DNA of 64,000 bases from Candidatus Shapirobacteria bacterium. GTDB lineage: Bacteria; Patescibacteriota; Microgenomatia; UBA12405. Position numbers and translations under genes: made by a program. The stretch spans positions 74,212 through 138,211 of the forward strand of contig JBAZTV010000002.1 of the NCBI GenBank assembly GCA_041661765.1. Direction: 5' to 3'. The notes below the pieces were generated by a model. The model saw only the letters and a list, made by a program, of their open reading frames with translations. It was not told the DNA's origin and searched no databases. Below, piece after piece: positions 1 to 64,000 of this stretch. Position 1 is the first letter of the stretch; the number at the start of each line of letters is the position of its first letter.

Positions 1-1
1 C

Positions 2-394
2 GTTGACCCTATCCATCAAAAAATATATTCTACTGAAACTGGTTATCTTTCCGATTGGACCTCCGGGTGGGGAATCAAAGAATCAGCAGATTTTCTAAAA
101 CAAAGATCACAAGTTGCTAATGTAATTGTTGGCACTGAAGGTGCTTTTGGTACTCTTCCCGACGGTCTTCAAATCTATTGCAATAAAATTCCTCGATTAA
201 CGATAATTGGTGAAGGTTTAGGTTTTTCCGAATTACCAGTAAATCTAATTGATGCTAAAAATCATGGCGATGAAGTTTATTTATTAATTAATAAATCTCG
301 TCTCAAAATAAACTCAAATCAATTGAATCAATTAGAACTAATAAAATCATTTGATAAACCAAACAATGATCAGTTGCTTTTGTATAAAATTTAA
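2..394 (+). CDS. C-terminal fragment (5'-truncated at the window edge) of a membrane glycosyltransferase-like protein. Its soluble C-terminal domain resembles that of the ArnT/PMT-like paralog at 12014-13615.
   Basis: Frame 2 is open from the window edge to TAA at 392-394. The segment VIVGTEGAFGTLPDG is comparable to VLVGVCGTWGVPEGS in the 12014-13615 product. The six-frame track missed it because the start lies outside the window. Confidence 0.45.
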   Translation, partial: VDPIHQKIYSTETGYLSDWTSGWGIKESADFLKQRSQVANVIVGTEGAFGTLPDGLQIYCNKIPRLTIIGEGLGFSELPVNLIDAKNHGDEVYLLINKSRLKINSNQLNQLELIKSFDKPNNDQLLLYKI

Positions 395-416
395 AAAGCT
401 ACTGTACAATATTATT

Positions 417-1655
417 ATGGTAAAAATCAGTAAAAAAATAATGATTCCGCTCGTGATTGGTATCGTCATACGTATTTTTTTAATGGCTTTTACATATCAT
501 CCAGATCTTGCTGGTCAAAGCTTGTCTTCTTACTTTTGGGGATTTAAAAATGTAACCAATGTTTATGAACATCTTCTCTCCCTTCCGCCAGACCATCCTT
601 TAGTCAGAAACTTTGGTGTGAATGATATTTTTATTTATCCGCCATTAACTTATTTCACTCTCGGCACTTTTCAAAAAATTTTTGCTTTCACCGGATTAGG
701 TAATTTTTTAGAAACTGTTATGTCAGGCACTAACATATATAGTATACCTGGGCTCTCCTGGTATCTTTTTATTTTAAAATTTCCATATCTTTTTTTTGAT
801 TTAGCTGTTGCTTTTTTATTATATAAATATTTTAATAATCCTCGTCAAAAATATTTAGCTTTTATTCTTTGGCTTTTTAACCCAGTTACTTTGTATGCCA
901 CTTTTTGTATGGGTGTATTCGATATAATCCCTGTATTTTTTACCGTTTTATCGGCCTATTTTCTAAAAAAAGAAAAATTGTCTTTTTCTGCTCTTTCTAT
1001 CGGTTTTGGTATTGCTTTTAAAATGTACCCTCTCTTTTTGTTGCCATTTGTTATTTTTAAAGCAAATAAGTGGTCTCAGCGAATCAAATTATTAATCATT
1101 TCTTTTCTTCCTGTAATTATTACCAACCTTCCATTCATTTTTTCCTCAGCCTATCGATATATGGTTTTTAGCCCAAAGAGTCAAAAAATGCTTCATATGG
1201 AATGGATGCTTTCTGGTGCCGAAGGTTTATTTCCTTTTCTTTTAATTTTAATCATGCTTTATCTTTTATCACAAAATAAACTACTACGACCAAAATTTTA
1301 TATTTCTTACTTTTTTGTTATGTTTTTACTTCTCTTCTCGGTTACTCATTTTCATCCACAGTGGTTTATTTGGATCACGCCGTTTTTAATTATTGAATTA
1401 ATAAACTATCGCTTCAAAGAAGCTTGGATATACTTAGGATTATTATTTATTTACATTTTTATAGTTTTTACCTTCGAGAATTCTCTTTCAATTGGCTTAT
1501 TTGCACCACTCGACCCATCCCTGGCTTCTTTTGAAGGCACTCAATCGATTATTACTAAAGCCACTGATATTAATCAATTAAAAAGTTATTTTCGTAGCAT
1601 ATTCGCCGGAATATCAATTTATTTAGCCTTTACTCATCTTAAAAAAAGTGCTTAA
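417..1655 (+). CDS. Polytopic membrane protein, GT-C-like (DUF2029/GT87-like?). Family A; paralog of 14057-15238.
   Basis: ATG at 417. The track start at 351 is TTG and overlaps the upstream stop. About 10 hydrophobic helices. Shared motifs with 14057-15238: IRIFLMAFTYHPDL vs IRLLVMPFFYHPDI; FKMYPLFLLPF vs LKMYPIMFLPF; NFHPQW in both. Confidence 0.75.
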   Translation: MVKISKKIMIPLVIGIVIRIFLMAFTYHPDLAGQSLSSYFWGFKNVTNVYEHLLSLPPDHPLVRNFGVNDIFIYPPLTYFTLGTFQKIFAFTGLGNFLETVMSGTNIYSIPGLSWYLFILKFPYLFFDLAVAFLLYKYFNNPRQKYLAFILWLFNPVTLYATFCMGVFDIIPVFFTVLSAYFLKKEKLSFSALSIGFGIAFKMYPLFLLPFVIFKANKWSQRIKLLIISFLPVIITNLPFIFSSAYRYMVFSPKSQKMLHMEWMLSGAEGLFPFLLILIMLYLLSQNKLLRPKFYISYFFVMFLLLFSVTHFHPQWFIWITPFLIIELINYRFKEAWIYLGLLFIYIFIVFTFENSLSIGLFAPLDPSLASFEGTQSIITKATDINQLKSYFRSIFAGISIYLAFTHLKKSA

Positions 1656-3372
1656 AAAAAAGTTTTTATTACCGGTTTTATTATTAATTTTAACTATTCC
1701 TGCTTTTTTCTTTTTTTTAAAACCCGGATCTTTATATTGGAATATGCACGACGATATGCAAATGATTCGTCAATTAGAATTTGAGAAATGCTTAAAAGAC
1801 GGTCAAATTCCATGTCGTTGGACTCCAGATTTAGGTTTTGGTTACGGCTACCCATTATTTAATTTTTATCCTCCATTCCCAAATATCGTTGGTCAAGTTT
1901 TTAGAACTTTTTCTTTTTCCTTTACCCAAAGTATTAAATTTACCGCCGTTGTCCAATTTATTTTATCTGCATTATTTATGTATATTTTGGCTTCATCTCT
2001 CTTTGGTAAATTGGGAGGTTTTGTAGCCGCTCTTTTTTATACTTATGTTCCATATCATGCCTTAAATATTTATGTTCGAGGTGCTATGAACGAGGCCTGG
2101 GCTGCTGTTTTCTTTCCTTTAATTTTTTATTTTGCCAGAAAAATAGTTTTAAAACCTAAATCTAACGATATTATTGGTTTAGGTGTTTCTTTTGCCTTTC
2201 TTTTACTTTCTCATAATCCCATGGTTTTAACATTTACTCCTATTCTTTTTGTTTGGGTTCTGTTTTTGTTTTGGCAAACCTATGGGCTTAATTTTAAAAA
2301 AATGATACCTATTTTTATTAAACTAGGTATTTCTGGAGTTTTAAGCGCTTCATTAGCCGCCTTTTTTACTCTTCCACTTCTTTTCGAAACTAAATTTATC
2401 CAAGTTGAATCTATGTTTCAAGGATATTATTCTTTTTCTGCCCATTTTGTTAGTTTAAAACAAATGTTTTTAAGTAATTATTGGAACGATGGTGGTTCTG
2501 TGTGGGGTCCAAACGACACCATGTCTTTTATGATTGGTTTCACCCATTGGGTGTTAGCGGTTCTGATTAGTTTTTATTTTATTATCACTTCTATTAAAAA
2601 CAAAAAAATTAATAAAAAACTTTTGCTTCCAACTCTGTTAATATTAATGGCTTTTGGAACCGCCTTTATGGCTCACGAAAAATCTACTTTTATTTGGCAA
2701 ATTTTCACTCCTCTCCAAAAAATTCAATTTCCATGGAGATTTTTAAACCACACAGCTTTTTTACTTTCTTTATCAGCTGGAATTTTGCCATATATCTGCC
2801 AAAAGATTTTTCCAAAAAAATTTGCTTTAATTCCAACTATTTTGATTTTAATTATTCTTTTTGCCACTAATATCTCTCATTTTTATCCAGTCCATAGTGG
2901 TCCAGTTACCGATGCTGAAAAATTTTCTGGATCAAGTTGGGAACGTCAAATTTCTGCTAGTATTTACGATTATTTACCAAAAACAGCATCATCTGCCGCT
3001 AAATCAGTTGCCATTCCCTATATTGACAATATTAATCCTAACGAAGCATTGATTAATATGTCCGGTCAGAAAAAGGGGACAGATTGGCTATTTTTTAATT
3101 TATTTTTAAATCAAGATGCCAAGGTTACTATTTCTCAATTAGCTTTTCCTAATTTTGAAATCACTGATAAAGGTCAAAAAATAGATTATGAAATTGAACC
3201 AGAACTTGGTCGTATGGTTGTCAATTTAAAAAATGGCGATCATCAAATTTATGTAAAATTAAAAAACACCCCCATCAGGACTATTTCGAATTATATTTCT
3301 CTTTTTGCCTGGTTAGGATTAATATTTTATTTGTTTAACCCTTTATGGAAGAAATTGATCTTCAAGAAATAA
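1648..3372 (+). CDS. Large polytopic membrane protein, uncharacterised family B (GT-C-like?). N-terminal TM, then conserved DDM...GQIPCRW...GFGYGYPLF motif.
   Basis: GTG start at 1648; the first in-frame ATG is already past TM1. Paralogous to 17554-19194 and 19191-20876 (GQIP(C/P)RW, G(F/Y)G(Y/F)GYPLF, PWRFL motifs). 12+ TM segments plus a C-terminal soluble domain. Confidence 0.75.
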   Translation: MLKKKFLLPVLLLILTIPAFFFFLKPGSLYWNMHDDMQMIRQLEFEKCLKDGQIPCRWTPDLGFGYGYPLFNFYPPFPNIVGQVFRTFSFSFTQSIKFTAVVQFILSALFMYILASSLFGKLGGFVAALFYTYVPYHALNIYVRGAMNEAWAAVFFPLIFYFARKIVLKPKSNDIIGLGVSFAFLLLSHNPMVLTFTPILFVWVLFLFWQTYGLNFKKMIPIFIKLGISGVLSASLAAFFTLPLLFETKFIQVESMFQGYYSFSAHFVSLKQMFLSNYWNDGGSVWGPNDTMSFMIGFTHWVLAVLISFYFIITSIKNKKINKKLLLPTLLILMAFGTAFMAHEKSTFIWQIFTPLQKIQFPWRFLNHTAFLLSLSAGILPYICQKIFPKKFALIPTILILIILFATNISHFYPVHSGPVTDAEKFSGSSWERQISASIYDYLPKTASSAAKSVAIPYIDNINPNEALINMSGQKKGTDWLFFNLFLNQDAKVTISQLAFPNFEITDKGQKIDYEIEPELGRMVVNLKNGDHQIYVKLKNTPIRTISNYISLFAWLGLIFYLFNPLWKKLIFKK

Positions 3373-4799
3373 AAAACAAAACCACAAAAAATGTTTTATT
3401 TCTTTCATTAAGGAATATTGGTATTCAGGCAATTTCTGTAATCGGTTTTTTTCTTCTAACTATTTTATTAGGCGTTGGCGAAGTCGGCCTTTTTGCTATT
3501 GTTGCTGAATCTGTCAGTATCTTAGGTTATTTTTCCGACCTCGGTTTAGCCGCTGCTTTAATTCAAAAAAAAGATGAAGTTAAAAAAGAAGAATTGCAAA
3601 CAACTTTTACTATTCAGCAGATTTTAGTTGTCATTTCTTTAATTGTTACTTATTTTATTTTTACTAAATTTAGTCAGAATAAAGGATATGGCCCTCAAGA
3701 ATTTTGGATTTTTATTTCTCTTTGTTTTTCTTTTGTTTGTGCTTCACTCAAAACTATTCCTTCCGTTCTTCTCGAAAGAAAACTTAATTTCAAATTAATT
3801 TCCACTGTCGATATTGTTGAAAATGCTTGTTTTTATGGTTTCGCTGTTCTTTTCGCCTTTCTAGGTTTTGGTGTTTATTCTTATGCTTTTGCCACGTTTA
3901 TTCGAAGTCTTTTAGGGCTAATTATTATTTACAGATATAGTTTTTGGCCAATTGGTTTTTCCTTTCATTGGGAATCAGCCAAATCACTTTTTAAATACGG
4001 TATTCCCTTTCAGCTAAATTCTTTTATTGCTATGATTAAAGATCGTCTATCAAATTTATTAGTTGCCGGTATTATTGGTCGCACCGATTTTGGTATTCTT
4101 TCTTGGGCTCAAAAAGGTCCAAGAATTCCTTTAAGTTTTATGGATGCTATTATGAGGGTTACTTTTCCTACCTTTGCTCGCCTTCAAGACCATAAAGAAA
4201 TTTTAAAAAAATCACTTGAGAAAAGTCTTTACTTTATTGCTCTTGTTGTATTTCCCATGACTGTCGGAATTGCTCTAATTGCTCCGGACATAATTAATTT
4301 GATTCCCAATTATAAAAAATGGTCACCGGCCATTTTTCCTCTTTATTTTTATACCATTAGTGTTGTTATTGCCTCAATTACAACTCCATTAACCAATGCT
4401 TTTAATGCCATTGGTAAAATTACTCTCACCACTAAATTTATGATCATGTGGACTGTTTTAACTTTGTTTTTTTATCCCCTTTTAAGTATTAAATTTGGCT
4501 ACACTGGTACTGCTTACGCTGTTTTAATTGTTAGTCTCAGTTCTTTTATCGTTTGGTTTATGGCTCAAAAAGTTTTTGACATTCACATTATTAAAACTAT
4601 TTCTAATCCCGCCATTGCTACTATTTTAATGATTGGTCCTTGTTTAATGTTTCAATTTTTAAATTTAAGTAGTTTAACCAATATTATCGGTAAAATTTTA
4701 ATTTCAGTTTTAGTCTACGGTTTTTACACCTTTTTATTCTCCAAAGATGAAATTATTTGGTTTTGGCGCCAACTCTCATGTTTAAAAACAAAAAAATAA
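3345..4799 (+). CDS. MOP-superfamily polysaccharide/oligosaccharide flippase (Wzx-like, Polysacc_synt).
   Basis: 484 aa with about 12-14 TM. The N-terminal NVLFLSLRNIGIQAISVIGFFLLTILLG...GLFAIVAESVSILGYFSDLGLAAALIQ is typical of Wzx/RfbX flippases. Confidence 0.8.
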   Translation: MEEIDLQEIKNKTTKNVLFLSLRNIGIQAISVIGFFLLTILLGVGEVGLFAIVAESVSILGYFSDLGLAAALIQKKDEVKKEELQTTFTIQQILVVISLIVTYFIFTKFSQNKGYGPQEFWIFISLCFSFVCASLKTIPSVLLERKLNFKLISTVDIVENACFYGFAVLFAFLGFGVYSYAFATFIRSLLGLIIIYRYSFWPIGFSFHWESAKSLFKYGIPFQLNSFIAMIKDRLSNLLVAGIIGRTDFGILSWAQKGPRIPLSFMDAIMRVTFPTFARLQDHKEILKKSLEKSLYFIALVVFPMTVGIALIAPDIINLIPNYKKWSPAIFPLYFYTISVVIASITTPLTNAFNAIGKITLTTKFMIMWTVLTLFFYPLLSIKFGYTGTAYAVLIVSLSSFIVWFMAQKVFDIHIIKTISNPAIATILMIGPCLMFQFLNLSSLTNIIGKILISVLVYGFYTFLFSKDEIIWFWRQLSCLKTKK

Positions 4800-6466
4800 A
4801 AAAAATATCTGTTATTGTAATTGTCTTAAGCACAATTTTATTCTCCCTAACCATGTTTAGAAGTGGTTTAAAATATCAATTTGGGCTAGGTTTTTGGGGC
4901 CCAAATGGTCACGATGCCATTTGGCACTTAAGTTTAATTAATCAACTAAAACAACAAATTCCGCCTCAAAATCCAATATATTCTGGTTCTATTTTACAAA
5001 ATTATCATTGGGGTTTTGATTTTTTAGTCGCAGTTATTTCTAATATAACCACTATTGATTCAAGTTTTCTTTATTTTCAAATACTGCCTATTATTTTTTC
5101 TTTACTGATTGGGTTTTTATCTTTTAAACTTGCTTTTTTAATTACCAAAAATAATATTACCAGTATTTTTTTTGTTTTATTAAATTATTTTGCCGGTTCT
5201 TTTGGTTGGATTTACACTCTTCTTAAAAATCATCAAATTGAAGGGGAGTCACTTTTTTGGTCAATGCAGTCAGTATCAACTCTTCTAAATCCACCCTTCG
5301 CTTTATCTTTAATAGTAATTTTGTTTGGCTTAATTCTTTGGTTTAAATATCATTCTTCAAATTCAGTTAAAATAGCTGTTTTAATCGGTCTGGTCTTTTC
5401 TCTATTAAGCGGTATTAAGGTCTATGCCGGAATTTTAGTTGGATTAGCACTCTCCTTTTACTGGCTTTATAATGCGATTCGTTCCAAAAAAATTTTTGGT
5501 TTTAATTTTATTATTTGCCTAATTATGGGTTTAACTTCACTTTTAATTCTCCTTGGCTTAGGTGTTTTAAAAGGTGATCAATTATTAGAATTTAAACCAC
5601 TTTGGTTTACTCATTCTATGATTGAATCTCTTGATAAATTTTATTTACCCAAACTAGCCTCATTCAGATTCAATCAAACCAATATTCTAATTTCTGCAAT
5701 TTTAGAGATTGGACTGGTTTTTATTTTTTTAATTGGTAACCTTGGTACCAGGTTTTTGGGCTTTCTCTTCCTTTTTTCCAAGAAAATTAAAAAAGAAATT
5801 AATGATTTTGATAAATTAATTATTTTTATTTTTATTTTTTCCTTTTTAATTCCCCTCCTTTTTGTTCAAAAGGGGACCGCTTGGAACACTATTCAGTTTT
5901 TTTATTATTTTCTCTTTTTTACCAATTTTTATTTCGCCCAATTTCTATCAAAACTCTGGTCAAAACATAAAGCTTTAGTTTCAATTTTATTATTAATTTC
6001 TTGTCTTACCAGTTTTAGTACTTTAAAGGATTATTTTGGTAATCCACCTCCAAGTTGTCTCCCTAACTCTGAAATTGAAGCTTTAAATTTTTTGAAAAAT
6101 CAAAACGACGGTTTTGTTTTAACTTATCCTTATAATAAATATAAAAAAGATAAAATGACCACCCCTATTCCTTTGTATGCTTATGAAACTACTGCCTATG
6201 TTTCCGCCTTCAGTGGTAAACAAACATTTTTAGAAGATGAAATGAATTTAGATATTACTGGTTTTGATTGGCAACAGAGACGTGATGAAGAAGAAAAATT
6301 TTTTAAAAGTACTGACCAATTTTTCGCTCGTGGTTTTCTTATCAACAATAACATTAGTTACATTTACTTAATCAGTGATCAAAATTTTTCCTTAAGTACA
6401 TTTGATCTCCAAATTAACGAGATTTTTAATAATAGCCAAGTTAGGATTTACAAAGTCCAAAGGTGA
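4778..6466 (+). CDS. Polytopic membrane protein, divergent member of family B (GT-C-like?).
   Basis: ATG at 4778; the track start at 4757 is TTG. N-terminal TM followed by GPNGHDAIWHL...LKQQIPPQNP...YHWGF. This echoes the HDDM...GQIPCRW...GFGYGYP motif of 1648-3372. Many TM segments. Confidence 0.7.
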   Translation: MFKNKKIKKISVIVIVLSTILFSLTMFRSGLKYQFGLGFWGPNGHDAIWHLSLINQLKQQIPPQNPIYSGSILQNYHWGFDFLVAVISNITTIDSSFLYFQILPIIFSLLIGFLSFKLAFLITKNNITSIFFVLLNYFAGSFGWIYTLLKNHQIEGESLFWSMQSVSTLLNPPFALSLIVILFGLILWFKYHSSNSVKIAVLIGLVFSLLSGIKVYAGILVGLALSFYWLYNAIRSKKIFGFNFIICLIMGLTSLLILLGLGVLKGDQLLEFKPLWFTHSMIESLDKFYLPKLASFRFNQTNILISAILEIGLVFIFLIGNLGTRFLGFLFLFSKKIKKEINDFDKLIIFIFIFSFLIPLLFVQKGTAWNTIQFFYYFLFFTNFYFAQFLSKLWSKHKALVSILLLISCLTSFSTLKDYFGNPPPSCLPNSEIEALNFLKNQNDGFVLTYPYNKYKKDKMTTPIPLYAYETTAYVSAFSGKQTFLEDEMNLDITGFDWQQRRDEEEKFFKSTDQFFARGFLINNNISYIYLISDQNFSLSTFDLQINEIFNNSQVRIYKVQR

Positions 6467-6485
6467 TAAAATAAGACATTCAATT

Positions 6486-7421
6486 ATGAAAAATAAACCT
6501 AATATTTCGGTCGTCATTAATGTTCGAAATGAAGCCGAAGCTCTAAATAAATGTCTCCGTTCCATTAAAAACCTAGCCGATGAAATAATCGTTGTCGATA
6601 TGAATTCTACCGATGGCAGTCATGAAATTGCTAAAGAAGCTGGAGCTCAAGTTTTTTCCTATCGTCCAATGAAATTTGTCGAACCAGCTAGAAATTTTGC
6701 CATTTCCAAGGCTACTGGCAAATGGATCTTACTTCTTGATCCTGATGAATTTTTAAACAAAACCCTCAAAACTGAGTTACTTACTATTACCAAAAGAACC
6801 GATGTTGATTTTGTTAAAATTCCTCGCAAAAATATTATTTTTGGAAAATGGATTCGTCATTCTAACAGTTGGCCTGATTATTTAATTCGCTTTTTCAAAA
6901 AGGGCGCTGTCACTTGGAAAAAAGAAATTCACAGTCAGCCAACAACCAAAGGCAATTGTATAACTCTTTTAGATTCTGAAAAAATGGCTATCCAACACAA
7001 TAATTACACTAGCATCAGTCAATTTATCACTCGAGCCCTTCGTTATAGTGGAATTCAAGCAGATGAATTATCTGCTCAAAATTACAAAATTAAAACCAGT
7101 GATTTTATTTTGAAACCAATTCAGGAATTTAATAGCCGTTTTTTCTTTGCCGAAGGTTACAAAGATGGTTTCCACGGTTTAATTTTTTCTCTTCTTCAAG
7201 CTTTTTCTATTGTTCTAATCTATGTCAGACTTTGGGAAAAACAAGGTTGCCAAGAAAAATCCATTACCAAAGAATCTTTTGTTTCTACTAGTCAAGAAAC
7301 TACTTTCGAATATGATTTTTGGTTTAATAAATATTTCAAAAACGAATATTCTACTAATTTTTTCAAAAGATTTTTACTTAAAATTCGCCTAACTTTAAGT
7401 TATCTAACTAAAAACTTTTAG
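6486..7421 (+). CDS. Glycosyltransferase family 2 (LPS-core type, DEIIVVD class).
   Basis: ATG at 6486; the track start at 6402 overlaps the upstream gene. ISVVINVRNEAEALNKCLRSI...ADEIIVVDMNSTDGSHEIAKE...LLDPDEF. C-terminal VRLWEK motif shared with 8334-9122 and 25813-26640. Confidence 0.8.
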   Translation: MKNKPNISVVINVRNEAEALNKCLRSIKNLADEIIVVDMNSTDGSHEIAKEAGAQVFSYRPMKFVEPARNFAISKATGKWILLLDPDEFLNKTLKTELLTITKRTDVDFVKIPRKNIIFGKWIRHSNSWPDYLIRFFKKGAVTWKKEIHSQPTTKGNCITLLDSEKMAIQHNNYTSISQFITRALRYSGIQADELSAQNYKIKTSDFILKPIQEFNSRFFFAEGYKDGFHGLIFSLLQAFSIVLIYVRLWEKQGCQEKSITKESFVSTSQETTFEYDFWFNKYFKNEYSTNFFKRFLLKIRLTLSYLTKNF

Positions 7422-7425
7422 TTTT

Positions 7426-8334
7426 ATGGAAAAAATTGCCATCATTGTTTTAAACTGGAAACAACCCAAGCTTACTATAGAGACCATTAATTCCATTCTT
7501 AAGATTAAGCATAGTTCATTTGATTATGAAATAATTTTAATCGACAATGGTTCTCCAGATGATTCTATTAAAATTTTTAATCAAGAATACAAAAATAATA
7601 AATTAATAAAAATTTTAAACACCAAATCCAATCTTGGCTATACTGGTGGTAATAATTTTGGTATCAGCTATGCTCTTAAAAATAATTTTGATTTTATTGT
7701 CCTTTTAAATAACGATGTCTTAGTCGATCCAAATTTTATAGATGAATTATTAAAAGAATCGGCCAATTACGACCTCCTCGGCCCTAAAATTTATTTTGCT
7801 CCTGGTTTTGAATTTCATAAAGATCGCTATCAAAAAAAAGATTTAGGCAAAGTTATTTGGTCAATGGGTGGTCAAATGGATTGGGATAATATCTATGGTA
7901 GTAATATTAGTATTGATGAAATTGATCATGGCCAATTCAAAAAAATCATAAATAAAGTTGATTTTATTAGCGGTTGTTGTTTAATGGCCAGTCGCCAAGT
8001 TTTCCAAAAAATTGGAAAATTAGATGAGAATTATTTTATGTATCTTGAAGATGTTGATTTTTGTCAGCGTGCCAAAAATGCTGGTTTTAAAATGGCCTGT
8101 ATTCCAAGATCAATTATTTGGCATGTGAATTCCGGTTCAACTAGTGGTCCAGGAGATTTACAAAATTACTTTATAACCAGAAATAGAATTTATTTTGCCT
8201 ATAAATACGCCAAAATAAGAACAAAATTTGCCATCTTTAGAGAATCTCTAAAAATATTATTTAGTAAATCAAAATGGCAAAAACAGGCTATTATAGACAT
8301 TTATACTAATAAGATGAATAAGGGGAGCTGGTAA
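7426..8334 (+). CDS. Glycosyltransferase family 2 (rhamnosyltransferase/WbbL-like).
   Basis: IAIIVLNWKQPKLTIETINS...IILIDNGSPDDS...LLNNDVLV...YLEDVDFCQRA. Classic GT2 DXD and ED motifs. Confidence 0.85.
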   Translation: MEKIAIIVLNWKQPKLTIETINSILKIKHSSFDYEIILIDNGSPDDSIKIFNQEYKNNKLIKILNTKSNLGYTGGNNFGISYALKNNFDFIVLLNNDVLVDPNFIDELLKESANYDLLGPKIYFAPGFEFHKDRYQKKDLGKVIWSMGGQMDWDNIYGSNISIDEIDHGQFKKIINKVDFISGCCLMASRQVFQKIGKLDENYFMYLEDVDFCQRAKNAGFKMACIPRSIIWHVNSGSTSGPGDLQNYFITRNRIYFAYKYAKIRTKFAIFRESLKILFSKSKWQKQAIIDIYTNKMNKGSW

Positions 8335-9122
8335 TGACCATAAAAAATCTTTCCATTATCATTTTAGCTGGCAACGAAGAGAAAATGATTGTTAATTGTC
8401 TCAAATCTTGTAATTGGACTGATGAAATTATTCTTGTCGCTGCCAATTCCACTGATAATACTGTTAATCTTGCCAGAAAAACCATTCCCGCAATAAAAAT
8501 AATCAAAACAATTGATGAATATAATAAAAAATTTTCTAAATGGCGTAATTTAGGTTTTAATAATGCCTCTAAAGATTGGGTTATATATATCGATGCCGAC
8601 GAAAGAATTACTCCAAAACTAAAACAAGAAATCATAAAAAAAATAAATATTAAAAATAACCCGATTTCCCATTACGCCATTCCTCGAGCCAATCATTATC
8701 TAGGCCAAAGAGTCCGATATGGCGGTTCTTATCCAGATTATGTTAAACGTCTCTATTGTAAAAAATATTTTAAAGGCTACCAAGGCATTCTTCATGAAGA
8801 ACCTATCGTTGACGGCCCTCTAGGACATTTAAAATCCGACCTTTTACACTACACCCACCGTGATCTCACTTCAATGGTCAACAAAACTTTAGTTTGGACT
8901 GATATGGAAGCCCAAGCTCTTTTTCAAAATAATCATCCACCTGTCGTTTGGTGGCGTTTCATTAGAATGATGTTAACCAAAATTTGGGAAAGACTAATAG
9001 TTCAAAAAATGTGGCGGGACGGCACTGTTGGTTGGATTTCTGTTTTATTTGAAACTTTTGATACTTTTTTAATCTACGCCCGCCTTTGGGAAATTCAACA
9101 AAAACAAAACAAGCAGATTTAA
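8334..9122 (+). CDS. Glycosyltransferase family 2 (LPS-core type). Paralog of 6486-7421 and 25813-26640.
   Basis: The ATG overlaps the upstream TAA by 1 bp. LSIIILAGNEEKMIVNCLKS...TDEIILVAANSTDNT...YIDADE. C-terminal ARLWEIQ. Confidence 0.8.
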   Translation: MTIKNLSIIILAGNEEKMIVNCLKSCNWTDEIILVAANSTDNTVNLARKTIPAIKIIKTIDEYNKKFSKWRNLGFNNASKDWVIYIDADERITPKLKQEIIKKINIKNNPISHYAIPRANHYLGQRVRYGGSYPDYVKRLYCKKYFKGYQGILHEEPIVDGPLGHLKSDLLHYTHRDLTSMVNKTLVWTDMEAQALFQNNHPPVVWWRFIRMMLTKIWERLIVQKMWRDGTVGWISVLFETFDTFLIYARLWEIQQKQNKQI

Positions 9123-9138
9123 TGCTATTATAAATTTG

Positions 9139-10320
9139 ATGGTAAAAAGAGTTGCAATCTACGATCCCTATTTAGATACATTAGGTGGTGGCGAAAGATA
9201 TTGCCTAACAGTTGCTGAAATTTTATTAAAACATGGTTATAAAGTTGATTTATTTTGGTCTGGTGATCAAAAATTAATAGAAAAAGCCACCAAAAGATTT
9301 TCTTTAAAATTAGATGGTTTAAATTTAGTTAAAGATGTTTTTCAAATAAAACCAAAACAAATTGATTTTCTTGAAGAAGAACAAGACTTATCCAAATTTA
9401 TTAATAGATCTCTTAATCCTCAAAAAATCCATAAAAAATTTATTAATTTTATTAATAAATTAAAAACTACCAGCAAATACGACATTTTATTTTATTTAGG
9501 CGATGGTAGTATTCCTATTGTTTTTGCCAAACAAAACCTTCTTCACATCCAAGTTCCTTTTTCCGACAATCAAAATATTGTAAATAAGATAATTAACAAT
9601 TCAAAATTACTGTTATTTTCAAAAATAATTTGTAATTCTCAATTCACTGCCAAATTCTATCAAGACAGTCTTCCTTCCAAAATTAATATCATTTACCCGC
9701 CAGTTGATATTGATAAATTCGAACCATCAGATGATAAAAAGAATTTCATTTTATCAGTTGGTCGTTTTGATAATATTTTAAATGCCAAAAAGCAAGACAT
9801 TTTAATCGATGCTTTTAAAAAATTATTTGAAGAAGAAAAAGTAGCTAATTGGAGATTAATATTAGCCGGTGGCAGTCTTACTAATCCTGACGAAAATTCT
9901 TACTTAAAATATTTAAAAGAAAAAGCTTCCGGATTGCCAATTGAATTTATAATTAATCCAAGCTTTGATGATTTAAAAGAAATTTATTCAAAATCAAAAA
10001 TATATTGGCATGCTGCCGGATTTGATATTGACGAAACGACTCATCCAGAAAACACTGAACATTTTGGCATGACTGTTGTTGAAGCTATGGCTTCAGGTTT
10101 GGTCCCTGTTGTAATTGCTAAAGGTGGTATTCCCGAAATTATTTCCGATGGTGTCGATGGATATTTATGGACAATCATCGATGAATTAGTCTTTAAAACC
10201 AAAAGTTTAATAGAATCGCCAGACGATTTAAAAAGAATGTCAAAAAAAGCTATCGGTAAATGTCAAAAATTTTCAAAGGATAATTTTGAAAAAGATTTAC
10301 TTAATTTAATTAAAAATTAA
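9139..10320 (+). CDS. Glycosyltransferase family 4 (GT-B fold, glycos_transf_1).
   Basis: ATG at 9139; the track start at 9136 is TTG. C-terminal EHFGMTVVEAMASGLVPVVIAKGGIPEII is the GT4 E-X7-E region. Confidence 0.85.
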   Translation: MVKRVAIYDPYLDTLGGGERYCLTVAEILLKHGYKVDLFWSGDQKLIEKATKRFSLKLDGLNLVKDVFQIKPKQIDFLEEEQDLSKFINRSLNPQKIHKKFINFINKLKTTSKYDILFYLGDGSIPIVFAKQNLLHIQVPFSDNQNIVNKIINNSKLLLFSKIICNSQFTAKFYQDSLPSKINIIYPPVDIDKFEPSDDKKNFILSVGRFDNILNAKKQDILIDAFKKLFEEEKVANWRLILAGGSLTNPDENSYLKYLKEKASGLPIEFIINPSFDDLKEIYSKSKIYWHAAGFDIDETTHPENTEHFGMTVVEAMASGLVPVVIAKGGIPEIISDGVDGYLWTIIDELVFKTKSLIESPDDLKRMSKKAIGKCQKFSKDNFEKDLLNLIKN

Positions 10321-10321
10321 T

Positions 10322-11200
10322 ATGAAAATATCGGTCATTATCACTAATTGGAATGGATTAGATTTACTTAAAAAAAATTTAGAACAGGTAATTAAAATGA
10401 GCCCTGAAGCCCAAGAAATTATTGTTGCTGACGACGCTTCCTCTGATAAAAGTGTTCATTATATAAAAGAGCTTCAAAAAAAATATTCTAAACTAAAATT
10501 AATTACTCATAAAAACAACCTAGGATTCGGTAAAAATTCAAATAATGCCATCTTTAAAAGTAAAGGTGATTTTGTCGTTATGTTAAATAGCGATATTTTT
10601 CCTCATCAAGATTACATAAAAAACGCCCTCCATCATTTTTCCAATCCAAAAGTTTTTGGTGTTGGTTTTGCTGAATTAGGTAATGAAAATTGGGCTAGGA
10701 TTTTTTGGCAAAATGGCTATCTTCAGCACGAACCCGGAAAAGATATTAAAAAAACTCATATCACTGGTTGGCTTTCTGGTGGTGGTTCAATTGTCAGAAA
10801 AGATTTATTTCAAAAATTAGGTGGTTTTGATAAAGTTTACGAACCATTTTATTGCGAAGATTTAGATCTTGGTCTCAGAGCTTGGAAATCGGGATATACA
10901 CTTTTATGGGAACCAAAATGTATTGTTGAACATCGTCATGAATCGACTATGTCTAAATTTTCTAAAAGCCTTTTAAATTATGTCAAAGAAAGAAATCGCC
11001 TTTTGTCTGTTTGGAGAAATATCGACGATCCAAAATTTCTTTCAATTAATAAACTTGCCATGATCGGCCGAGTTTTATCTGGCCCCAATTATATAAAAAT
11101 TATTCGCGCCGCCAAAAAACAAATTAAAAAATCAGCACCACCGATTGTTTTTCCAAAACTAACCGATCAAGAAATTTTTAAACTTTTTTCCGATAATTAA
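10322..11200 (+). CDS. Glycosyltransferase family 2.
   Basis: ISVIITNWNGLDLLKKNL...IIVADDASSDKS...MLNSDIF...YCEDLDLGLRA. Confidence 0.85.
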   Translation: MKISVIITNWNGLDLLKKNLEQVIKMSPEAQEIIVADDASSDKSVHYIKELQKKYSKLKLITHKNNLGFGKNSNNAIFKSKGDFVVMLNSDIFPHQDYIKNALHHFSNPKVFGVGFAELGNENWARIFWQNGYLQHEPGKDIKKTHITGWLSGGGSIVRKDLFQKLGGFDKVYEPFYCEDLDLGLRAWKSGYTLLWEPKCIVEHRHESTMSKFSKSLLNYVKERNRLLSVWRNIDDPKFLSINKLAMIGRVLSGPNYIKIIRAAKKQIKKSAPPIVFPKLTDQEIFKLFSDN

Positions 11201-11201
11201 A

Positions 11202-12017
11202 ATGAAGTTATCTATTATTATAATTACTTGGAATACTGCCAAAATAACTCAAAAATGTGTTCAGACAATTAATAAATTTCTAGACAATCCGGAAATTATT
11301 ATTGTCGACAATGGCTCTAAAGATAATACAGTTGAACTTCTTTCTCGAGAAAAAAATGTCAAAATAATAAAAAATAATTCCAATTTAGGTTTTTCCAAAG
11401 CCAACAATATCGGTTTCCAATACACTTCGAATGAATATATTCTTTTTATGAATTCTGATATCGAATTAATCAATGATTCTATTAATGATTTACTAAATTA
11501 CTTTAAAGACAAAAATAATATTGGTATTATTGGTCCAAAATTTTTAAATCCAGATCTCACTGTCCAATCATCAGTTTTCCCTAAGCAATCAGCCTTAAAT
11601 GCCTTTAAAGAATTTTTTTTATTTAAAAAAAATTCTTATTCAAAATATACTCCAAAAACCAATAACCCCATCAAAGTTTGGGCTATTTCTGGTGGTTGTA
11701 TTCTTACTCGAAAATCATTTTTTGAATCCATTGGTGGCTGGAATGAAAAATATTTTTTTTATTTTGAAGATTTAGACCTTTGTCGAAAAATAAATAAAAT
11801 TGGTAAAGACGTAATCTATTTTCCCAAATGTCAAATCATTCATCGTCATGGCGCTAGCGGTGTCAAATTAGCCGATTTTTCTAATCAATGGCGTCGTTTA
11901 ATACCCGGCAGTAAAAAATACCATGGTCTTTTTAAACACTATCTAATCAACTCAATCCTTTGGTCTGGTCAGAAATGGCAAAAAATATTTTCAAAAATAA
12001 ATTCTAAAGCAAATTAA
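11202..12017 (+). CDS. Glycosyltransferase family 2.
   Basis: LSIIIITWNTAKITQKCVQTI...IIIVDNGSKDNT...FMNSDIEL...YFEDLDLCRKI. Confidence 0.85.
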   Translation: MKLSIIIITWNTAKITQKCVQTINKFLDNPEIIIVDNGSKDNTVELLSREKNVKIIKNNSNLGFSKANNIGFQYTSNEYILFMNSDIELINDSINDLLNYFKDKNNIGIIGPKFLNPDLTVQSSVFPKQSALNAFKEFFLFKKNSYSKYTPKTNNPIKVWAISGGCILTRKSFFESIGGWNEKYFFYFEDLDLCRKINKIGKDVIYFPKCQIIHRHGASGVKLADFSNQWRRLIPGSKKYHGLFKHYLINSILWSGQKWQKIFSKINSKAN

Positions 12018-13615
12018 TTTACCAATAAATTAGGAACTTCCAAAAAATAATTTTTTGTTATTCCTTTGTATCTATCAAATTGATAGATTTTTTTCACTCC
12101 CACCTCCAAAAGTTTTTCAACCGCCTTATCATCACCAGCCACAAATAAATATCTAACAGTATTGCTTTCATCTCCTATTCCAAAATCTAATCTCCAACAC
12201 AAACTATCCTTTTTAATCCACCATTTATCACATTTATTATTTTCTAATGGTTTACTAGAAAGAATCTCATTTACATTAATAATTTCTGATTTGAGTCCAG
12301 CTTCTCTTAATAAAATCGATGATCCCTCTGGTACACCCCAAGTTCCACAAACACCAACTAATACTTTCGATTTATCTTTATTGTCAAAATATTTAATTAC
12401 TTCAGGCAAACCTAAAGCCGTCAACCCTGAAGATACAAAATAAGATTGATCATCTTTGGCATATATTGCTTTTTCTGGATTAAAGACCAACAAACAACTT
12501 TGTCCTAAAACTAAAACCATCAATAAACAAACAAACATGTCAATTTTTTTGTTCTTAAATGACAACAAAAAATCAACTCCAAAAACTGCAATCGCCAACA
12601 TTATTGGATAAGTAGCATAAATATATCTAGAAGCCATAACCTTACCAGATAAACAAATAGCCGCAGTTACAAAAACCCAATAAAATAACAACCATAAAAA
12701 TTTACGATTTTCTTTCGTAAAAATTAATTTAAATGTTCCAATCAAAACAAAAATCATTAAACCAGATAAGTATGCTCCCCAATATTGAAGAAGCAAATTT
12801 GAATAATTAAAAGCTGACAGGGGATTATCTATTAATCTTTTTATTATTTCTTGAGGTGAATATATCATCAATTTTTCCTTTTCTGCGATAGAACTCCATA
12901 AAATATGACCTCCAACTCTAAAACAGCTAATTACCTCTTTATAAAAAAACATCAAAATGATTAAACCCAAAGACATTAAAAAAATATTTTTAAATTTTTT
13001 ATTTTTTAAATAACCAATTACCCAAAAAGAGGCAATCATTAAATAAGTTACAAAAAATAATCTAGTAGTTGTTTTCGTTGCATAAGCAAACCCTAAAGAA
13101 ATTCCAGAAAATAACATACAAGCAATAAATTTTATTATTTTTCTTCTATTTTTTTCATCTAATATTTTTTTAGACAACACCAAAAACATTAAAGATAAAC
13201 TAGTAAAAGCCATTAATAAACTATCAGACAGAGCCATTCTTTCAACCAAAAAACCATAAGGGGCTATTAAAAATAGAAATAAATATATAATTGATTTTCT
13301 TAAATTAAAATATTTAGAAAAAATAATCATCCAACAAACCGCCGTCACCAAACCAGCAAATAAAGAGATTAGTCTTCCAGACAGTAAATAATTATTAATA
13401 AATGGCCCAAACGCCGATATCATCCAAAAAAATAGAGGAGTTTTTCCATCTTGAAGACTCAAATAAGCAAAATCTTTTGATTGATGAATCAAATCAGCCC
13501 AAGAAATATAAATACCTTCATCTAAATATAAAGGTGATTTTAAAATAAAAGAAAATCTCAAAACTAACAGCAAAACTACCAAAAGTGGAATAAAAATTTT
13601 GTTAATATTAGTCAC
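12014..13615 (-). CDS. GT-C membrane glycosyltransferase, ArnT/PMT-like (GT39/GT83-type), with a C-terminal soluble domain.
   Basis: GTG start at 13615, with an in-frame stop immediately upstream. First-loop acidic motif YLDEGIYISWADLIHQSKDF...DGKTPLFFW, as in the D-E loop of ArnT/PMT enzymes. About 11 TM. Convergent 4-bp stop overlap with 11202-12017. Confidence 0.75.
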   Translation of the reverse strand: MTNINKIFIPLLVVLLLVLRFSFILKSPLYLDEGIYISWADLIHQSKDFAYLSLQDGKTPLFFWMISAFGPFINNYLLSGRLISLFAGLVTAVCWMIIFSKYFNLRKSIIYLFLFLIAPYGFLVERMALSDSLLMAFTSLSLMFLVLSKKILDEKNRRKIIKFIACMLFSGISLGFAYATKTTTRLFFVTYLMIASFWVIGYLKNKKFKNIFLMSLGLIILMFFYKEVISCFRVGGHILWSSIAEKEKLMIYSPQEIIKRLIDNPLSAFNYSNLLLQYWGAYLSGLMIFVLIGTFKLIFTKENRKFLWLLFYWVFVTAAICLSGKVMASRYIYATYPIMLAIAVFGVDFLLSFKNKKIDMFVCLLMVLVLGQSCLLVFNPEKAIYAKDDQSYFVSSGLTALGLPEVIKYFDNKDKSKVLVGVCGTWGVPEGSSILLREAGLKSEIINVNEILSSKPLENNKCDKWWIKKDSLCWRLDFGIGDESNTVRYLFVAGDDKAVEKLLEVGVKKIYQFDRYKGITKNYFLEVPNLLVN

Positions 13616-13637
13616 TTCAAAATGATATCATATATTA

Positions 13638-14051
13638 ATGAATCACAGAGTTGTATTCTTCTTATGTATTCTTTTAATAGTGGGTTGGGTATTTTATTTC
13701 AAATTAAAACCAAATAATTTTTCTCTGCTTTTAAATTTTAAACAACCCACACCAGTTTCTCCTGTCTATTATTTAAAAACAACCAGAGAACAAATACAAT
13801 CCTTATTCATTATGGGCAACAGAGATTCATCTGAATGGAATTTTACCTTATCTCAAAAAAGAGCCCTAGAATCCCAAATACTTTGTGACCATAAATTGTC
13901 AGATTTAGGAAATAAACAATTATCACTGGCTCAAAAATATTATAAAACTGGAACATCTTATTTAAACAATCTTATTGATAAAATTGATACCAACTATCTA
14001 TCACAAGAAAAGGAAAAAACTGAAAATTTGATAAAAAATACTTGTAAATAA
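13638..14051 (+). CDS. Hypothetical small membrane-anchored protein (one N-terminal TM).
   Basis: 137-aa ORF with a clean ATG. It fills the gap between flanking genes and has no motif I recognise. Confidence 0.5.
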   Translation: MNHRVVFFLCILLIVGWVFYFKLKPNNFSLLLNFKQPTPVSPVYYLKTTREQIQSLFIMGNRDSSEWNFTLSQKRALESQILCDHKLSDLGNKQLSLAQKYYKTGTSYLNNLIDKIDTNYLSQEKEKTENLIKNTCK

Positions 14052-14056
14052 ATAAT

Positions 14057-15238
14057 ATGAAAAAAGTTTTTTTATTAGCCATTCTAATCCGGCTTTTAGT
14101 CATGCCTTTTTTTTATCACCCCGACATAAAATCTCAACATTTTCATTTTCAATTCTTTTCCCAAGGAGTTTTCAATATTTACGATTATTTAGACCAAAAT
14201 AAATCCACTCTAGGATACAAAGATACTTTTAATTATTTACCTTTAACCTACTACACTTTTGGACTCACTCAAGCCATCTCTAGACCGTTTTTAGGTAATA
14301 ATTTTTATCAATGGATTAATGATTGGGGAATAACCCAAAATGATTATTCCAATATGGTCTTTTTTATGTTGATATTAAAAATTCCCTATTTAATTTTTGA
14401 TTTATTAATCGGTTTTCTTTTATACAAAATATATCAAAATAAAAAAGTCTTATATTTTTGGCTTTTTAATCCAATTTCTATTTATTTAATCTATACTTTA
14501 GGTAATTTTGACATCATTCCGACATTTTTAACCCTTCTGGCTTTTTATTTTATAAAAAACAATAAGCAGTTAGCCTCATATCTTAGTATTGGTATAGCCA
14601 TTGCTCTCAAAATGTACCCCATCATGTTTTTACCTTTTTTATTTTTCTACGACAAAAAAAATATGTTCAAAAATATTAAATATGCTGTTTTTTCTTTAGC
14701 TCCTTTGTTTTTAAGCATTCTTCCATTTTTAAAACAAAAAAGTTTTTATGATTCATTTTTTGGTTCCGGACTCACTCAAAAAATTCTCGAATATAAATTC
14801 GCGGGTCTATCAATTTTCCCTATGATTTTTATTTTAATATTAATTGCCTACTTTTTTTCTAAATCAAAATATAAATTTGAAATTGCCATTTTGCAAACAT
14901 TTTTAATTTTTATCGGGTTAGTTAATTTTCATCCTCAATGGATTATGTGGTTTCTTCCTTTTATAATTATTTTTTTTATAAATTCAAAAATAAAAAACAA
15001 AATCTTTTTCACAATATTTTTTGCACTTATATTCGCTTATATTATTTTGTTTAATGATAATTATCTAACTTGGGGACATTTAATACCTATTGATTCAAAT
15101 TTTATTAACTTAACTTCACCCTATCAACTAATCGACTTAAGAACCTCAATTAATCCCTCCATTGTTCAAAAAAACATTCATAATTTACTTTTACTATTCG
15201 GTATTGTTGGATCATATTACTATGGCAAAAATAAGTAA
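14057..15238 (+). CDS. Polytopic membrane protein, family A (DUF2029/GT87-like?). Paralog of 417-1655.
   Basis: See 417-1655: YHPD, KMYP...LPF and FHPQW motifs; about 10 TM. Confidence 0.75.
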   Translation: MKKVFLLAILIRLLVMPFFYHPDIKSQHFHFQFFSQGVFNIYDYLDQNKSTLGYKDTFNYLPLTYYTFGLTQAISRPFLGNNFYQWINDWGITQNDYSNMVFFMLILKIPYLIFDLLIGFLLYKIYQNKKVLYFWLFNPISIYLIYTLGNFDIIPTFLTLLAFYFIKNNKQLASYLSIGIAIALKMYPIMFLPFLFFYDKKNMFKNIKYAVFSLAPLFLSILPFLKQKSFYDSFFGSGLTQKILEYKFAGLSIFPMIFILILIAYFFSKSKYKFEIAILQTFLIFIGLVNFHPQWIMWFLPFIIIFFINSKIKNKIFFTIFFALIFAYIILFNDNYLTWGHLIPIDSNFINLTSPYQLIDLRTSINPSIVQKNIHNLLLLFGIVGSYYYGKNK

Positions 15239-15824
15239 ATTATTAATTTTAGTCATCATTGAAATATTTTTTTTAGGATTATTATTTGTAATCTTATCTA
15301 CTATTTTTATTTGGGAACGACCAGGAGTTTCCCAAACATCATTTGAAAAAAATTTACCCCTAGATGTCAATCATTCTTATACCCAATCTATTATTTCCGA
15401 CAGAAACAATTTAAATTCCGTTTCTGTTTTACTAAAGAATCCTGGCTTGCAAAGTAGAGATATCGTTTATATAGAAATCCAAAATAATAATAAAGAAACA
15501 CTCAGATCTTTTAGTATTTCTGGTCGTGGTGTAAAAGATCCTGGTTGGTTAAATTTTAAATTTCCACCACTAAATTCAAAAAAAGGTGATATTTTTCTTT
15601 TAAAAATTAGTAGTAATAGTCAAAAAGATAATCTTCTTTATGTTTATGGTGATCAAAATACTCAAAATATTAATTTCAAAACCACTTTCACCGCTGAAAA
15701 TATAAAAGAATCGTTCAAGGACAATTTAAATCAACAAATAGCTAATTTTCAATCAAGAAATATTTTTCAAACCGTTTTTTATTTATTCTTAATTTTCCTA
15801 GTCGATATTCTTATCTTAATTTAA
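15222..15824 (+). CDS. Hypothetical bitopic membrane protein (N- and C-terminal TM with a central extracytoplasmic domain).
   Basis: ATG at 15222. The track start at 15162 is TTG and overlaps the upstream gene by 77 bp in another frame. No recognisable motif. Confidence 0.5.
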   Translation: MAKISKLLILVIIEIFFLGLLFVILSTIFIWERPGVSQTSFEKNLPLDVNHSYTQSIISDRNNLNSVSVLLKNPGLQSRDIVYIEIQNNNKETLRSFSISGRGVKDPGWLNFKFPPLNSKKGDIFLLKISSNSQKDNLLYVYGDQNTQNINFKTTFTAENIKESFKDNLNQQIANFQSRNIFQTVFYLFLIFLVDILILI

Positions 15825-15847
15825 GATAAGATATTAAATATCTTAAA

Positions 15848-17590
15848 ATGAAAAATAAATCGATTATTTTTAAAATTTCCCTGGCTATTCTTCTTGTTTT
15901 CTCTTTATTTCTTTATTTATACAAAAACACCACAATTCCACCTTCTTTATATTCAGACGAAGCCGATATTAATTACCAAGCCTTTATTTTTAATAAATAT
16001 CACACCGATTATTACGGCAATAAATTTCCTATTCATTTTCATTCATATTCTGACTGGCAACCATCTTTTTTTATTTATTCAGTTGCTTTAACTCAAAAAA
16101 TAATCGGCCACACTGATTCTTCAGTCAGAATTCCAGCGGCTGTTTTTGGAACTTTAACAGTTCTGGTTTTTTGTCTAATTATCAAACTTTTATTAAACAG
16201 TAATATTTGGTCAATTATCGGCGGATTTTTGCTGACCATTTCTCCCTGGCTTTTTCACTACAGTCGTACTGGTTTTGCTGTAACTAATATGCTTTCTTTA
16301 ACCCTTTTAGGTATTTATTTTTGGATAAAATTTATTAAAAATAATCAAGTCAAAAATCTTTTTATTTCCATTATTTCTTTTTCTCTGCTAACTTATTCCT
16401 ATAGTACCGCTAAATTACATCTAATTTTTATTTTTTTAACCCTTTATTTAATTTGGTTTAAAATTATCAATAAAATTTCTCTCAAAAATAAATTAATTAC
16501 CATTTTTTTAGTAATTTTAATTTGTTTACCAGTATTTTCAGACACCCTCAAAGGTCGTGCCGGCTATCGTTTTTCCTACATTAACATTTTTAGCGATCCA
16601 ACAATTAGTAAAACTGTTGATTATTCTCGTCAAGAGGATTCTGCTATGGTTTATGGCCCTCAAATAGGTCTTAAACCTCTATTTATTTCTAAAATTTTTT
16701 ATAACAAACCAGTTCAGTGTTTAGAAATGTTTACTAAAAATTATTTTTCTTCCTTTTCAACCGATTTTCTCTTTTTAAAAGGCGACGGTAATCTACGACA
16801 AGGTATTCAAACCGTTGGTAATTTATTATTTCCTGATTTCTTTTTAATTATCATTGGAATTTCTATAGTTTTCGTCAAAAAATCATCAAATAGTAAATTT
16901 TATCTATTTTTCCTAATCAACTTAATTCTCTCTCCAATTCCATTTGCTTTAACTCGCGATTCTCTCTATCCTCATGCCACTCGTCTAATCTTGATGCTAC
17001 CGTTTTTAATTTTCTTTTCCATTCTTGGACTTAAACAAATTTTTGAAATTACTAAATCCAAATTTTTAATTGCTTTTATTCTATTTTTGTATGTAATCTG
17101 CTTCGGTCGATTTATCCACCAATATTATTTTCATTATCCAAACATTTCTGCTCGTGATTGGCATTATGGAATGAAACAAGCCATTATCAAAGTTCAAAAT
17201 AAAAATTATCAAAAAATCTATTTTATTAATTCTTATGAGCCATTTACTCCTTTCTTTTTAAATTATATTGAATATCTACCATTAAAACAAAATATTTCTC
17301 CTGCTTTATCATTAGTTTCTGAAAACAATCAATTTTTTACTGGTATGCAGGCTGATAACACATATTATCTCGGCAATATTGAATGGTCTGTTTTGTTTAA
17401 TAATCCTCCTTCAAATGCTCTTTTTATTATTCCCAATCAGGACTTAATTAGAGCTCAAAACAGTCTTAACGATTACAATAAAAATCATCAAGACAAAATT
17501 AATTTTAATCAAATAGATAAAGTCTCTAAAAAATATACTGAACAAGAAGAATTTTATTTAGTCACTTTTGATCTAGCAAAAACTAAATAG
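15848..17590 (+). CDS. GT-C membrane glycosyltransferase, ArnT/PMT-like.
   Basis: YSDEADINYQAFIFNKYHTDYYGNKFP in the first extracytoplasmic loop. About 12 TM plus a C-terminal soluble domain. Paralogous to 20910, 22570 and 24194. Confidence 0.75.
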   Translation: MKNKSIIFKISLAILLVFSLFLYLYKNTTIPPSLYSDEADINYQAFIFNKYHTDYYGNKFPIHFHSYSDWQPSFFIYSVALTQKIIGHTDSSVRIPAAVFGTLTVLVFCLIIKLLLNSNIWSIIGGFLLTISPWLFHYSRTGFAVTNMLSLTLLGIYFWIKFIKNNQVKNLFISIISFSLLTYSYSTAKLHLIFIFLTLYLIWFKIINKISLKNKLITIFLVILICLPVFSDTLKGRAGYRFSYINIFSDPTISKTVDYSRQEDSAMVYGPQIGLKPLFISKIFYNKPVQCLEMFTKNYFSSFSTDFLFLKGDGNLRQGIQTVGNLLFPDFFLIIIGISIVFVKKSSNSKFYLFFLINLILSPIPFALTRDSLYPHATRLILMLPFLIFFSILGLKQIFEITKSKFLIAFILFLYVICFGRFIHQYYFHYPNISARDWHYGMKQAIIKVQNKNYQKIYFINSYEPFTPFFLNYIEYLPLKQNISPALSLVSENNQFFTGMQADNTYYLGNIEWSVLFNNPPSNALFIIPNQDLIRAQNSLNDYNKNHQDKINFNQIDKVSKKYTEQEEFYLVTFDLAKTK

Positions 17591-19194
17591 AAACAAAAAA
17601 TTATTGTTGATAATGTTATTAAATCCAATATTTTATTTAAAATAGTTTCTTCATACTTAATTGTAATTTCATGTTTTCCATTTGGCACCAAAAATTGAAT
17701 TTGACCATAAGGTTTACTTGCTATTAAATTTAATTTTTCACCATCAATAAATCCTTTCCATCCAGGAAAATAATATTTATTATAATTTAAAACCAATTCA
17801 GACTCAGAATCTGTTATAAATTTTGTCTCCAAGCTATTAACCAAAGTTATATTTTCAATCGCTTCACTGACTGGATAAACTCGGTCATAAATCTGAGTCG
17901 GTCTAATTTCAGTAGTTTTTGGTAATCGTAAATATTCTTCTTGAAGAGTGAGATACTCCTCACTTGGAGTCGGAACTGGAATATAACGATTAATATAATA
18001 ACTATCATCTCTATTTAAAAAATCATGTGGCCTAAAACGGGGTGTGTTTATAACCATAGAAACCATAATAATTATCACCGCCAATATATTTGAGTATTTA
18101 AAGTTTTTAATTAAAATAACTAGTAACGACGAAGCAAAAACAATCATAGTTAAAAATCGCCAGGGAAATTGAAAATAAGCAATAAGCGGAATATGTTCCC
18201 AAAACCAATAAGACCTAAAGTTCATCATAAACACTGAAACTACAACCAAAAATAAACTCCAAATTGATATTTTTTTAATTTTTAAAGAAATTTTAGAAAA
18301 ACGAAAAATTATAAAAATCGTCGCTACTATTAAAACTATCAAATTAATTTCTCCAACAAAAAAAGACATTCCATCATAAGGCCCAGGCACCGACGCTCCA
18401 TATCCCCAAAAAGGAGTTATTAGTTGTTTTAATGTCGGAAAATGATCAAAAAAATTAAAAACCGTACTATATTTCATTAAATTACTTTCCAAAAGAGCTG
18501 GTAACCAAAAATATATACTCCCTATTAATCCCAAGAAAAACAAAAAGAAAAACTCTTTTATTTTTTCCTTCTTCATAACTAAAAGTGCAAATAATAAAGC
18601 AAATGGAATAAACATATAAGAAACAATATTGTGAGTCAAGATCAATGCTGTTATTGATAACCCCCCAATTCCTACCCACTTAAAATTCTCCTTTTTACTT
18701 TTTACTTCAGCTAATCTAATTAAAGAAAATATTATTAATGGTAAAAACACAAAAGCCAAAGACTCGCCCAATGCTCCTCTGTCATAAATATCAGTTGAGC
18801 GATATGGAGTATAAATATAAAGCACTGCTGCCGCCATACCCACAAATTTTCCTGATAAATGTCTTGCTAAAAAATACATTGTAATCGCGGAAATTAATAA
18901 ACTAAAGATAAAAACAGCTTTGATACTATATACAAAATTCAATCCTAATAAATGAAATATTTCACCTAAGTAATAGGGGAGTGGAAATATAAAGTTAAAT
19001 AAAGGATAACCAAACCCAAAACTCAAATCAGACACATATCTAGGTGGTATCTGTCCTTCGGTAACAGCTTGATCCATTTGCTGCAACCAAGCAATGTGCA
19101 TGTCATCAGATGCTCCAAAAAAACCAGGCCTTATTAAGGCCAACATCGCAGGAACTACTAATAAAACCAATATTAATAATTCTTTTATTTTCAT
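17554..19194 (-). CDS. Polytopic membrane protein, family B (GT-C-like?).
   Basis: ASDDMHIAWLQQMDQAVTEGQIPPRYVSDLSFGFGYPLFNF...FQFPWRFL. Paralog of 1648-3372 and 19191-20876. Its 3' end overlaps 15848-17590 convergently by 37 bp. Confidence 0.75.
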   Translation of the reverse strand: MKIKELLILVLLVVPAMLALIRPGFFGASDDMHIAWLQQMDQAVTEGQIPPRYVSDLSFGFGYPLFNFIFPLPYYLGEIFHLLGLNFVYSIKAVFIFSLLISAITMYFLARHLSGKFVGMAAAVLYIYTPYRSTDIYDRGALGESLAFVFLPLIIFSLIRLAEVKSKKENFKWVGIGGLSITALILTHNIVSYMFIPFALLFALLVMKKEKIKEFFFLFFLGLIGSIYFWLPALLESNLMKYSTVFNFFDHFPTLKQLITPFWGYGASVPGPYDGMSFFVGEINLIVLIVATIFIIFRFSKISLKIKKISIWSLFLVVVSVFMMNFRSYWFWEHIPLIAYFQFPWRFLTMIVFASSLLVILIKNFKYSNILAVIIIMVSMVINTPRFRPHDFLNRDDSYYINRYIPVPTPSEEYLTLQEEYLRLPKTTEIRPTQIYDRVYPVSEAIENITLVNSLETKFITDSESELVLNYNKYYFPGWKGFIDGEKLNLIASKPYGQIQFLVPNGKHEITIKYEETILNKILDLITLSTIIFCFYLVFARSKVTK

Positions 19195-20876
19195 AATAAA
19201 TATTTTTTCTTACTAAAAAAAATTATAATCATACTTATTAATGTTAACAAACTTAAGATATCTCCTATTTGCCTCGGAATAGTTTTTTCCAGTTTAACAA
19301 TTATTTGATGCGAACCTTTATTCAAGTTGAAACTTATTTGTCCAAAACAAAAATCTTGGTTACTGCAATCATTATGGTTAAAAGAAACTGGCAAATTATC
19401 AACAGTCACTTTCATTCCCGGAAAATCAAATATAGGTAATCTTATTTTGGTAACATCACTATCCACATTTATTTCCCCAGTCTGGTAATTACTCCCTTTT
19501 TTGTAATTTTTTACCTCTGCTTTTCCCTCAGTAATTTCCGGAACTTCAGGTGCTTTATAATTTGGCGGTAAAACAGCATTACTTGGTAAATAATCAAAAA
19601 TACTTGCGGTTTGTTGTTTTAAAAATTCTTGACCAGTTAATAATTGCTGATCATTAATCTCTATCCACTTCTGTGGTTTGAAGAAATTTCCATATAAGCA
19701 AAATAATAATAAAACTGTCACTACCATTATTATTTTTTTACCCTTACTACTAAAATAATTAATTGCATATCCAGATAATAATGATAAAAGAAAAGCATTA
19801 ACCACTAAAAATCTCCAAGGAAATTGGAACATAGCCATAAAACCAAAACTTTCCCAAATAAATGCCGATCTTTGATGAATTAGAAAAATAGTTAACAAAC
19901 TTATTCCAGCCAAAACCAAAATAATAATACTATTTTTCTTAGATTTTTTATAATTTTTTATGGCTAAAATTACTCCTATTAAAGATAGTATCCAATGTAT
20001 TTGTCCTACTGAAAGCGATAAATCATCACCTGGGCCCAATTGAGATGAACCATATCCCCAATGATTTGAAATAAATAATTGATATAAATTTACAAAATGT
20101 TGTCGATAATCAAAATAACCACCAGTCATACTATCGAGATGGATATAACCTCTTTCAAAAATTAAAGGCACTATAAAAAATGAAGCCAATCCTGCTCCAA
20201 TTAAAAAGGCCCACAAAATTTTCCATAATTTTTTAATATTTTTTTCTTGTATTAATAAAACAAGTATCCATATTCCTAATATTGGAAAAAACGCCACAGA
20301 CATTAAATTATGCGTCACAAATAAACTAAAAATTGCCAAACCAAAATATAAAACATTATTTTTACCTAAACCTTTAATAATTCGATACGAAAATAAAAAC
20401 AAAAATGGGAATATTGCTAAAGATAAAAATTCACCCAACGACCCTCTTACATAAACTTGAACTGCTCTTACTGGAGCATAAACATACAACAAAGAACCAG
20501 TAAGTGCGACTATTGAATTAGTAAATAAAGTAGACAGTAACCAAAACATTCCTATTCCAGATATTATGAAACCTAGTATAAAAAGTATTTTTACTGAGTC
20601 AATATATTGAAATCCTAAATTATGAAAAACAGTTCCTAAATAATAAGGACCAGGTGAATAATATAAAAACAACGGATACCCAAAACCATACCCCATATCA
20701 GGCACCCAACGGCAAGGTATTTGACCATCCTCAAAACATTTCTCCATTTCATAAATTCGAAAATATTGCATACTATCCTGAATATTATGAATTCCTGGTT
20801 TAAGAATTGTCACAAAAGCTGGAATCGTAAATAAAACTACAGCTAATAGCCAAATACAACGTTTCATATTAATCAT
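19191..20876 (-). CDS. Polytopic membrane protein, family B (GT-C-like?).
   Basis: IQDSMQYFRIYEMEKCFEDGQIPCRWVPDMGYGFGYPLFLYY...FQFPWRFL. The 4-bp overlap with 17554-19194 suggests translational coupling. Confidence 0.75.
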   Translation of the reverse strand: MINMKRCIWLLAVVLFTIPAFVTILKPGIHNIQDSMQYFRIYEMEKCFEDGQIPCRWVPDMGYGFGYPLFLYYSPGPYYLGTVFHNLGFQYIDSVKILFILGFIISGIGMFWLLSTLFTNSIVALTGSLLYVYAPVRAVQVYVRGSLGEFLSLAIFPFLFLFSYRIIKGLGKNNVLYFGLAIFSLFVTHNLMSVAFFPILGIWILVLLIQEKNIKKLWKILWAFLIGAGLASFFIVPLIFERGYIHLDSMTGGYFDYRQHFVNLYQLFISNHWGYGSSQLGPGDDLSLSVGQIHWILSLIGVILAIKNYKKSKKNSIIILVLAGISLLTIFLIHQRSAFIWESFGFMAMFQFPWRFLVVNAFLLSLLSGYAINYFSSKGKKIIMVVTVLLLFCLYGNFFKPQKWIEINDQQLLTGQEFLKQQTASIFDYLPSNAVLPPNYKAPEVPEITEGKAEVKNYKKGSNYQTGEINVDSDVTKIRLPIFDFPGMKVTVDNLPVSFNHNDCSNQDFCFGQISFNLNKGSHQIIVKLEKTIPRQIGDILSLLTLISMIIIFFSKKKYLL

Positions 20877-20909
20877 TATAGCTTAATTAAATGTTAACAT
20901 TATACAAAC

Positions 20910-22586
20910 ATGTCTAAGTTCTACACGATTATTTTTGGATTCATTTTAGTCATTGGATTACTAACTCGTTTTATTAATTTAGATAAATTTCCAGTTGCCC
21001 TAAATTGGGATGAAATTAGTCATGGTTACAACGCCTACAGTTTAATTAATACTGGTAAAGATCAATGGTCAACATCTTGGCCCATTTTTAACTTCCGAGC
21101 CTACGGCGATTATCCCACTATTCTCAATATGTATCTTTCCATGCCTTTTATTTATTTTTTCGGTCTCAACGAATGGACAGTTCGAATTGTTTCTGCCTTT
21201 TGTGGCTTTGGCTTAATTATTATCGCTTTTTTCTTAGGTCAAGAAATTTTTAAAAACAAGAAAAAATCTCTTTTATTAATGTTATTAGTCGTACTATCTC
21301 CTTGGACATTTTTTCCATCGCGCGGTGTTTTTCAGTCAACAGTTGCTCAATTTTTTTTCTCTCTCGGACTTTTATTTTTAATCAAAGCCATCAAAAAAAT
21401 AAAATTTCTTCCACTCGGGATTTTCTTTTTTTCTATTTCTACCTACGCCTATCACAATACTAAAATTGTCGTTCCAATTTTACTTTTAACTTACTTCCTT
21501 ATTTTCTTTAAAGAGATTAAACAAAAAATTTCAAAACATAAAAATTTTTTTACAATCAGTTTATTAGTTCTTTCCATTTTAGTAATCCCTCAATTAATCA
21601 ACACTTTTAATAAAGAAGCTCAAGCCCGAAGTCGCTGGGTTTTTATTATTAATCCAGCATCTATTAATGAAATTGAAAATAATCGTAATATTTATCAAGG
21701 CAGTCAATTAGTCGCCAAACTAAAATATAATCGAGTTACTCTTTTTAGCACTACCGTTTTCAAAAATTATTTAGATTTTGTTAATCCTAAAATTTTATTT
21801 TTCAACAGCACTCAAAACTTTCAATTTAATATCCCCAACACTGGCGTTCTTTATTCTGTTTACTTACCGTTCTTTTACATCGGCCTAATAATTTTAATTT
21901 TAAAATCCATAAAAAAAAGCTCCCCTGAAAATAAAAAATATATTTTTCTTAATTTTTGGTTTTTAATCGGTCTAATCCCCGCAGTTATCACAATCGGTGA
22001 TTTTCCTATTATTCGGGCCATGACAATTTTGCCGCTTCCTCAAATCTTTATAGTTTATGGTTTTTTTAAAACCATTTCCTTTTTAAAAAATTCCAAAACA
22101 AAAACAATTTTTACTATTTTATTTTTAATAATTCTAATTATTCAATCATTTTCATATTTCAAAAATTATTTTAACGACTATTCCCAAAATTATTCTAGTT
22201 CTTGGCAGTACGGGTATAAAGAAACTGTCAATTATATAAAAGAAAATTATAATAGTTACGATCAAATTATTTTTACTAAAAAATATGGCGAAGCCCATGA
22301 ATTTGTTTTATTTTATTGGCCATGGAACCCAAAATCTTACCAAAACGACCCAAATTTAAATTGGGATTTCCATGCCGATTGGTATTGGGTAAATGCATTT
22401 GATAAATTTAAATTTATCAATGATTGGGAAATCAAAAAAGAAACTGAAAAGTTAGATAAAAAAACCCTTTTAATCACCTCTCCAGGCAATTATAATAAAA
22501 GCAATAGCGCATTAATCAAAACCGTTTATTTTCTCAACCAAACACCGGCTTTTGATATTTTAAGCATCAATGATCAAAAACAATAA
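20910..22586 (+). CDS. GT-C membrane glycosyltransferase, ArnT/PMT-like. First of a tandem triplet.
   Basis: NWDEISHGYNAYSLINTGKDQWSTSWPIFNFRAYGDYP...RIVSAF. Confidence 0.8.
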   Translation: MSKFYTIIFGFILVIGLLTRFINLDKFPVALNWDEISHGYNAYSLINTGKDQWSTSWPIFNFRAYGDYPTILNMYLSMPFIYFFGLNEWTVRIVSAFCGFGLIIIAFFLGQEIFKNKKKSLLLMLLVVLSPWTFFPSRGVFQSTVAQFFFSLGLLFLIKAIKKIKFLPLGIFFFSISTYAYHNTKIVVPILLLTYFLIFFKEIKQKISKHKNFFTISLLVLSILVIPQLINTFNKEAQARSRWVFIINPASINEIENNRNIYQGSQLVAKLKYNRVTLFSTTVFKNYLDFVNPKILFFNSTQNFQFNIPNTGVLYSVYLPFFYIGLIILILKSIKKSSPENKKYIFLNFWFLIGLIPAVITIGDFPIIRAMTILPLPQIFIVYGFFKTISFLKNSKTKTIFTILFLIILIIQSFSYFKNYFNDYSQNYSSSWQYGYKETVNYIKENYNSYDQIIFTKKYGEAHEFVLFYWPWNPKSYQNDPNLNWDFHADWYWVNAFDKFKFINDWEIKKETEKLDKKTLLITSPGNYNKSNSALIKTVYFLNQTPAFDILSINDQKQ

Positions 22587-24210
22587 ACTTTTTCTAATAA
22601 TTATTTTTTTAATTGCCTTTTTCTTAAGGTTTTACAAGGTAGGGGAATATCCAACTTTTCTTTGGGATGAAGCTTCACTCGGTTACAATGCCTATTCAAT
22701 TATTGAAACTGGTAAAGACGAATATGGCCAAACTTTACCAATTATTTTTAAATCATTTGGCGACTATAAACCTGGTCTTTATGTTTATTTAGCCATTCCA
22801 TTTATTAAAATTTTTGGACTAACAACCACCACTACTCGTTTACCGTCAATAATTTTAGGTTCTCTTCTGCCAATTCTAATCTACTTTCTAATTAAAGAAA
22901 TCAACCCCAAAGCCCACAAGACCGCTATTTTTGCCGCTCTTATTACTGTCTTCAATCCTTATTCAATTCATTTTTCTCGTGGCGCCTGGGAAAGTAATGT
23001 CTTAACTTTTGAATTAGTATTGGCTTCTTTTCTCTTTTTTAAATACATCAACAAAAAAAATGATAAATATCTTTTTTGGTCCGCAATTATTTTTGGTTTG
23101 ACACTTTTTACTTATCAGGCCGGAAAAATGATCAGTCTTTTTTTGATCGTTATTTTATTTTTAATCAATTTCAAAATAGTCAACAAAAAAAATATCAAAA
23201 GTTTATTTTTAAATTTTATTTTACCCCTTCTGATTTTTTCAGCCCCCATAGTTTATGGCTTATTTTTCGGAAGTAATGCCAATCGCTTAAAAGTCGTCAG
23301 TCTTTTTTCTTATCCTCGCTCCGCTCAAGAGTCCAATATTATCATTAATGAAAGTAACCAATTAGATTATGAAATTTTCCATAATCACACTTCTTTTTTT
23401 GGTCGCGGATTTTTACTTCGCTATTTTAATCATTTTTCGCCCAAATTCTTAGCCTTTGAAGGTGATTGGCAAAATCCTCGACAATCAGCTCCTTATATTG
23501 GTGTAATTCTTTATCCAAGTTTAATTTTTCTAATCTTAGGTATATTTTTTGCCTTAAGTCGCCCAAAAATTGACAAAATTAATATTTTCTTCTTACTCTG
23601 GCTTTTAATTGCCCCAATTCCTGCCGCTCTTACTCGCGACACTGTTCAAGGCCTTCGTTCTATGTCTTTTTCCATTCCTTTAATTTATTTTATTTCTCTT
23701 GGTATTTATTTCATCGTCAACAAATATAAAAATATTTTTCTCTATTGCTTGATTTTTGGTGCTTATTTACTTTCTTTCATTTATTACAGTGACCTTTATT
23801 TGAATCACATGATTAAAAAAAGTCCCGATGATTTTCTTTATGGCTATCAACAATCAATGGAATATTTGGTCAAAAATCAAAATAAATTTCAAAACATTAT
23901 CATGAGTGATTATTACGGCCAAGCATATATTTTTTATCTTTTCTATTCAAAATATCCGCCACAATCTTATCAGCAACAAGCTAAACTAATCGAAAATTTA
24001 TCAGGTGACACCGGCAAAATCGAGCAAATTGATAATATTAAATTTACCACTCCTGACTATAATTCAATCAAAAATCAACCCAACACATTAGCAATTTTTA
24101 ATTACAACGAAATTTATCGCCAATTTATCGATAAATCCAATAATTTTAAAGACTTCTTACCATTAAGCCCAATCAATAATATTTCCACTTTTTATGCTTA
24201 CCAAAATTAA
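22570..24210 (+). CDS. GT-C membrane glycosyltransferase, ArnT/PMT-like. Second of the tandem triplet.
   Basis: LWDEASLGYNAYSIIETGKDEYGQTLPIIFKSFGDYKPGLYVYLAIPFIKIFGL. Overlaps neighbours by 17 bp. Confidence 0.8.
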   Translation: MIKNNKLFLIIIFLIAFFLRFYKVGEYPTFLWDEASLGYNAYSIIETGKDEYGQTLPIIFKSFGDYKPGLYVYLAIPFIKIFGLTTTTTRLPSIILGSLLPILIYFLIKEINPKAHKTAIFAALITVFNPYSIHFSRGAWESNVLTFELVLASFLFFKYINKKNDKYLFWSAIIFGLTLFTYQAGKMISLFLIVILFLINFKIVNKKNIKSLFLNFILPLLIFSAPIVYGLFFGSNANRLKVVSLFSYPRSAQESNIIINESNQLDYEIFHNHTSFFGRGFLLRYFNHFSPKFLAFEGDWQNPRQSAPYIGVILYPSLIFLILGIFFALSRPKIDKINIFFLLWLLIAPIPAALTRDTVQGLRSMSFSIPLIYFISLGIYFIVNKYKNIFLYCLIFGAYLLSFIYYSDLYLNHMIKKSPDDFLYGYQQSMEYLVKNQNKFQNIIMSDYYGQAYIFYLFYSKYPPQSYQQQAKLIENLSGDTGKIEQIDNIKFTTPDYNSIKNQPNTLAIFNYNEIYRQFIDKSNNFKDFLPLSPINNISTFYAYQN

Positions 24211-25816
24211 TAAATTACCATTAATAATTATTCTTATCGTTGCCATTTTAATTCGTTTTATTAATATTGGCTCCATGCCATCACTTAATGCCGACGAGGC
24301 TGCTCTCGGTTACAATGCCTACTCCCTTATCGAAACCGGTAAAGACGAACACGGCATCTCTTGGCCTCTTCATTTTAAATCATTTGGGGATTACAAACCG
24401 GGCGGCTATGTATATTTAGCCATACCTTTCGTCAAAATTTTTGGCCTCACACCATTGGCTGTCAGATTGCCAAATTTGATACTTTCTATATTAACTATCC
24501 TTTTTTTATACAAATTAATTTTCCTTTTATCAAAAAATAATAAACTAGCAGTTTTAACTGCTGCTGTTTTAACTTTTTCACCATGGCACATTCATTTTAG
24601 TCGCGGCGCCTGGGAATCTTCCGCAGCCCTCTCTTTTATTATAATTGGCACCTATTTTTTCTTCAAATCAATCAAAGAAAAATTTTTATTAAATTTTAAT
24701 TTGTTTGTTGTTCTTTATGTTTTATCACTTTACATTTATCATTCAGCTCGTCTAATTGCTCCACTTTTAGCATTAACTTTGATTGTTCTTTATTTCAAAA
24801 ATTTAATTAAAAAATTCCCTCAAATTTTAATTCCTCTTTTTATTGGTGTTCTTTTGGCCATACCGGTAACTTATTCCTTTTTACAAAATGGAGGAACCGC
24901 CCGTATCGGTGGTGTTGGCTTAACTGCCGATCAAGGCCCAATTTGGCGTGCTAACGAGCTTTTAAATCATCATAATAATGTCAAATTAATTAATCGCATC
25001 ATGCACAACAAAAGATTTCTTTATTTAATTTCTTGGAGTCAAAAATATACTTCTCATTTTGATTTAAATTTTTTAGCTATTAATGGCGACGAAGTCCCTC
25101 GTTCTAAAGTTCCCGAAATGGGTCAAATTTATTTAATTGAGTTGCCCTTTCTTTTTCTCGGTCTCATTTTTCTTCTCAAATCTACGATCTATGATCGACG
25201 ATCTAAAATCTTTCTTATTGCCTTTTTATTAATCGCCCCAATTGCTTCATCCTTAACCTATCAAGCACCATCCGCCCTCAGAGCCCTTTCTATGGTTGTT
25301 CCCTTATCAATTTTAATTGCTCTTGGAATTTACTCTTTCTTTTCTTTTTTTAAAAATAAAAATATTTTAAAGGTAATTTCCATCATATTCATTACTATCT
25401 ATGGATATTTTGTCACCTATTATTTTGATGCTTATTTTGTTCATTATCCTAAAAGATACCCTTATGCCTGGGAATATGGCTTTGATCAATTAGTCCCTTA
25501 TTTGGAAAGTCAAAAAAATAATTACGACAAAGTTTACGTCACCGACAAATATGACCAACCATATATTTTATTTTTATTTTTTTCTAAATATCCGCCAGAA
25601 AAAATTCAACAAGAAATAAAACTAACTTCCCCTGATCAATATGGTTTTTCTACTGTCCTAAATTTCGATAAATACATTTTTCAAAAAATTGAATGGGGTA
25701 AGATTCCTCCAAATTCACTAGTTGTAACCAGTGATGAATTAGTTCCACTTGAACCTTTTAAAATTATTAATTTCCCAAATGGACAACCAGGGTTTAAAAT
25801 CTATTCAAAACAATGA
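24194..25816 (+). CDS. GT-C membrane glycosyltransferase, ArnT/PMT-like. Third of the tandem triplet.
   Basis: NADEAALGYNAYSLIETGKDEHGISWPLHFKSFGDYKPGGYVYLAIPFVKIFGL. About 60-70% identical to 22570-24210 in this loop. Confidence 0.8.
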   Translation: MLTKINKLPLIIILIVAILIRFINIGSMPSLNADEAALGYNAYSLIETGKDEHGISWPLHFKSFGDYKPGGYVYLAIPFVKIFGLTPLAVRLPNLILSILTILFLYKLIFLLSKNNKLAVLTAAVLTFSPWHIHFSRGAWESSAALSFIIIGTYFFFKSIKEKFLLNFNLFVVLYVLSLYIYHSARLIAPLLALTLIVLYFKNLIKKFPQILIPLFIGVLLAIPVTYSFLQNGGTARIGGVGLTADQGPIWRANELLNHHNNVKLINRIMHNKRFLYLISWSQKYTSHFDLNFLAINGDEVPRSKVPEMGQIYLIELPFLFLGLIFLLKSTIYDRRSKIFLIAFLLIAPIASSLTYQAPSALRALSMVVPLSILIALGIYSFFSFFKNKNILKVISIIFITIYGYFVTYYFDAYFVHYPKRYPYAWEYGFDQLVPYLESQKNNYDKVYVTDKYDQPYILFLFFSKYPPEKIQQEIKLTSPDQYGFSTVLNFDKYIFQKIEWGKIPPNSLVVTSDELVPLEPFKIINFPNGQPGFKIYSKQ

Positions 25817-26640
25817 AAAATTCAAAAAGAACCATTTCAGTAGCTATTGCCACTTATAATGAAGAAAACAATATTGAGCGATGTTTAAACGCCGTGTCTG
25901 ACTGGGTCGACGAAATAATCATTGTCGATGGTAATTCTCAGGATAAAACCATCGAGGTTGCCTCTAAATTTAAAAAGGTCAAAATAATAAAAACCACCAA
26001 CAAACCAATTTTTCATATCAATAAAAATATTGCTATTGACGCTTGTACTAGTGATTGGATTCTTCAACTCGATGCTGATGAAATTGTCACCCCGGAGCTC
26101 AAAAAAGAAATCATTTCGTATTTAGAAAAAAATATCGATGATGTTAAACAAAATGGTTTTTGGATTCCAAGGAAAAATTATTTTCTCGGTGCTTTTTTAA
26201 AAAAAGGCGGTCAATATCCCGACCCCACCATTAGATTTTATAAAAAAGGAAAAGGACGTCTTCCGTGTGTCGATGTCCATGAACAAGCCGAAATAGAAGG
26301 GGCTGTGGGTTGGCTTAAAAATGATTTAGAACATTACGCCGACACTTCTTTTTCCAAATATCTTCTTCGCCATAATCGTTACACCACACTTTTAGCCCAA
26401 GAATTACAAGAGAAAAAAACAAAAATAAATTTTATAAATTTTATAAATTTTTACCTTTATAAACCGACCTGGTGGTTTTTAAAAACTTTTTTTCGTCACC
26501 GTGGCTATGTTGACGGCTTTCCTGGTTTTGTTTTTTCTTTCTATTCCGCCTTAAGATTCCCAATTTTTTACACTAAATATTGGGAATTGGTCAAAACCAA
26601 TCGTCAAATCGACTTAAAAAATGATTGGGATAAAAAATAA
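25813..26640 (+). CDS. Glycosyltransferase family 2 (LPS-core type). Paralog of 6486 and 8334.
   Basis: ISVAIATYNEENNIERCLNAVSDWVDEIIIVDGNSQDKT...LDADE. C-terminal YWELVK. Confidence 0.8.
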   Translation: MKNSKRTISVAIATYNEENNIERCLNAVSDWVDEIIIVDGNSQDKTIEVASKFKKVKIIKTTNKPIFHINKNIAIDACTSDWILQLDADEIVTPELKKEIISYLEKNIDDVKQNGFWIPRKNYFLGAFLKKGGQYPDPTIRFYKKGKGRLPCVDVHEQAEIEGAVGWLKNDLEHYADTSFSKYLLRHNRYTTLLAQELQEKKTKINFINFINFYLYKPTWWFLKTFFRHRGYVDGFPGFVFSFYSALRFPIFYTKYWELVKTNRQIDLKNDWDKK

Positions 26641-27720
26641 ATGGATAAAAAAATAAAAATCGCCATTGATATTTCTCCAACTCAAGATGGAAATGCTGTT
26701 CGTGGTGTTGGATACTACACATCAAATTTAGTTTCCGCCCTTCAAAAAGAAATTAAAAATAACCCAGATTATAAAAACTATCAAATTGATCTAATTAAAA
26801 ATATCAACGATCTATTGTCTACAACCTATAACCTAATTCACTATCCCTATTTCGATCCTTTTAAAACGACTTTGCCTAAAAAAACTGAAATACCCACTAT
26901 TGTCACCGTTCACGATCTTATTCCTATTCAATTCAAAAGTCATTTTCCGGTCGGCATTAAAGGCAACATTAAGTGGCTTTTACAAAAAAAACGTCTTTTA
27001 AAAGTCGATAAAATTTTAACTGTTTCTCATTACTCTAAAAACATTATTAACAGAATCACTAAATATAAATTAAACGATATTTTTGTCACCTATTTGGCCG
27101 CCGATAAAAATTTTAAAGTTTCATCCGATTCAAAAAAATTAAAAGAAATCAAAGATAAATACAAGCTTCCGTCAAAATTTATCCTATTTATTGGAGATAT
27201 TAATTGGAATAAAAATATTCCAACATTAGTCAAAACCTGTTCAAAACTAAATTATCCATTAGTAATTGTTGGCTCTGCTGCTACCAAAAAAGATGTTCCA
27301 AATCATCCTTGGACTCAAGATCTTCTTTGGCTTCAATCGCAAAAATCTTCAAATTTAATTTTCACCGGTTTTGTTCCAGATGAAGAACTTCCTTTTATTT
27401 ATAATCTAGCCACCGTCTATTGCCAACCATCTTTTGCTGAAGGTTTTGGTCTGCCATTAATTCAAGCCATGCAATCCGGTTGTCCTGTGGCATACAGTCA
27501 AGATTCTTGCCTAGATGAAATTATGGACTCCAATGGTCTTAAATTTGATCCCCATTCTCCAAAAAAATTAGAAAAAGTTTTAAAAAAATTTTGGAATAAT
27601 CAAAATATAAGACAAAAATATGCTAAACTTGGGCTAATCCGCGCCAAGAATTTTAATTGGCAAAACACTGCTCTTCAAACACTTACCCTTTATAATTTGG
27701 TGTTATCAAATGAAAAATAG
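26641..27720 (+). CDS. Glycosyltransferase family 4 (glycos_transf_1).
   Basis: FAEGFGLPLIQAMQSGCPVAYSQDSCLDEI (E-X7-E region). N-terminal acceptor domain. Confidence 0.85.
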   Translation: MDKKIKIAIDISPTQDGNAVRGVGYYTSNLVSALQKEIKNNPDYKNYQIDLIKNINDLLSTTYNLIHYPYFDPFKTTLPKKTEIPTIVTVHDLIPIQFKSHFPVGIKGNIKWLLQKKRLLKVDKILTVSHYSKNIINRITKYKLNDIFVTYLAADKNFKVSSDSKKLKEIKDKYKLPSKFILFIGDINWNKNIPTLVKTCSKLNYPLVIVGSAATKKDVPNHPWTQDLLWLQSQKSSNLIFTGFVPDEELPFIYNLATVYCQPSFAEGFGLPLIQAMQSGCPVAYSQDSCLDEIMDSNGLKFDPHSPKKLEKVLKKFWNNQNIRQKYAKLGLIRAKNFNWQNTALQTLTLYNLVLSNEK

Positions 27721-28513
27721 TAATCATTTTCTATCGGTCATAATCCCTATCTATAAACAAGAAAAAACCATTAAAAAAGATCTTCAAACCATAAACGAAA
27801 CTCTCAAACAAATTCGTTACAACTACGAAATTATCGCCGTTGTTGATGGTACTTCGATTGATAAATCACTTAAAGAAATCAAAAAATTAAAATTAAAAAA
27901 CCTAAAGGCTTTTGGTTACAAAACTAACCATGGTAAAGGCTATGCGGTTCGTTATGGCATGGCCAAAACCCAAGGCGATTACATTGCCTTTATTGATTCC
28001 GGCATGGAAATCGACCCTAATGGGATTTCTTTAGTATTAGAACACATGGAATGGTACAACGCCGATATAATAGTTGCTTCCAAGCGTCACCCAGCATCAA
28101 TGGTAAATTACCCATTAGATAGGAGAATTATTAGTTTTGGTGCCCATATTATTTCCAAATTTTTATTAGGAATTAATGTTCACGATACTCAAGCCGGATT
28201 AAAAATTTTCAAACGACCAGTTTTAATAAAAGTTCTTCCACGCCTTCTAGTCAAAAACTATGCTTTTGATCTAGAAATTTTATCGGTTGCTAATAAATTA
28301 GGATTTACTAAAATTTACGAAGCCCCAATTAAATTAAATTACGACTTTAAAAGTTTAACTCACGCCACTGGTCTTAAAACTATTTATAGTTGTCTTATGG
28401 AAGCTCTCGCTGTTTTTTATAGACTCAAAATTCTAAATTATTACGACGATAAAAATAAAAGAAAATGGGTTTACGATCCAGAATTAGAAATGAGAATTAA
28501 TACTGGAAAATAA
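27710..28513 (+). CDS. GT2 polyprenyl-phosphate glycosyltransferase (DPM1/GtrB-like, soluble form).
   Basis: FLSVIIPIYKQEKTIKKDL...IIAVVDGTSIDKS...FIDSGMEIDPNGI...HDTQAGLKIF. No C-terminal TM pair. Confidence 0.65.
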   Translation: MKNSNHFLSVIIPIYKQEKTIKKDLQTINETLKQIRYNYEIIAVVDGTSIDKSLKEIKKLKLKNLKAFGYKTNHGKGYAVRYGMAKTQGDYIAFIDSGMEIDPNGISLVLEHMEWYNADIIVASKRHPASMVNYPLDRRIISFGAHIISKFLLGINVHDTQAGLKIFKRPVLIKVLPRLLVKNYAFDLEILSVANKLGFTKIYEAPIKLNYDFKSLTHATGLKTIYSCLMEALAVFYRLKILNYYDDKNKRKWVYDPELEMRINTGK

Positions 28514-28515
28514 TT

Positions 28516-29487
28516 ATGAAAACTCCTATCTTTTCGATTATTATTCCAGTCCGACAAATCAATCCTTATCTAAAAGAAACTTTATTAAAATTAAAAAAAC
28601 AATCAGTTAAGAATTTTGAAGTATTAGTCATAACCGACGAAATTTCTGGATCAGCCAATCCTTCAGAAAAAAGAAATCTCGGCACTAAAACAGCTAAAGG
28701 GGATTATTTGGTTTTTTTTGACGACGATTCTTTTCCAAGTAAAAATTATTTTAAAAACGCTTTTAAATTAATCACCAAAAATCCCACTTTTGCCGCTTTT
28801 TGTGGTCCATGTATTACCCCACCCAAAGATAATTTATATCAAAAAGCCTCTGGTCTAGTTTGGTCTAGTTGGTTTGGTAGTGGCGGTGCTGGTGTTTATC
28901 GAAACAGTGTTCAAAAAACCCGTTTTGTTGATGATTATCCTTCTGTTAATCTCATTGTCAAAAAAAGTGATTTTAATTTAGCTGGTGGTTTTGACAGTTC
29001 TTATTGGCCCGGCGAAGATACTGTTCTTTGTTTAAAATTAGTCAAAAAACTTAATAAAAAAATTTATTATCACCCATCTTTAATTGTTTACCACCATCGT
29101 CGTTCAGTAATTATTCCCCATCTCCAACAAATTACTCGTTACGCCATCCAGCGTGGTTTTTTTGTCAAAAAATTTCCAGAAACCAGTCGAAAAATTGGTT
29201 ATTTTATTCCCAGCATATTTACTCTCTATATTATTTTAATAACAATTTTTCCATTAAATTTTTTATTTAAACTACCATTATATTTATATTTATCAATATT
29301 ATTTTTTACTTTTTTAAAATTTATTTTTCAAAAAAACAATCCCAAAGTTTCATTTTTAGCTGTAATTTCCATACCTCTTACTCATCTTTACTACGGTATA
29401 CTATTCCTACATGGCTTATTCAAAAAAGAAGTTACATTTAAACCTCACAACTTCGATCCACAAACCGGAAAATACATCGGTGGTTAA
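28516..29487 (+). CDS. Glycosyltransferase family 2 with C-terminal transmembrane segments.
   Basis: IFSIIIPVRQINPYLKETL...FFDDDSFP. Three or four C-terminal hydrophobic helices. Confidence 0.8.
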   Translation: MKTPIFSIIIPVRQINPYLKETLLKLKKQSVKNFEVLVITDEISGSANPSEKRNLGTKTAKGDYLVFFDDDSFPSKNYFKNAFKLITKNPTFAAFCGPCITPPKDNLYQKASGLVWSSWFGSGGAGVYRNSVQKTRFVDDYPSVNLIVKKSDFNLAGGFDSSYWPGEDTVLCLKLVKKLNKKIYYHPSLIVYHHRRSVIIPHLQQITRYAIQRGFFVKKFPETSRKIGYFIPSIFTLYIILITIFPLNFLFKLPLYLYLSILFFTFLKFIFQKNNPKVSFLAVISIPLTHLYYGILFLHGLFKKEVTFKPHNFDPQTGKYIGG

Positions 29488-30910
29488 ATCAGTTTCAATT
29501 TCCTATCCGCCATTAGAATCTAAAAAAGGCACTCCTTTTTTATCCCAAAATCGTCAATTTCAATGGACAAATACTGGAAATGTAATTTATCCAATTATTC
29601 CTGCCTATGCCGCCACTTTGTTAAAAAGTAAAGATTTAAAAATTTTTTGGGATGATGCCATTGCTCAAAATTTAACCTATAAAGAATGGTTTAAGCAGTT
29701 TCAAAAAAACAAACCTGATTTAATTGCTATTGAGACTAAAACCCCAGTCGTCAAAAAACATTGGCAAATTATCAATCAAATAAAAAAAGAATGTAAATGG
29801 AAACCGATTATCGTTTTAATGGGTGATCATGTCAGCGCTCTTCCAGAAGAATCAACCAAAAACTCAAAAGTCGATTTTGTTTTAATTGGTGGCGATTATG
29901 ATTTTTTATTAGATGAATTAATCGAATTAATTAATCAAGGTAAAACTCCAAAAAACAAGATTTTTAAACTTCAAAAAGGTCACGATTTAAATTCCTTGCC
30001 AATTATTGATCGACAACTAACTCAATGGCAACTTTATGCTTACAATAATACTAATTATAAATATAAGCCAGGATCATACATCATGTCAGGCCGTGACTGT
30101 TGGTGGGGAAAATGTACTTTTTGTTCTTGGACAACTCTTTTTCCAGGTAAAAACTTTCGCCATTTTTCTATCGAACACACTTTAAAAGAAATTGAAAATC
30201 TTGTTTATAATTTTGGTATCAAAGAAATTTTTGATGATTCAGGAACTCTTCCTATCGGCCCTTGGTTAAAAGAATTATGTCAGGCTTTAATTAGTCGCGG
30301 TCTAAATAAAAAAGTAAAAATCGGCTGTAATATGCGTTTTGGTGCACTTTCTTTGTCAGAATATAAATTAATGCACCAGGCCGGCTTTCGTTTCATTCTA
30401 TATGGTCTTGAATCCGCCAATCAATCAACTCTCAATTTTATAAATAAAAATGAAAAAACCTCTGATGCTCTAAAAACTCTAAAAATTGCTAAGGCTGCCA
30501 AACTCGAACCACACATCACCGTCATAATTGGGTATCCCAATGAAACTCTGGAAGACGCTCAAAAAACTTTAAATTTAGCCAGAAAAATTTTTAAAGACGG
30601 TTTAGCTGACAGTCTTCAAGCCACTATTTTAATTCCTTACCCTGGCACCCCACTTTTTAAATATTGTCAGGAAAATAATTTACTTTTAACCAATAATTGG
30701 GATGATTTTGATATGCGTCAACCGGTGATTAAAACGCCGATTTCTTCCGCTCATCAATTAAAATTAGTTCAGGGTCTATTCAAAGGCATTCTCACTCCCA
30801 AATTTATTTTAAAAAAAATAATTTCTATTCGATCTACAAAAGATATTCGACATCTTTCCAATTACGCTTTTAAATATCTTAAAAAATTAAAAGATTTTTC
30901 TAAAAAATGA
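29411..30910 (+). CDS. Cobalamin-binding (class B) radical-SAM enzyme with a non-canonical CX4CX2C cluster motif.
   Basis: N-terminal B12-binding-like Rossmann region (KPIIVLMGDHVSALPEE), then GRDCWWGKCTFCSW at 30098-30124. Homologous in layout to 36576-38090. An alternative GTG start at 29480 would cut the overlap with the upstream gene from 77 to 8 bp. Confidence 0.8.
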   Translation: MAYSKKKLHLNLTTSIHKPENTSVVKSVSISYPPLESKKGTPFLSQNRQFQWTNTGNVIYPIIPAYAATLLKSKDLKIFWDDAIAQNLTYKEWFKQFQKNKPDLIAIETKTPVVKKHWQIINQIKKECKWKPIIVLMGDHVSALPEESTKNSKVDFVLIGGDYDFLLDELIELINQGKTPKNKIFKLQKGHDLNSLPIIDRQLTQWQLYAYNNTNYKYKPGSYIMSGRDCWWGKCTFCSWTTLFPGKNFRHFSIEHTLKEIENLVYNFGIKEIFDDSGTLPIGPWLKELCQALISRGLNKKVKIGCNMRFGALSLSEYKLMHQAGFRFILYGLESANQSTLNFINKNEKTSDALKTLKIAKAAKLEPHITVIIGYPNETLEDAQKTLNLARKIFKDGLADSLQATILIPYPGTPLFKYCQENNLLLTNNWDDFDMRQPVIKTPISSAHQLKLVQGLFKGILTPKFILKKIISIRSTKDIRHLSNYAFKYLKKLKDFSKK

Positions 30911-31509
30911 AAAATTACGATTGGTTCCATTTAATGGAAACATATAAAAACATAGTAAGACCAAATTTTATAGTTCTAGAAATTGGAGCCTCTACTATCG
31001 ATAGAACTAATGAAATAGCAAAATATTGCCAAAAATTAATTGGAGTTGAATATTTAAATGAAAGACTACTTAAAAACCACAATAATATTCACTACCAATT
31101 AGGTGATTGGCAAAAATTAACTAAAGTAATTCCCCAAAACAGTATTGATTTAGCAATTAGTAGTCATACTATAGAACATATACCAAACGATATTAAAGCA
31201 CTAAACAAACTCTATTCGGTCTTAAAACCAAACAGTTATGCAATTTTAAACACCCCAAACAGAAAAAGATTGGTTAGACAGATAATTGAACTATTTACTA
31301 ACGAAAGACAGTTTCCGTATTGGGAACATATTCGTGAATATACTGAAGACGATTTAATTAAATTAATTAAAAAAACTAAATTTAAAGAATATAAAATAAC
31401 TCCAGTTTGTTTTGGTATTCATGGAGGTAATATTAAGTTTTACCTTAAAAAAGTGCCAAAACATTTTAGAAAATTTTCTAATTTTTGGGAAATAGTTTTA
31501 AAAAAATAA
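30907..31509 (+). CDS. Class I SAM-dependent methyltransferase.
   Basis: FIVLEIGASTIDRT (motif I), LAISSHTIEHIPND, LKPNSYAIL. 4-bp overlap with the upstream gene. Confidence 0.7.
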   Translation: MKNYDWFHLMETYKNIVRPNFIVLEIGASTIDRTNEIAKYCQKLIGVEYLNERLLKNHNNIHYQLGDWQKLTKVIPQNSIDLAISSHTIEHIPNDIKALNKLYSVLKPNSYAILNTPNRKRLVRQIIELFTNERQFPYWEHIREYTEDDLIKLIKKTKFKEYKITPVCFGIHGGNIKFYLKKVPKHFRKFSNFWEIVLKK

Positions 31510-31510
31510 T

Positions 31511-32521
31511 ATGACTCAAGTTTCTTTTATTATTCCTACTCTTAACGCTGCTTCTGTTTTAGAAACCAGTCTTAAATCTATTAAAAAACAAAACCTAAAA
31601 AATTACGAAATTATCATAATCGATGGAGGTTCCACTGACAATACTATAAAAATAGCCAAAAAATATCACGCCAAAATTTTAAAAAATCCTCTCAAAACAG
31701 CCGAAGCTGGTAAAGCAGTTGGTGTTCAAAAAGCCATTGGTAAATACATCGCCTTAATTGACTCAGACAATATTCTTCCCACTAAAAATTGGCTCCAAAC
31801 AAATATTGATATTTTAGAAAAAAATTCCCAATTAATTGGTACTGAGCCAATTCGTTTTACTTATCGCCTCAAGGCTGGTTTTATTGAAAGATATTCTGCT
31901 CTTATTGGTGTAAATGATCCTTATGCTTTTGTTTCTGGTGTTTATGATCGTCAAAATTACATCAATTTTAAATGGACAGGCCTTAAAATAGATCAAATCG
32001 ATAAAAATCAATATATTAAAATTACCTTAAAACCAGATTCTCCAATTCCTACTATTGGCGCCAACGGCACTATTTTTAGAACTGATTTTTTAAAAAACAA
32101 TCTAAAATCAGATTATCTTTTTGATATCGATATTCTTGCCGACTATTTAAATAAAAATAAAAAACCAATTTACTTTGCCAAAGTAAAACAGGGGATTATT
32201 CATACTTTTTGTGAATCATCAATTAAAAAATTTATCCGCAAACAAAATCGCCGAATAACCGATTATTTTTATTATAAAAACTACCGTCAATTTAATTGGA
32301 GCCAAACAAATAAATCAGGAACTTTAAAATTTACTTTTTATACAATTTTAATTATTCCCGTTCTTTTGGATACTTTTCGGGGTTTCATACACAAACCAGA
32401 CATCGCCTGGTTTTTCCATCCATTAGCTTGTTTTATGACTTTATATTTATATAGTATAAACACCATTAAAAATAAATTTGGTTTATTAAAACAAATTGAT
32501 AGATCCCAATGGCATCAATAA
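31511..32521 (+). CDS. Glycosyltransferase family 2.
   Basis: VSFIIPTLNAASVLETSLKSIKKQ...YEIIIIDGGSTDNT...LIDSDN. Confidence 0.8.
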   Translation: MTQVSFIIPTLNAASVLETSLKSIKKQNLKNYEIIIIDGGSTDNTIKIAKKYHAKILKNPLKTAEAGKAVGVQKAIGKYIALIDSDNILPTKNWLQTNIDILEKNSQLIGTEPIRFTYRLKAGFIERYSALIGVNDPYAFVSGVYDRQNYINFKWTGLKIDQIDKNQYIKITLKPDSPIPTIGANGTIFRTDFLKNNLKSDYLFDIDILADYLNKNKKPIYFAKVKQGIIHTFCESSIKKFIRKQNRRITDYFYYKNYRQFNWSQTNKSGTLKFTFYTILIIPVLLDTFRGFIHKPDIAWFFHPLACFMTLYLYSINTIKNKFGLLKQIDRSQWHQ

Positions 32522-32522
32522 A

Positions 32523-33518
32523 ATGAAAAAATACTCCTTTACTATTTTCATACCAGTTTATAACGGCGCCAAAACCATCAAAAAAACTCTTTTAAGTGTG
32601 TTCAGTCAAGATTATTCTAATTTTAAAGTTATTATTCAAGACAACAATTCTACCGACAATACTATAGATGTGGTTAAATCTTTTAACCATTCTAAAATTA
32701 AAATTTTTAAAAATAAAACTAGTTTAGGGTATAATGGCAATCTTAACGCTGGTATTAAAAATTGTCATGACGATATTGTTTTGCTTTTAGCTGCTGACGA
32801 TATTTTATCCAAAAATGCATTATCTCTTTATAATAAAGCCTTTAATTTATCAAAAAATATCGGCGCTGTCACTAGACCATATTTTTGGTTCGAGAAAGAT
32901 ATTGATATACCAGTTAGGACTAAAAAACAGTTAAATTCCAAAAAAGACACAATAGTCAAAATTACAGACAATCCCAAAAAAGTAATTCGCGTTTTTGAAA
33001 CTCTCGATCAACTTTCTGGTTTAGCCATGAAATTAAAATATATAGATATATTGTTTGGAAAAGAAGACTGGATAAGTCATGCTTATCCTTTTGTCTCAAT
33101 TTTTACTAAACATCCCATTGTTTATTTAAAAGATTACACAACAGCTGTATATATTGGTTCTAGTGCCACCAGATCTAATATATATCAAAAATCACCAATA
33201 TCTTGCTGGATTAATATGTTAAATTTGACTATTACTAGATCAAATCAACAAATAATTAAGAAAAAAATAATTAAAGATTTTATTGCCACTAACTATATTG
33301 GAATTCTTCAAATAAAAAATTATGGCAGCTGTTTATCTTTATATCGTGAAATATACTTTTTATTAAAATATAGACCAATAAACATTCTTAATTTTAAATT
33401 TTGGTTATTTACACTATTTACTGTTTTTACTCCAAAATTTATATCTAAAAATTTAACTGATTGGATAAAAGAAAAAATAAATTCAAAATTGATAAACCAA
33501 ATTTCTTTTCCTAAATAA
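32523..33518 (+). CDS. Glycosyltransferase family 2.
   Basis: ATG at 32523; the track start at 32496 is TTG. FTIFIPVYNGAKTIKKTLLSVFSQ...KVIIQDNNSTDNT...LLAADD. Confidence 0.8.
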   Translation: MKKYSFTIFIPVYNGAKTIKKTLLSVFSQDYSNFKVIIQDNNSTDNTIDVVKSFNHSKIKIFKNKTSLGYNGNLNAGIKNCHDDIVLLLAADDILSKNALSLYNKAFNLSKNIGAVTRPYFWFEKDIDIPVRTKKQLNSKKDTIVKITDNPKKVIRVFETLDQLSGLAMKLKYIDILFGKEDWISHAYPFVSIFTKHPIVYLKDYTTAVYIGSSATRSNIYQKSPISCWINMLNLTITRSNQQIIKKKIIKDFIATNYIGILQIKNYGSCLSLYREIYFLLKYRPINILNFKFWLFTLFTVFTPKFISKNLTDWIKEKINSKLINQISFPK

Positions 33519-33521
33519 TGT

Positions 33522-34445
33522 CTATTTTTTAGCTACCGCTAGACCCATCGGCCAAAACTGTTTAAAATTAACTGCTATCCATCTAAATATTGGTCTTATC
33601 TTTTTTGGTAAAAAATCAAGCATTATTGGGCATTCTAATCTTTTAATAAAAACACTTTTAAAACCAGCTTTCAAGTGCATTTTTTCTAATTTTTTTACTG
33701 GAAACGACATTTCGTAACCAAAAACCATATATTTCTCTTTAAGAAATTTAATATGAACAAATTCTGCAACTTGTTTTAAAATCGGAAAATCTGGAATATT
33801 ACCCCATATCTGTCGATATGTTAAAGAACCAATATTTAATATTGGAACAGCGTTAATTACTACCCCTTTTTTTGAAGTTACTCTAAATAATTCTCGAAGA
33901 CATTCTTCTGTTTTTTGAAAATGTTCTATCACTCCACCACCATAAATCAAATTCACAGACTTATTTTTTAAAGGAATTTTAAAAACATCACCATGAATTA
34001 AAATAAAATTTTTAATTCCTTGGTCTTTTAGCATTTGTCTCGCTATCTTTAATCCTTTTAGTGAAAAATCAATACCTATCACTAACTTACATTTTTTGGC
34101 TAATATTTGACCAAGAAAAAATGATCCACACCCAATTTCTAAATAAATCGTCTCTTTGTTTAATTTAGACTCCCTTTCTATTTGTCCGCCCCCGTTTATT
34201 AAATAATTTTTTCTTACATCTTCATATTCTTTTAAATAACTTTTTTTTTCTTGCCATTTTTTATAAAAATACTCCCATTTTTTATGACTTAATATTTTTT
34301 CCTCACTTAATTTTGGCAACGTTCTCAATATTTCATCACGATAATCGTATTTTAAACCACATTTTAAACAAATTAACATATCTTTTTTTTGTACCAATTC
34401 ACCTCCACAGTTACTGCATTCAAGAATATCTATAAACTCTTTCAT
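33522..34445 (-). CDS. Class I SAM-dependent methyltransferase with an N-terminal Trm112-like zinc ribbon.
   Basis: CSNCGGELVQKKDMLICLKCGLKY (Cys4), then YLEIGCGSFFLG...LVIGIDFS. It is the only minus-strand gene in a 20-kb run of plus-strand genes. Confidence 0.75.
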   Translation of the reverse strand: MKEFIDILECSNCGGELVQKKDMLICLKCGLKYDYRDEILRTLPKLSEEKILSHKKWEYFYKKWQEKKSYLKEYEDVRKNYLINGGGQIERESKLNKETIYLEIGCGSFFLGQILAKKCKLVIGIDFSLKGLKIARQMLKDQGIKNFILIHGDVFKIPLKNKSVNLIYGGGVIEHFQKTEECLRELFRVTSKKGVVINAVPILNIGSLTYRQIWGNIPDFPILKQVAEFVHIKFLKEKYMVFGYEMSFPVKKLEKMHLKAGFKSVFIKRLECPIMLDFLPKKIRPIFRWIAVNFKQFWPMGLAVAKK

Positions 34446-34478
34446 CCTTTATAATATAACAATAATCTTTTAATTTAT

Positions 34479-35378
34479 ATGGGATTAACAGCACCGTCAC
34501 TAAAATTCATTTTACTTTTAAATAAAAAATATAAATTTAAAGGTCCACTTTTAACATACGGTAATCAAGATATATATGCCGACCTCAAAACAATTAAAAA
34601 ATGGACAAAAGAATATAAATTACCTAATATTTCCTCCAAAAAATATTATAAAAGCAGTAGTTTGGATTTGAAACAAATTAATCCAGAATCGAAAAATTTT
34701 GTTCATGCTAAAACATTTTTTAAACAAATTGGAATCAAGGAAAGTAATTATTACGATGTTGATAAATTTGATTTTGATAAACCTAAAATTATTCACGATT
34801 TAGAAAAACCCTTTGATAAAAAATACAATAATTTTTTTAATCTTATCATTGATTCTGGTACCATGGAACATATTTTTGATATTAAATCGGTAATGGTAAA
34901 CACTGTTAAAATAACTAAACTAGGTGGCTATGTTTTATATATGATTCCGGCCAATAATTTTTTAAATCATGGTTTTTATCAAATATCACCTACTTTTTTT
35001 TATGATTTTTATACCGCTAATGGATTTAAAATTATTGAGTCCTACATCACTGAAGCAAAACCAACTTGTATCCGTTTTCACAAATATAATCAAAAATTAA
35101 CAAATGAAACATTTTTTAATCCTTTTTCTCGTCTTGGATCAGTATTCTTAGTTAAAAAAATAAAAAATATTAAAAATATCAAAAGTCCAACCCAATTTGC
35201 TTATTCAAACGTTATTGACTCTATACAAAAGAAAAAACAAATAAAACATTTTGATAAGTTTACAAATAAATTAAGAAGAATGGTGCCTTTTAAATATCAT
35301 GGTTTATTTTATATTCCTTGGATAATTTATAAAATTATTTCCACTAAAAAAAATTATTTTGATTTAAGTTTTAAATGA
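34479..35378 (+). CDS. Methyltransferase-like protein (class I MTase fold probable).
   Basis: LIIDSGTMEHIFDIKSVMVNTVKITKLGGYVLYMIP resembles the motif II/III region of class I MTases. I did not see the glycine-rich motif I. Confidence 0.5.
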   Translation: MGLTAPSLKFILLLNKKYKFKGPLLTYGNQDIYADLKTIKKWTKEYKLPNISSKKYYKSSSLDLKQINPESKNFVHAKTFFKQIGIKESNYYDVDKFDFDKPKIIHDLEKPFDKKYNNFFNLIIDSGTMEHIFDIKSVMVNTVKITKLGGYVLYMIPANNFLNHGFYQISPTFFYDFYTANGFKIIESYITEAKPTCIRFHKYNQKLTNETFFNPFSRLGSVFLVKKIKNIKNIKSPTQFAYSNVIDSIQKKKQIKHFDKFTNKLRRMVPFKYHGLFYIPWIIYKIISTKKNYFDLSFK

Positions 35379-36592
35379 AAGATAAAATTCTCTTTATTTC
35401 ATTCTATAATTTTGGTTACGGTGGTTTGAGTGGTGGTGACAGAATATTTATAGAATTAATCAATGGATGGAAAGAAAAAATATCAGTGGGGATAATGGGC
35501 ACAAAAGAATGTTTGAAAACTTTTCAAAAATATCACAATACAAAAAACATTGAAACCTTCATACTTAATTCAAAATTGTCTTTTTCTAAAAAAATAAATA
35601 ATATCCATTATTTACTACACTCAATAAATTGTACATTTTTAAGTATAAAATCTATTTTTAGATATAAAAAATCTATTTCAAAATATAAATATATTTATTC
35701 CGCATCAGATTTTTACCCAGATACTATCCCTGCGTTTTTAATAAAACTATTTTTTAAAGACAAAATATGGATAGCATCATTTTATCTTTTCGCTCCAAAA
35801 CCCTGGCAAAAAAATAATCCATATAAAACATCTTTTTCTAGATTTATTACAGGAACCCTTTATTGGCTTACTCAGAAATTAACTTTTTTTATCGTTTATT
35901 ATTTTGCTGACTATGTTTTTGTTACTTCTAAACCAGATGTGGCAAAATTTATCTCTTCTAAAAGAAATAAGAATAAAATAATAATTATTAAAGGCGGAGT
36001 AGATACTGCTCCATCCAAAAATTTTATTCAAAAAACAAATAATTTTAAATATTTAGCAGTTTTTATTGGTCGTCTTCATCATCAAAAAGGAGTTCTCGAA
36101 CTTATAGACATTTGGAAAAATGTATACCAACTTCTACCATCGGCCAAATTAGCCATAATAGGTAATGGTCAGTTAATTAAAGACGTTAAATATAAAATAT
36201 TAAAAAATAAATTAAAAAATAATATTGAATTGTTTGGGTTTCTAGATGGTAAAGAAAAATTTAATATTTTTAAAACATCAAGGATTGTTGTTCATCCAGC
36301 AATCTATGATAGTGGTGGAATGGCGGCCGCAGAAGCAATGGCATGGGGACTACCAGGTGTTTCTTTTGATCTAAAAGCATTAAAAACATATTACCCTAAA
36401 GGTATGGTAAAAACCAAATGTTTTGATCTTCAAGAATTTGCTAAAAATATAATTAAACTTTCTCAAAATCAAACCTATTATAAAAAAATGTCTGAAGAGG
36501 CAAAAAATCTAATTGAAACAAAATGGTCTTGGAAAATAAGGTGTCAAGAAATTTATAATCAAGTATTTATATTAAATGAAAAAAAAATTTGA
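35375..36592 (+). CDS. Glycosyltransferase family 4 (glycos_transf_1).
   Basis: C-terminal GGMAAAEAMAWGLPGVSFD (E-X7-E region) and LAVFIGRLHHQKG. Confidence 0.75.
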   Translation: MKDKILFISFYNFGYGGLSGGDRIFIELINGWKEKISVGIMGTKECLKTFQKYHNTKNIETFILNSKLSFSKKINNIHYLLHSINCTFLSIKSIFRYKKSISKYKYIYSASDFYPDTIPAFLIKLFFKDKIWIASFYLFAPKPWQKNNPYKTSFSRFITGTLYWLTQKLTFFIVYYFADYVFVTSKPDVAKFISSKRNKNKIIIIKGGVDTAPSKNFIQKTNNFKYLAVFIGRLHHQKGVLELIDIWKNVYQLLPSAKLAIIGNGQLIKDVKYKILKNKLKNNIELFGFLDGKEKFNIFKTSRIVVHPAIYDSGGMAAAEAMAWGLPGVSFDLKALKTYYPKGMVKTKCFDLQEFAKNIIKLSQNQTYYKKMSEEAKNLIETKWSWKIRCQEIYNQVFILNEKKI

Positions 36593-38090
36593 CATAGTTC
36601 TTTTATCTCCACCATCCCGAAGTTTTAATCACTATCGTCCTCCTATGGCTTTAATTTATTTAGCTGGATATCTTAAACATAATAATTTATCATGCAAAAT
36701 TATTGATGTTACTGAAAAGACAGTTATTCGTAATAAAAAATTTTTTGATCAAATTAATAAACACCGCCAATCCATAGAAGACGAAATAATAAAACAAATT
36801 AAAAATAATCCGACCAATATATATGGCATAACTTGTTATACGCCAGAATATTTTGAAGTTCTTGATTTAGCTAAAAAAATAAAAGAGATTAACCCAAAAG
36901 CTACCATTATAGTTGGCGGGATTCATCCAACTCTATATCCAAATGAATTATTTGAAGAAAAGAATACCCCTGTAGATTTTGAAGTAATAGGGGAAGGGGA
37001 AGAAACACTTTTTGAATTATTAACTGCAATTAAAAACAAAATAAATGATTTTTCTAAAATTAAAGGAATAGCATATTTAAATAAAGATAAAATTGTGAAC
37101 AATCCACTTCGTCCTCTCCAAGAAAATCTCGATTGTATATCTTTCGCTGATTACGATCAAATAGATATGGAGTATTATTCAAATGCTTCACCTTATTCTA
37201 TTCGTGGTTGTTTCCTTAGATCAGCCTACCTCCTCGCTACAAGAGGTTGTCCATCCGCTTGTACTTTTTGTGTTGCCAAGAAACTTCGTAATTATAATGG
37301 TGGCGGTAAATATACTCGAGTTCGATCAGCTAAAAACCTAATTAAAGAAATTAAGCATTTATATAAAAAATACCAAATTGATAGTTTTTATTTTATTGAT
37401 GATCTTTTTACTATTAACCAAAATAATGTTGAAGAATTTTGTCACCTTCTCAAAAAAGAAAAACTCCATTTGCTTTGGGGTTGTTCATCTAAGGTTTCTA
37501 CTCTTAATGAAAATTTACTAAAAAAAATGTCTCAATCTGGTTGTATTCAAATTGACTTTGGTATCGAACGTGGCTCTAATAAAGCATTAAATGATATTAA
37601 AAAAGGTATTTCAATAGAAATGATCTCTAAAGTTTTTAATCTCTGTCATAAATTTCATATTAGAACATTTGCTAATTTTTTAGTCAATCTTCCTAATGAA
37701 ACAAAAAAAGATTTAAATGATATTACTAATTTTGCCAAAAAAATAAAACCTGATATCGTTAGTATTAATGTTTTTACTCCATATCCTGGTACTGAAATTT
37801 ATGACCAAAGTTCTTATAAATTTACTAAAGATGAGTACCAAACATTAACCTATGCTTCCATTCTAATTAAGAAATCACCAGAAAAATTTCGTTTTTCAAA
37901 ACATAAAATTGACATTCTATCCTGGGCCAATTCAAAAAACAATGAATTCAACCGCCTTTTACCTAATATTATTTTTCATCTAAGTCCTCGATATTTATCA
38001 ATTATTATTAAATCAAAAAGAAAATTAAATTATTTTAGTCAATTTAAATTTTTAATCCAAGAATTAATTAATCAAAAATATTCAAATTAA
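36576..38090 (+). CDS. Cobalamin-binding (class B) radical-SAM enzyme.
   Basis: N-terminal B12-binding-like domain (ATIIVGGIHPT), canonical RGCPSACTFCV (CX3CX2C), GG motif (YNGGGK). Confidence 0.85.
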   Translation: MKKKFDIVLLSPPSRSFNHYRPPMALIYLAGYLKHNNLSCKIIDVTEKTVIRNKKFFDQINKHRQSIEDEIIKQIKNNPTNIYGITCYTPEYFEVLDLAKKIKEINPKATIIVGGIHPTLYPNELFEEKNTPVDFEVIGEGEETLFELLTAIKNKINDFSKIKGIAYLNKDKIVNNPLRPLQENLDCISFADYDQIDMEYYSNASPYSIRGCFLRSAYLLATRGCPSACTFCVAKKLRNYNGGGKYTRVRSAKNLIKEIKHLYKKYQIDSFYFIDDLFTINQNNVEEFCHLLKKEKLHLLWGCSSKVSTLNENLLKKMSQSGCIQIDFGIERGSNKALNDIKKGISIEMISKVFNLCHKFHIRTFANFLVNLPNETKKDLNDITNFAKKIKPDIVSINVFTPYPGTEIYDQSSYKFTKDEYQTLTYASILIKKSPEKFRFSKHKIDILSWANSKNNEFNRLLPNIIFHLSPRYLSIIIKSKRKLNYFSQFKFLIQELINQKYSN

Positions 38091-38091
38091 A

Positions 38092-38970
38092 ATGAAATAT
38101 TGCCGACTTTGTAATAGTAAAAATATTATCAAATCTTTTTTGTCACCAGACACACATGGTCGACACTTAAATAATAATAATTGTTACCAAATGTATTATT
38201 GCAATTCATGTACCGCTTTTTTTCTCGGCAAAGAAGAAACAAAATCAAATTATTTTTCACTATCTTATCCACCAAATTACTATTCAACCAGCTCATTTTT
38301 TTCTAAATTCATAATGTCAATTTTTGGATTATTTAGTCAAAAAAAACATTTGATTATTTCACGTCATTTTTCCAAAAAAACAAAAATTAAAATTCTTGAT
38401 ATAGGATGTTGCCGAGGCGAATTTTTAAATGGTTTACCATCAAATCGTTTTAAAAAATTTGGCGTAGAAATTAATCCTCAAGTCGCCAAAATTGCCTCTT
38501 TATCAGGACTTAATATAATCACTGGTGACATTAATCAAATTGACTTTAAAACTAAAAAATTTGATTGTATTACTATGTGGCATGTTTTTGAACATTTACC
38601 CAATCCTTCAAAAACTATTCAACAAATATCAAAAATTTTAAAACCAAATGGTTTATTAATTTTTACTGTTCCAAATTCTAACTCAATTGGTTTTAAATAT
38701 GGTCATAAAAATTTTTTTCATCTAGATTCTCCTCGACACTTATTCATTCCAAATGAAAAATCTCTTGAAAAACTTCTTCAACAATCAGATCTTACAAAAA
38801 TTACATTTAAAAATCCATTTCTCGAATATCCGTTAGATCTTTTTTGGTCTATCCGTAAATCAAATATAAAATATATTATATACCCATTTTATCTCATTTT
38901 TAAAATATTCAGTCCTGAATTACTCCAAGTCACCGCAACAAAACCTGCTAAATTAAATAAAACAAAATAA
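38092..38970 (+). CDS. Class I SAM-dependent methyltransferase with an N-terminal zinc ribbon.
   Basis: CRLCNS...CNSCTAFF (Cys4), then ILDIGCCRGEFL, WHVFEHLPNP, LKPNGLLIFTVPN. Confidence 0.8.
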   Translation: MKYCRLCNSKNIIKSFLSPDTHGRHLNNNNCYQMYYCNSCTAFFLGKEETKSNYFSLSYPPNYYSTSSFFSKFIMSIFGLFSQKKHLIISRHFSKKTKIKILDIGCCRGEFLNGLPSNRFKKFGVEINPQVAKIASLSGLNIITGDINQIDFKTKKFDCITMWHVFEHLPNPSKTIQQISKILKPNGLLIFTVPNSNSIGFKYGHKNFFHLDSPRHLFIPNEKSLEKLLQQSDLTKITFKNPFLEYPLDLFWSIRKSNIKYIIYPFYLIFKIFSPELLQVTATKPAKLNKTK

Positions 38971-39004
38971 TCTTTAACCACCTGAAATTTCAAACTGCTT
39001 TCAT

Positions 39005-40783
39005 TTATTTCTTAACAGTAGTTTGATTTGTTTTTAATTGAGTTAAAAGATCAATAGCCTGAGTCCAACCTGGATTAACCTTAATCAACTGTTCTAAAAT
39101 AGAAACTGCCTGTTCCGTCTGACCCATATTAACATAAACCACAGCTGCAGCGTAATAAACTTGCGGATCATTGGGTCTAATTGTATTTAGTTTATTTAAA
39201 TGATTTATTGCTGAATTGAAATTTTTTTCAGTTAAATCAATTTGCAATAAACTATAATAACTTTGATACAAATTAGGTCCATAAGACAAAGCCGTTTCAT
39301 AACTATCTCTAGCTAAATCATATCTTCCAATTTTATAAAAAATATTAGCCCGATTATGATATGCGTCAGCATAATTTGACTTTACTGTTACTGATTGAGT
39401 AAAACCTCTTATTGAAAATAAATACTGTTTTATCTTCTCTTCATCAGTAGTTTCTAATTGTGCTAATTTATCATAATCATCTCCAATATTATTCCAAGCG
39501 TTGTGACTATTTGGTGACACCTGACAAGTATTAACCCATAAATTATGATTAGTCTGCCAATCAACGTTTCTTAAAAATGTTCTTATACTATAAAAAGACA
39601 TTAAAAAAGCAAGTAAAATTATCGCAATATAAACATTCTTTTTATAAATTTTTTCAAAAATTATTGCCAAAAATAAACAAAAACCTAAGCTTCCTAAAAA
39701 TACATATCTTTCTGCAACCAACCAACTAACCTTTACTGGAGCCATAGACGGAGCAGTTGCCGCAAAAATAAAAGCTAATGCAAAAAAAATTTTTTTATCT
39801 TTAAAATAAAAATAAATTACAGCTATCAAATAAGACAAGGTTATTAACCAATTTAACCAAGTAGGTAGAACATACATCGTATGATATAAAGTTAAATCAA
39901 CTGGAATAAACACTAATTGAAGATACTTAGCTATTGATGTTGGATACTGAAAAAACGGATCATAAAAAATTCCACCATAGCCGTTATAACCAGAATTAAC
40001 ACTATTAATTCTAGATACTATATTAGGCCAAATCAGACAAGCCAAAGCTAATAAAACAATTATCATTATTGGCCAATATCTGAATACTTTTATTTTTTTA
40101 ATACTTATATTCTTTAAAATTAAATATATAGGTATTATCAAAAACAATAAAAAAGGTCTGGGTTTATCGTTTAAAAAACTCAAAATAAAAGGAATTATTA
40201 CCCCTAATAAATACCAATTTTTATTTGTTTCTACATACTTTATAAAAAAAATCATTGATACTAATAAATAAAAAGCAATAAATAAATACCCCTTACCAGA
40301 TATCCACGACACCGCTTCAACGTGTACCGGTAAAACAGCGAATATTAATAAAGCTACAATACTTATTCTTTTGTCAAATAAAGAATACAAAAACAAAAAA
40401 GCCAGCCAACACACTGAAATATATAATAAAAGACTAAAAAAATGATATGCCAAAGGTGTTACACCAAAAACATTAGCTATTAATGAATTAATAAAATAAG
40501 TTGAAGAAAAACCATTTAAAGCATATTTTGAAGTTGTCAATTCAGAGTTATTTAATATCGTTGCATAGTCGTCCGATACAAAATCACCATGCAAAGAATT
40601 AAAATACAAAACAAATATTCCCAAAGACAAAAACAATAAAAATTTCCAATTCTCTTTTAATATTTGCCTTATTCCTTTTACATGTTCAATATCAGTTGTT
40701 TCCATCAAAGTTACTGTTTCGATTCTCCTTAATTTTTTAGCTTTTTTCTGCGACATATCTAATATTTTAACAAGTCCCCTCAT
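39005..40783 (-). CDS. Polytopic membrane protein with a C-terminal TPR-repeat domain (TMTC / PMT_2-TPR-like putative glycosyltransferase).
   Basis: About 12 TM followed by TPR-like repeats (AWNNIGDDYDKL..., YADAYHNRANIFYKIGRYDLARDSYETAL, NDPQVYYAAAVVYVNMGQTEQAVSILEQLIKVNP). The start may instead be the ATG at 40756 (MSQKK). Confidence 0.75.
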   Translation of the reverse strand: MRGLVKILDMSQKKAKKLRRIETVTLMETTDIEHVKGIRQILKENWKFLLFLSLGIFVLYFNSLHGDFVSDDYATILNNSELTTSKYALNGFSSTYFINSLIANVFGVTPLAYHFFSLLLYISVCWLAFLFLYSLFDKRISIVALLIFAVLPVHVEAVSWISGKGYLFIAFYLLVSMIFFIKYVETNKNWYLLGVIIPFILSFLNDKPRPFLLFLIIPIYLILKNISIKKIKVFRYWPIMIIVLLALACLIWPNIVSRINSVNSGYNGYGGIFYDPFFQYPTSIAKYLQLVFIPVDLTLYHTMYVLPTWLNWLITLSYLIAVIYFYFKDKKIFFALAFIFAATAPSMAPVKVSWLVAERYVFLGSLGFCLFLAIIFEKIYKKNVYIAIILLAFLMSFYSIRTFLRNVDWQTNHNLWVNTCQVSPNSHNAWNNIGDDYDKLAQLETTDEEKIKQYLFSIRGFTQSVTVKSNYADAYHNRANIFYKIGRYDLARDSYETALSYGPNLYQSYYSLLQIDLTEKNFNSAINHLNKLNTIRPNDPQVYYAAAVVYVNMGQTEQAVSILEQLIKVNPGWTQAIDLLTQLKTNQTTVKK

Positions 40784-40803
40784 TTCCTCAAGGGAGGGGA
40801 TTT
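40772..40803 (-). other. 10-bp-stem hairpin (AAGTCCCCTC / GAGGGGATTT, one G-U pair). Lies between the YvcK-like gene and the TM-TPR gene and spans the annotated ATG (40783) of the latter.
   Basis: Directly visible. No clear U-tract follows on the minus strand. It is either a weak terminator for 40814-41800, or a structure sequestering the first ATG; the true start could be the ATG at 40756. Confidence 0.35.
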
Positions 40804-40813
40804 AAGGGTAGGT

Positions 40814-41800
40814 TTAAATCTCTAAAGTCTTAAACAATTCTCCTAATTTCTCCTCACTGTGTCTCAATCTCATATTTTTTTCTTCAATTTTAGCCAAATC
40901 AACTGCAATTGTTTTAATCTCACTACTTTCAGCCATTTTTACTAAATTAGCATGTTCCAATTCATAAAAATAAAAAATTTTTTCTAACATTTTTTTATCC
41001 AAATTAGTAAGGTCAACCATCACTACTAAGTCAAAAGGGGATTCATTTTTTAAATATTTTTTAAATATTTCAACATAATCTAATTGTGTTGCTTCTTTTG
41101 CCTCGTTTGCCATTGAAAAAATATTGACAAAAAATATTTTTTTAGCGTTACTGTCATTAAAAGCTTTCGCCATACCTTCTGGTAAAAAATTTGGCAAAGA
41201 TGAACCATAAGTTGTCCCAGGAGCAACCATGATTAAATCTGCTTTTTTAACAGCTTCTATTGCCTTTTCATTAGCCTCAACTACTGGATTAAGCCAAATC
41301 TCATCTATTTTATCTGATGACATTTTTAAATCATCAATAAAATTTTCACCCTCATACTCTTTTCCAGAAATCGTTCTAAAACAAACATTAGATGGTTTTA
41401 AAGACACTGGAATCACTTCACCGGCCAATTTTGCTCCAGTCAATTTACAAAATAAATCATCTATTTCTCCTAAACCGCCTTCTTTCTCCGATAAGAATTG
41501 AAAAAAAGTATTACCAAAATTTCGACCCCGACCATCACGATATCTCAACATTTCCTCCCAACTTTCTTTTTGCTCTCCATCAACCCATAAAGAAATTAAT
41601 GATCGCCAATAATCAGAAAAAGCTAGTATTTTTCCTCTCTCGTCAGTTTTGATTCTTCCAGTATCACCACCACTATCAAAAGTTGTCACAATCGATTTAA
41701 TATTTTCAAATCCAGACCCAACTAAAGCCTTATTTACAATCGGCATCCCAGATCCACCACCAATTGTACAAATCTTCAGATTTTTATTCATAAACATCAT
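40814..41800 (-). CDS. YvcK/CofD-family protein (UPF0052; gluconeogenesis-factor / 2-phospho-L-lactate-transferase-like).
   Basis: ICTIGGGSGMPIVNKAL...TTFDSGGDTGRI matches the GGGxG...DSGG signature of this family. Confidence 0.8.
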   Translation of the reverse strand: MMFMNKNLKICTIGGGSGMPIVNKALVGSGFENIKSIVTTFDSGGDTGRIKTDERGKILAFSDYWRSLISLWVDGEQKESWEEMLRYRDGRGRNFGNTFFQFLSEKEGGLGEIDDLFCKLTGAKLAGEVIPVSLKPSNVCFRTISGKEYEGENFIDDLKMSSDKIDEIWLNPVVEANEKAIEAVKKADLIMVAPGTTYGSSLPNFLPEGMAKAFNDSNAKKIFFVNIFSMANEAKEATQLDYVEIFKKYLKNESPFDLVVMVDLTNLDKKMLEKIFYFYELEHANLVKMAESSEIKTIAVDLAKIEEKNMRLRHSEEKLGELFKTLEI

Positions 41801-41834
41801 TATACTTTAAAAAAAGTATAAAATTGATAAACTG

Positions 41835-42905
41835 ATGCACATGGGTCTAATAAGACTTTTACTCGCCATTTCAGTTATAACAGCTCACTCCAATCCTATT
41901 TTTGGTTTTAATTTTATTGGTGGTCAAATAGCTGTTGAAATTTTCTTCATGATTTCCGGCTTCTACATGGCCTTAATTTTAACCGAAAAATACAACAAAA
42001 AATCAGATTATAGATTATTCATTAGTAATCGTTTTTTAAAAATTTATCCAACCTACTGGCTTATTTTAATTTTGTGTTTTATCTATCGATTGGTTTTGTC
42101 TCATTTTAACCCAAATTCTCCTGATATTTTTGCTTTTTTTAATTCAAATTATCATTTAAATCCTTTTAGTTTCCTATTTTTATTAATCCCCAATTTCACT
42201 ATTTTTGGATTAGATTTAGGTTTGTTTCTTGGTCTTAATTTAACCACTGGAGCACTCTTTTTTACTTCAAATTTTCATCAATTTTTTCCACCACTTTATG
42301 ATTTCAACTTAATTGTTCAAGCTTGGACTCTTAGTTTAGAGTTAATGTTTTATCTCTTGGCTCCATTCCTAAATCTTCTCAAAAATAAATATTTACTATT
42401 AATAATGTCATTAAGTTTTGGACTAAGACTATTTCTTTATAACCTAGGTTTAAATCATGATCCTTGGACTTATCGCTTTTTCCCCACTGAATTAATTTTC
42501 TTTTTATCAGGAATAATTATGTACCGATTTTACCGATATATAAAAACTAAAGATTTCAAAAAAATATCTATCTTCTGTTTCTTTTTTTATTTTTCATTTT
42601 TATTTTACTATCACTTTTTACCCCACGAACGAACCAAACAATTAATTATTTTTCTTTTTAGTTTTATTTTTATTCCTTTTATTTTTAATTTATTTAAAAA
42701 TAATAAAATCGACCGATTTGTCGGAGAACTTTCCTTTCCTGTCTATTTATTGCATTTTTTAATAATTGATATTTTTACCCACTTTACCAACTTACCACAT
42801 CAATTTTTAAGTTTAATTACTACTATCGTTTCTATTATTTTTTCTATTTTTATTTTAAAACTTATTATTAATCCTATAAATAATTTCCGCCAATCACGAA
42901 TTTAA
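41835..42905 (+). CDS. Acyltransferase family 3 (OafA/WecH-like membrane O-acyltransferase).
   Basis: IRLLLAISVITAHS...GGQIAVEIFFMISGFYMA. About 10 TM. Confidence 0.8.
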   Translation: MHMGLIRLLLAISVITAHSNPIFGFNFIGGQIAVEIFFMISGFYMALILTEKYNKKSDYRLFISNRFLKIYPTYWLILILCFIYRLVLSHFNPNSPDIFAFFNSNYHLNPFSFLFLLIPNFTIFGLDLGLFLGLNLTTGALFFTSNFHQFFPPLYDFNLIVQAWTLSLELMFYLLAPFLNLLKNKYLLLIMSLSFGLRLFLYNLGLNHDPWTYRFFPTELIFFLSGIIMYRFYRYIKTKDFKKISIFCFFFYFSFLFYYHFLPHERTKQLIIFLFSFIFIPFIFNLFKNNKIDRFVGELSFPVYLLHFLIIDIFTHFTNLPHQFLSLITTIVSIIFSIFILKLIINPINNFRQSRI

Positions 42906-42922
42906 TTTGATAAACTATTCTT

Positions 42923-43723
42923 ATGTTTCAACTCGTTTCTGAAATAAAAGCAATTTATAAATGGCGCGAATTACTTTGGCAAATGGTTAGCCGTGAAGTT
43001 AAAGCTCGTTATAAACAATCAATTTTGGGCTATTTTTGGGTAATTCTAAATCCGTTGGCTCAAATGTTAGTTATGTCTTTTGCTTTTTCAATCATCATGC
43101 GTATTCCAACTAATTCTACAGAAAATATTCCTTACTCCATTTTTCTTTTTGTAGCTTTATTACCCTGGACTCTTTTTGCCAATTCCCTCGGATCAGCCGC
43201 AGCCACATTAGTCAGCGCTGGCAGTTTAATAACTAAAATTTATTTTCCTCGCACAATCCTAGTATTAGCCACCATCATTGCTAAAATAATCGATTTTCTT
43301 TTTTCTACCTCAATATTAATTATTTATATGATTATTTATCACATTCCCGTAAATATAAATATTTTATGGATAATTCCAATTTTCTTTATCCAACAAATAT
43401 TCACACTTGGACTTTCTCTATTCTTTGCCGCAGCCAATTTGCTTTATCGCGACATTCAATATCTCTTAAGCTTAATTCTAACTCTTTGGATGTATTTAAC
43501 CCCGATTATTTATCCAGCCGATATTATTCCTGACAAATTTAGATTTTTGTTTCAACTCAATCCAATGTCTGTAATTGTAAACGCTTATCGTCAAGTTCTC
43601 TTAGGGGGAGGAGTCCCTAAATATTCCAGTCTAATTATTGCTTTTATAGTTTCTTTTATCATTCTATTAGTTGGTCTTTCTTATTTTAAATCACGCGAAA
43701 AAATATTCGCCGATAATATTTAA
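42923..43723 (+). CDS. ABC-2 type exporter permease (Wzm/TagG/KpsM-like).
   Basis: YKWRELLWQMVSREVKARYKQSILGYFWVILNPLAQMLVMSFAF. Six TM. Confidence 0.85.
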   Translation: MFQLVSEIKAIYKWRELLWQMVSREVKARYKQSILGYFWVILNPLAQMLVMSFAFSIIMRIPTNSTENIPYSIFLFVALLPWTLFANSLGSAAATLVSAGSLITKIYFPRTILVLATIIAKIIDFLFSTSILIIYMIIYHIPVNINILWIIPIFFIQQIFTLGLSLFFAAANLLYRDIQYLLSLILTLWMYLTPIIYPADIIPDKFRFLFQLNPMSVIVNAYRQVLLGGGVPKYSSLIIAFIVSFIILLVGLSYFKSREKIFADNI

Positions 43724-43727
43724 ATCT

Positions 43728-44165
43728 ATGATTAAATATAAATTTTGGTCAAACTATAAACATTCTTCTTCCGATATTGAATCTATAAATTATCTTTTAA
43801 CTCTTCTCACTCAAAATCCAAATAAAATAACTGCCACACAATTAAACGAAATTTCTAAAAACTCTCATATTCTTTTGGCTCTCGATAAAAACAATAAAAT
43901 TATAGGCATGGCCACTTTGGCTCTAATCAATATTACTGTCGGCAAATCTGGCCGAATTGAAGATGTTGTCGTTGATGATAAATTTAGAGGGCAGGGGATT
44001 GGAACCACTTTAATTAAAAAATTGATTACTAAAGCCAAAAAACTTCATCTTAAAAAGATAGATTTAACCAGTAATCCTAAAAGGATTGAAGCCAATAAAT
44101 TATATCTAAATCTAAATTTCTTCAAATACGAAACTAACGTTTATCGAATGAAATTTGAAAAATAA
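43728..44165 (+). CDS. GNAT-family N-acetyltransferase.
   Basis: ATG at 43728; the track start at 43671 overlaps the upstream gene. VDDKFRGQGIGTTLIKKLI is GNAT motif A. Confidence 0.75.
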   Translation: MIKYKFWSNYKHSSSDIESINYLLTLLTQNPNKITATQLNEISKNSHILLALDKNNKIIGMATLALINITVGKSGRIEDVVVDDKFRGQGIGTTLIKKLITKAKKLHLKKIDLTSNPKRIEANKLYLNLNFFKYETNVYRMKFEK

Positions 44166-44247
44166 CGGTAATATTGATAAAATCGCACTGTTCAAGGTAA
44201 ATAGCCCTTTAAAAAATTGAAGGAAATAACGAAAGGTGTGTGTTTGA

Positions 44248-44871
44248 ATGAAAAAGTTTTTAGCTGGTGTTTTATTTGCAGTAATATTTTGCAGTACTGG
44301 TTTTTTTATAGGAATTCCAAAAGTAATCAACAATAACCCAATATTTAAAATCATTGAGAAAATGATTACCCCAGATCCAGTCAAAGTTGTACCCGACACA
44401 ACAGTTTTAGCTGCAGAAATTCAACAATTAGCAAAAATAGAAACTGCTTCCTTTGTTCTCAAAAACAAAAAATTCTATAGTACTAGAGATAACGACAGAT
44501 TTTGGGGAATTCTTGGTGAAAATTTAGAATTAATCGCTAGTTGCAAAGTTACTGCTGGTATTGATCTTAGCAATATCACTGATGATAATTTTGAAATTCT
44601 TAAAAATCAAACAATAAAAATCAGACTGCCTAAAGCAAAAATTTTCGATGTCATAATCACTGCTTCTAGTGTTCCCAGTAGAACCAAAGGCCTTTTAGCC
44701 ACAGTTGATAAAGATATGGAAAGTAACACTAAAGATTATGCTCAAAATTATTTTTTAGAACAAGCCTTAAATTCAGATTTATTAGATCAAGCCAATCAAA
44801 ACGCCCAAAATAGAATCCAAAATTTAGCCAAAAAACTCAAATTTACGACTGTTGTTTTCACCCAAATATAA
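44248..44871 (+). CDS. Membrane-anchored/exported protein of unknown function (DUF4230-like?).
   Basis: N-terminal TM (FLAGVLFAVIFCSTGFFIG). Preceded by AAAGG 8 nt upstream. The family assignment is tentative. Confidence 0.55.
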   Translation: MKKFLAGVLFAVIFCSTGFFIGIPKVINNNPIFKIIEKMITPDPVKVVPDTTVLAAEIQQLAKIETASFVLKNKKFYSTRDNDRFWGILGENLELIASCKVTAGIDLSNITDDNFEILKNQTIKIRLPKAKIFDVIITASSVPSRTKGLLATVDKDMESNTKDYAQNYFLEQALNSDLLDQANQNAQNRIQNLAKKLKFTTVVFTQI

Positions 44872-44902
44872 AGAACCTTCAATTAATACTTATTTACCAA
44901 CG

Positions 44903-44943
44903 GCATGGAGTTAATTAAGAATTTATTCTTATTACCTCCATGC
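44903..44943 (+). terminator. Nested stem-loop in the largest intergenic gap. 8-bp outer stem GCATGGAG/CTCCATGC enclosing an inner 7-bp stem TAAGAAT/ATTCTTA.
   Basis: Directly visible palindromes, 31 nt downstream of the 44248-44871 stop. There is no U-tract after it, so it could equally be a processing or regulatory structure. Confidence 0.35.
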
Positions 44944-44959
44944 ATACTCATACTCTAAC

Positions 44960-44988
44960 TAGCCATAAACCCCATCTCAATATATAAT
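44960..44988 (+). promoter_or_regulatory. Putative sigma70-like promoter for the NYN-domain gene (TAGCCA - 17 nt - TATATAAT).
   Basis: Extended -10 TATATAAT at 44981-44988 and a weak -35 TAGCCA at 44960-44965. The ATG at 44999 implies a very short leader. Confidence 0.3.
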
Positions 44989-44998
44989 CAATTAATAA

Positions 44999-45544
44999 AT
45001 GAAATCCGGTAATAAAAAGCTTCAAAATTTTAATTCTCAAATTTACGCTTTTATCGATAGTCAAAATCTTAACTTAGGAACTCAATTGAATGGTTGGAAA
45101 CTGGATTTTGGTAAATTTAGAATGTATTTACTTACTAAATTTAAAGTAAAAAAAACATATCTTTTTATTGGTTATATTGAAGGAAATTCAAATTTATATA
45201 GATATTTACAAGAAGTTGGTTATATTTTAATTTTTAAACACGTTTTAGAAATTAAAAAAGATAACAAAACTACAGTTAAGGGTAATGTCGATGCCGAATT
45301 AGTACTACACACTATGATTCAATATCCAAACTATAACCAAGCAATAATTGTTTCAGGAGATGGTGATTTTTATTGTCTTGTAGAATATTTAGAAAAAAAT
45401 AATAAATTAGCAAAAATTATCGTTCCAAATCAAAAGTACTCATCATTATTAAGAAAATATGCAAAATATATTTTCCCATTAAAACCTGCCAAAGAAAAAT
45501 TAGAAATTAAAAAAGAAAAAGAGAGGCATTCCCGCGGGAAATAA
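44999..45544 (+). CDS. NYN-domain protein (LabA-like PIN-fold putative RNase).
   Basis: IYAFIDSQNL...GNVDAELVLHTM...IVSGDGDF matches NYN/LabA catalytic-Asp signatures. Confidence 0.75.
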   Translation: MKSGNKKLQNFNSQIYAFIDSQNLNLGTQLNGWKLDFGKFRMYLLTKFKVKKTYLFIGYIEGNSNLYRYLQEVGYILIFKHVLEIKKDNKTTVKGNVDAELVLHTMIQYPNYNQAIIVSGDGDFYCLVEYLEKNNKLAKIIVPNQKYSSLLRKYAKYIFPLKPAKEKLEIKKEKERHSRGK

Positions 45545-45599
45545 GATTGCCCTTTGGTAGTCCTCTCATCGTGATAAGCTATTATACCAATAATAAACT

Positions 45600-46355
45600 A
45601 TGAATAGTCAATCAAAATTTCCAGATCAAATCGTCATTAAATTTGATCACGTCACTAAAAAATTTAGCCAATTAAGCCAAAAAACCTTTAAAGAATTTAT
45701 TCCCGCCTTAATCCGCGGCGAACAAACTACTGAAAGTTTTACTGCCTTAAACAATATAAGTTTCGAAATTGAAAGAGGAGAGACAGTTGGAATTATCGGT
45801 CCCAATGGTAGTGGTAAATCAACCATATTAAAGCTCATTGCCGGTGTTATGTCGCCAAATTCAGGAACGATTACAGTTAAAGGTAAAATTTCTCCCTTAA
45901 TCGAACTTGGTGCTGGTTTCCACCCAGAATTAACCGGAAGTGAAAATATTTATCTCAACGGTGCCATTCTTGGATTAAAACGTAAAGAAATTGATAAAAA
46001 TTTTCAATCGATTGTTGATTTTGCTGAATTACAAGAATTTATAAATCAACCAATTAAACATTATTCTTCCGGCATGTACATGCGTCTCGCCTTTGCAGTT
46101 GCTATTCATGTCCATCCGGAAATTTTAATTGTTGACGAAATTCTCTCTGTCGGCGATCAAGCTTTTCAAGAAAAATGTTTCGCCAAAATGGAAGAATTCA
46201 AAAAATCAAAAGATGTCACCATTATTTTTGTCTCACACAGCCTTGATCAAGTAGAAAAATTTTGCACTCGTGCTTTATATTTAAACGAACACCAAATTCA
46301 ATTCGACGGTAAAGTTAAAAAAGCAATTGAAAAATATGAAAAAACCTCTAATTAG
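45600..46355 (+). CDS. ABC exporter ATP-binding protein (Wzt/TagH/KpsT-like, short form without a C-terminal carbohydrate-binding domain).
   Basis: Walker A GIIGPNGSGKST, signature YSSGMYMRLAFAVA, Walker B ILIVDE, H-loop FVSHS. Confidence 0.9.
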   Translation: MNSQSKFPDQIVIKFDHVTKKFSQLSQKTFKEFIPALIRGEQTTESFTALNNISFEIERGETVGIIGPNGSGKSTILKLIAGVMSPNSGTITVKGKISPLIELGAGFHPELTGSENIYLNGAILGLKRKEIDKNFQSIVDFAELQEFINQPIKHYSSGMYMRLAFAVAIHVHPEILIVDEILSVGDQAFQEKCFAKMEEFKKSKDVTIIFVSHSLDQVEKFCTRALYLNEHQIQFDGKVKKAIEKYEKTSN

Positions 46356-47547
46356 TATTATTTTAATAAGCTACAAAAACTATCGCTATATTTATGAAGC
46401 GTTAGATTCCATTTTGTGCCAAGATTATCTCAACATAGAAATAATTATTAGCAACGACGGTTCAGATGATTTTGATCAAAAAAGTGTTAATCAATATCTA
46501 ACAAAAAACAAAAAACAAAACATAAAAAATTTTATTATTAATAATAATAAAAAAAATATCGGAACGGTCAAAAACGTTAACAAGGCCATAAAATTATCAA
46601 AAGGTAAATATATAACTATATTTGCCGCAGATGACACTCTTTATAATAGTCAGGTTGTCACTAAGTTTATAAACTCGTTCAACACTTTACCAAAAAATGA
46701 ATTAATTGTAACCTCACAAGTCGACATGTACGATGTAAGACTCAAAAAAATTATACAGCCATTTATTTCTGAAACAAATAAAGAAAAAATTAGAAAATTA
46801 ACACCAAAAAAATTATTTGCAGAAATGTCAACACAATGTATTCTCCCTGGTTCTGGCACTTGTTACAAAAGAGAGATTTTTAAAAAATACGGTTATTTCG
46901 ACGAAAAATATGTTTTAGTAGAAGACTATTCTTCTGCATTAAGACTATCCAGGTTAGGTGTTAAGTATAATTATTTTGATTTTATTTCAATTAAACACCG
47001 TGACGGAGGAATTAGTCATGGAAACATTATTGGAGACACTTCAGCTATAAGTAAATATGATTTAGATATTTTTAATATATTCAAATTTGAGGTTTTACCA
47101 TATTTAAATTTATTAAATGAAAGACAAAAAAAAGAATTCATAAAAAAATATAAAGATATTGAATGGAAATATTCATATAACTATAAATATAAAAATGGGA
47201 CAAAGATACAACGAAGAAAGTTCGTTATAGAAAATTTTAATATCATCTCGTATAGTTTTTTCAAAAACATTTTTAATGATATCTCTGATCAAGTCAAAGG
47301 AAAAAAATTTATGTTATTTCTCATTGGATTAATTCTTTTAACTATTTATAGTTTTAATGTTGATTTTGGCTCAAGTTTTTTCTCCATTTTTAGTATAGAA
47401 AAAAACCCAGACTGGTCTAATTCTATAAATAAAACAATAGGTTTCTTAGGCTTATTTATAGTAACTTTAAGTATAACTATGACTATTTTTTTATTTTCTA
47501 AAAAATATGCAATTCAAATATATAAATTTATTAAATTTATATTCTAA
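46336..47547 (+). CDS. Glycosyltransferase family 2 with a C-terminal membrane region.
   Basis: ATG at 46336; the track start at 46327 is TTG. ISIILISYKNYRYIYEALDSILCQ...IEIIISNDGSDD...FAADD. Two or three C-terminal TM. Confidence 0.8.
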   Translation: MKKPLISIILISYKNYRYIYEALDSILCQDYLNIEIIISNDGSDDFDQKSVNQYLTKNKKQNIKNFIINNNKKNIGTVKNVNKAIKLSKGKYITIFAADDTLYNSQVVTKFINSFNTLPKNELIVTSQVDMYDVRLKKIIQPFISETNKEKIRKLTPKKLFAEMSTQCILPGSGTCYKREIFKKYGYFDEKYVLVEDYSSALRLSRLGVKYNYFDFISIKHRDGGISHGNIIGDTSAISKYDLDIFNIFKFEVLPYLNLLNERQKKEFIKKYKDIEWKYSYNYKYKNGTKIQRRKFVIENFNIISYSFFKNIFNDISDQVKGKKFMLFLIGLILLTIYSFNVDFGSSFFSIFSIEKNPDWSNSINKTIGFLGLFIVTLSITMTIFLFSKKYAIQIYKFIKFIF

Positions 47548-47551
47548 TTTA

Positions 47552-49015
47552 ATGATTCTAAAACGAGCAGTTAATAATTTGGTAAAAAAAATTCCTCCAA
47601 TAAAAAAACTCATTATTGAGAAAAACACATTAATTGAAGAAAAGAATAATTTAATTGAAGAAAAGAATAATTTAATTGAAGAAAAGAATAATTTAATTGA
47701 AGAAAAGAATAATTTAATTGAAGAAAAGAATAATTTAAATAATATTAATATTAAATTAATAGAAGAAAAAGAAACATTAAAACACGAACTATTTGAACTT
47801 AATCAAATTAGATATCAAATAGTAATACAAAAACTTCAAAAGAAAATTAAACAAAAACAAAAAATAAATGTCATATTTATAGTTATTCACAGTTCAGTTT
47901 GGCAATATGATGATTTATATAAAAAATACAGTAATGATAAAAAATACAACCCAATAATAATTGTTGCACCATACATTCTTTGTAAAAAGGATGAAATGAT
48001 AGAAGAAATGAATAAAAGTTATTCTTATTTTAAGAATAAAAATTACAGCGTGTTAAAAACGTATAATAAAACAAATCTTTTTTCAGACATAAAAACAGAA
48101 TTACAACCCGATATAATATTTTTTACAAACCCACATAAAATTACAAATGACAAATATTATATTAATAATTTTTACAAAGACACTCTAACTTGTTATGTAC
48201 CTTACGGAATCATGTCTGCCAATATAGAAAAAAACCAATATAACCAAGAATTTCACAATCTAACATGGAAAAACTTTTATGAAACGGAAATACATAAAAA
48301 AATAGCAGAAAAATATGCTGATAACAAAGGAGTGAATGTTTTAGTTACAGGTTACCCAAAATGCGATATTTTTTTAAACAGAAAATATAAAGCAAAAAAT
48401 GTTTGGAAAAAAACTGACAAAAATTTAAAAAAAATAATTTGGGCACCCCATCACACTATTGAAAATAATGAAAAAGAATTAGGATATTCAAATTTTTTAG
48501 AATATCATCAAATAATGTTAGATATCGCCAAAAAATATCAAAATAAAATCCAAATAGCCTTTAAACCACATCCAATTTTATTGACTAAACTCAAAACACA
48601 TCCTGATTGGGGAGAGAGAAAAATCCATGATTATTGCGAAAAATGGAAAAATGAAAAAAACACTCAATTAGAACTTGATGAATACACTGATTTGTTTTTA
48701 TCATCAGACGGTATGATTCTCGATAGTGTTTCATTTATTGCAGAATATATGTTTATAAACAAACCAGCTTTGTTTATGATCAAAGACAATACTATTAACA
48801 ATAAATTTAACATTTTTGGCTCAATTGCTTATAACCTTTTATACAAATCACAAAACAAAAATGATTTAATTAATTTTATTGAAACAGTAATTTTAAAAGA
48901 AAAAGATGAAAGAAAAGAACAACGAGAAAAATTTCTTAATCAATATTTAATACCACCAAATAATCATAATGCTACAGATAATATTTATTCATTTATAAAC
49001 AATTATTTAAAATGA
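47552..49015 (+). CDS. TagB/TagF-like CDP-alcohol phosphotransferase (Glyphos_transf) with an N-terminal coiled coil containing (IEEKNNL)x5.
   Basis: ATG at 47552, clean after the upstream stop at 47547. C-terminal VLVTGYPKCDIFL (cf. GYPRND) and FLSSDGMILDSVSFIAEYMFINKPALF. Confidence 0.7.
   Translation: MILKRAVNNLVKKIPPIKKLIIEKNTLIEEKNNLIEEKNNLIEEKNNLIEEKNNLIEEKNNLNNINIKLIEEKETLKHELFELNQIRYQIVIQKLQKKIKQKQKINVIFIVIHSSVWQYDDLYKKYSNDKKYNPIIIVAPYILCKKDEMIEEMNKSYSYFKNKNYSVLKTYNKTNLFSDIKTELQPDIIFFTNPHKITNDKYYINNFYKDTLTCYVPYGIMSANIEKNQYNQEFHNLTWKNFYETEIHKKIAEKYADNKGVNVLVTGYPKCDIFLNRKYKAKNVWKKTDKNLKKIIWAPHHTIENNEKELGYSNFLEYHQIMLDIAKKYQNKIQIAFKPHPILLTKLKTHPDWGERKIHDYCEKWKNEKNTQLELDEYTDLFLSSDGMILDSVSFIAEYMFINKPALFMIKDNTINNKFNIFGSIAYNLLYKSQNKNDLINFIETVILKEKDERKEQREKFLNQYLIPPNNHNATDNIYSFINNYLK
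47612..47737 (+). repeat. In-frame perfect tandem repeat, 21-bp unit attgaagaaaagaataattta x5 plus a degenerate leading copy. Encodes (IEEKNNL)n.
   Basis: Directly visible. Units at 47633-47653, 47654-47674, 47675-47695, 47696-47716 and 47717-47737 are identical. Confidence 0.95.
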
Positions 49016-49611
49016 CAAAATTCATCTTCGATTTAGACGGAACAGTAACATCACAAGAAACATTACCTTTAATATCAAAGCATTTCAATATATCAAAAGA
49101 AATAAATAAAATAACAAAAGAAACTATCCAAGGTAATATTCCTTTCGTTGAAAGCTTCATAAAACGAGTCCATATTTTAGGGAAACTACCAGTTGATGAA
49201 ATTTGTGAATTACTTGAAAAAACTGAATTGTACCCTCAAATAATTTGTTTTATAAAAAAAAATAAAAAGAATTGTGTAATAGCCACAGGAAATTTAGATT
49301 GTTGGGTTGAAAAACTTGTTAAAAAAATTGGATGCCTTTCATACACTTCCAATGCCAACGTAGAGAATAATCACGTTACTAAAATAACACAAATTATTAA
49401 AAAAGAAGATATTGTTAAACAATATAAAAATTTAGGAGAAAAAGTTGTATTTATTGGCGACGGAAACAATGACATGGAGGCCATGAGACTCGCAGATGTT
49501 TCAATTGCTTGTGGTTTAACTCATAAACCAGCCAAAAGTATACTTACTATAACCGATTATTTAGTTTTTAATGAGGAGGCACTATGTCGACAACTAAATC
49601 AGTTATTATAA
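49012..49611 (+). CDS. HAD-superfamily phosphatase, phosphoserine-phosphatase (SerB)-like.
   Basis: FIFDLDGTVTSQE (motif I DxDGT), IGDGNNDMEAM (motif IV). Confidence 0.75.
   Translation: MTKFIFDLDGTVTSQETLPLISKHFNISKEINKITKETIQGNIPFVESFIKRVHILGKLPVDEICELLEKTELYPQIICFIKKNKKNCVIATGNLDCWVEKLVKKIGCLSYTSNANVENNHVTKITQIIKKEDIVKQYKNLGEKVVFIGDGNNDMEAMRLADVSIACGLTHKPAKSILTITDYLVFNEEALCRQLNQLL
49573..49579 (+). promoter_or_regulatory. Strong Shine-Dalgarno sequence GAGGAGG, 5 nt upstream of the ATG at 49584.
   Basis: aatGAGGAGGcactATG. This is the strongest RBS in the window; it lies inside the 3' end of the HAD gene. Confidence 0.5.
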
Positions 49612-50225
49612 GTTGTGCCGGAATAGGTTCAAGGCTCGGCTTAGGTCAAACTAAAGCTTTAATCGATATTGCTGGAAAATCTCTAATTCGTTGGCAATTA
49701 GAACTATTGGATAGTATAAAAGATATAAGAATTGTTGTTGGATATCAATCTAATGATGTTATTAAAGAAGTTTTAAAAATCAGAAAAGATGCAATTTTTA
49801 TCTACAATCATAATTATTTTGAAACAAAAACAGGTGCTAGTTTTTATTTAGGATCAAAAGACGCAAATGAATATGTTATAGAATGGGATGGTGATTTACT
49901 TGTGCATCCTGAAGATGTTAAAAAATGTTTACAAATGGATCAGGAATATATTGGTTACAGTGACAAAGTTTCTGATGAATCTGTTTATGTTAAAACAAAC
50001 AATGAAGGGGATGTTTTAAGTTTTTCAAGAGAAAACGGTGATTACGAATGGACAGGTCCAGCATGTATTAGAAAGAATAAAGTTAAATATACATCTGGTA
50101 ATGTTTTCAATCAACTTGAAGAATATTTACCAATGAAAGGATTAAAAATACGAGCACAAGATATTGATACTTACGATGACTACAAAAAAGCGATAGAATT
50201 TATTAAAAGTTGGCAAAAAAAATAA
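49584..50225 (+). CDS. LicC-like nucleotidyltransferase (CTP:phospho-alcohol / sugar-phosphate cytidylyltransferase).
   Basis: VIISCAGIGSRLGLGQTKALIDIAGKSLIRWQLELL...RIVVGY parallels LicC AAGLGTRL...PKAL...PLIEYQIEFL...IVGY. Confidence 0.7.
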   Translation: MSTTKSVIISCAGIGSRLGLGQTKALIDIAGKSLIRWQLELLDSIKDIRIVVGYQSNDVIKEVLKIRKDAIFIYNHNYFETKTGASFYLGSKDANEYVIEWDGDLLVHPEDVKKCLQMDQEYIGYSDKVSDESVYVKTNNEGDVLSFSRENGDYEWTGPACIRKNKVKYTSGNVFNQLEEYLPMKGLKIRAQDIDTYDDYKKAIEFIKSWQKK

Positions 50226-50227
50226 TA

Positions 50228-50944
50228 ATGAATGTACTTTTTTTAGATCAATTTAAAAAAAAATATTTCAATTTAATATTGAAATACCCCTTCATTGTAA
50301 ATTATATCGCAAATAAACAATCACAAAACTACTGGATAAACCAAAAAAATTGGCGTGTAAAAGACATTTTTTATAAAAGAGCAATCAAACAAGAACAATT
50401 TCTTAAAAAAAACTTCATTCCCCTCCTTAATAAAAATTCTATTATTTGTGATCTTGCTTGTGCTTGTGGCGATTTTGCTTTTATTGTGGCTCCATTTGTT
50501 AAAAAAATTGAAGGATTCGATTTATCTTCTAAAATGGTTAAATTAGCAAATAAAACGGCAAGAGATAAAAAAATCAACAATACTCATTTTTATGAAGCTA
50601 ATATCAATAACTATTTCTTTAAAAGAAAATATGACCACTTTATGTGTTTAGGTCTTTTTACATATATCTTTAACAATAAAGATGCTAATAATATTATTAA
50701 AAAAATTTCAGATTCTATTAAAATAAACGGTTATTTAGTCATAAAAGACACCTTAACAACAGAAAAAAATAACATAATCCATCTCGTATTTAATGATCCA
50801 TATTCAGCAAATTACAGATCCAAAAAAGAATATCTTAAACTATTTAAAGAAAAAAACTTTTCTTTTATTAAAGAAACAAAACTATCAAAAGGAAACGATG
50901 ATCGTTTTTTTAGTTATTGTGCAATTTTTCAAAAAACAAAATGA
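50228..50944 (+). CDS. Class I SAM-dependent methyltransferase.
   Basis: ATG at 50228; the track start at 50210 is TTG. ICDLACACGDFAFIV (motif I), EGFDLSSKMV, INGYLVIKD. Confidence 0.65.
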   Translation: MNVLFLDQFKKKYFNLILKYPFIVNYIANKQSQNYWINQKNWRVKDIFYKRAIKQEQFLKKNFIPLLNKNSIICDLACACGDFAFIVAPFVKKIEGFDLSSKMVKLANKTARDKKINNTHFYEANINNYFFKRKYDHFMCLGLFTYIFNNKDANNIIKKISDSIKINGYLVIKDTLTTEKNNIIHLVFNDPYSANYRSKKEYLKLFKEKNFSFIKETKLSKGNDDRFFSYCAIFQKTK

Positions 50945-51657
50945 AAAAAAATGAAGTTATAGGAATAATTGGTGGAGCAGGTGTTGCAGCCACTAATAAA
51001 TTAAATGAACTTATTGAAAATATTTTTACTCTAAATGGCGCCTTTAGAGACATGCATCATCCTGAAATTATTATTTATCAAGCCACAAAAGCACCTTCAA
51101 GAAGTATGTATCTTGAAGGCAAAGGGGAATCATTTATTAGTGATTACATTAAAATTGGTAAAAAACTTAAAAGTGCGGGTGCTACAACTCTTTGTATGAG
51201 TTGCAACACAGCTCATTATGCTATAGACGAAATTCAAAATGAAGTTGGTTTGCCTTTTATCAATCTAATTGAAGAGGTTGTTTCCGAAATTAAAAACACA
51301 AATCAAAAAAAAATTGGACTAATTGCTTCAGATGGATGTTTAATGGGTAAGGTTTACGAAAAATATTTTGATAAAATTTATCCTGAAGCTAAAATCATTT
51401 ACCCAGACAAAATTTTTCAGCAAGAAGTAACTAGGGGAATTTGCAATATTAAAAATATCAACAGGTTTAAAGAAGACTCCAGTCTAGACAGACCAAAAAA
51501 TATTTTTACCAATGTGAGTAAACATCTAATTAAAAAAAATGCCGACATAATTTTAATCGGATGTACTGATATAAGAGTAGATTATTTTAATCAAAACTCT
51601 GTTGATTCATTAGAAGTTTTAGCAAAAAAAATTTATCAAAAAACATATGAAAAATAA
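50941..51657 (+). CDS. Asp/Glu/hydantoin-racemase-family enzyme (aspartate-racemase-like).
   Basis: VIGIIGGAGVAAT, GKGE, MSCNTAHYAIDEIQ and IILIGCTDI match the two catalytic-Cys motifs (CNTAH / GCTE) of aspartate racemases. Confidence 0.75.
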   Translation: MKKNEVIGIIGGAGVAATNKLNELIENIFTLNGAFRDMHHPEIIIYQATKAPSRSMYLEGKGESFISDYIKIGKKLKSAGATTLCMSCNTAHYAIDEIQNEVGLPFINLIEEVVSEIKNTNQKKIGLIASDGCLMGKVYEKYFDKIYPEAKIIYPDKIFQQEVTRGICNIKNINRFKEDSSLDRPKNIFTNVSKHLIKKNADIILIGCTDIRVDYFNQNSVDSLEVLAKKIYQKTYEK

Positions 51658-52285
51658 CGATGCTTTAATTTTTTTTAAAAATATGTCAAAAAACAAATCG
51701 CTTAACCCCAATTCACTTAAATTGGCAAAAAATAGTGATTTTTCTACAATCGATGCTAAATTTATTTTAAGTCACACAAATAAAAATACAAAAATTCTCG
51801 ATCTAGGAAGTGGAAGTGGTCTTGTTATTAATAAAATTAATGACAAAGTAAAACATATTTTAGCTGTTGAACCTTTTGTTGAATTTACAAAATATATAAA
51901 CACAAACACTAATATTACTATTATAAATAAAGATATCTTAAATTTTAAAACGAACGAACTTTTTGACTTGGTTACAATGTTCGCTGTTGTTCAATATTTT
52001 AATCAAGACGAAATCGTAAAAATTTACACCAAATACAAAAATAATTTAAAAACCAATGGCAAATTAATAATAAAAGGCCAATTTGGAGTAGAGGATGATG
52101 TCATAATTTCTGGTTATTCAGATGAACTAAAAACTAATTATTATTCACAATATCGTCACTTAAATAAAGAAATCGATATTTTAAGAAAAATAGGATATAA
52201 AAATATCGAAGTAGTAGATATATATCCACCAGAGTGCAATCGTTGGAAGAATACCCATTTCTATGCAATAATTGCAGAAAAATAG
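51647..52285 (+). CDS. Class I SAM-dependent methyltransferase.
   Basis: ILDLGSGSGLVINKI (motif I), ILAVEPF, GKLIIKG. Confidence 0.7.
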   Translation: MKNNDALIFFKNMSKNKSLNPNSLKLAKNSDFSTIDAKFILSHTNKNTKILDLGSGSGLVINKINDKVKHILAVEPFVEFTKYINTNTNITIINKDILNFKTNELFDLVTMFAVVQYFNQDEIVKIYTKYKNNLKTNGKLIIKGQFGVEDDVIISGYSDELKTNYYSQYRHLNKEIDILRKIGYKNIEVVDIYPPECNRWKNTHFYAIIAEK

Positions 52286-52304
52286 TGATAAAATTCATTA
52301 AGAT

Positions 52305-53402
52305 ATGATCAAATTTCTAGATCTTTATAAAATAAACCAACAATACAGAAAAGAAATAAATAAAGCCATTAATCAAGTTTTAGACTCCGGCTATTATATT
52401 TTAGGTCAAGAAGTTAAAAACTTTGAAACAAATTTTGCTAATTGTATTGGAACAAAATATTGTATTGGCACCGCCAATGGACTAGAAGCGCTCACATTAA
52501 TTTTAATGGCCTATAAGGAATTAAATATCCTAAAAGATAATGATGAAATAATTGTTCCAGCCAATACTTTTATAGCCTCAATTTTAGCTATCTCTCAAAA
52601 TAATCTAACTCCAGTTTTGGTCGAACCAGATATAAATACATACAATATTAATCCTGATCTTATTGAAGAAAAAATAACCAAAAAAACAAAAGCTATTATG
52701 ATAGTCCACTTATATGGCCAAACTGTAGAAATGGACAAAATTTGGAAATTAGCCAAAAAATATAATTTAAAAATTATAGAAGATTCGGCACAAGCTCATG
52801 GATCAAAATATAAAAATAAAATGGTCGGAAACCTTGGTGATGCTTCTGGTTTTAGTTTCTATCCGGGAAAAAATTTAGGAGCCATTGGAGATGCTGGCGC
52901 AATTACAACCAATGATAAAAAATTAGCCGACACAATTAGGGCAATTGCTAATTATGGTTCTTCTGAAAAATATGTGAACATTTATAAAGGAATAAACAGT
53001 CGACTCGACGAAATTCAAGCTGCAATTCTTAATATAAAACTTAAATATTTGGATTCCGATAATAATAAAAGACGCATTGTTGCTAAATATTATTTGGACA
53101 ATATTAAAAATCAGAAAATAACTTTACCAAATATAACCGATTTCAATGAGCATAATTTTTACGTCTTTGTAATCAGAACAAAAAATAGAAATCAATTGCA
53201 AAAATATTTAGAAAATAATGGAATTGGATCCTTAATTCATTATCCAATTCCACCCCATAAACAACAAGCATATAAAGAATGGAATAAATTAAATTTACCA
53301 ATTACAGAGCAAATTCACAATGAAATTCTAAGCATCCCCATTAGTCCAGTTTTGACCCAAAATGAAGTGAAAAAAATCGTAAAAGTCTTAAACAATTTTT
53401 AA
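52305..53402 (+). CDS. DegT/DnrJ/EryC1/StrS-family PLP-dependent sugar aminotransferase (FdtB/QdtB-like).
   Basis: [62 protein letters not shown]...[10 protein letters not shown]. Confidence 0.85.
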
Positions 53403-53405
53403 AAT

Positions 53406-53858
53406 TTATTTTTGTTTTGCAGGATTACCAACAACTATCAAACCAGGTAAAACATCTACAACAACTACACTTCCAGCTCCTACCATAGAACCTTCACCGA
53501 TAGTTACTCCAGGTAAAATAGTAGCATTTGCACCAATTGAAGCACCCTTTTTAATTAAAATCCTTTCTTTTTTCCAATTTTTGTTTCCAGACTTTGGATA
53601 TCTATCATTACAAAAAGTCACATTTGGTCCAACAAAAACATCATCTTCAATTGTAATCCCATCCCAAATTTGAACCCCAGATTTAATAGTTACATTATTC
53701 CCAATTACAACTTCATTCTCAATAAAACAATGCGAACAAATATTACAATCATTACCTATTTTTGCATCAGGTAATACAACACAAAATTGCCAAATTCTTG
53801 TACGCTCACCAATTTTTTTACTATCAACAATTGCAGTAGGGTGAATATAAATATCCAT
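53406..53858 (-). CDS. Left-handed beta-helix (hexapeptide-repeat) sugar N-acetyltransferase (FdtC/QdtC/WxcM-N-like).
   Basis: Repeating [LIV]G-x4 hexapeptides: [67 protein letters not shown]. Confidence 0.8.
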
Positions 53859-53860
53859 AA

Positions 53861-54265
53861 TTATTTTATTAATTCTTCAAAAAATGTATCATCGGGAGAC
53901 CATTCAGTGTCAGTATAATTTAATAGTGAAGCTTTTTTACTTAAATTTCTAAAAGAATGAGCTATATTTGGACCAATCTCCAATCTTGTATATTTATCTG
54001 ATTTACTATCTATAATAATTCTAACTATTTCACCAGTTTTCATATCTTTCAAAACTACTTCTACTTTTCCAGTTACCAATCCAAACCATTCTCTCCATTT
54101 TTTATGATAATGATTACCTCTAACGACATTGGACTTACCAAAAGTAACAAAATATATCTGCCCAAATTCCTTAAATTCTTTTTTTAAATCTGAATCTCTT
54201 AAAAAGACTACTAAATGACCTCTTTTGTCATCATGTTTTTCAATAAAATCAATTTTATAATCCAT
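53861..54265 (-). CDS. FdtA/WxcM-C-like cupin: dTDP-4-keto-6-deoxyhexose 3,4-ketoisomerase.
   Basis: ATG at 54265 (MDYKIDF); the track start at 54331 is further upstream and probably non-[13 protein letters not shown]...[28 protein letters not shown] matches the FdtA RG..H.HKK pattern. Confidence 0.75.
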
Positions 54266-54314
54266 AACACTTCCATTATAGCAATAATGATAAAATTCAT
54301 AAACAAATAGACAT

Positions 54315-55880
54315 ATGAAAAAGAAAATCATCTCTTTCCTAAATAAATACTGGATTTTACTGTCATTTTTATCAATTTTTACAATCTACATACTACCGGT
54401 TTGTTTTCAAAACAACAATAATTTAAACCTAGTTTCCGCTGAACATATTGATAGTGGTTCTATCCTCGGCAGTATCATGCAAATGAATAGCAAAAATACA
54501 CCAAACTCTTTTTATAATCAAAATATTCCATACCACACCGGCTTTTATGGCTACCCCTACAATAGTATTGTATTTTGGAGCTTCAAATTCGAAAAAATAT
54601 TTTTCAGATCATATGCCAACATTAATTTTTATATTTTTCCATTAATTGCAAAATTATTAAATTTTATTTTTGCTTCATTTTCAATAATATATCTGTATCA
54701 ACTATCAAGAAAAATCCTAAAATATAATCTATCAAGAATTTTATTACTTTCGCTTTTCATAATTTTCCCCGAATATCTTCATTACGTTTTTCATATTAAG
54801 CCAGATATTTTAGGTTTATTATTTTCAATAATATCCCTAAATTACTTATATGATTATTTACAAAATTCTAAAAATAATAAAAATATAATTAAAGCCAATG
54901 TTTTTGGCGGACTATCTATTTTGTGCAAACAACCACACATATTTATAATTTTCCCTTTATTAATAGGGTTCGTTTCTTCTTTAAAAGGTAACCTAAAAGA
55001 AAAACTTTCCATTTTTTTTAAAACATATTTATACTCTGGAATAATTTTTCTATTTTTATTTTTTATTATTCACCCCTATGCCTTCCTGGAACTAAAAGCA
55101 TTTTTAGCAAGACAAATATTGATGACAAGTATGACATCCGCCAGTTATATCGATAATATTAACTTTTGGTTGCCAACATTTATCGGGGATCCATTACTCT
55201 TTATCTTTGTATTCACTCCATTTATTTTTATATTATTAAATTTATTTAAAAAGTTTCGCAATAAAACAACACTATTTTTGTTATTAATTTCAACATATAT
55301 TATTAGTTATCTTTTATGGTTAACCCTAAAAGTTGGCCCAATGCGATTTATTCATTACTTAATTCCGGTTTTTCCTTTTTCAATTTTAATTTTTTCTTAC
55401 ATTTTTGACTTTTTTTTCAATAAAACATTTTGCTCAAAATCTAAAATCAACCAAATATTTTATCTAACTATTTTTATAACGGTTTTTTTATTATCAGTAA
55501 AAACCATCAACTATACAATTATTAAAACCAAAAATATTATACAATCGCCCTATGATTTTCAAAAAACAGAAACATACAAAGCCACCAAAAAGTTTGAAAA
55601 AGAATTCAGTAATGAGCAATTAAATAAAAAAACAATAATTTACTCGATATCCTTACCAGTAAACGATACCCTATATGAAAATTCTATCAACACTTGGCAG
55701 GTTAATGAAAAAGTTGTTAATGAATTAAAACCGGAATATCTTTTCATTGATTTCACTGTTTATTGGGAAAAACCATATGAATATTGGGAAAAAATTGCTA
55801 AACAAAACGAATTGAACAAAGAAATGTTGTTTATAGACAATTTTGATAAAGAAAAAAATATAGTTCTTTTCTACAAATAA
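54315..55880 (+). CDS. Polytopic membrane protein, possibly a distant family B member (GFYGYPYN motif).
   Basis: 521 aa with 12+ TM. AEHIDSGSILGSIMQMN...NIPYHTGFYGYPYN echoes HDDM...GQIP...GFGYGYPLF. Divergent from 53861-54265, with only 49 bp between them. Confidence 0.6.
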   Translation: MKKKIISFLNKYWILLSFLSIFTIYILPVCFQNNNNLNLVSAEHIDSGSILGSIMQMNSKNTPNSFYNQNIPYHTGFYGYPYNSIVFWSFKFEKIFFRSYANINFYIFPLIAKLLNFIFASFSIIYLYQLSRKILKYNLSRILLLSLFIIFPEYLHYVFHIKPDILGLLFSIISLNYLYDYLQNSKNNKNIIKANVFGGLSILCKQPHIFIIFPLLIGFVSSLKGNLKEKLSIFFKTYLYSGIIFLFLFFIIHPYAFLELKAFLARQILMTSMTSASYIDNINFWLPTFIGDPLLFIFVFTPFIFILLNLFKKFRNKTTLFLLLISTYIISYLLWLTLKVGPMRFIHYLIPVFPFSILIFSYIFDFFFNKTFCSKSKINQIFYLTIFITVFLLSVKTINYTIIKTKNIIQSPYDFQKTETYKATKKFEKEFSNEQLNKKTIIYSISLPVNDTLYENSINTWQVNEKVVNELKPEYLFIDFTVYWEKPYEYWEKIAKQNELNKEMLFIDNFDKEKNIVLFYK

Positions 55881-55920
55881 CTGATTTTAATAAAAATAAA
55901 ATTAATCCAATAAATAAAAT

Positions 55921-57189
55921 TTATATTTTAGGATTTATCGTTATATTTTTTAAAAAACCATTTAAAACTCTTTTTATATAATCCATCCTTTCTTTATTAA
56001 TTCCTGGCCAAACACCCAACCAAAAAGCATTATTCATAATAATATCCGACTCTTTCATTTCTCCAACGATCCTAAAATTATCTCTAATTTTTATATAAGC
56101 TGGATGACGAAGCAAATTTCCTGCAAAAACATTTCTTGTTCCTATTTTATTTTTTTCTAAATATTCAGTTAATTCATTCCTTGTAAATGGAGCATCTTTT
56201 TTTACTACTAATGGAAACCCAAAAGGGGACAAGTCCACTTTTTCATCCTCTCTCATCAGGGTAAAATATTTTTCATATTTATTAAAAAAATTATATAAAA
56301 TCTTATAGTTCTCTTGTCTTTTCTTAATAAATTTTGGCAATTTTTTTAATTGAGCCAATCCAATTGCTGCCTGAAAATCAGTTAATTTTAAATTATATCC
56401 TACCTCAGAATAAATATATTTATGGTCGTAACCATAAGGTAATTCTCCTAACTGCCATTTAAATCGATTTTTACAAGAATCATCTTTGCCAGTTCCACAC
56501 CAACAATCTCTACCCCAATCCCTAAAACGTCTAATTGATTTATTAATTAATGGATCGTTGGTAATAATCGCTCCACCTTCACCCATGGTAATATGATGAG
56601 CTGGATAAAAACTAAAAGTTGCAATATGACCAAAAGTACCTAAAATTTTACCATCATACTTTGACCCTAAAGCGTCACAACAGTCTTCAATTAACCACAA
56701 ATCATATTTTTTAACCAACTTCATAATTTCTGTAAGATCAAAAGGTTTTCCTAAAGTATGAGCAATCATTATTAATTTAGTTTTATTGGTTATTGCCGCT
56801 TCAATTTTCTTTGGGTCAATATTAAGAGTGTCTGCCTCGGCATCAATAAACACCGGTTTCAAACCATGCTGAATTCCCGGATTTACAGTTGTTGGAAAAG
56901 ATACAGGAGTAGTTATAAATTCATCTCCTACTTTAAGCCTCTTCTCACCAAAAATATCTGATGTCAGCGCCGCTAATGCTACTAAATTTGCCGAAGATCC
57001 AGAATTAACTAATGATACAAATTTAATTCCTAAATATTTTTTAAACTCTTCTTCAAATTTTAAAGCGAATTCTCCCTCTGTCCACCAACCATCTTTCGCT
57101 ACTTTTATAGCATTATTAATTTCTTCCTTATCAAAAACTTTACCAGAAACTGGTATATAACTTTCACCTGGTGTAAATTTTTTATTCAT
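55921..57189 (-). CDS. RfbH/DdhC(E1)/ColD-like PLP/PMP-dependent NDP-4-keto-6-deoxyhexose 3-dehydrase.
   Basis: GKVFDKEEINNAIKVAKDGWWTEGEFALKFEEEFKKYLGIKFVSLVNSGSSANLVALAAL matches the RfbH N-terminal region closely. 422 aa. Confidence 0.8.
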   Translation of the reverse strand: MNKKFTPGESYIPVSGKVFDKEEINNAIKVAKDGWWTEGEFALKFEEEFKKYLGIKFVSLVNSGSSANLVALAALTSDIFGEKRLKVGDEFITTPVSFPTTVNPGIQHGLKPVFIDAEADTLNIDPKKIEAAITNKTKLIMIAHTLGKPFDLTEIMKLVKKYDLWLIEDCCDALGSKYDGKILGTFGHIATFSFYPAHHITMGEGGAIITNDPLINKSIRRFRDWGRDCWCGTGKDDSCKNRFKWQLGELPYGYDHKYIYSEVGYNLKLTDFQAAIGLAQLKKLPKFIKKRQENYKILYNFFNKYEKYFTLMREDEKVDLSPFGFPLVVKKDAPFTRNELTEYLEKNKIGTRNVFAGNLLRHPAYIKIRDNFRIVGEMKESDIIMNNAFWLGVWPGINKERMDYIKRVLNGFLKNITINPKI

Positions 57190-57199
57190 AAAATTAATT

Positions 57200-58141
57200 T
57201 TAAAAATTTAATTTTTCATCAACAATATAAACAGGTCTATTTTTTGTTTCTTCAACTATTACCTGAACATATTTACCTATTATACTCAATGCCATTAAAT
57301 TTAATCCACCAAAAAACACCACCGCTAACATAATTGGAATTGATGCATTAATTGGATTGCCAAAAACAAATACTGTAAATAAATACCCAATAATAAACAA
57401 AAATGAAAGTATTGTTAAAATAAAACCAAAATAAACAATCAAATCTAAAGGAAGATAAGAAAAGCCAAAAATTCCTCTTTCTGAATGTTTTAAATAATCA
57501 AAAAAACCACCATAAGAGCTTTTGCCATTTTTTCTATCGCACCTTTGGTAGGAAACGAAAGTTTTTTTAAAACCAACCCAAATACTTAACCCTCTACCAA
57601 ACCGAAATTTTTCTGGAAGAGATCTTATAGCAGTAACTATTTTTTTATCATATAATCCAAAACCAGAAACATTAACAGGTATATCGATATTAGATATTCT
57701 TCTAAATAATCCATAAAATGACTTTCTCATTAAAGTCATAAAATAAGAATTATCACTTGCCTTCTCGTATTGAGCCAACACTAGATCGTATTTATTTTCC
57801 CATTGTTTTATTAATTTTGGTATTAATTCAGGTGGATCTTGCAAATCACAAGGTAACATTATCAAAGCATCTAATTCTTCATTCGCAAAATCCATAACTG
57901 CCTGGCTAGAAGCTTCTGGCCCAAAATTTCTGGATAAAAAAACTCCTCTTACTTTTTTATCTCTCTTTATAAGAGTACTTATTTTTTCTCTAGTCTTATC
58001 AATACTTCCATTATCAACAAACAAAAAACTAAATTCGTAATTTTTAATTTTACTAATTATTTCTATAGTCTTTTCATACATTTCCAAAACATTTTTTTCT
58101 TCATTAAAACATGGAATACCAATAACTATTTTTTTATTCAT
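57200..58141 (-). CDS. GT2 polyprenyl-phosphate glycosyltransferase (GtrB/ArnC/DPM1-like) with two C-terminal TM helices.
   Basis: IVIGIPCFNEEKNVLEMY...FLFVDNGSIDKT...DLQDPPELIP, plus a C-terminal TM pair. Confidence 0.85.
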   Translation of the reverse strand: MNKKIVIGIPCFNEEKNVLEMYEKTIEIISKIKNYEFSFLFVDNGSIDKTREKISTLIKRDKKVRGVFLSRNFGPEASSQAVMDFANEELDALIMLPCDLQDPPELIPKLIKQWENKYDLVLAQYEKASDNSYFMTLMRKSFYGLFRRISNIDIPVNVSGFGLYDKKIVTAIRSLPEKFRFGRGLSIWVGFKKTFVSYQRCDRKNGKSSYGGFFDYLKHSERGIFGFSYLPLDLIVYFGFILTILSFLFIIGYLFTVFVFGNPINASIPIMLAVVFFGGLNLMALSIIGKYVQVIVEETKNRPVYIVDEKLNF

Positions 58142-59024
58142 TCTTGATTAATAAATTAGGATTAATAATTGATTTATTAGATAAATAATATCTATATAAA
58201 TCTTTTATAGCTACTTCTATTTTTGTCAATTTTAAATTTTTAATTTCTTTTTTAAGAAGATCATTATTTGAAGTATATTCTTTATTTAGACCATTTTGTT
58301 TTACAATTATTGGTAAAGAATAATTATCCAATTTATTAATTTCTTTTGCTAATTCAAGCAAACTATATTTATTACCACTTCCAACATTAAAAAATTTTTC
58401 TTTTAGATCATTCTTAATAAAATATTCTATTATTTTCATAAAATCATCAATGTAAACATAATCAAATTTACAATCCCGAATCAAAGTTAAAGGCATTTTA
58501 TAGATATATTTGCAAAGTAAATTAGAAATAAATTTAATTGTAAAATCTTCATATTTTCCAAAAACTCCAAAAATTCTCAAACAATAAATATTAGTTGAAT
58601 TTTCAATATACTTTGAACAAACATATTTATAAAAACCATAATCATCACTAGGAATATTCAAACCAAAATCTGATTCTTTTACATTTATAATATCTTTCGA
58701 TTTACCATATTCAGCCCCAGAACCAAAATGAATCATTTTTTTAAAATAGTTTTTGTTTTTTACAATATTAAAAAACATTTTTAAATTATTTTTAATCGAA
58801 TCATTCAAAACCATACTATTTCTCAATCCACCAATATTGGCTGTATGAATTACTACGTCTATCTTATTTTTTTTAAAAAAATTATCAACTGCCACTGTAT
58901 CCAAAAGATCCAACTCTTTATGCGAAGGACTTAAAATTTTATACTTATCCTTAAAACATTCAACAAAATTTCTCCCAATAAATCCCGTTCCACCAGTTAA
59001 AAAAATTGTTTCAATTTTATTCAT
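58134..59024 (-). CDS. NAD(P)-dependent sugar epimerase/dehydratase/reductase (extended SDR).
   Basis: IFLTGGTGFIGRNFVE (GxxGxxG), catalytic YGFYKYVCSK (YxxxK). Confidence 0.8.
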   Translation of the reverse strand: MNKIETIFLTGGTGFIGRNFVECFKDKYKILSPSHKELDLLDTVAVDNFFKKNKIDVVIHTANIGGLRNSMVLNDSIKNNLKMFFNIVKNKNYFKKMIHFGSGAEYGKSKDIINVKESDFGLNIPSDDYGFYKYVCSKYIENSTNIYCLRIFGVFGKYEDFTIKFISNLLCKYIYKMPLTLIRDCKFDYVYIDDFMKIIEYFIKNDLKEKFFNVGSGNKYSLLELAKEINKLDNYSLPIIVKQNGLNKEYTSNNDLLKKEIKNLKLTKIEVAIKDLYRYYLSNKSIINPNLLIKNE

Positions 59025-59071
59025 CTACTGAGTATATCAAAATAAAATATCTTGTTATAATAATCCTACCA

Positions 59072-59962
59072 ATGTCAAAAGAAAAAAGTATTAAAAAAAC
59101 AAATATTGCCATAATTGGATCAGGAAACATCGGATGTGACCTTTTAATTAAAATTAATAGATCGAAAGTTTTAAAATGTAATAGATTTATCGGGCAAAAT
59201 AAAGATTCAGATGGTTTACAAATGGCAAAATCATTGGGAATAAACACTTCGTTTGATTCAATTAATGAAATAATTAAAAATCCCGATTGCTGCGATATTG
59301 TATTTGATGCTACATCTGCAGATGCTCATAAAATTCACGCCCCAATACTTAAAAAACTCAATAAATTTACTATAGATATGACTCCATCAAGAATAGGAAA
59401 AATGTGTGTGCCATATTTAAATTTAGATGAATGTTTAAAAGAAAAAAACGTAAATATGATCACTTGTGGAGGACAAGCAACCACACCAATAATATCAACA
59501 ATAATGAAAGTTCATCCTGAAACAAAATATGTAGAAATTGTATCCAGTATTTCATCAAAATCTGCCGGAATTGGAACCAGAAATAACATTGATGAATACA
59601 CCCAAACAACTAGCGATGCAATAAAAATTTTAGGAGGAGCACCAAAATCAAAAGCCATAATTATTCTAAACCCTGCTGAACCTCCAATATTAATGCACAA
59701 TACTATTTTTGCCCAAATAGAAAACCCTAATATTGCAAAATTAGAAAAAGAAATTAATTTAACAGTTAATGAAATTCAAAAATATATACCAGGGTATAAA
59801 TTAACACTAGGCCCAGTTTTTGAAAATAATCGATTAACAGTAATGATAGAAGTTACTGGGCAAGGAGATTTTTTGCCTATTTATGCTGGTAATTTAGATA
59901 TTATAAATTGTGCCGCAATCACGGTAGCTGAAAACTATGCAAAAAAATATCTTAATAATTGA
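59072..59962 (+). CDS. Acetaldehyde dehydrogenase (acylating), DmpF/MhpF-like.
   Basis: ATG at 59072; the track start at 59006 is TTG. IAIIGSGNIGCDLLIKINRS...SDGLQMAKSLGI...VFDATSADAHKIHAP...IDMTPSRIGKMCVPYLNLDE tracks DmpF nearly motif for motif. Confidence 0.8.
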   Translation: MSKEKSIKKTNIAIIGSGNIGCDLLIKINRSKVLKCNRFIGQNKDSDGLQMAKSLGINTSFDSINEIIKNPDCCDIVFDATSADAHKIHAPILKKLNKFTIDMTPSRIGKMCVPYLNLDECLKEKNVNMITCGGQATTPIISTIMKVHPETKYVEIVSSISSKSAGIGTRNNIDEYTQTTSDAIKILGGAPKSKAIIILNPAEPPILMHNTIFAQIENPNIAKLEKEINLTVNEIQKYIPGYKLTLGPVFENNRLTVMIEVTGQGDFLPIYAGNLDIINCAAITVAENYAKKYLNN

Positions 59963-60983
59963 TTCAACACTAAGAGATGGCTCTCACGCTATGAGTCATC
60001 AATTTACAGCTCAAAATATTTCTGATTATGCCAAAGGTGCAGAATTAGCGGGAACAAAAATTTTAGTAGTTGGTCATGGAAATGGATTAGGAGCTTCGTC
60101 ATTACAACTAGGACAATCACTTTTAAGTGATAAAAAAATGCTCACCACTGCAAAAAAAGAATTAACAAAAACAAAATTAGCTGTACTCCTTATACCTGGA
60201 TACGGAACAATAAAAGAAAATATTGAACCCGCAATTTCCTATGGCATTGATGTTTTAATAGTCGCTTCACATTGTACTGAAGCTAATATCACCAAACAAC
60301 ACATCCAATATGGATTAAATAAAGGATTAGAAGTATATGGTGTTTTAATGATGTCTCACATGATTTCAGCTGATTTATTACTCAAACAAGCCTTACTCAT
60401 GCAGGAATATGGAGTAAAAGGAGTAATATTGATGGATTCCGCTGGTGCTTATCTTCCAGAAGATGTAACTAAAAAAATATCATCTTTAGTAAAAGGTTTA
60501 AAAATAGAAGTCGGATTTCACGCTCATAATAATTTAGGGTTAGCCATAGCTAATTCTTTAACTGCTATAAAAGCAGGGGCCACAATTTTAGACGTCACGT
60601 CTCGAGGACTTGGAGCAGGCGCAGGAAATTGTCAATTAGAAGTATTGGCTGCCATTCTTCAAAAAATGGATATAAAGACCAATTTAGACTTATACAAATT
60701 AATGGACAACAGTGAAAATATTATTGCCAAATTAATGAAACATCCACAAGTAATAAATAATGTTACTCTCACTAGCGGATTAGCTGGAGTATTTTCCGGA
60801 TTTGCTCCTCATGTAATAAAAGCTGCTAATAGATTTAATGTCGATGCTAGAGATATTCTGATAGAATTAGGAAAAAAGAAAGTAGTTGGTGGGCAAGAAG
60901 ATATAATTATTGACGTAGCTACCTTTTTGAAACAAAAAAAAGATTTAAAAGAAAATAATTGTAATATTGAATCATTACAATAA
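59937..60983 (+). CDS. 4-hydroxy-2-oxovalerate aldolase-like (DmpG/MhpE; HMGL-like TIM barrel).
   Basis: ILIIDSTLRDGSHAMSHQFTAQNISDYAKGAELAGTKILVVGHGNGLGASSLQLG compared with DmpG LYISDVTLRDGSHAIRHQYS...VAHGDGLQGSS. Overlaps the dehydrogenase gene by 26 bp, the same order as dmpFG. Confidence 0.8.
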   Translation: MQKNILIIDSTLRDGSHAMSHQFTAQNISDYAKGAELAGTKILVVGHGNGLGASSLQLGQSLLSDKKMLTTAKKELTKTKLAVLLIPGYGTIKENIEPAISYGIDVLIVASHCTEANITKQHIQYGLNKGLEVYGVLMMSHMISADLLLKQALLMQEYGVKGVILMDSAGAYLPEDVTKKISSLVKGLKIEVGFHAHNNLGLAIANSLTAIKAGATILDVTSRGLGAGAGNCQLEVLAAILQKMDIKTNLDLYKLMDNSENIIAKLMKHPQVINNVTLTSGLAGVFSGFAPHVIKAANRFNVDARDILIELGKKKVVGGQEDIIIDVATFLKQKKDLKENNCNIESLQ

Positions 60984-61004
60984 TTAATAATTTAATAAAA
61001 ATTT

Positions 61005-62780
61005 ATGACTGTCAGTGAATATATAATGGATTTTTTAGTTAGTAAAGGCGCTAATACTATTTTTATGGTAACCGGAGGCCAAGCCATGTGGCTTGACGAT
61101 GCAGTCTGTAAAAATAAAAAAATAAAATATATTTGCACCCACCATGAGCAATCAGCCGGAATGGCTGCCGAGGCTTATGGAAGAATTACAGGTAAAATGG
61201 GGGTTGCTTTAGTTACTGCGGGACCAGCAGCCATAAATGTATTAAATGGAGTCGTCGGAGCATGGACAGATTCATCACCAATGATGGTTATTTCCGGACA
61301 AGCACCTTTAACACATGTTCAATATCAACAAAAAACCAAAATTCGTCAATACGGTATTCAAGGAATAAATATTAAACCATTAGCAGAAAAAGTTGTGAAG
61401 TTTTTTATCACAGTAGATGATCCATCACTGATTAAATATTATTTACAAAAAGCATATTATTTAGCCACTTCAGGAAGAGTAGGACCTGTTTGGATTGATG
61501 TTCCACTTGATATCCAAAATACCACCGTTCCAGAGAAATTTCTAAAAGAATTTATTCCTGAAAAAGAAAACATTAACAATAATGATTTAAAATCCAAAGT
61601 TGCTGAAACTTTAAAACTAATCAAAAATGCTAAGCGCCCAATTATTTTAGCTGGTCAAGGAGTAAGAAATGGAAAAGCTGTCGATAAATTCTACAAACTA
61701 ATCGACGAAATACCCATGCCAGTTTTAACATCAAGATTAGGTATAGATTTAATTAATAGCGATCACAAACTTTATATAGGTAGACCTGGAAATTACGGGG
61801 AAAGATCAGCCCATTTTGCTATTCAAAATTCCGATCTAATTATTGTTTTAGGAAGTCGTTTAGCCACTGCACTGGTTGGCCATAACCCTAAAGATTTTGG
61901 GCGAAATGCTAAAAAAATTGTAGTAGATATCGACGAAGAAGAATTAAATAAACCAGGTGTAGATTTACATCTTAAAATAAACTCTGATATAAAAATTTTC
62001 TTAAACGAATTATTAAGCCAAGCCAAATCAGTTGAATTGCCAAATTTTAAAAATTGGATAGATAAATGCAATGAGTGGAAAATAAAATATCCAGTCGTTT
62101 TGCCTGAATATAAAAAAGAAAAACCAATTAATTCATACTATTTTACTCAAAAATTATCAGAACTAGCCTCTCCAAAAGACATGATTATGGTTGATACTGG
62201 ATCTTGTTTTCATATAGTTTGTCAAACTTGGAAAATTAAAAAAGGACAAAGATTTTTAACAACTGGAGGAATTTCCTCAATGGGTTATTGGGTAGCTGGT
62301 TTAGGTGCATGTGCGGCCAATAATTATAAAAATACTATTGTTATTACTGGAGACGGAAGTTTACAAATGAATATTCAAGAATTTGCCACAATAAAACACA
62401 ATAAATTTCCAATTAAAACCTTTATATTTAACAACAATGGATATTTATTAATTCGACAAACTCAAAAAAACTTTATGGAAGGCAGATTGATGGGTGAAAG
62501 TCCAGAAACAGGAGTTTGGTGTCCAGATTCAATAAAAATTGCCAAAGCTTATGGAATAAAGGCTGTAAAAATAAGTTCTATTGATAATATGGAAAAAAAG
62601 ATAAAAGAAGTATTGGACTATCCAGGGCCAGTCGTTTGTGAAGTCATAACACCACCTTGGCAATTAATAATTCCAAGAACTGCTTCTACTAAAAATGAAG
62701 AAGGGAAATTGATTTCTAAACCATATGAAGATATGTTTCCATTTTTAAGCAAAGAAGAACTTGATTCAAATATTTTATAA
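61005..62780 (+). CDS. Thiamine-diphosphate-dependent enzyme of the acetolactate-synthase/YerE-like family.
   Basis: 591 aa. The N-terminal Pyr domain (MVTGGQAMWLDD...HHEQSAGMAAEAYGRITGKMGVALVTAGPAAINVLNGVVGAWTDSSPMMVISGQ) and the C-terminal PP domain (ITGDGSLQMNIQE) are both present. Confidence 0.85.
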   Translation: MTVSEYIMDFLVSKGANTIFMVTGGQAMWLDDAVCKNKKIKYICTHHEQSAGMAAEAYGRITGKMGVALVTAGPAAINVLNGVVGAWTDSSPMMVISGQAPLTHVQYQQKTKIRQYGIQGINIKPLAEKVVKFFITVDDPSLIKYYLQKAYYLATSGRVGPVWIDVPLDIQNTTVPEKFLKEFIPEKENINNNDLKSKVAETLKLIKNAKRPIILAGQGVRNGKAVDKFYKLIDEIPMPVLTSRLGIDLINSDHKLYIGRPGNYGERSAHFAIQNSDLIIVLGSRLATALVGHNPKDFGRNAKKIVVDIDEEELNKPGVDLHLKINSDIKIFLNELLSQAKSVELPNFKNWIDKCNEWKIKYPVVLPEYKKEKPINSYYFTQKLSELASPKDMIMVDTGSCFHIVCQTWKIKKGQRFLTTGGISSMGYWVAGLGACAANNYKNTIVITGDGSLQMNIQEFATIKHNKFPIKTFIFNNNGYLLIRQTQKNFMEGRLMGESPETGVWCPDSIKIAKAYGIKAVKISSIDNMEKKIKEVLDYPGPVVCEVITPPWQLIIPRTASTKNEEGKLISKPYEDMFPFLSKEELDSNIL

Positions 62781-62845
62781 GTGAAGATCTAAAAGATTAG
62801 AGTTTAGAAGAAAAAATCAAAAATGAATTAAAATAAATTATTTAT

Positions 62846-64000
62846 ATGAATAAAAACATTAAAAATTTAAATGATGAAATTTTTACTTTAAATGCAGAAT
62901 TTAGTGCTGATACAAGAGTAGACAAAATTAATGGAGGAATAGGAATATACCTTGACAACATAGGACAACCTTTTGTTATTCCTATTGTAAAAAAAATCGC
63001 CTCCTCGCTAGATTTTTCAAACTTTAATTACTTACCAATAAGTGGTGATCCAGTCTTTTTAGAAGAATCGTCTAAACTTGTTTTAGGAAATAGTTTATAT
63101 AAAGAATATAAAAACAAAATTATTAAACAGGGAACAGATGGAGGAACAAATGGACTTTTTATTTGGGCAAGTTTAATAAAATTTACAAATCCAAATCCTA
63201 CAATAATAGTTAGTAATCCTACATGGGAAAACCACAAAAAAATCTTCAAACACTGTGGTTTTAATGTTGTTGAATATAATCATATTAATAAATTAGGATT
63301 TTTTGATTTTGAATCTTTCCAAAAAACTATTTCTAAATATCCAGATTCTTTTATTCTTTTTCATGGAGGATCAACTCATAATCCCACAGGTGTAAATCCC
63401 TCAACTGAAGAATGGAAAAAAATATCTCAAATAACCAAAAAAAATAATAATTATGTTTTATTTGATTTTGCTTATTTAGGCTTGGGAGAAAATATAGAAA
63501 AAGACTCTTTTCCAATAAGACATTTTCTTGAAAAGAAAAATAAAATAGCTGTTGTGATTTCATATTCAAAAAATATGACTTTATATCAACATCGGGTCGG
63601 AGTTTTACTTATACCAACACTTAAAATAAAAGCAAAAGAAAACAATGAAACAATCATTAAATATTTATTTAGATTGGTCAATCAAACTCCAACCGCTTTT
63701 GGTGAAATCATAGTAAAAAATGTATTGAGTAACCAAGAATATAAAAAAGAATGGATAAAATCATTATCTGAAATGAATAAAAACATTCAAAAAAGACGTG
63801 AATTATTTAATCAATATACCAACAACCTGTTTTCTGAAGTTGTACACCAAAAAGGCTTGTATAGTTTACTAAAAATCACTCCAAAACAAACAAAAATATT
63901 AAAAAACAAACACGGCATCTATCTTCTTTCCACCGGACGTATTAACTTTGGAGGATTGGCTATTAATAAAATTCCAAAATTAACCGAAGCTATAAATTCT
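62846..64000 (+). CDS. Class I aspartate/aromatic aminotransferase (AspC/TyrB-like), 3'-truncated at the window edge.
   Basis: ATG at 62846, open through 64000. Absent from the ORF track because no stop falls in the window. GIGIYLD, HNPTGVNPSTEEW, FDFAYLGLGE, SYSKNMTLYQHRVG and RINFGGL match AAT family I signatures. Confidence 0.8.
   Translation, partial: MNKNIKNLNDEIFTLNAEFSADTRVDKINGGIGIYLDNIGQPFVIPIVKKIASSLDFSNFNYLPISGDPVFLEESSKLVLGNSLYKEYKNKIIKQGTDGGTNGLFIWASLIKFTNPNPTIIVSNPTWENHKKIFKHCGFNVVEYNHINKLGFFDFESFQKTISKYPDSFILFHGGSTHNPTGVNPSTEEWKKISQITKKNNNYVLFDFAYLGLGENIEKDSFPIRHFLEKKNKIAVVISYSKNMTLYQHRVGVLLIPTLKIKAKENNETIIKYLFRLVNQTPTAFGEIIVKNVLSNQEYKKEWIKSLSEMNKNIQKRRELFNQYTNNLFSEVVHQKGLYSLLKITPKQTKILKNKHGIYLLSTGRINFGGLAINKIPKLTEAINS

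Follow-up and report, generated by a model that had tools for sequence, protein, structure and literature searches.

An order-conserved array of GT-C membrane glycosyltransferase genes in Shapirobacteria and other Microgenomates suggests sugar assembly outside the membrane

In a Candidatus Shapirobacteria bacterium (CPR/Microgenomates; genome ~1 Mb), positions 12014 to 25816 of a 64-kb stretch of DNA, here called the window, hold eight genes for GT-C glycosyltransferases. Sequence comparison marks this array as an ancient gene cluster whose order is shared by Shapirobacteria, Woesebacteria and other Microgenomates, and not as a private expansion. We consider it somewhat better than an even bet that the segment forms the core of a ~70-kb cell-envelope glycan island, an ancient, non-redundant assembly line for extracytoplasmic glycan. 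A first-pass annotation had reported at least six copies, which are real, but the count was too low: the window encodes 13 full GT-C genes and one fragment, and eight had been missed, three in the segment (14057-15238, 17554-19194 and 19191-20876) and the other five outside it. With three more from an identical upstream contig (L006, 100% identity to window positions 1-7000), the genome carries 16 GT-C genes in about 70 kb, interleaved with a Wzx flippase gene and with genes for four DPM1/GtrB/ArnC-like polyprenyl-phosphate sugar synthases. The GT-C genes of the window and their companions are as follows.

2-394, plus strand: group-B GT-C, C-terminal 130 aa; full 513-aa protein at L006:5509-7050
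417-1655, plus: GT87-like GT-C, group D; 37% identity to its paralogue 14057-15238 (E 3e-52)
1648-3372, plus: group-C GT-C (PTPS_related type); 35% identity to 19191-20876 on the minus strand (E 1e-103)
3345-4799, plus: Wzx/MOP-family flippase; Polysacc_synt_3 155 bits, Polysacc_synt 87.7 bits
4757-6466, plus: U1, a 'hypothetical' polytopic protein of GT-C fold, closest to STT3/AglB/PglB; likely start 4778 (562 aa)
6402-12017, plus: six cytoplasmic glycosyltransferases, five GT2 and one GT4 (Glycos_transf_2 / Glycos_transf_1)
12014-13615, minus: group-B GT-C, 533 aa; PMT_2 27.9 bits; 11 hydrophobic segments; LDEGIY in the first loop
14057-15238, plus: GT87-like GT-C, group D; GT87 (PF09594) 31.0 bits, cut-off 25
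15848-17590, plus: group-A GT-C, 580 aa; PMT_2 47.4 bits; 26-29% identical to other group-A copies
17554-19194, minus: group-C GT-C (PTPS_related); PTPS_related 27.4 bits (cut-off 26.4), PMT_2 22.8 bits
19191-20876, minus: group-C GT-C (PTPS_related); PTPS_related 28.3 bits
20910-22586, plus: group-A GT-C, 558 aa, triad gene 1; PMT_2 28.3 bits
22570-24210, plus: group-A GT-C, 546 aa, triad gene 2; PMT 48.7 bits, PMT_2 41.7 bits
24194-25816, plus: group-A GT-C, 540 aa, triad gene 3; PMT 25.8 bits; 37% identical to 22570-24210
25813-27720, plus: GT2 and GT4 after the triad (Pfam), in 48/49 and 46/49 eligible loci
27710-28513, plus: DPM1-like GT2 of the core module, candidate polyprenyl-phosphate sugar synthase
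28516-30910, plus: membrane-anchored GT2 and radical SAM enzyme (Pfam), each in 28/49 eligible loci
39005-40783, minus: GT-C with C-terminal TPR domain, TMTC-like architecture; PMT_2 23.2 bits (under cut-off) and many TPR matches
54315-55880, plus: U2, divergent PMT_2-type GT-C, transcribed divergently from the Arn-like donor module
55921-59024, minus: DegT aminotransferase, GtrB/ArnC-like polyprenyl-phosphate glycosyltransferase and NAD epimerase/dehydratase

The products of at least 13 full-length genes of the window are polytopic glycosyltransferases of GT-C fold whose first outside loop bears an acidic motif. The five ORFs named earlier (12014-13615, 15848-17590, 20910-22586, 22570-24210 and 24194-25816) are present at exactly these coordinates, and their length in DNA of 29% GC argues that they do not occur by chance. 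Each reaches at least one curated Pfam cut-off (PMT_2, 26.1 bits; PMT, 22.7 bits), with some scores lying barely above (27-28 bits) and others, such as 1648-3372 (25.3 bits) and 39005-40783, below. PMT stayed under its cut-off for 15848-17590, 20910-22586 and 12014-13615, and PMT_2 for 24194-25816 (21.0 bits). The GT-C proteins have 8-12 hydrophobic segments each (8-11 in the five named ORFs). The genes of the window and the upstream contig sort into at least seven sequence groups, all of which were tied to group A by profile-profile comparison (hhalign, 93.7-99.1%): group B at 99.1%, group C at 96.1%, U2 at 95.7% with the first-loop Asp aligned, group D at 94.5% and the TPR-bearing protein, which has 11 hydrophobic segments, at 93.7%. 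In group D, 417-1655 has nine hydrophobic segments and a weak GT87 score (15.8 bits). The fragment at 2-394 by itself gave no Pfam match, and was confirmed as a GT-C C-terminus by its full protein on L006, which matched PMT_2 (27.1 bits), carries GDEAIY in its first loop and is 29% identical to 12014-13615 (E 1e-30). U2 had no Pfam match of its own, PMT_2 being found in 21 of its 38 homologues; its family is rare (148 matches among 1.84 billion representatives).

Structure prediction agreed with the ArnT/PMT-like assignment made earlier. The AlphaFold (AF2) model of 22570-24210 (pLDDT 85.3) matched nothing but GT-C enzymes in Foldseek, namely STT3/PglB, ArnT, Pmt4, Pmt1-Pmt2, Emb and AftD, with the ArnT structures 5F15/5EZM among the top matches (TM ~0.5) and 13-19% sequence identity to the matched PMT structures. 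The assignment holds at the level of the PMT/PMT_2 clan and not of the family, as none of the proteins is an orthologue of ArnT (GT83) or of a classical PMT (GT39) by family-specific criteria. Relatives are called 'ArnT-like' by JGI annotators, and a set of DegT (ArnB-like), ArnC-like and epimerase/dehydratase genes resembling part of arnBCADTEF adjoins U2; in contrast to that system, no ArnT NCBIfam match was found here, the enzyme at 57200-58141 matches ArnC less strongly than GtrB, and ArnT's acceptor would be absent, since CPR genomes reportedly lack lipid A (PMC5220378). The model of U1 (1529 homologues; AF2 with pLDDT 89 and pTM 0.90) likewise matched GT-C structures and no others, and its top 18 Foldseek matches were all oligosaccharyltransferase catalytic subunits (E 3e-8 to 4e-6), a ranking that is not very specific because STT3 also came first for the group-A model. 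Like members of GT66, U1 has a C-terminal globular domain, matching that of AglB-S2 (3VU0), and its gene comes after the Wzx flippase. It differs from them in having no Pfam match, with STT3 absent even at E<=1, and no WWDYG motif in either the sequence or the family consensus.

Conserved residues are consistent with active enzymes. Alignment of 48 group-A sequences showed no variation at D33/E34, R90, R239 or R363, and several Arg/Tyr residues are likewise fixed in all paralogue lineages of the group, as would be expected of working catalysts. The motif had been claimed for all copies. Its D-E pair does lie in the first outside loop of all six proteins (five ORFs and the full protein of the fragment), but the complete D-E-x3-Y-x-A-Y...GKD...FGDYKP string is intact only in 22570-24210 and 24194-25816, is degenerate in 20910-22586 and 15848-17590, and is reduced to DE in 12014-13615. 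The C-terminal domains, described as diverging, are by alignment somewhat more divergent than the membrane part (16-31% versus 25-38% identity within group A), yet they are alignable and still related.

Species-representative genomes contained at least 584 relatives, of which the best 80 all came from Microgenomates-type MAGs. The triad 20910/22570/24194 occurred in order in 62/80 loci of Microgenomates species representatives, loci that were picked by group-A motifs and so sample the lineage with bias. In the 43 loci that span 20 kb or more, 5-8 GT-C genes per locus were counted by BLAST on raw ORFs (250 aa or longer), a procedure by which frameshifted genes may be double-counted or missed. 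GT2, GT4 and DPM1-like genes usually come after the triad, an orthologue of 19191-20876 lies upstream of it in many related loci, and triad, GT2, GT4 and DPM1-like gene keep their order across Microgenomates, while the downstream conservation of the 28516-30910 genes is in Shapirobacteria. Orthologues share 38-92% identity and paralogues 26-37%. Group-A copies number 3-7 across related genomes, with four here against five or six in most relatives, which disagrees with an extreme expansion peculiar to this genome; groups B, C, D, F and G are present in some of these genomes and missing from others. Within the triad, 22570-24210 shares 17 nt with each neighbour, and a 4-nt gene overlap is also present; given these overlaps, the triad genes are probably translationally coupled. 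By analogy with Pmt1-Pmt2 and EmbA-EmbB, their products may act as a hetero-oligomer. The conserved order fits equally a stable hetero-complex or fixed acceptor-specific enzymes.

Each candidate donor synthase adjoins a GT-C gene, and the two polyprenyl-phosphate sugar synthases named earlier were borne out. For 27710-28513, the module's best-conserved protein (46-98% identity; 38/49 eligible loci), the top PDB matches were archaeal Dol-P-Man synthase 5MLZ (E 3e-9, residues 8-213) and GtrB (1e-8). That at 57200-58141 (minus strand) matched GtrB 5EKP over its full length (E 9e-60), ArnC (1.5e-20) and PgfS (208 bits), and lies in the module with DegT (324.6 bits) and Epimerase (96.6 bits). Two upstream GT2s matched ArnC (E 3e-17) and DPMS (E 5e-13), while a control GT2 (25813-26640) matched GmaR/SunS and not donor synthases. 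The Wzx flippase at 3345-4799 was likewise upheld by its Polysacc_synt_3 match, and the surroundings comprise 15 cytoplasmic GT2/GT4 genes, Wzx, an ABC-2 exporter and sugar-modifying enzymes. A scan of all ORFs of at least 100 aa in the window revealed no GtrA-type flippase, and an initiating phosphoglycosyltransferase was likewise not found in the window. In the assembly line that we propose, a glycan would be made on a polyprenyl carrier by the cytoplasmic GT2/GT4 enzymes and exported via Wzx and/or the ABC-2 transporter. [quoted passage not shown]

Monoderm bacteria are known to have systems of GT-A, flippase and GT-C, among them some with PMT_2-type GT-Cs and Wzx-type flippases (PMC8035078; PMC11127046), and the host probably has no outer membrane, as had been supposed, being a CPR bacterium of a group that reportedly lacks a Gram-negative envelope (PMC6744442; PMC5220378). 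As in GtrABC, CsbB-GtcA-YfhO, YkcBC, CsdAB/CD/EF, GacI-L and PgfS/PgfM, candidate donor synthases here (the GtrB-like 57200-58141 and three DPM1/ArnC-like GT2s) adjoin PMT_2-type GT-C genes, and a Wzx-type flippase in a monoderm-like host recalls the S. pyogenes variant. In those systems each GT-A is paired with one GT-C, and a genome holds one to three such pairs, whereas here about 16 GT-C genes share four candidate synthases in ~70 kb, with a three-gene GT-C operon kept through the whole class, and no GtrA-type flippase in the window. Mycobacterial wall assembly (the embCAB tandem operon, AftA-D, MptA-C, PimE/GT87 and the donor synthase Ppm1) is similar in its tandem paralogous GT-C genes conserved in an operon, in its PMT_2-like and GT87-like enzymes alongside a Dol-P-Man-synthase-like GT2, and in that Foldseek matches of the group-A and U1 models include Emb, AftA, AftB and AftD; stepwise glycan building outside the membrane may be common to both. 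It differs in that no protein here belongs to the Emb/Aft families by sequence, Pfam gave no Emb-type carbohydrate-binding C-terminal domains, genes of the DPA (decaprenyl-phospho-arabinose) pathway were not found, and the genome is only ~1 Mb.

A different explanation is a panel of PMT-like protein O-glycosyltransferases, in which each paralogue would transfer sugar from polyprenyl phosphate to Ser/Thr of one acceptor class (S-layer, pilins or sortase-anchored proteins). The loop-1 D-E motif, the PMT/PMT_2 matches and the structural matches to Pmt4 and Pmt1-Pmt2 are shared with GT39 enzymes (Pmt1/2/4, POMT, bacterial Pmt), NCBI names relatives 'glycosyltransferase family 39 protein', and 39005-40783 is built like the TMTC-type protein O-mannosyltransferases; but PMT (PF02366) passes its cut-off in just two of the five named ORFs, 22570-24210 and 24194-25816, and Pfam found no MIR or PMT_4TMC domains in the GT-C proteins. 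Many Microgenomates/CPR bacteria have sortase and type IV pili (PMC6744442), and the C-terminal domains are the more divergent part; against this, the neighbouring genes are typical of polysaccharide loci, Gram-positive PMT_2-type GT-Cs work on teichoic acids and wall polysaccharides (PMC8035078), and a pathway fits the class-wide fixed order and 1:1 orthology at least equally. We regard such a panel as unlikely, though a credible contender.

We think it improbable that the array serves surface variation, with Gtr-like seroconversion modules rapidly gained and lost to decorate the glycan alternatively for phage evasion or host matching. Full-length orthologues with invariant catalytic residues are the opposite of rapid turnover, the triad and its downstream genes keep their order from Shapirobacteria to Woesebacteria, and no phage or mobile-element genes were found among the scanned ORFs of the window. 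The varying group-A copy number, the inconstant groups and GT-A/GT-C pairs like gtrB/gtrC modules (PMC11127046) do speak for it, and it can hold only for peripheral copies. Still harder to credit is that some copies are accessory subunits or lipid-linked-sugar flippase helpers replacing the missing GtrA-type flippase. The gene overlaps suggest a complex, and the best NCBIfam match of 15848-17590 and 22570-24210 is TIGR03663, 'flippase activity-associated protein Agl23', but these scores (37 and 52 bits) are far under the 126-bit family cut-off, the D-E pair is kept, along with several Arg/Tyr residues, in all group-A lineages, and a Wzx-type flippase is present.

In summary, because the GT-C paralogues are old, 1:1 orthologous and conserved in order, and keep the D-E pair, we read them as successive, non-redundant steps on one envelope glycoconjugate that the lineage has conserved. 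The multiple acceptor specificities proposed before are not favoured in that form, since distinct steps of one pathway agree better with the 1:1 orthology and the fixed gene order than a set of acceptor-specific protein glycosylases does. Collectively, our results suggest that the array points to an undescribed cell-envelope sugar polymer or glycoprotein that is built outside the membrane.

The first-pass annotation had named five open reading frames as ArnT/PMT-like GT-C glycosyltransferases. All five were recovered at exactly the coordinates assigned to them in the window (29–30% GC, 96.6% coding), and a hydropathy scan placed 8–11 membrane segments in each (ORFs are referred to below by their start).

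Pfam scores of the five named ORFs (gathering cut-offs: PMT_2, 26.1 bits; PMT, PF02366, 22.7 bits)
12014–13615, minus strand: PMT_2 27.9 bits; PMT, no match
15848–17590: PMT_2 47.4 bits; PMT 19.0 bits, below cut-off
20910–22586: PMT_2 28.3 bits; PMT 18.3 bits, below cut-off
22570–24210: PMT_2 41.7 bits; PMT 48.7 bits
24194–25816: PMT_2 21.0 bits, below cut-off; PMT 25.8 bits

The stub at 2–394 had been read as the C-terminus of a sixth copy. It has no Pfam match of its own, but a public contig (L006) that is 100% identical to window 1–7000 and reaches 6.6 kb further upstream bore this out by supplying the whole 513-aa protein, which scored 27.1 bits against PMT_2, shares 29% identity with 12014 and has GDEAIY in its first loop. 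The earlier count of at least six copies proved too low: the segment 12014–25816 holds eight GT-C genes, and the window 13 full-length genes and one fragment. Two more PMT_2 proteins (32.8 and 30.9 bits) on the upstream part of L006 raised the total to 16 GT-C genes in about 70 kb. GT-C enzymes of the GT-C_A type fold are defined as polytopic membrane proteins with 7–13 transmembrane helices (PMC11127046); we found 8–12 hydrophobic segments in all 13 full-length candidates, and the helix-rich AF2 models agree. The proteins were grouped by all-against-all BLAST, Pfam, profile-profile comparison (hhalign) and two structure predictions.

Groups of GT-C proteins
Group A: 15848, 20910, 22570 and 24194; mutual identity 26–37%
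Group B: 12014 (minus strand) and the protein ending at 394; hhalign 99.1% to A
Group C: 1648–3372, 17554–19194 (minus strand) and 19191–20876 (minus strand); PTPS_related; hhalign 96.1% to A
Group D: 417–1655 and 14057–15238; GT87-like; hhalign 94.5% to A
Group E: 39005–40783 (minus strand); weak PMT_2, C-terminal TPRs; hhalign 93.7% to A
Group U2: 54315–55880; no Pfam match, PMT_2 in 21/38 homologues; hhalign 95.7% to A
Group U1: 4757–6466; no Pfam match, GT-C from predicted structure only

Within group D, 14057 scored 31.0 bits against GT87 (PF09594; cut-off 25 bits); its paralogue 417 reached only 15.8 bits, below that cut-off, yet the two are 37% identical. U1 and U2 are unannotated or barely detectable GT-C families that are new to the catalogue.

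Searches of the PDB with single sequences (phmmer with 22570, 12014 and 19191) gave no match even at E ≤ 1, and a profile of 48 group-A sequences gave only a weak match to STT3 (E 0.007). Hence sequence alone ties these proteins to no solved family, and structure prediction was needed. NCBIfam likewise yielded no curated equivalog. Structures were modelled for two of the 13 proteins, 22570 and 4757, and the others were assigned by Pfam and hhalign. The AF2 model of 22570 (42-sequence alignment, pLDDT 85.3, pTM 0.87) was compared with the PDB by Foldseek. Its best 34 matches were all GT-C enzymes (TMq 0.32–0.52, probability 0.98–1.0), namely STT3, PglB, ArnT (5F15/5EZM), AglB, ALG9, Pmt4, Pmt1/2, EmbA/B/C, AftD and AftB, with unrelated transporters ranking only below them; the best 24 matches of 4757 were likewise all GT-C. 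The grounds for rejection named in the first-pass annotation, a lack of HMM matches or of a GT-C fold, did not materialize: both Pfam matches and a GT-C-like model were obtained, and the GT-C assignment therefore stands.

Acidic residues of the first loop were found as follows. D33-E34 is invariant in 48 group-A sequences, and DE occurs in both group-B proteins; group C has DD or D, group D has HPD, U2 an invariant D46 and U1 H45-D46. The longer motif proposed earlier survives whole only in 22570 and 24194; its D-E pair is common to all the copies for which the motif had been claimed. The residues D33, E34, Y39, A41, D50, R90, Y182, R239 and R363 are invariant in the 48 sequences. Since these include every paralogue lineage, all copies look catalytically competent. 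The C-terminal domains do diverge as had been noted, and the four closest paralogues can still be aligned there, at 16–31% identity vs 25–38% in the membrane part.

We place the proteins in the GT-C superfamily and the PMT_2 clan. Judged by their domains, they do not appear to be classical GT39 PMTs, because MIR and PMT_4TMC are absent from every copy (Pfam, E ≤ 0.01) and only two of the five named ORFs (22570 and 24194) rise above the PMT cut-off. Bacterial Pmt enzymes are also without MIR, so that its absence excludes the eukaryotic PMT type only. None of the five named ORFs matched the ArnT model in NCBIfam, where only Agl23 (TIGR03663) and the LA_3751/3752 family gave weak matches, far below their cut-offs. 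An ArnB/ArnC-like pair at 55921–58141 lies about 30 kb from the segment and adjoins a different GT-C. CPR genomes are reported to be without lipid A/LPS genes (PMC5220378). Because there is no family-model match and the lineage is without lipid A, the proteins are not ArnT (GT83). Of the label "ArnT/PMT-like GT-C", the GT-C fold and the PMT_2 clan were upheld, and membership of the ArnT or classical PMT family was not.

A scan of one genome per species with a group-A profile turned up at least 584 relatives, of which the best 80 all came from MAGs of Shapirobacteria, Woesebacteria, Microgenomates or Patescibacteria, or from evidently mislabelled ones. Every locus of at least 20 kb (43/43) contained 5–8 GT-C genes (median 7), and group-A copies numbered 3–7, mostly 5–6. 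The three overlapping group-A genes 20910, 22570 and 24194 (the triad; overlaps of 17 nt within it and of 4 nt to the next gene) keep this order in 62/80 loci, and two of the three are adjacent in 16 more. Where at least 8 kb of downstream sequence was available (49 loci), a GT2 gene was present in 48, GT4 in 46, a DPM1-like GT2 in 38, and a membrane GT2 and a radical SAM gene in 28 each. Of all proteins in the set, the DPM1-like enzyme is conserved best (46–98% identity). The protein 22570 is identical to an NCBI entry from a Candidatus Shapirobacteria MAG (276-kb contig), and its orthologues are 63–92% identical. Down to Woesebacteria, orthologues are more similar than paralogues, and the duplications are therefore older than the radiation. 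What had been described as an extreme expansion is an old, fixed gene cluster of the lineage, with fewer group-A copies here than in most relatives.

Two small single-pass membrane proteins, 13638–14051 (with a weak DUF5667 match) and 15162–15824, are wedged between GT-C genes. We considered them as conserved accessory factors, but they occur in only one and six close relatives, respectively, a distribution too narrow for that role, and are probably not core components. Many GTDB representative MAGs with the cluster are titled "uncultured Gammaproteobacteria bacterium" (SRP*/binchicken assemblies; L008, L010, L013, L015–L017 and others), one "Clostridia bacterium" and two "Parcubacteria". Orthologues 40–81% identical to the Shapirobacteria protein occur in all of them, in the same synteny, and these titles are almost certainly placeholders or wrong taxonomy.

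On the donor side, the Wzx flippase recognized at first pass was confirmed, and both of the polyprenyl-phosphate sugar synthases named there stand as candidates. The candidate 57200–58141 (minus strand) aligns end to end with GtrB (5EKP, E 9e-60), C-terminal membrane helices included, and also matches ArnC (1.5e-20) and PgfS (208 bits). For 27710–28513, the DPM1-like enzyme, the best solved relative is the archaeal Dol-P-Man synthase 5MLZ (E 3e-9), over the whole catalytic domain. Two short GT2s upstream on L006 matched ArnC (3e-17) and DPMS (5e-13). A control GT2, 25813–26640, matched GmaR and SunS instead, which argues against a generic GT2 origin of the synthase matches. A GT-C gene adjoins each of the four candidate synthases, and the DPM1-like synthase is kept together with the triad in relatives.

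Candidate synthases and their GT-C neighbours
L006:920, beside L006:1806
L006:4758, beside L006:5509
27710, with the triad
57200, with 54315

Other genes of the window
12 GT2 and 3 GT4 in total, synthases included
two B12/radical-SAM enzymes and about seven methyltransferases
two DegT aminotransferases, an FdtA-like isomerase and a hexapeptide acyltransferase
an ABC-2 exporter pair

Full-length glycosyltransferases in the window thus number 28 (13 GT-C, 12 GT2 and 3 GT4). The GT2 that nearly always follows the triad (25813–26640), like 6402–7421 and 8334–9122, has protein or peptide glycosylators as its best solved relatives, the Listeria flagellin O-GlcNAc transferase GmaR and the S-glycosyltransferase SunS, and the match spans the N-terminal 100–160 residues only. 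Radical SAM enzymes at 29411–30910 (kept downstream of the triad in Shapirobacteria) and 36576–38090 lie within the glycan cluster among many SAM methyltransferases; one has a clear B12-binding domain, and they may perform C-methylation or another unusual sugar modification. A CofD/YvcK-family protein (40814–41800, 128 bits) sits between the TPR-containing GT-C and an Acyl_transf_3 membrane acyltransferase (41835–42905), which suggests O-acylation of the exported glycan. At the edge of the sugar-modification cluster, 59006–62780 holds DmpF/DmpG-like genes of the acetaldehyde dehydrogenase and 4-hydroxy-2-oxovalerate aldolase type and, after them, one for an acetolactate-synthase-like TPP enzyme. 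This may be a lead to branched-chain sugars, which are products of TPP enzymes such as YerE.

The U2 gene 54315–55880 encodes a rare, divergent GT-C with 148 relatives among 1.84 billion representatives. It belongs to an Arn-like module (54315–59024), in which it runs divergently from genes for a DegT aminotransferase, a GtrB/ArnC-like GT2 and an NAD epimerase/dehydratase; this layout suggests that the module supplies a polyprenyl-P-aminosugar donor and has a transferase of its own. The U1 gene 4757–6466, annotated as hypothetical, directly follows Wzx and has 1529 homologues, mostly in Shapirobacteria. Its position made a Wzy polymerase or O-antigen ligase a candidate, but the AlphaFold model (pLDDT 89) matched STT3/AglB/PglB first (E 3e-8 to 4e-6), then DPY19 and AftA, and its C-terminal domain resembles the AglB globular domain. 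Assignment to GT66 as an OST was also rejected, with no Pfam STT3 match at E ≤ 1 and no WWDYG in the sequence or in a 45-sequence consensus; the likeness predicted by the model is at fold level only. The protein may represent a new family of en-bloc oligosaccharide transferase, ligase or polymerase.

A soluble 502-aa protein (47507–49015) has a GT2, a HAD phosphatase, a cytidylyltransferase-like gene and an ABC-2 exporter as neighbours. These had led us to suspect a TagF-like glycerophosphotransferase or polyol-phosphate transferase; Pfam at E ≤ 1 and phmmer against the PDB gave no match and hence no support. At 47630–47738 its gene contains a perfect tandem repeat with a 21-bp unit (5.2 copies, 100% match). 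The repeat encodes LIEEKNN heptads, which resemble a coiled coil of potentially variable length.

As to how the system might work, polyprenyl-P-monosaccharides would be synthesized on the membrane's inner face and then flipped, and each GT-C would add one residue from them to an exported glycan or to a protein. We somewhat favour successive, non-redundant steps on one conserved envelope glycoconjugate, with the core perhaps a hetero-complex and the variable peripheral copies decorating the product, because the gene order is fixed, orthology is 1:1 and the neighbourhood is of the polysaccharide type. The multi-acceptor protein O-glycosylation originally proposed seems rather unlikely to us. Pure surface variation would fit the peripheral copies only, and we regard it as quite improbable. 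That some copies are non-catalytic or act as flippase helpers is very unlikely, given the invariant active-site residues.

Beyond the successive-steps reading, we put forward a broader proposal, tentatively and with more doubt than confidence. In Microgenomates, a major CPR branch, a dedicated and anciently fixed line of 5–8 or more GT-Cs, functionally a counterpart of mycobacterial arabinogalactan/LAM synthesis, might assemble, outside the membrane, an envelope glycoconjugate that defines the lineage; the overlapping triad would form a heteromeric GT-C complex and the Pfam-less, STT3-fold protein 4757 beside Wzx would found a new family of en-bloc oligosaccharide transferases or ligases. If true, this would add a new kind of polymer to those known from bacterial cell envelopes.

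Two known systems are mechanistically nearest. One is the mycobacterial embCAB/Aft/PimE machinery, with which the structural matches (Foldseek) agree. The other is multi-component transmembrane glycosylation of Gram-positives, which combines PMT_2- or YfhO-type GT-Cs, CsbB/GtrB-type GT-As and GtrA- or Wzx-type flippases (PMC8035078; PMC11127046). We found its GtrB-type GT-A (57200–58141) and an adjoining GT-C. A GtrA-type flippase (PF04138) had no match among all ORFs of at least 100 aa, which cover 96.6% of the window; Wzx is present, and a Wzx-type flippase is an accepted alternative to GtrA (PMC8035078).

Single genes of the cluster are already named in NCBI as "phospholipid carrier-dependent glycosyltransferase" or "glycosyltransferase family 39 protein". 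Our literature search, for which most subscription journals were out of reach, found no published account of PMT/ArnT-like arrays or of a multi-GT-C cluster in CPR, Microgenomates or Shapirobacteria; for CPR the literature notes only many glycosyltransferases and an unresolved envelope. CPR genomes measure about 1 Mb and are without many basic pathways, and their envelope structure is explicitly termed unclear (PMC5220378). The biochemistry is as expected; what is unexpected is how large the array is, that a minimal genome conserves it and that GT-C families are hidden in it. The 28 glycosyltransferases of this 64-kb window exceed the 20 reported for a whole Parcubacterium genome, and the order of the GT-C core is kept through a class-level radiation. 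Collectively, such investment and conservation imply an essential surface structure, plausibly one for host attachment or protection, and the triad with its DPM1-like synthase offers a testable entry to CPR envelope chemistry and a marker cluster for Microgenomates.

Follow-up and report, generated by a model that had tools for sequence, protein, structure and literature searches.

Tandem PTPS_related (PF10131) paralogs in a Candidatus Shapirobacteria glycan island, probable outer-face glycosyltransferases of the YfhO lineage

What are the adjacent polytopic membrane proteins encoded in a glycosylation island of Candidatus Shapirobacteria, and do they constitute a new kind of enzyme? The window that we analyzed (the whole 64,000-nucleotide stretch of contig JBAZTV010000002.1, assembly GCA_041661765.1) contains two such genes on the (-) strand: one encodes 561 residues (class A; 19191-20876), and directly downstream another encodes 546 residues (class C; 17554-19194), its start codon lying on the stop codon of the former in an ATGA overlap. 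A third copy, of 574 residues from a GTG start, lies 15 kb away on the (+) strand (1648-3372); the public gene call for it, at 542 residues, would cut off the conserved first transmembrane (TM) helix. These are exactly the open reading frames that a sequence-only reading of the same DNA had named as three clear paralogs, and BLASTP bears this out, with 30% identity between the class A and class C proteins (E 7e-73), 29% between the class C protein and 1648-3372 (E 1e-52), and a range of 29 to 36% over the three genes. By these comparisons they are true paralogs, and a family HMM run over the window with --max recovers these three members only (625 bits for 1648-3372).

The sequence-only reading had also enlisted two distant relatives, giving a family of five, and this grouping did not survive. 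The proteins encoded at 4778-6466 (+) and 54315-55880 (+) were each rejected as members, since BLASTP against the family returns E values of 0.3-0.5 and hhalign, with single sequences as well as profiles, a probability below 1% (0.7 and 0.8%, respectively, against the family); both are related to it at the level of the GT-C superfamily only. The former is an orphan with no Pfam or NCBIfam match, whose AF2 model (pLDDT 91.8) resembles the oligosaccharyltransferases STT3, AglB, and PglB in Foldseek (E 9e-9 to 9e-6; with AglB, the match extends to the C-terminal domain) and, weakly, ALG3 (E 0.7). The WWDYG motif is absent from the 61-sequence consensus of its group and PF02516 gives no match, although the fold is similar; orthologs occur in 57 of 80 related loci. 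The latter has no direct Pfam match and 23 homologs only, of which 8 of 22 aligned members match PMT_2 (best E 1.9e-10), marking it as a divergent PMT_2/ArnT-type GT-C protein. The true PMT_2 genes of the window cluster apart from the family.

Among the families proposed beforehand, PF10131 (PTPS_related) proved to be the right candidate. Its scores for the focal proteins are marginal but above the gathering cut-off of 26.4 bits (28.3 for class A and 27.4 for class C); 1648-3372, at 13.6 bits, lies under it. Of 66 relatives, 51 reach E <= 1e-3 against the profile (best E 4.3e-16), among them P0121 with 104 bits. The alignment is limited to profile positions 1 to ~300 of 621, corresponding to protein residues ~70-390, and the window proteins, shorter than the profile, do not span it in full. 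The YfhO profile (PF09586) matches 16 of the 66 relatives at E <= 1e-3 (best E 2.8e-12) and stays under its cut-off in the focal set, with 12.9 bits versus 28.5 for the class C protein (over the C-terminal beta domain and TM helix) and no match to 19191-20876 or 1648-3372. PMT_2 matches 13 of the 66; the family proteins of the window reach 22.8 and 25.3 bits against it, or give no match, versus a cut-off of 26.1. The PMT and MIR profiles do not match the family proteins, in which the first extracytoplasmic loop (loop 1) carries D-D or D-S, not D-E.

The sequence-only reading had suggested that lipid-linked-sugar transferases of a second, undescribed class, one apart from the GT-C families that have names, might be represented here. 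This idea has in its favor that NCBIfam models do not match the family, that sequence searches of the PDB found no solved relative, that TM1 and the loop 1 motifs fall outside the PF10131-aligned region, and that the literature searched yielded no biochemical data on any PF10131 member. Yet PF10131 matches above its cut-off and in most relatives, the N-terminal core of P0121 scores 63.5 bits against YfhO (profile positions 55-401), some relatives are already named “glycosyltransferase family 39 protein” at NCBI, and PF10131 already sits in the Pfam GT-C clan CL0111, with its function listed as unknown (PMC7801869). The Pfam placement largely refutes this reading, and a fold that is ordinary for GT-C_A enzymes (see below) also speaks against it; we hold it to be very improbable. 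The family is a catalogued, uncharacterized PF10131 lineage related to YfhO, its nearest characterized lineage, and is not a new enzyme class; the Microgenomates members form a short subfamily (546-574 residues) with its own loop 1 signature, (Q/H)DD...QIP(C/P)R(W/F/Y)...G(Y/F)P.

The predicted structure points in the same direction. The AF2 model of the class A protein (pLDDT 91, pTM 0.92) has 12 TM helices with both termini inside, and TM1 is followed by a 65-residue outside loop with short helices, much as the sequence-only reading had described (12 or more TM helices, with a loop outside after the first). The soluble domain, which that reading had put at the C terminus, lies instead between TM11 and the final TM12 anchor (residues 399-532; 19281-19682, (-) strand), where helices precede a beta-sandwich (residues 447-529); it is the least conserved region between class A and class C (21%), and we propose it as an acceptor-binding module. 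In the class C protein, the corresponding part aligns with the C-terminal end of the YfhO profile. Lysine and arginine are confined to the short inside loops, and in the resulting topology the invariant polar residues are found in loops, or at the ends of helices, that would face outward. Two cysteine pairs, C47/C55 in loop 1 and C504/C510 in the soluble domain, covary perfectly, both or neither being present in all 195 family sequences, as expected for extracytoplasmic disulfides, which supports this orientation. From the predicted structure and these sequence patterns, we infer an outer-face topology.

GT-C_A enzymes are defined by a core of 7-13 TM helices and a structured extracytoplasmic loop after TM1 (PMC11127046), the layout seen in the model. 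In a Foldseek search of the PDB, the top 38 matches are all GT-C enzymes, mostly at probability 1.0, and include AglB, AftA, STT3, PglB, ArnT, AftD, Emb, Pmt4, and DPY19, in agreement with the GT-C-type assignment made from sequence; closeness to any one entry is weak (E about 1e-3, TM-score 0.3-0.47). The predicted fold is thus that of an ordinary GT-C_A enzyme. Were the proteins not enzymes but transporters, flippases, or scaffolds, their polytopic nature would fit, as would the weak Agl23 match of a neighboring PMT_2 protein (see below), but transporter folds appear in the Foldseek list only below a probability of 0.15, and the Asp, Arg, Glu, and His residues that never vary in the family and are assigned to the outer face are typical of GT-C active sites; we regard a nonenzymatic role as the least probable of the readings considered here.

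These residues were tabulated by ortholog class over 195 sequences from 80 genomes. The window paralogs share the motifs (Q/H/S)D(S/D)M, GQIP(C/P)R(W/Y), G(F/Y)GYPLF, and QFPWRFL, and, in line with the expectation that motif residues would be conserved in other genomes, D34, P54, R56, G66, R144, G145, E149, H189, S278, and the Q-F-P-W-R of residues 351-355 are invariant in all classes tabulated, with D35 and D60 near-invariant. On these alignments, the motifs are far from chance. Two details of the earlier motif description held in part: of the conserved D-D, the first Asp is invariant and the second is not (19191-20876 has D-S), and the Arg-Trp pair is found in classes A, B, and D, whereas class C, including 17554-19194, has R-F/Y. 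Loop 1 (class A residues 26-90; 20607-20801, (-) strand) is the most conserved region both within and between classes and carries D34, Q52, P54, R56, G66, and P68 as invariant residues in addition to D60 and the C47-C55 pair; it is the proposed catalytic loop, with Asp34 (codon at 20775-20777, (-) strand) as the putative catalytic acid/base or metal ligand. As an acidic residue conserved in a predicted extracytoplasmic loop, D34 corresponds to the DxD motif, or a modified form of it, that characterizes GT-C_A enzymes. In hhalign, D34 falls opposite the “WDE” of a neighboring PMT_2 protein, though weakly (E 0.003, probability 11%). The AF2 helices, read with the positive-inside pattern, place the Q-F-P-W-R stretch (19812-19826, (-) strand) where TM10 begins on the outer side, and its R355 is a candidate donor-phosphate ligand. 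All tabulated classes keep the invariant polar residues, so each copy appears to be catalytically competent.

How the copies relate to one another becomes apparent from their distribution. The 19191-20876 protein belongs to ortholog class A (n = 79 sequences) and the 17554-19194 protein is 76% identical to the best class C member, while 1648-3372 is a singleton closest to classes A and B, with best identities of 43% and 39%, respectively. Its position is that of the last gene of an array before the Wzx flippase gene, and the order of family member, Wzx, and oligosaccharyltransferase-like gene is as in relatives. Across Microgenomates genomes, the family forms codirectional arrays, usually ordered A-B-C(-D), with three copies in 41 of 80 loci, four in 13, and two in 11; the window has an A-C pair and lacks class B. 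What had been called coamplification with ArnT-like genes looks less like a local expansion than like a tandem array of long standing, whose order Microgenomates have conserved.

Such an arrangement raises the possibility that the cotranslated paralogs (A and C here, A-B-C elsewhere) are obligate subunits of one hetero-oligomeric complex of GT-C proteins, in the manner of Pmt1-Pmt2 or EmbA-EmbB, and not enzymes that act independently in sequence. The fixed tandem order and the ATGA coupling are suggestive, as are the fusion of B and C into a single open reading frame in L037 and P0125 and the two copies carried by P0121, fusions that the N-in/C-in topology permits. However, class A is the sole copy in 20 of 80 loci (within the stretch retrieved), the third copy of the window is far from the pair, and the full catalytic residue sets of all classes fit independent enzymes equally well. 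We hold an obligate complex to be rather unlikely; it would refine, and not replace, the view that the copies are nonredundant transferases. Some mycobacterial arabinan GT-Cs of the Emb and Aft families build polymers through repeated additions, and processive synthesis of a homopolymer from polyprenyl-phosphate sugars could likewise be imagined here: members of both families are among the fold matches, and the soluble beta-sandwich domain might serve to bind a polymer. Three to four distinct conserved classes in fixed order nevertheless suit distinct single additions better, and the polymerase role admitted by the sequence-only reading, for which we find no specific support and in the sequence no specific sign of processivity, is an unlikely one.

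The surroundings of the arrays are those of glycan assembly, comprising GT2 and GT4 enzymes, PMT_2 and GT87 GT-Cs, a Wzx flippase, and the oligosaccharyltransferase-like GT-C. In the window, the Wzx-type flippase (Polysacc_synt_3; 3345-4799, (+) strand; PF13440, E 3e-45) follows the third paralog; Wzx occurs in 52 of the 80 related loci. Directly downstream of the arrays lies the Wzx/oligosaccharyltransferase-like pair in 25 loci, and in 9 more Wzx is one gene further. Pfam matches likewise confirm that the neighborhood is a glycosylation island with ArnT/PMT_2-like enzymes, as had been proposed. A PMT_2-type GT-C gene (15848-17590, (+) strand; 47.4 bits) is convergent with the class C gene, their 3' ends sharing 37 bp, and on the other side of the pair lies a divergent tandem trio of PMT/PMT_2-type GT-C genes (20910-22586, 22570-24210, and 24194-25816, (+) strand), 77 to 84% identical to the same arrangement in another Shapirobacteria locus (L001). 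A PMT_2 protein is encoded in 54 of 80 related loci. One neighboring PMT_2 protein shows a weak match to the model for “flippase activity-associated protein Agl23.”

Two GT2 genes of the window may supply the donor. The first (27710-28513, (+) strand; 267 residues), a candidate donor synthase, is 88% identical to its counterpart in L001 and belongs to a cluster of DPM-like GT2 proteins present in 49 of 80 loci; its own matches to ArnC, PpgS, and AglJ are weak and all below curated cut-offs, and the cluster representative, also below them (ArnC, 62 bits; Dol-P hexose transferase, 50 bits), resembles dolichyl- or undecaprenyl-phosphate hexose transferases in sequence. The second (57200-58141, (-) strand; 313 residues) is a predicted PgfS/ArnC-like polyprenyl-phosphate sugar synthase whose residues 4-309 align with positions 2-304 of the 308-position PgfS profile (208 bits; ArnC, 97.5 bits; both below equivalog cut-offs); by profile similarity, no other protein of the window is as clearly a donor enzyme for lipid-monophosphate sugars, and its gene sits 36 kb from the focal pair. 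No GtrA-type flippase (small protein of the PF04138 type) was found among the scanned window open reading frames; this result and the distance of the synthase gene weigh against the account of the paralogs given below.

Whether the acceptor might be a protein also turns on these neighbors. Enzymes of the YfhO family such as PgtC2 and PgfM1 O-glycosylate Ser/Thr-rich regions of surface proteins (PMC12041528), as do PMT/TMTC enzymes; one relative (P0263) is fused to a TMEM260-like O-mannosyltransferase and TPR repeats; and the window encodes a PMT_2 and TPR protein (39005-40783) besides the PgfS-like synthase. Against this, Wzx, the many cytoplasmic GT2 and GT4 enzymes, and the oligosaccharyltransferase-like protein point to a lipid-linked oligosaccharide or polymer as the substrate, class A proteins fused to a WbbL-like GT2 (found in 4 of 80 genomes as well as several cluster representatives) tie the family to glycan-building enzymes, and no candidate acceptor protein was identified. 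We consider protein O-glycosylation possible but doubtful, and as a special case of the broader reading that follows.

We judge, with a probability of roughly 70%, that the three paralogs are integral-membrane glycosyltransferases with a GT-C_A fold, belong to the PTPS_related (PF10131)/YfhO lineage, and transfer sugars from polyprenyl phosphate at the outer face of the membrane for a surface glycan, each in a nonredundant way; this is the most likely account of the paralogs. Under this reading, a GT2 enzyme would make the polyprenyl-phosphate-linked sugar donor at the cytoplasmic face, and after the donor is flipped, a paralog would move the sugar onto a growing cell-surface glycan or glycoprotein. 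The invariant Asp34 of the first outside loop would drive catalysis, R56, R144, E149, H189, and Q-F-P-W-R are predicted to form the pocket for the donor phosphate and sugar, and the variable beta-sandwich domain after TM11 would hold the acceptor. The old classes, kept in fixed tandem order, would most likely act one after another, each adding a sugar or linkage of its own, perhaps while joined in a physical complex, and would work together with the other enzymes of the conserved island.

Compared with known systems, the family has the polytopic GT-C core of PF10131 in general, and its nearest characterized lineage is the YfhO family, whose GT-Cs use C55-P-sugars to modify teichoic acids and Ser/Thr-rich protein regions (PMC8035078, PMC12041528). 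That family includes YfhO of Bacillus subtilis and Staphylococcus aureus (GlcNAc on lipoteichoic acid), YfhO of Listeria monocytogenes (wall teichoic acid), and streptococcal PgtC2, PgfM1, and PgfM2 (protein O-glycosylation). Common to both are the GT-C core, a catalytic loop on the outside (a proposed one in the window proteins), and, close to the C terminus, an extracytoplasmic domain; YfhO systems have a GT2 C55-P-sugar synthase as partner and pairs of paralogs that contribute differently, as PgfM1 and PgfM2 do for the same glycoproteins (PMC8035078, PMC12041528). In contrast to YfhO, the focal proteins fall some 300 residues short of the 835 profile positions, neither a GtrA flippase nor an adjacent CsbB-type GT2 was found among the scanned window open reading frames (Wzx is found instead, and the GtrB/PgfS-like GT2 is the distant one described above), and the genes form arrays of two to four next to Wzx and an oligosaccharyltransferase-like protein.

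The family has its clan and fold class in common with the ArnT/PMT_2/GT39-GT83 enzymes (PF13231, PF02366), but in contrast to PMT it has no MIR domains and carries a different, beta-sandwich soluble domain followed by the last TM helix. By architecture, it can be likened to GT136 (ORF12 of the three-component ribofuranose system), in which TM1 is followed by a periplasmic domain and TM11 by a beta-rich one, and the proposed logic is alike, in that a GT2 makes a C55-P-sugar that, once flipped, serves as donor for a GT-C (PMC11127046); GT136, however, is a single enzyme in a three-gene module, whereas the family is an array of paralogs. The likeness to the eukaryotic lumenal enzymes ALG3/9/12 and STT3 is an analogy only, in which a flippase and an oligosaccharyltransferase-like enzyme are encoded alongside several GT-C paralogs; the analysis gave no sign of en bloc transfer, the ALG3 similarity concerns the model of 4778-6466, and the focal family's own matches are GT-C_A enzymes.

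The genes at 17554-19194 (-), 19191-20876 (-), and 1648-3372 (+), whose ORFs encode 546, 561, and 574 amino acids, respectively, lie in an AT-rich (G+C content of ~29%) and densely coding window exactly where the sequence-only reading had placed them, and they are clear paralogs, as it had proposed: 19191-20876 and 17554-19194 are 30% identical (BLASTP E value of 7e-73), 17554-19194 and 1648-3372 are 29% identical (BLASTP E value of 1e-52), and 19191-20876 and 1648-3372 are 36% identical in a multiple alignment. Within the adjoining pair, the stop codon of 19191-20876 overlaps the start codon of 17554-19194 as ATGA; a promoter and terminator scan of 17300-21200 returned counts equal to those in shuffled sequence and was uninformative on operon structure. 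The public gene call for 1648-3372 is 542 amino acids long (locus L081, 2128-3756) and would drop the first transmembrane helix (TM1), a helix that every paralog retains; a start at the GTG at 1648, with an 8-bp overlap with the upstream gene, agrees better with the family alignment. Residues 1 to 59 of this protein match DUF6520 above threshold (28.7 bits), a match that is absent from the other 65 aligned members and probably spurious.

Both proteins of the pair belong to the Pfam family PF10131 (PTPS_related), scoring 27.4 bits (17554-19194) and 28.3 bits (19191-20876) against a gathering threshold of 26.4, which bears out one of the candidate families named from the sequence. Both also match PMT_2 below threshold, 17554-19194 has a weak match to the C terminus of the YfhO profile, and NCBIfam holds no model for the family. 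PF10131 is detected in 51 of 66 aligned members (best E value of 4e-16), YfhO in 16 (best E value of 3e-12), and PMT_2 in 13. Among 5.8 billion proteins searched there are more than 3,200 relatives, and the nearest of them come from Candidatus Woesebacteria (78%), Shapirobacteria (73%), and Daviesbacteria (~50%); the relatives are annotated as "hypothetical" or as "glycosyltransferase family 39 protein" and carry precomputed domains PF10131, PF09586 (YfhO), or PF13231. With a profile, 1.84 billion cluster representatives gave 17,592 matches at an E value of ≤1e-3 and 5,660 at ≤1e-30. Because PF10131 is already listed in the Pfam GT-C clan CL0111, with its function given as unknown (PMC7801869), the family is catalogued and does not constitute the undescribed class that had been suggested; it is a subfamily specific to Microgenomates, so far uncharacterised, within a known Pfam family and a known enzyme superfamily. 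No functional study came to light in a literature search covering PF10131, characterised PTPS_related members, and the expansion of GT-C enzymes in Patescibacteria.

The 66-sequence alignment yielded a confident AlphaFold2 model of 19191-20876 (pLDDT of 91.0 and pTM of 0.92), which has a GT-C_A-type fold. In a Foldseek search of the PDB, the first 38 places are all occupied by GT-C enzymes (AglB, AftA, STT3, PglB, ArnT, AftD, EmbA/B/C, Pmt4, and DPY19), with probabilities mostly of 1.0 yet E values of ~1e-3 and TM-scores of 0.3 to 0.47, and PDB sequence searches with the single protein and with profiles returned nothing meaningful. The fold class of the model is clear, though without a close solved structure, and agrees with the Pfam placement in confirming the kind of protein that had been proposed. 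A role as a transporter or flippase is rejected, transporters appearing only at Foldseek probabilities below 0.15.

The model has 12 transmembrane helices, of which TM1 (residues 2-25; numbering follows 19191-20876 throughout) is followed by a 65-residue loop 1 (26-90) with short helices. Further outside loops are predicted at 245-291 and 334-352, and the cytoplasmic loops are short, with clustered K and R and without any acidic residue. A soluble domain (399-532), with a beta-sandwich (447-529) at its end, lies between TM11 and the final TM12 (533-554); the expected soluble domain is thus present but is not C-terminal, as the outside domain precedes a membrane anchor. Among 195 family sequences, loop 1 contains both C47 and C55 in 138 and neither in 57, and the soluble domain contains both C504 and C510 in 45 and neither in 150; in no sequence does one member of a pair occur alone, the pattern expected of disulfides. 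This perfect covariation provides independent support for an extracytoplasmic location of loop 1 and the soluble domain, and from the predicted structure and sequence patterns we infer an outer-face topology for the family.

Scanning the GTDB representatives, one genome per species, located at least 548 places encoding the family; our locus statistics rest on the best 80 of these, all in Microgenomates-type MAGs (Shapiro-, Woese-, Davies-, and Collierbacteria). The titles "uncultured Gammaproteobacteria" and "Pseudomonadales" are attached to many MAG records (L003, L007, L009, and others); the synteny in these records is Microgenomates-type, the proteins are 45 to 50% identical, the genomes are small (e.g., a 615-kb chromosome), and the titles are probably placeholder taxonomy. 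Co-directional tandem arrays comprise three family copies in 41 of the 80 loci, four in 13, and two in 11. Clustering at 45% identity resolves ortholog classes A (79 sequences), B (44), C (40), and D (7), and the commonest array order is A-B-C (22 of the 80 loci), with D added in 7 further loci. In the window, 19191-20876 falls in class A, 17554-19194 falls in class C, where its best match is 76% identical, and 1648-3372 is a singleton, nearest to class A (43%) and then B (39%); a related Shapirobacteria locus (L001) has the same A-C pair and the same flanking PMT-type genes. Recent local amplification is rejected as the origin of the copies, the classes being 30 to 36% identical and orthologous across genera. 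The ~65 to 70% of residues at which the classes differ, taken with their orthology across genera, show that the duplication is old and that the copies have been maintained, which argues for nonredundant roles.

Across the tabulated classes A to E, D34, P54, R56, G66, P135, R144, G145, E149, P157, H189, S278, and Q-F-P-W-R at 351-355 are invariant, and D60, P237, E241, H260, S337, and W341 are nearly so. In the predicted topology, the polar members of this set fall in loops or at helix ends that are assigned to the outer face. Loop 1 is the best-conserved region both within and between classes (38 to 55% between-class identity versus 19 to 42% elsewhere), and between classes A and C conservation is lowest in the soluble domain (21%), a distribution that fits a shared catalytic loop and class-specific acceptor recognition. 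The motifs originally noted, (Q/H/S)D(S/D)M, GQIP(C/P)R(W/Y), G(F/Y)GYPLF, and QFPWRFL, occur literally in the proteins. Some positions separate classes A, B, and D from class C: residue 55 (C in the former and P in the latter), which explains the "C/P" alternative; residue 62 (G versus S); and residue 57 (W versus F or Y), so that the Arg-Trp pair does not extend to class C. An hhalign comparison with a neighbouring PMT_2 protein sets D34 opposite "WDE," a weak alignment (E value of 0.003; probability of 11%) that offers a hint only.

Two further genes that had been counted as distant relatives, 4778-6466 and 54315-55880, lie outside the family: BLASTP gives E values of 0.3 to 0.5, hhalign with single sequences and own-homolog profiles gives probabilities below 1%, and the family HMM, run with all filters off against all window ORFs, recovers exactly three members. 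The five-gene grouping thus holds at the level of the GT-C superfamily only. No Pfam domain occurs in any of the more than 1,500 members of the family of 4778-6466. The confident AlphaFold2 model of 4778-6466 (pLDDT of 91.8) matches the oligosaccharyltransferases STT3, AglB, and PglB (E values of 9e-9 to 9e-6; TM-score of ~0.5), and in structure searches its soluble domain matches the C-terminal globular domain of AglB; no WWDYG motif is visible in the family consensus. As modelled, 4778-6466 is a GT-C of a different, oligosaccharyltransferase-like kind, which may transfer or ligate a glycan en bloc and whose novelty arguably exceeds that of the family first flagged. The other gene, 54315-55880, has only 23 homologs, and PMT_2 matches in 8 of 22 aligned members mark it as a divergent ArnT/PMT_2-type enzyme. 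It lies in an Arn-like module (54315-59024) together with a DegT aminotransferase (55921-57189, -), a full-length PgfS/ArnC-like GT2 polyprenyl-phosphate sugar synthase (57200-58141, -; 208 bits to PgfS), and an NAD epimerase/dehydratase (58134-59024, -), which suggests a lipid-linked amino sugar donor.

The surroundings of the arrays are similarly recurrent. Within ±8 kb of the array, 57 of the best 80 loci encode the Pfam-orphan 570-amino-acid membrane protein to whose family 4778-6466 belongs, 54 encode a PMT_2 GT-C, 52 encode a Wzx flippase, and 49 encode a GT2 of ~250 amino acids that resembles ArnC, PgfS, and Dol-P hexose transferases at sub-threshold levels (27710-28513, +, in the window); other neighbours are GT87-type GT-Cs, GT4 enzymes, and WbbL-like GT2 enzymes. 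Wzx and the orphan follow the array directly, as a pair, in 25 of the 80 loci, and in 9 others a single gene separates the array from Wzx downstream; the window repeats this order with 1648-3372, the Wzx gene 3345-4799 (+), and 4778-6466. A WbbL-like GT2 homologous to 7426-8334 (E value of 4e-21) is fused to the class A N terminus in 4 of the 80 genomes and in several cluster representatives; since the family is N-in, the fused GT2 should therefore be cytoplasmic. These fusions occur at loci L016, L027, L046, and L049 (ORFs of ~815 to 830 amino acids at ~7150-9650) and in proteins P0123, P0130, P0133, P0136, and P0181. Classes B and C are fused in locus L037 and protein P0125, a family protein is fused to PMT_2 in P0172, and P0263 joins a family protein to a TMEM260-like O-mannosyltransferase domain and TPR repeats.

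In all, ~13 of the ~60 genes in these 64 kb are of GT-C type: the three PF10131 genes, 4778-6466, 54315-55880, two GT87-like genes (351-1655 and 14057-15238), five PMT or PMT_2 genes (12014-13615, 15848-17590, 20910-22586, 22570-24210, and 24194-25816), and a PMT_2-plus-TPR gene of TMTC-like architecture (39005-40783), which adjoins a CofD-family (2-phospho-L-lactate transferase-like) gene (40814-41800, -). At least 12 GT2/GT4 genes accompany them. Among the glycosyltransferases, two B12-binding radical SAM enzymes are each followed by a SAM methyltransferase (29411-31509 and 36576-38970, +), pairs that may direct unusual sugar methylation. A DegT aminotransferase (+), a hexapeptide acetyltransferase (-), and an FdtA/WxcM-like isomerase (-) at 52305-54331 form a set typical of dTDP-3-acetamido-3,6-dideoxyhexose synthesis, and a DmpF-like acetaldehyde dehydrogenase, an HMGL/DmpG-like aldolase, and a thiamine-pyrophosphate enzyme (59006-62780, +) adjoin sugar-modification genes. 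Three ORFs inside the island, 47507-49015, 34479-35378, and 15162-15824 (+) (502, 299, and 220 amino acids), have no Pfam or NCBIfam match; the last has a counterpart in locus L001.

From what is established on how GT-C enzymes and multicomponent transmembrane glycosylation systems work (PMC8035078, PMC11127046, and PMC12041528), we infer a mechanism in which a GT2 would make a polyprenyl-phosphate sugar on the inner face, the lipid-linked sugar would be flipped, and each paralog would transfer sugar on the outer face. D34 would be a candidate catalytic or metal-binding residue, R56, R144, H189, and R355 would bind phosphate, and the beta-sandwich domain would bind the acceptor. The fixed class order, translational coupling, and fusions suggest that the paralogs make successive, nonredundant additions to one glycan, possibly as a complex; paralogs that contribute in distinct ways have a precedent in the streptococcal YfhO-family pair PgfM1/PgfM2 (PMC12041528). 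The result in itself is an annotation refinement and no new principle. The GT-C placement, ortholog classes, candidate catalytic residues, and link to Wzx and the oligosaccharyltransferase-like protein give a testable outline of a major uncharacterised surface-glycan pathway, through which PF10131 would gain its first functional anchor.

Patescibacteria, the Microgenomates included, are uncultured bacteria with reduced genomes that are thought to be host-attached, so that surface chemistry is probably important to them. The most interesting by-products of the analysis are that the A-B-C(-D) array is conserved and that it is associated with Wzx and the Pfam-orphan oligosaccharyltransferase-like GT-C, findings that together allow, without establishing, an extracytoplasmic assembly line in bacteria resembling the eukaryotic ALG/OST pathway. 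Speculatively, and we consider it unlikely, the Microgenomates module would be a bacterial counterpart of that ER-lumenal logic, its parts being cytoplasmic GT2/GT4 enzymes, Wzx, the ordered PTPS_related array, and the orphan GT-C: a flipped lipid-linked oligosaccharide would be extended outside by successive paralogous GT-Cs using polyprenyl-phosphate sugars, the paralogs perhaps forming a physical assembly line, and the oligosaccharyltransferase-like enzyme would finally transfer it en bloc to protein or cell wall.

Follow-up and report, generated by a model that had tools for sequence, protein, structure and literature searches.

Three adjacent GT-C glycosyltransferase paralogues in a Candidatus Shapirobacteria glycan island are ancient, specialised copies in a fixed order

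Three neighbouring genes for GT-C membrane glycosyltransferases, designated c1, c2, and c3 here, occupy positions 20910 to 25816 of a 64-kb stretch of DNA from a Candidatus Shapirobacteria bacterium (GCA_041661765.1, JBAZTV010000002.1:74212-138211). We refer to this whole stretch as the window. The trio consists of ancient, specialised copies, and their order is fixed across many uncultivated Patescibacteria. The genes belong to an ordinary conserved operon, probably for a surface glycan, and do not stem from a recent amplification. Our preferred reading, with a probability of roughly 0.7, is that these are ancient, positionally fixed GT-C paralogues doing non-redundant steps on a cell-surface glycan (or glycoprotein).

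An open reading frame scan found all three genes intact on the + strand: c1 at 20910 to 22586 (558 amino acids), c2 at 22570 to 24210 (546 amino acids), and c3 at 24194 to 25816 (540 amino acids). Pfam matches and orthologues make c1 a PMT_2-type and c2 a PMT/PMT_2-type enzyme, whereas c3 is PMT-type and is the sister paralogue of c2 in our tree. BLASTP E values of 2e-84 (c2/c3), 2e-54 (c1/c3), and 2e-51 (c1/c2) place paralogy far above chance, at 30 to 38% amino acid identity (38% for c2/c3). The original prediction of three consecutive same-strand paralogues of about 550 residues was therefore correct. However, the family is not limited to a triplet. A fourth member, c0 (15848 to 17590, + strand, 580 amino acids, Pfam PMT_2 at 47.4 bits), is 23 to 28% identical to c1 to c3 (BLASTP E values of 3e-47 to 4e-16) and forms its own orthogroup.

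The predicted GT-C identity held up. Against Pfam PMT_2, c1 scored 28.3 bits (cut-off, 26.1), but its 18.3 bits against PMT (PF02366) fell below the gathering threshold of 22.7 bits. That threshold was passed by c2 (48.7 bits, with 41.7 bits for PMT_2) and by c3 (25.8 bits). An AlphaFold model of c2 (pLDDT 87.2, pTM 0.88) matched STT3/PglB, ArnT, ALG9/12, Emb, AftB, and Pmt1-Pmt2 in Foldseek searches, and 17 of 17 PDB matches at E ≤1e-3 were GT-C enzymes (STT3, PglB, ArnT, and ALG12). The GT-C fold predicted for the trio is supported by both the Pfam families and this model. Judging from fold and family, the enzymes would use a polyprenyl-phosphate-linked sugar donor at the extracytoplasmic face. 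A PDB sequence search with a single sequence returned nothing at E ≤1, and the sole match of a 40-sequence profile was ArnT (5EZM), at a nonsignificant E of 0.12. NCBIfam held no equivalog, with only sub-threshold matches to Agl23 and LA_3751/3752, and literature searches found no relevant work on glycosylation, or on arrays of GT-C genes, in CPR/Patescibacteria.

In each protein, a membrane domain of many helices precedes a family-specific C-terminal domain of about 130 residues. D33, E34, Y39, A41, and D50 (c2 numbering) were invariant in the 40-sequence alignment. The D33-E34 pair is in the predicted first extracytoplasmic loop of c2 (22666 to 22824, + strand), with counterparts in c3 (24293 to 24451) and c1 (about 21005 to 21066). 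It is invariant across c0 to c3 and conserved in all three orthogroups, and the conserved residues are retained by all three copies. In the c2 model, secondary structure delimits a soluble alpha/beta domain at residues 411 to 546, approximately (23800 to 24207, + strand), and c1 and c3 have equivalent domains at their 3′ ends. Helix count and analogy suggest that this domain is outside the cytoplasm. It had no Pfam match in c2. A search of 1.84 billion representatives at E ≤1e-3 recovered it in 232 clusters, always at the C terminus of proteins of about 530 to 575 amino acids or in fragments.

The above-threshold PMT matches of c2 and c3 favour a different reading, in which the trio are protein O-glycosyltransferases (bacterial PMT-like), each with its own surface proteins to modify and with S-layer or pilin subunits among the possible targets. 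The loop-1 DE motif, a PMT hallmark, is present, and a PMT_2+TPR protein is encoded in the same window (39005 to 40783). However, MIR and PMT_4TMC domains were not detected in the trio (Pfam, E ≤0.01), c1 is under the PMT cut-off, and the Pmt1-Pmt2 fold match spans just 266 columns. Also, the soluble C-terminal domain makes the overall architecture nearer to ArnT or PglB, and the genomic context is of the polysaccharide type (Wzx, ABC-2, many GT2 and GT4 enzymes, and sugar-modifying enzymes). We consider protein O-glycosylation unlikely.

Gene order and phylogeny support ancient, specialised copies. Each copy is 62 to 92% identical to its own orthologues in other Candidatus Shapirobacteria. 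For c1, the range is 62 to 83% in a near clade and 40 to 43% in a far clade, with relatives spanning 100% down to about 40%. The c2 orthologues comprise more than 120 clusters at 63 to 92% identity, with source names including Candidatus Shapirobacteria, and those of c3 are 68 to 92% identical. Our locus sample comprised 23 GTDB species loci and 2 metagenome loci, with order judged where the flank sufficed. Every such locus kept the order c1-c2-c3-GT2-GT4-GT2-GT2-radical SAM, and c1 was always directly upstream of c2 except at three loci into which an extra copy has been inserted. When related genomes were compared for copy number, every locus whose flank sufficed had a single copy each of c1, c2, and c3, and variation was limited to other, equally old upstream family members. 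In three more distant Patescibacteria loci (L026 to L028), the genes that have c1, c2, and c3 as their best-scoring HMM follow one another in the same order. In a neighbor-joining tree (distance-based only, 60 bootstraps), paralogues grouped by position and not by genome, so that c1 (60/60), c2 (60/60), and c3 (59/60) are separate orthogroups, with c2 and c3 joined in 57/60. The highest paralogue identity within any locus was 0.375. The duplications would be older than the common ancestor of all sampled genomes.

The stop/start overlaps are indeed equal, as had been pointed out: both are 17 nt on the + strand, at 22570 to 22586 (c1/c2) and 24194 to 24210 (c2/c3). The c2 ATG (22570) is 17 nt ahead of the c1 stop codon (22584 to 22586), and the c3 ATG (24194) is 17 nt ahead of the c2 stop codon (24208 to 24210), inside the conserved c2 C terminus (...FYAYQN). 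For c2 and c3, there was no alternative ATG, GTG, or TTG further downstream before the first transmembrane helix. Across orthologous loci, the c1/c2 overlap is 4, 8, 14, or 17 nt, whereas that of c2/c3 is 17 to 20 nt in all near-clade loci, and the TTTTTATGC context at the c2/c3 junction was seen again in the far clade. Because the c1/c2 junction length varies among orthologous loci, the equal overlaps of the trio are a coincidence. A duplication scar as their source was rejected on these grounds and also because an unrelated gene pair in the window (35375 to 36592 and 36576 to 38090) overlaps by 17 nt.

The conserved c2/c3 overlap does fit translational coupling and matched stoichiometry, and the sister paralogues c2 and c3 invariably lie next to each other. 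The paralogues might then form an obligate hetero-oligomer, such as a dimer of c2 and c3, instead of acting as separate enzymes. One precedent is yeast Pmt1-Pmt2, another is mycobacterial EmbA-EmbB, for which heterodimers have been described (PMC7305291), and the heteromeric structures 6p25 (Pmt1-Pmt2) and 7bvf (EmbA-EmbB) are among the fold matches. However, the catalytic residues are kept in all three copies, none of which is plainly a non-catalytic partner. Coupling is also common in the window, which has 26 overlapping same-strand neighbour pairs when the longest open reading frame is taken, although some of these may be over-called starts. An obligate hetero-oligomer is, in our judgment, quite improbable.

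A recently amplified tandem array, with acceptor-binding domains now diversifying, was the core of the original prediction. It would account for the same-strand adjacency, the two 17-nt overlaps, and a 159-nt tract in which c2 and c3 are 77% identical. However, paralogues that are only 30 to 38% identical do not look recent, and their NG86 dS values (1.2 to >2, or undefined) indicate that synonymous sites are saturated. Nucleotide identity among the copies was 0.48 to 0.53, and at third codon positions it was 0.37 to 0.47, compared with about 0.33 by chance. The 159-nt tract covers loop 1 and is the sole nucleotide repeat among the copies. It encodes 43 identical residues out of 53, and third positions matched at 25 of the 43 identical codons, against 23.2 expected from codon usage. 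Its 77% identity is therefore accounted for by protein conservation and codon bias, and gene conversion within it was ruled out by the same count. Each copy also has its own orthogroup and fixed position in distant genomes, the c1/c2 overlap length differs among orthologues, and dN/dS in the C-terminal domain is about 0.05 to 0.16. We regard a recent array as refuted. An assembly artefact (a repeat assembled wrongly, or an array that was expanded or collapsed in assembly) has nothing beyond the tandem arrangement in its favour and can be dismissed, because the open reading frames are intact, nucleotide similarity is restricted to the one 77% identical tract with no long repeat shared, and over 20 assemblies, made independently in different projects, contain the trio.

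Conservation is uneven along the proteins. About 100 first aligned columns are 42 to 63% identical among the copies, compared with 21 to 40% elsewhere, and residues 1 to 100 are enriched in shared-conserved sites (21/100 versus 26/446, p=1e-5). This agrees with the N-terminal loop conservation described earlier, with the DE motif kept; both peptides then quoted were found in c2 and c3, which share 18 of the 23 positions (counted by eye). The C-terminal halves have diverged, as claimed, but so has everything after residue 100 or so, including the membrane core, to about the same extent. What distinguishes residues 411 to 546 is their enrichment in orthogroup-specific fixed sites (21/136 versus 23/410 elsewhere, Fisher p=8e-4). 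The idea of C-terminal diversification survives to that extent, but not as a current process. With synonymous sites saturated, dN/dS between paralogues is uninformative, and we used orthologue comparisons instead. These gave values of about 0.05 to 0.17 in all three regions of each copy, and the C-terminal domain, at about 0.05 to 0.16, was not above the membrane core. Because it is under purifying selection, the C-terminal domain is not diversifying. Purifying selection acts over the whole length of each copy, and the copies differ mainly by long-fixed residues concentrated in the C-terminal domain.

The genes downstream of c3 are all on the + strand. A GT2 gene (25813 to 26640, 275 amino acids, Pfam Glycos_transf_2 at 8.8e-25) overlaps c3 by 4 nt (ATGA) and follows it in every locus with flank, overlapping by 4 or 1 nt. 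It is followed by a GT4 gene (26641 to 27720, 359 amino acids, Pfam Glycos_transf_1), a conserved operon member by synteny, and by a second GT2 gene (27710 to 28513, 267 amino acids, Pfam GT2) for a candidate polyprenyl-phosphate-sugar synthase. In NCBIfam, the latter matches PpgS, ArnC, and PgfS weakly, with scores far under the cut-offs. Within the window, it is the best match (33%) to the GT2 part of a GT2::GT-C fusion at L028. That fusion, which supports a coupling of GT2 and GT-C enzymes, joins this type of GT2 to a GT-C of the island's PTPS_related/YfhO-like branch and not to a c1 to c3 type. Next are a 323-residue GT2 with three C-terminal hydrophobic helices and a GtrB-like architecture (28516 to 29487; Pfam, hydropathy, and synteny) and a 499-residue B12-type radical SAM enzyme (29411 to 30910; Pfam Radical_SAM), a conserved operon member by synteny with a sub-threshold HpnJ-like NCBIfam match. 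The overlaps point to co-transcription, with the trio heading a translationally coupled operon, c1-c2-c3-GT2-GT4-GT2-GT2(TM)-radical SAM. A promoter and terminator scan of this 30% GC DNA found 74 promoter-like sites, compared with 66 expected.

Upstream, two inverted PTPS_related/YfhO-like GT-C genes (17554 to 20876, - strand, 546 and 561 amino acids, Pfam PF10131) separate c0 from the trio. This cassette is variable: six loci (L005, L007, L008, L010, L022, and L024) have a single + strand relative, 35 to 38% identical, at its position. A glycan-biosynthesis island covers most of the window. It includes a Wzx-like flippase (Wzx-type Polysacc_synt protein, 3345 to 4799), an ABC-2 transporter, sugar aminotransferases, epimerases, and GT2s with C-terminal helices at 46327 to 47547 and 57200 to 58141 in addition to 28516 to 29487. 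No GtrA/GtcA-type small flippase was found by Pfam among the window open reading frames scanned.

A scheme of GT-A synthase, flippase, and periplasmic GT-C has been described, as have the paired GT-Cs SccM and SccQ, which differ in positional specificity (PMC11754754). By comparison with established GT-C enzymes, the cytoplasmic GT2 enzymes of the island would put sugars onto polyprenyl phosphate, and the lipid-linked sugars would then be flipped to the outer face. There, c1, c2, and c3 would act as inverting transferases on a cell-surface glycan (or glycoprotein), each adding a sugar at its own position, in its own linkage, or to its own acceptor. Because their positions, linkages, or acceptors would differ, these would be non-redundant steps and not the work of spare copies. 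More speculatively, and by analogy with ALG3/9/12 or EmbA-EmbB, c1-c2-c3 with the downstream GT2 and GT4 could be a conserved extracytoplasmic glycan assembly line, widespread in Microgenomates-type Patescibacteria. Its GT-Cs would act in fixed sequence, possibly as a complex, with the C-terminal domain reading the growing acceptor. We hold this only tentatively; if it is true, these ultra-small, probably host-attached bacteria would make a surface glycan that defines their lineage.

A fresh amplification in the middle of neofunctionalisation would have offered a useful view of evolution under way, but it is not present here. The remaining result is modest: three specialised GT-Cs form a module of conserved gene order inside a glycan island. 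Even so, the module supplies a defined set of candidates for the envelope chemistry of these uncultivated organisms. The C-terminal domain, with its 21 orthogroup-specific fixed residues between positions 414 and 544 in c2 numbering, is a concrete hypothesis for the site of acceptor specificity. Related contigs of 0.7 to 1.1 Mb suggest a small genome, and the island would therefore be a large investment in surface glycans.

Several known systems share features with the trio. ArnT (GT83, PDB 5EZM/5F15) fits best in overall structural size (TMq 0.50 to 0.52, TMt 0.50 to 0.53), and its membrane domain is followed by a periplasmic C-terminal domain, the plan also predicted for the trio. However, its profile match was not significant, and the C-terminal domain of the trio is a small family of its own. 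ArnT modifies lipid A, which CPR bacteria are not known to have. The protein O-mannosyltransferases (GT39; Pmt1-Pmt2 and bacterial Pmt) share the Pfam family of c2 and c3 and the invariant loop-1 Asp-Glu pair, and their paralogous subfamilies work as heterodimers (6p25). They differ in their MIR and PMT_4TMC domains, in the sub-cut-off score of c1, and in the short alignment to Pmt2.

As non-redundant transferases decorating a surface glycan, the trio would resemble embCAB or SccM/SccQ. In three-component systems (Streptococcus mutans SccN/SccM and SccP/SccQ; CsbB/GtcA/YfhO), GT2 genes adjoin GT-C genes in a surface-polysaccharide cluster. Likewise, the window has GT2s with GtrB-like helices, and the related L028 locus has the GT2::GT-C fusion. 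However, those systems have a GtrA/GtcA-type flippase and one or two GT-Cs, whereas here there are three to six in a row, and c1 to c3 are PMT/PMT_2-type and not YfhO-type. Clusters have been described in which several GT-Cs each add a side chain at a different position (PMC11754754; PMC7389260). The mycobacterial Emb proteins differ in size (about 1,050 to 1,090 residues), in having carbohydrate-binding C-terminal domains, and in their motif (DDx, compared with DE in loop 1 of the trio). They have no detectable sequence similarity to the trio in PDB searches, and their fold matches to c2 cover the membrane core only (TMq 0.36 to 0.44). Even so, embC-embA-embB, like the trio, are three GT-C paralogues that lie side by side in one orientation, and in their proteins an N-terminal membrane domain is joined to a C-terminal domain that is periplasmic, as predicted for the trio. 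They use a polyprenyl-phosphate-sugar donor, as the trio probably does, and one of their early extracytoplasmic loops carries an acidic catalytic residue (PMC7305291). Their copies are specialised for different acceptors (PMC7305291), as we propose for c1, c2, and c3.

An open reading frame scan recovered three consecutive plus-strand genes at exactly the positions originally predicted: c1 (20910-22586, 558 aa), c2 (22570-24210, 546 aa), and c3 (24194-25816, 540 aa). Their BLASTP E-values against one another (2e-84, 2e-54, and 2e-51) make them clear paralogues, as had been proposed. All three match Pfam PMT and/or PMT_2, both of which are polyprenyl-phosphate-sugar-dependent GT-C families. Between the trio and a fourth paralogue, c0 (15848-17590), lie two inverted genes for PTPS_related/YfhO-like proteins of the membrane (17554-20876, minus strand). 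This inverted pair is a variable cassette. Among related loci from other genomes and metagenomes, it is common to L002, L003, and L006, and its position in L005, L007, L008, L010, L022, and L024 is occupied by a single plus-strand relative that is only 35-38% identical.

At both junctions within the trio, the second gene starts at an ATG 17 nt ahead of the first gene's stop codon, confirming that the two overlaps are equal. There is no alternative start codon between this ATG and the first hydrophobic helix at either junction. Therefore, the overlaps are genuine and not longest-ORF artefacts. The overlap between c2 and c3 is conserved, measuring 17-20 nt across the near clade, and its ATG is within the conserved c2 C terminus. 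The c1/c2 overlap is 4, 8, 14, or 17 nt among orthologous loci (14 nt in L008, the closest relative), and an unrelated pair in the window (35375-36592 and 36576-38090) likewise overlaps by 17 nt. This rules out the equal overlaps as a duplication scar and makes their match a coincidence. When the longest ORF is taken, 26 same-strand neighbour pairs in the window overlap.

The original prediction was that the trio had been recently amplified, and this is refuted. Global identity is 30.6% for c1/c2, 30.3% for c1/c3, and 38.0% for c2/c3. Third-position identity across whole genes is 0.37-0.47, close to the ~0.33 expected by chance, and Nei-Gojobori dS between paralogues is 1.2 to >2, or undefined. 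Synonymous sites this saturated preclude the originally proposed dN/dS test between the paralogues, which is itself evidence for old duplications. More than 120 clusters of c2 orthologues are 63-92% identical, and the identity of c1 relatives declines gradually from 100% to ~40%. Each copy therefore resembles genes from other genomes much more than it resembles the adjacent copies. The near-identical c2 and c3 peptides noticed originally were both found, with 18 of 23 positions agreeing. The sole notable DNA repeat among the copies is a 159-nt tract of c2 and c3 (77%), in the DE-motif loop, with 43 of 53 residues identical. Gene conversion was ruled out there because third positions match at 25 of the 43 identical codons, versus 23.2 expected from codon usage alone. 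Therefore, the tract reflects protein-level constraint.

Separate orthogroups also contradict recent amplification. In a neighbour-joining tree of 110 family members (60 bootstrap replicates), the three genes fall into separate clades with one gene per genome in each. Support was 60/60 for c1 (including the distant locus L025), 60/60 for c2, 59/60 for c3, and 57/60 for c2 and c3 as sister clades. Copy number does vary between related genomes, with three to six PMT-type genes in a row, or up to seven when YfhO-like and GT87-like GT-Cs are counted, but never through young duplicates. What varies is the set of other clades of equal age that lie upstream of c1, or the presence of an extra clade between c1 and c2, and no pair of family members within any locus is >37.5% identical. 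The extra gene (~538 aa) is at L009:906-2525, L014:8398-10014, and L017:8384-10000, and in L014 and L017 it is preceded by a ~205-aa ORF.

To compare gene order, we classified ORFs against the window genes in 23 loci from GTDB species representatives and two metagenome/MAG loci. The order c1-c2-c3-GT2(275)-GT4-GT2-GT2-radical SAM (downstream genes at 25813-26640, 26641-27720, 27710-28513, 28516-29487, and 29411-30910) was kept in every locus with enough flank. This included L025, in which c2 is 43% identical to that of the window. Three further loci (L026-L028), located via distant c1 homologues (40-47% identity), carry three PMT-type genes and then GT2 and GT4. Scored with the orthogroup HMMs, the first, second, and third of these PMT-type genes matched c1, c2, and c3 best, respectively (625, 487, and 543 bits in L026, versus 321, 370, and 320 for the next best). 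The GT4 gene is intact in L003 (379 aa) but broken into 213 and 158 aa in L002 (L002:14049-15188), a near-identical locus from a different assembly; the break may reflect a frameshift, pseudogenisation, or an error in sequencing. Many GTDB-representative records that bear this Shapirobacteria-type locus have the title "uncultured Gammaproteobacteria bacterium" (TPA assemblies) (L005, L007, L011, L013-L015, L018, L020, and L022-L025), almost certainly a taxonomic mislabel.

The predicted N-terminal conservation was borne out. Paralogue identity peaks at 42-63% in the first ~100 columns, which comprise TM1 and the first extracytoplasmic loop, and is roughly flat at 21-40% elsewhere. Residues 1-100 are enriched in positions that are at least 85% conserved in each orthogroup and have the same residue in all of them (21/100 versus 26/446, p=1e-5). 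The proposed divergence of the C-terminal halves held only in part. They are no more diverged than the membrane core, but positions conserved within each orthogroup and differing between orthogroups are concentrated in residues 411-546 (21/136 versus 23/410, p=8e-4), a domain-specific signal of old specialisation. In all three regions, orthologues have a dN/dS of ~0.05-0.17, and the C-terminal region falls at ~0.05-0.16. Therefore, this domain is neither relaxed nor diversifying, contrary to the suggestion that it is diversifying now, and its specialisation is an ancient, fixed feature. Nucleotide identity to L008, the closest species-level relative, is mosaic around 24180-24780 (0.73 to 0.96 per 300 nt). 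The step from 0.76 to 0.96 falls precisely on the c2/c3 junction, and c3 has a dS of 0.075 in its first 100 codons versus 0.5-0.7 across the remainder. This suggests a recombination tract between populations.

A confident structural model of c2 (pLDDT 87, pTM 0.88) contains ~11 membrane helices, counted from its helix list. Residues 234-316 form a long loop region, and an alpha/beta domain makes up the C terminus from ~420. All significant Foldseek PDB matches were GT-C enzymes (STT3/PglB, ArnT, ALG12/ALG9, Emb, AftB, and Pmt1-Pmt2), with ArnT the best in overall size. At the sequence level, solved structures gave either no match or an insignificant one, and no NCBIfam equivalog was found for the trio. 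The proteins belong to the PMT/PMT_2 branch but are without the accessory domains of true PMTs, and ArnT membership is not demonstrable. Of 1.84 billion representatives, a search with the C-terminal domain alone matched only 232 clusters (E<=1e-3), and in full-length matches the domain is always at the C terminus of ~530-575-aa proteins. The module is specific to this family.

Most of the window is taken up by a surface-glycan island (1-59000; e.g., 351-6466, 12014-25816, 39005-40783, and 54315-55880). It encodes at least 12 polytopic GT-C-like proteins (PMT_2, PTPS_related, GT87-like, and unassigned 8-TM proteins at 4757-6466 and 54315-55880), ~15 GT2/GT4 proteins, a Wzx-type flippase, an ABC-2 transporter with its ATPase, an acyltransferase, two B12-type radical SAM enzymes, several methyltransferases, DegT-type aminotransferases, epimerases, and FdtA-like and hexapeptide transferases. 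Judging from related contigs of 0.7-1.1 Mb, the genome may be small, and the island would then be a very large share of it. The radical SAM paralogues (29411-30910, with a sub-threshold HpnJ-like NCBIfam match, and 36576-38090) are 25% identical, and both have a class I methyltransferase gene after them (30907-31509 and 38092-38970, respectively). These pairs may indicate C-methylated or otherwise unusual sugars. A 592-aa protein (39005-40783, minus strand) combines a PMT_2-type membrane domain with C-terminal TPR repeats, an architecture that recalls TMTC-type protein O-mannosyltransferases. This hints that some GT-Cs here may glycosylate proteins. At the right end (59006-62780), genes for an acetaldehyde dehydrogenase, an HMGL-like/DmpG aldolase, and an acetolactate-synthase-like TPP enzyme could mark the island edge or supply an unusual sugar side chain.

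Several window GT2s have C-terminal helices resembling GtrB-type polyprenyl-phosphate-sugar synthases. An 804-aa fusion (L028:5891-8305) joins an N-terminal GT2 domain, most similar to 27710-28513 (33% identical), to a PTPS_related/YfhO-like GT-C domain that is 37% identical to 19191-20876 (the most similar) and 1648-3372. It is a Rosetta-stone link between a putative donor synthase and a GT-C, connecting the two enzyme classes functionally. In the established scheme, the Und-P-sugar made by a GT-A-fold synthase crosses the membrane through a flippase, and inverting transfer of the sugar by a periplasmic GT-C follows; paired GT-Cs can have differing positional specificities (PMC11754754). The best-supported mechanism for the trio would follow this scheme: a GT-A-fold synthase would make the Und-P-sugar, a flippase would carry it across the membrane, and c1-c3, as periplasmic GT-Cs, would pass the sugar on with inversion. 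The trio has the fold and a conserved acidic loop, is under purifying selection, carries orthogroup-specific residues at the C-terminal end, and keeps a conserved gene order with overlapping coding regions. We infer the donor type, the C-terminal domain topology, non-redundant specificity, and a glycan rather than protein acceptor.

Among known arrangements, mycobacterial embC-embA-embB comes closest. Its three GT-C paralogues are in tandem and differ in acceptor, and two of them pair as a heterodimer (PMC7305291). The window likewise has three tandem GT-C paralogues, but its proteins are half the size of the Emb proteins and unrelated to them in sequence.
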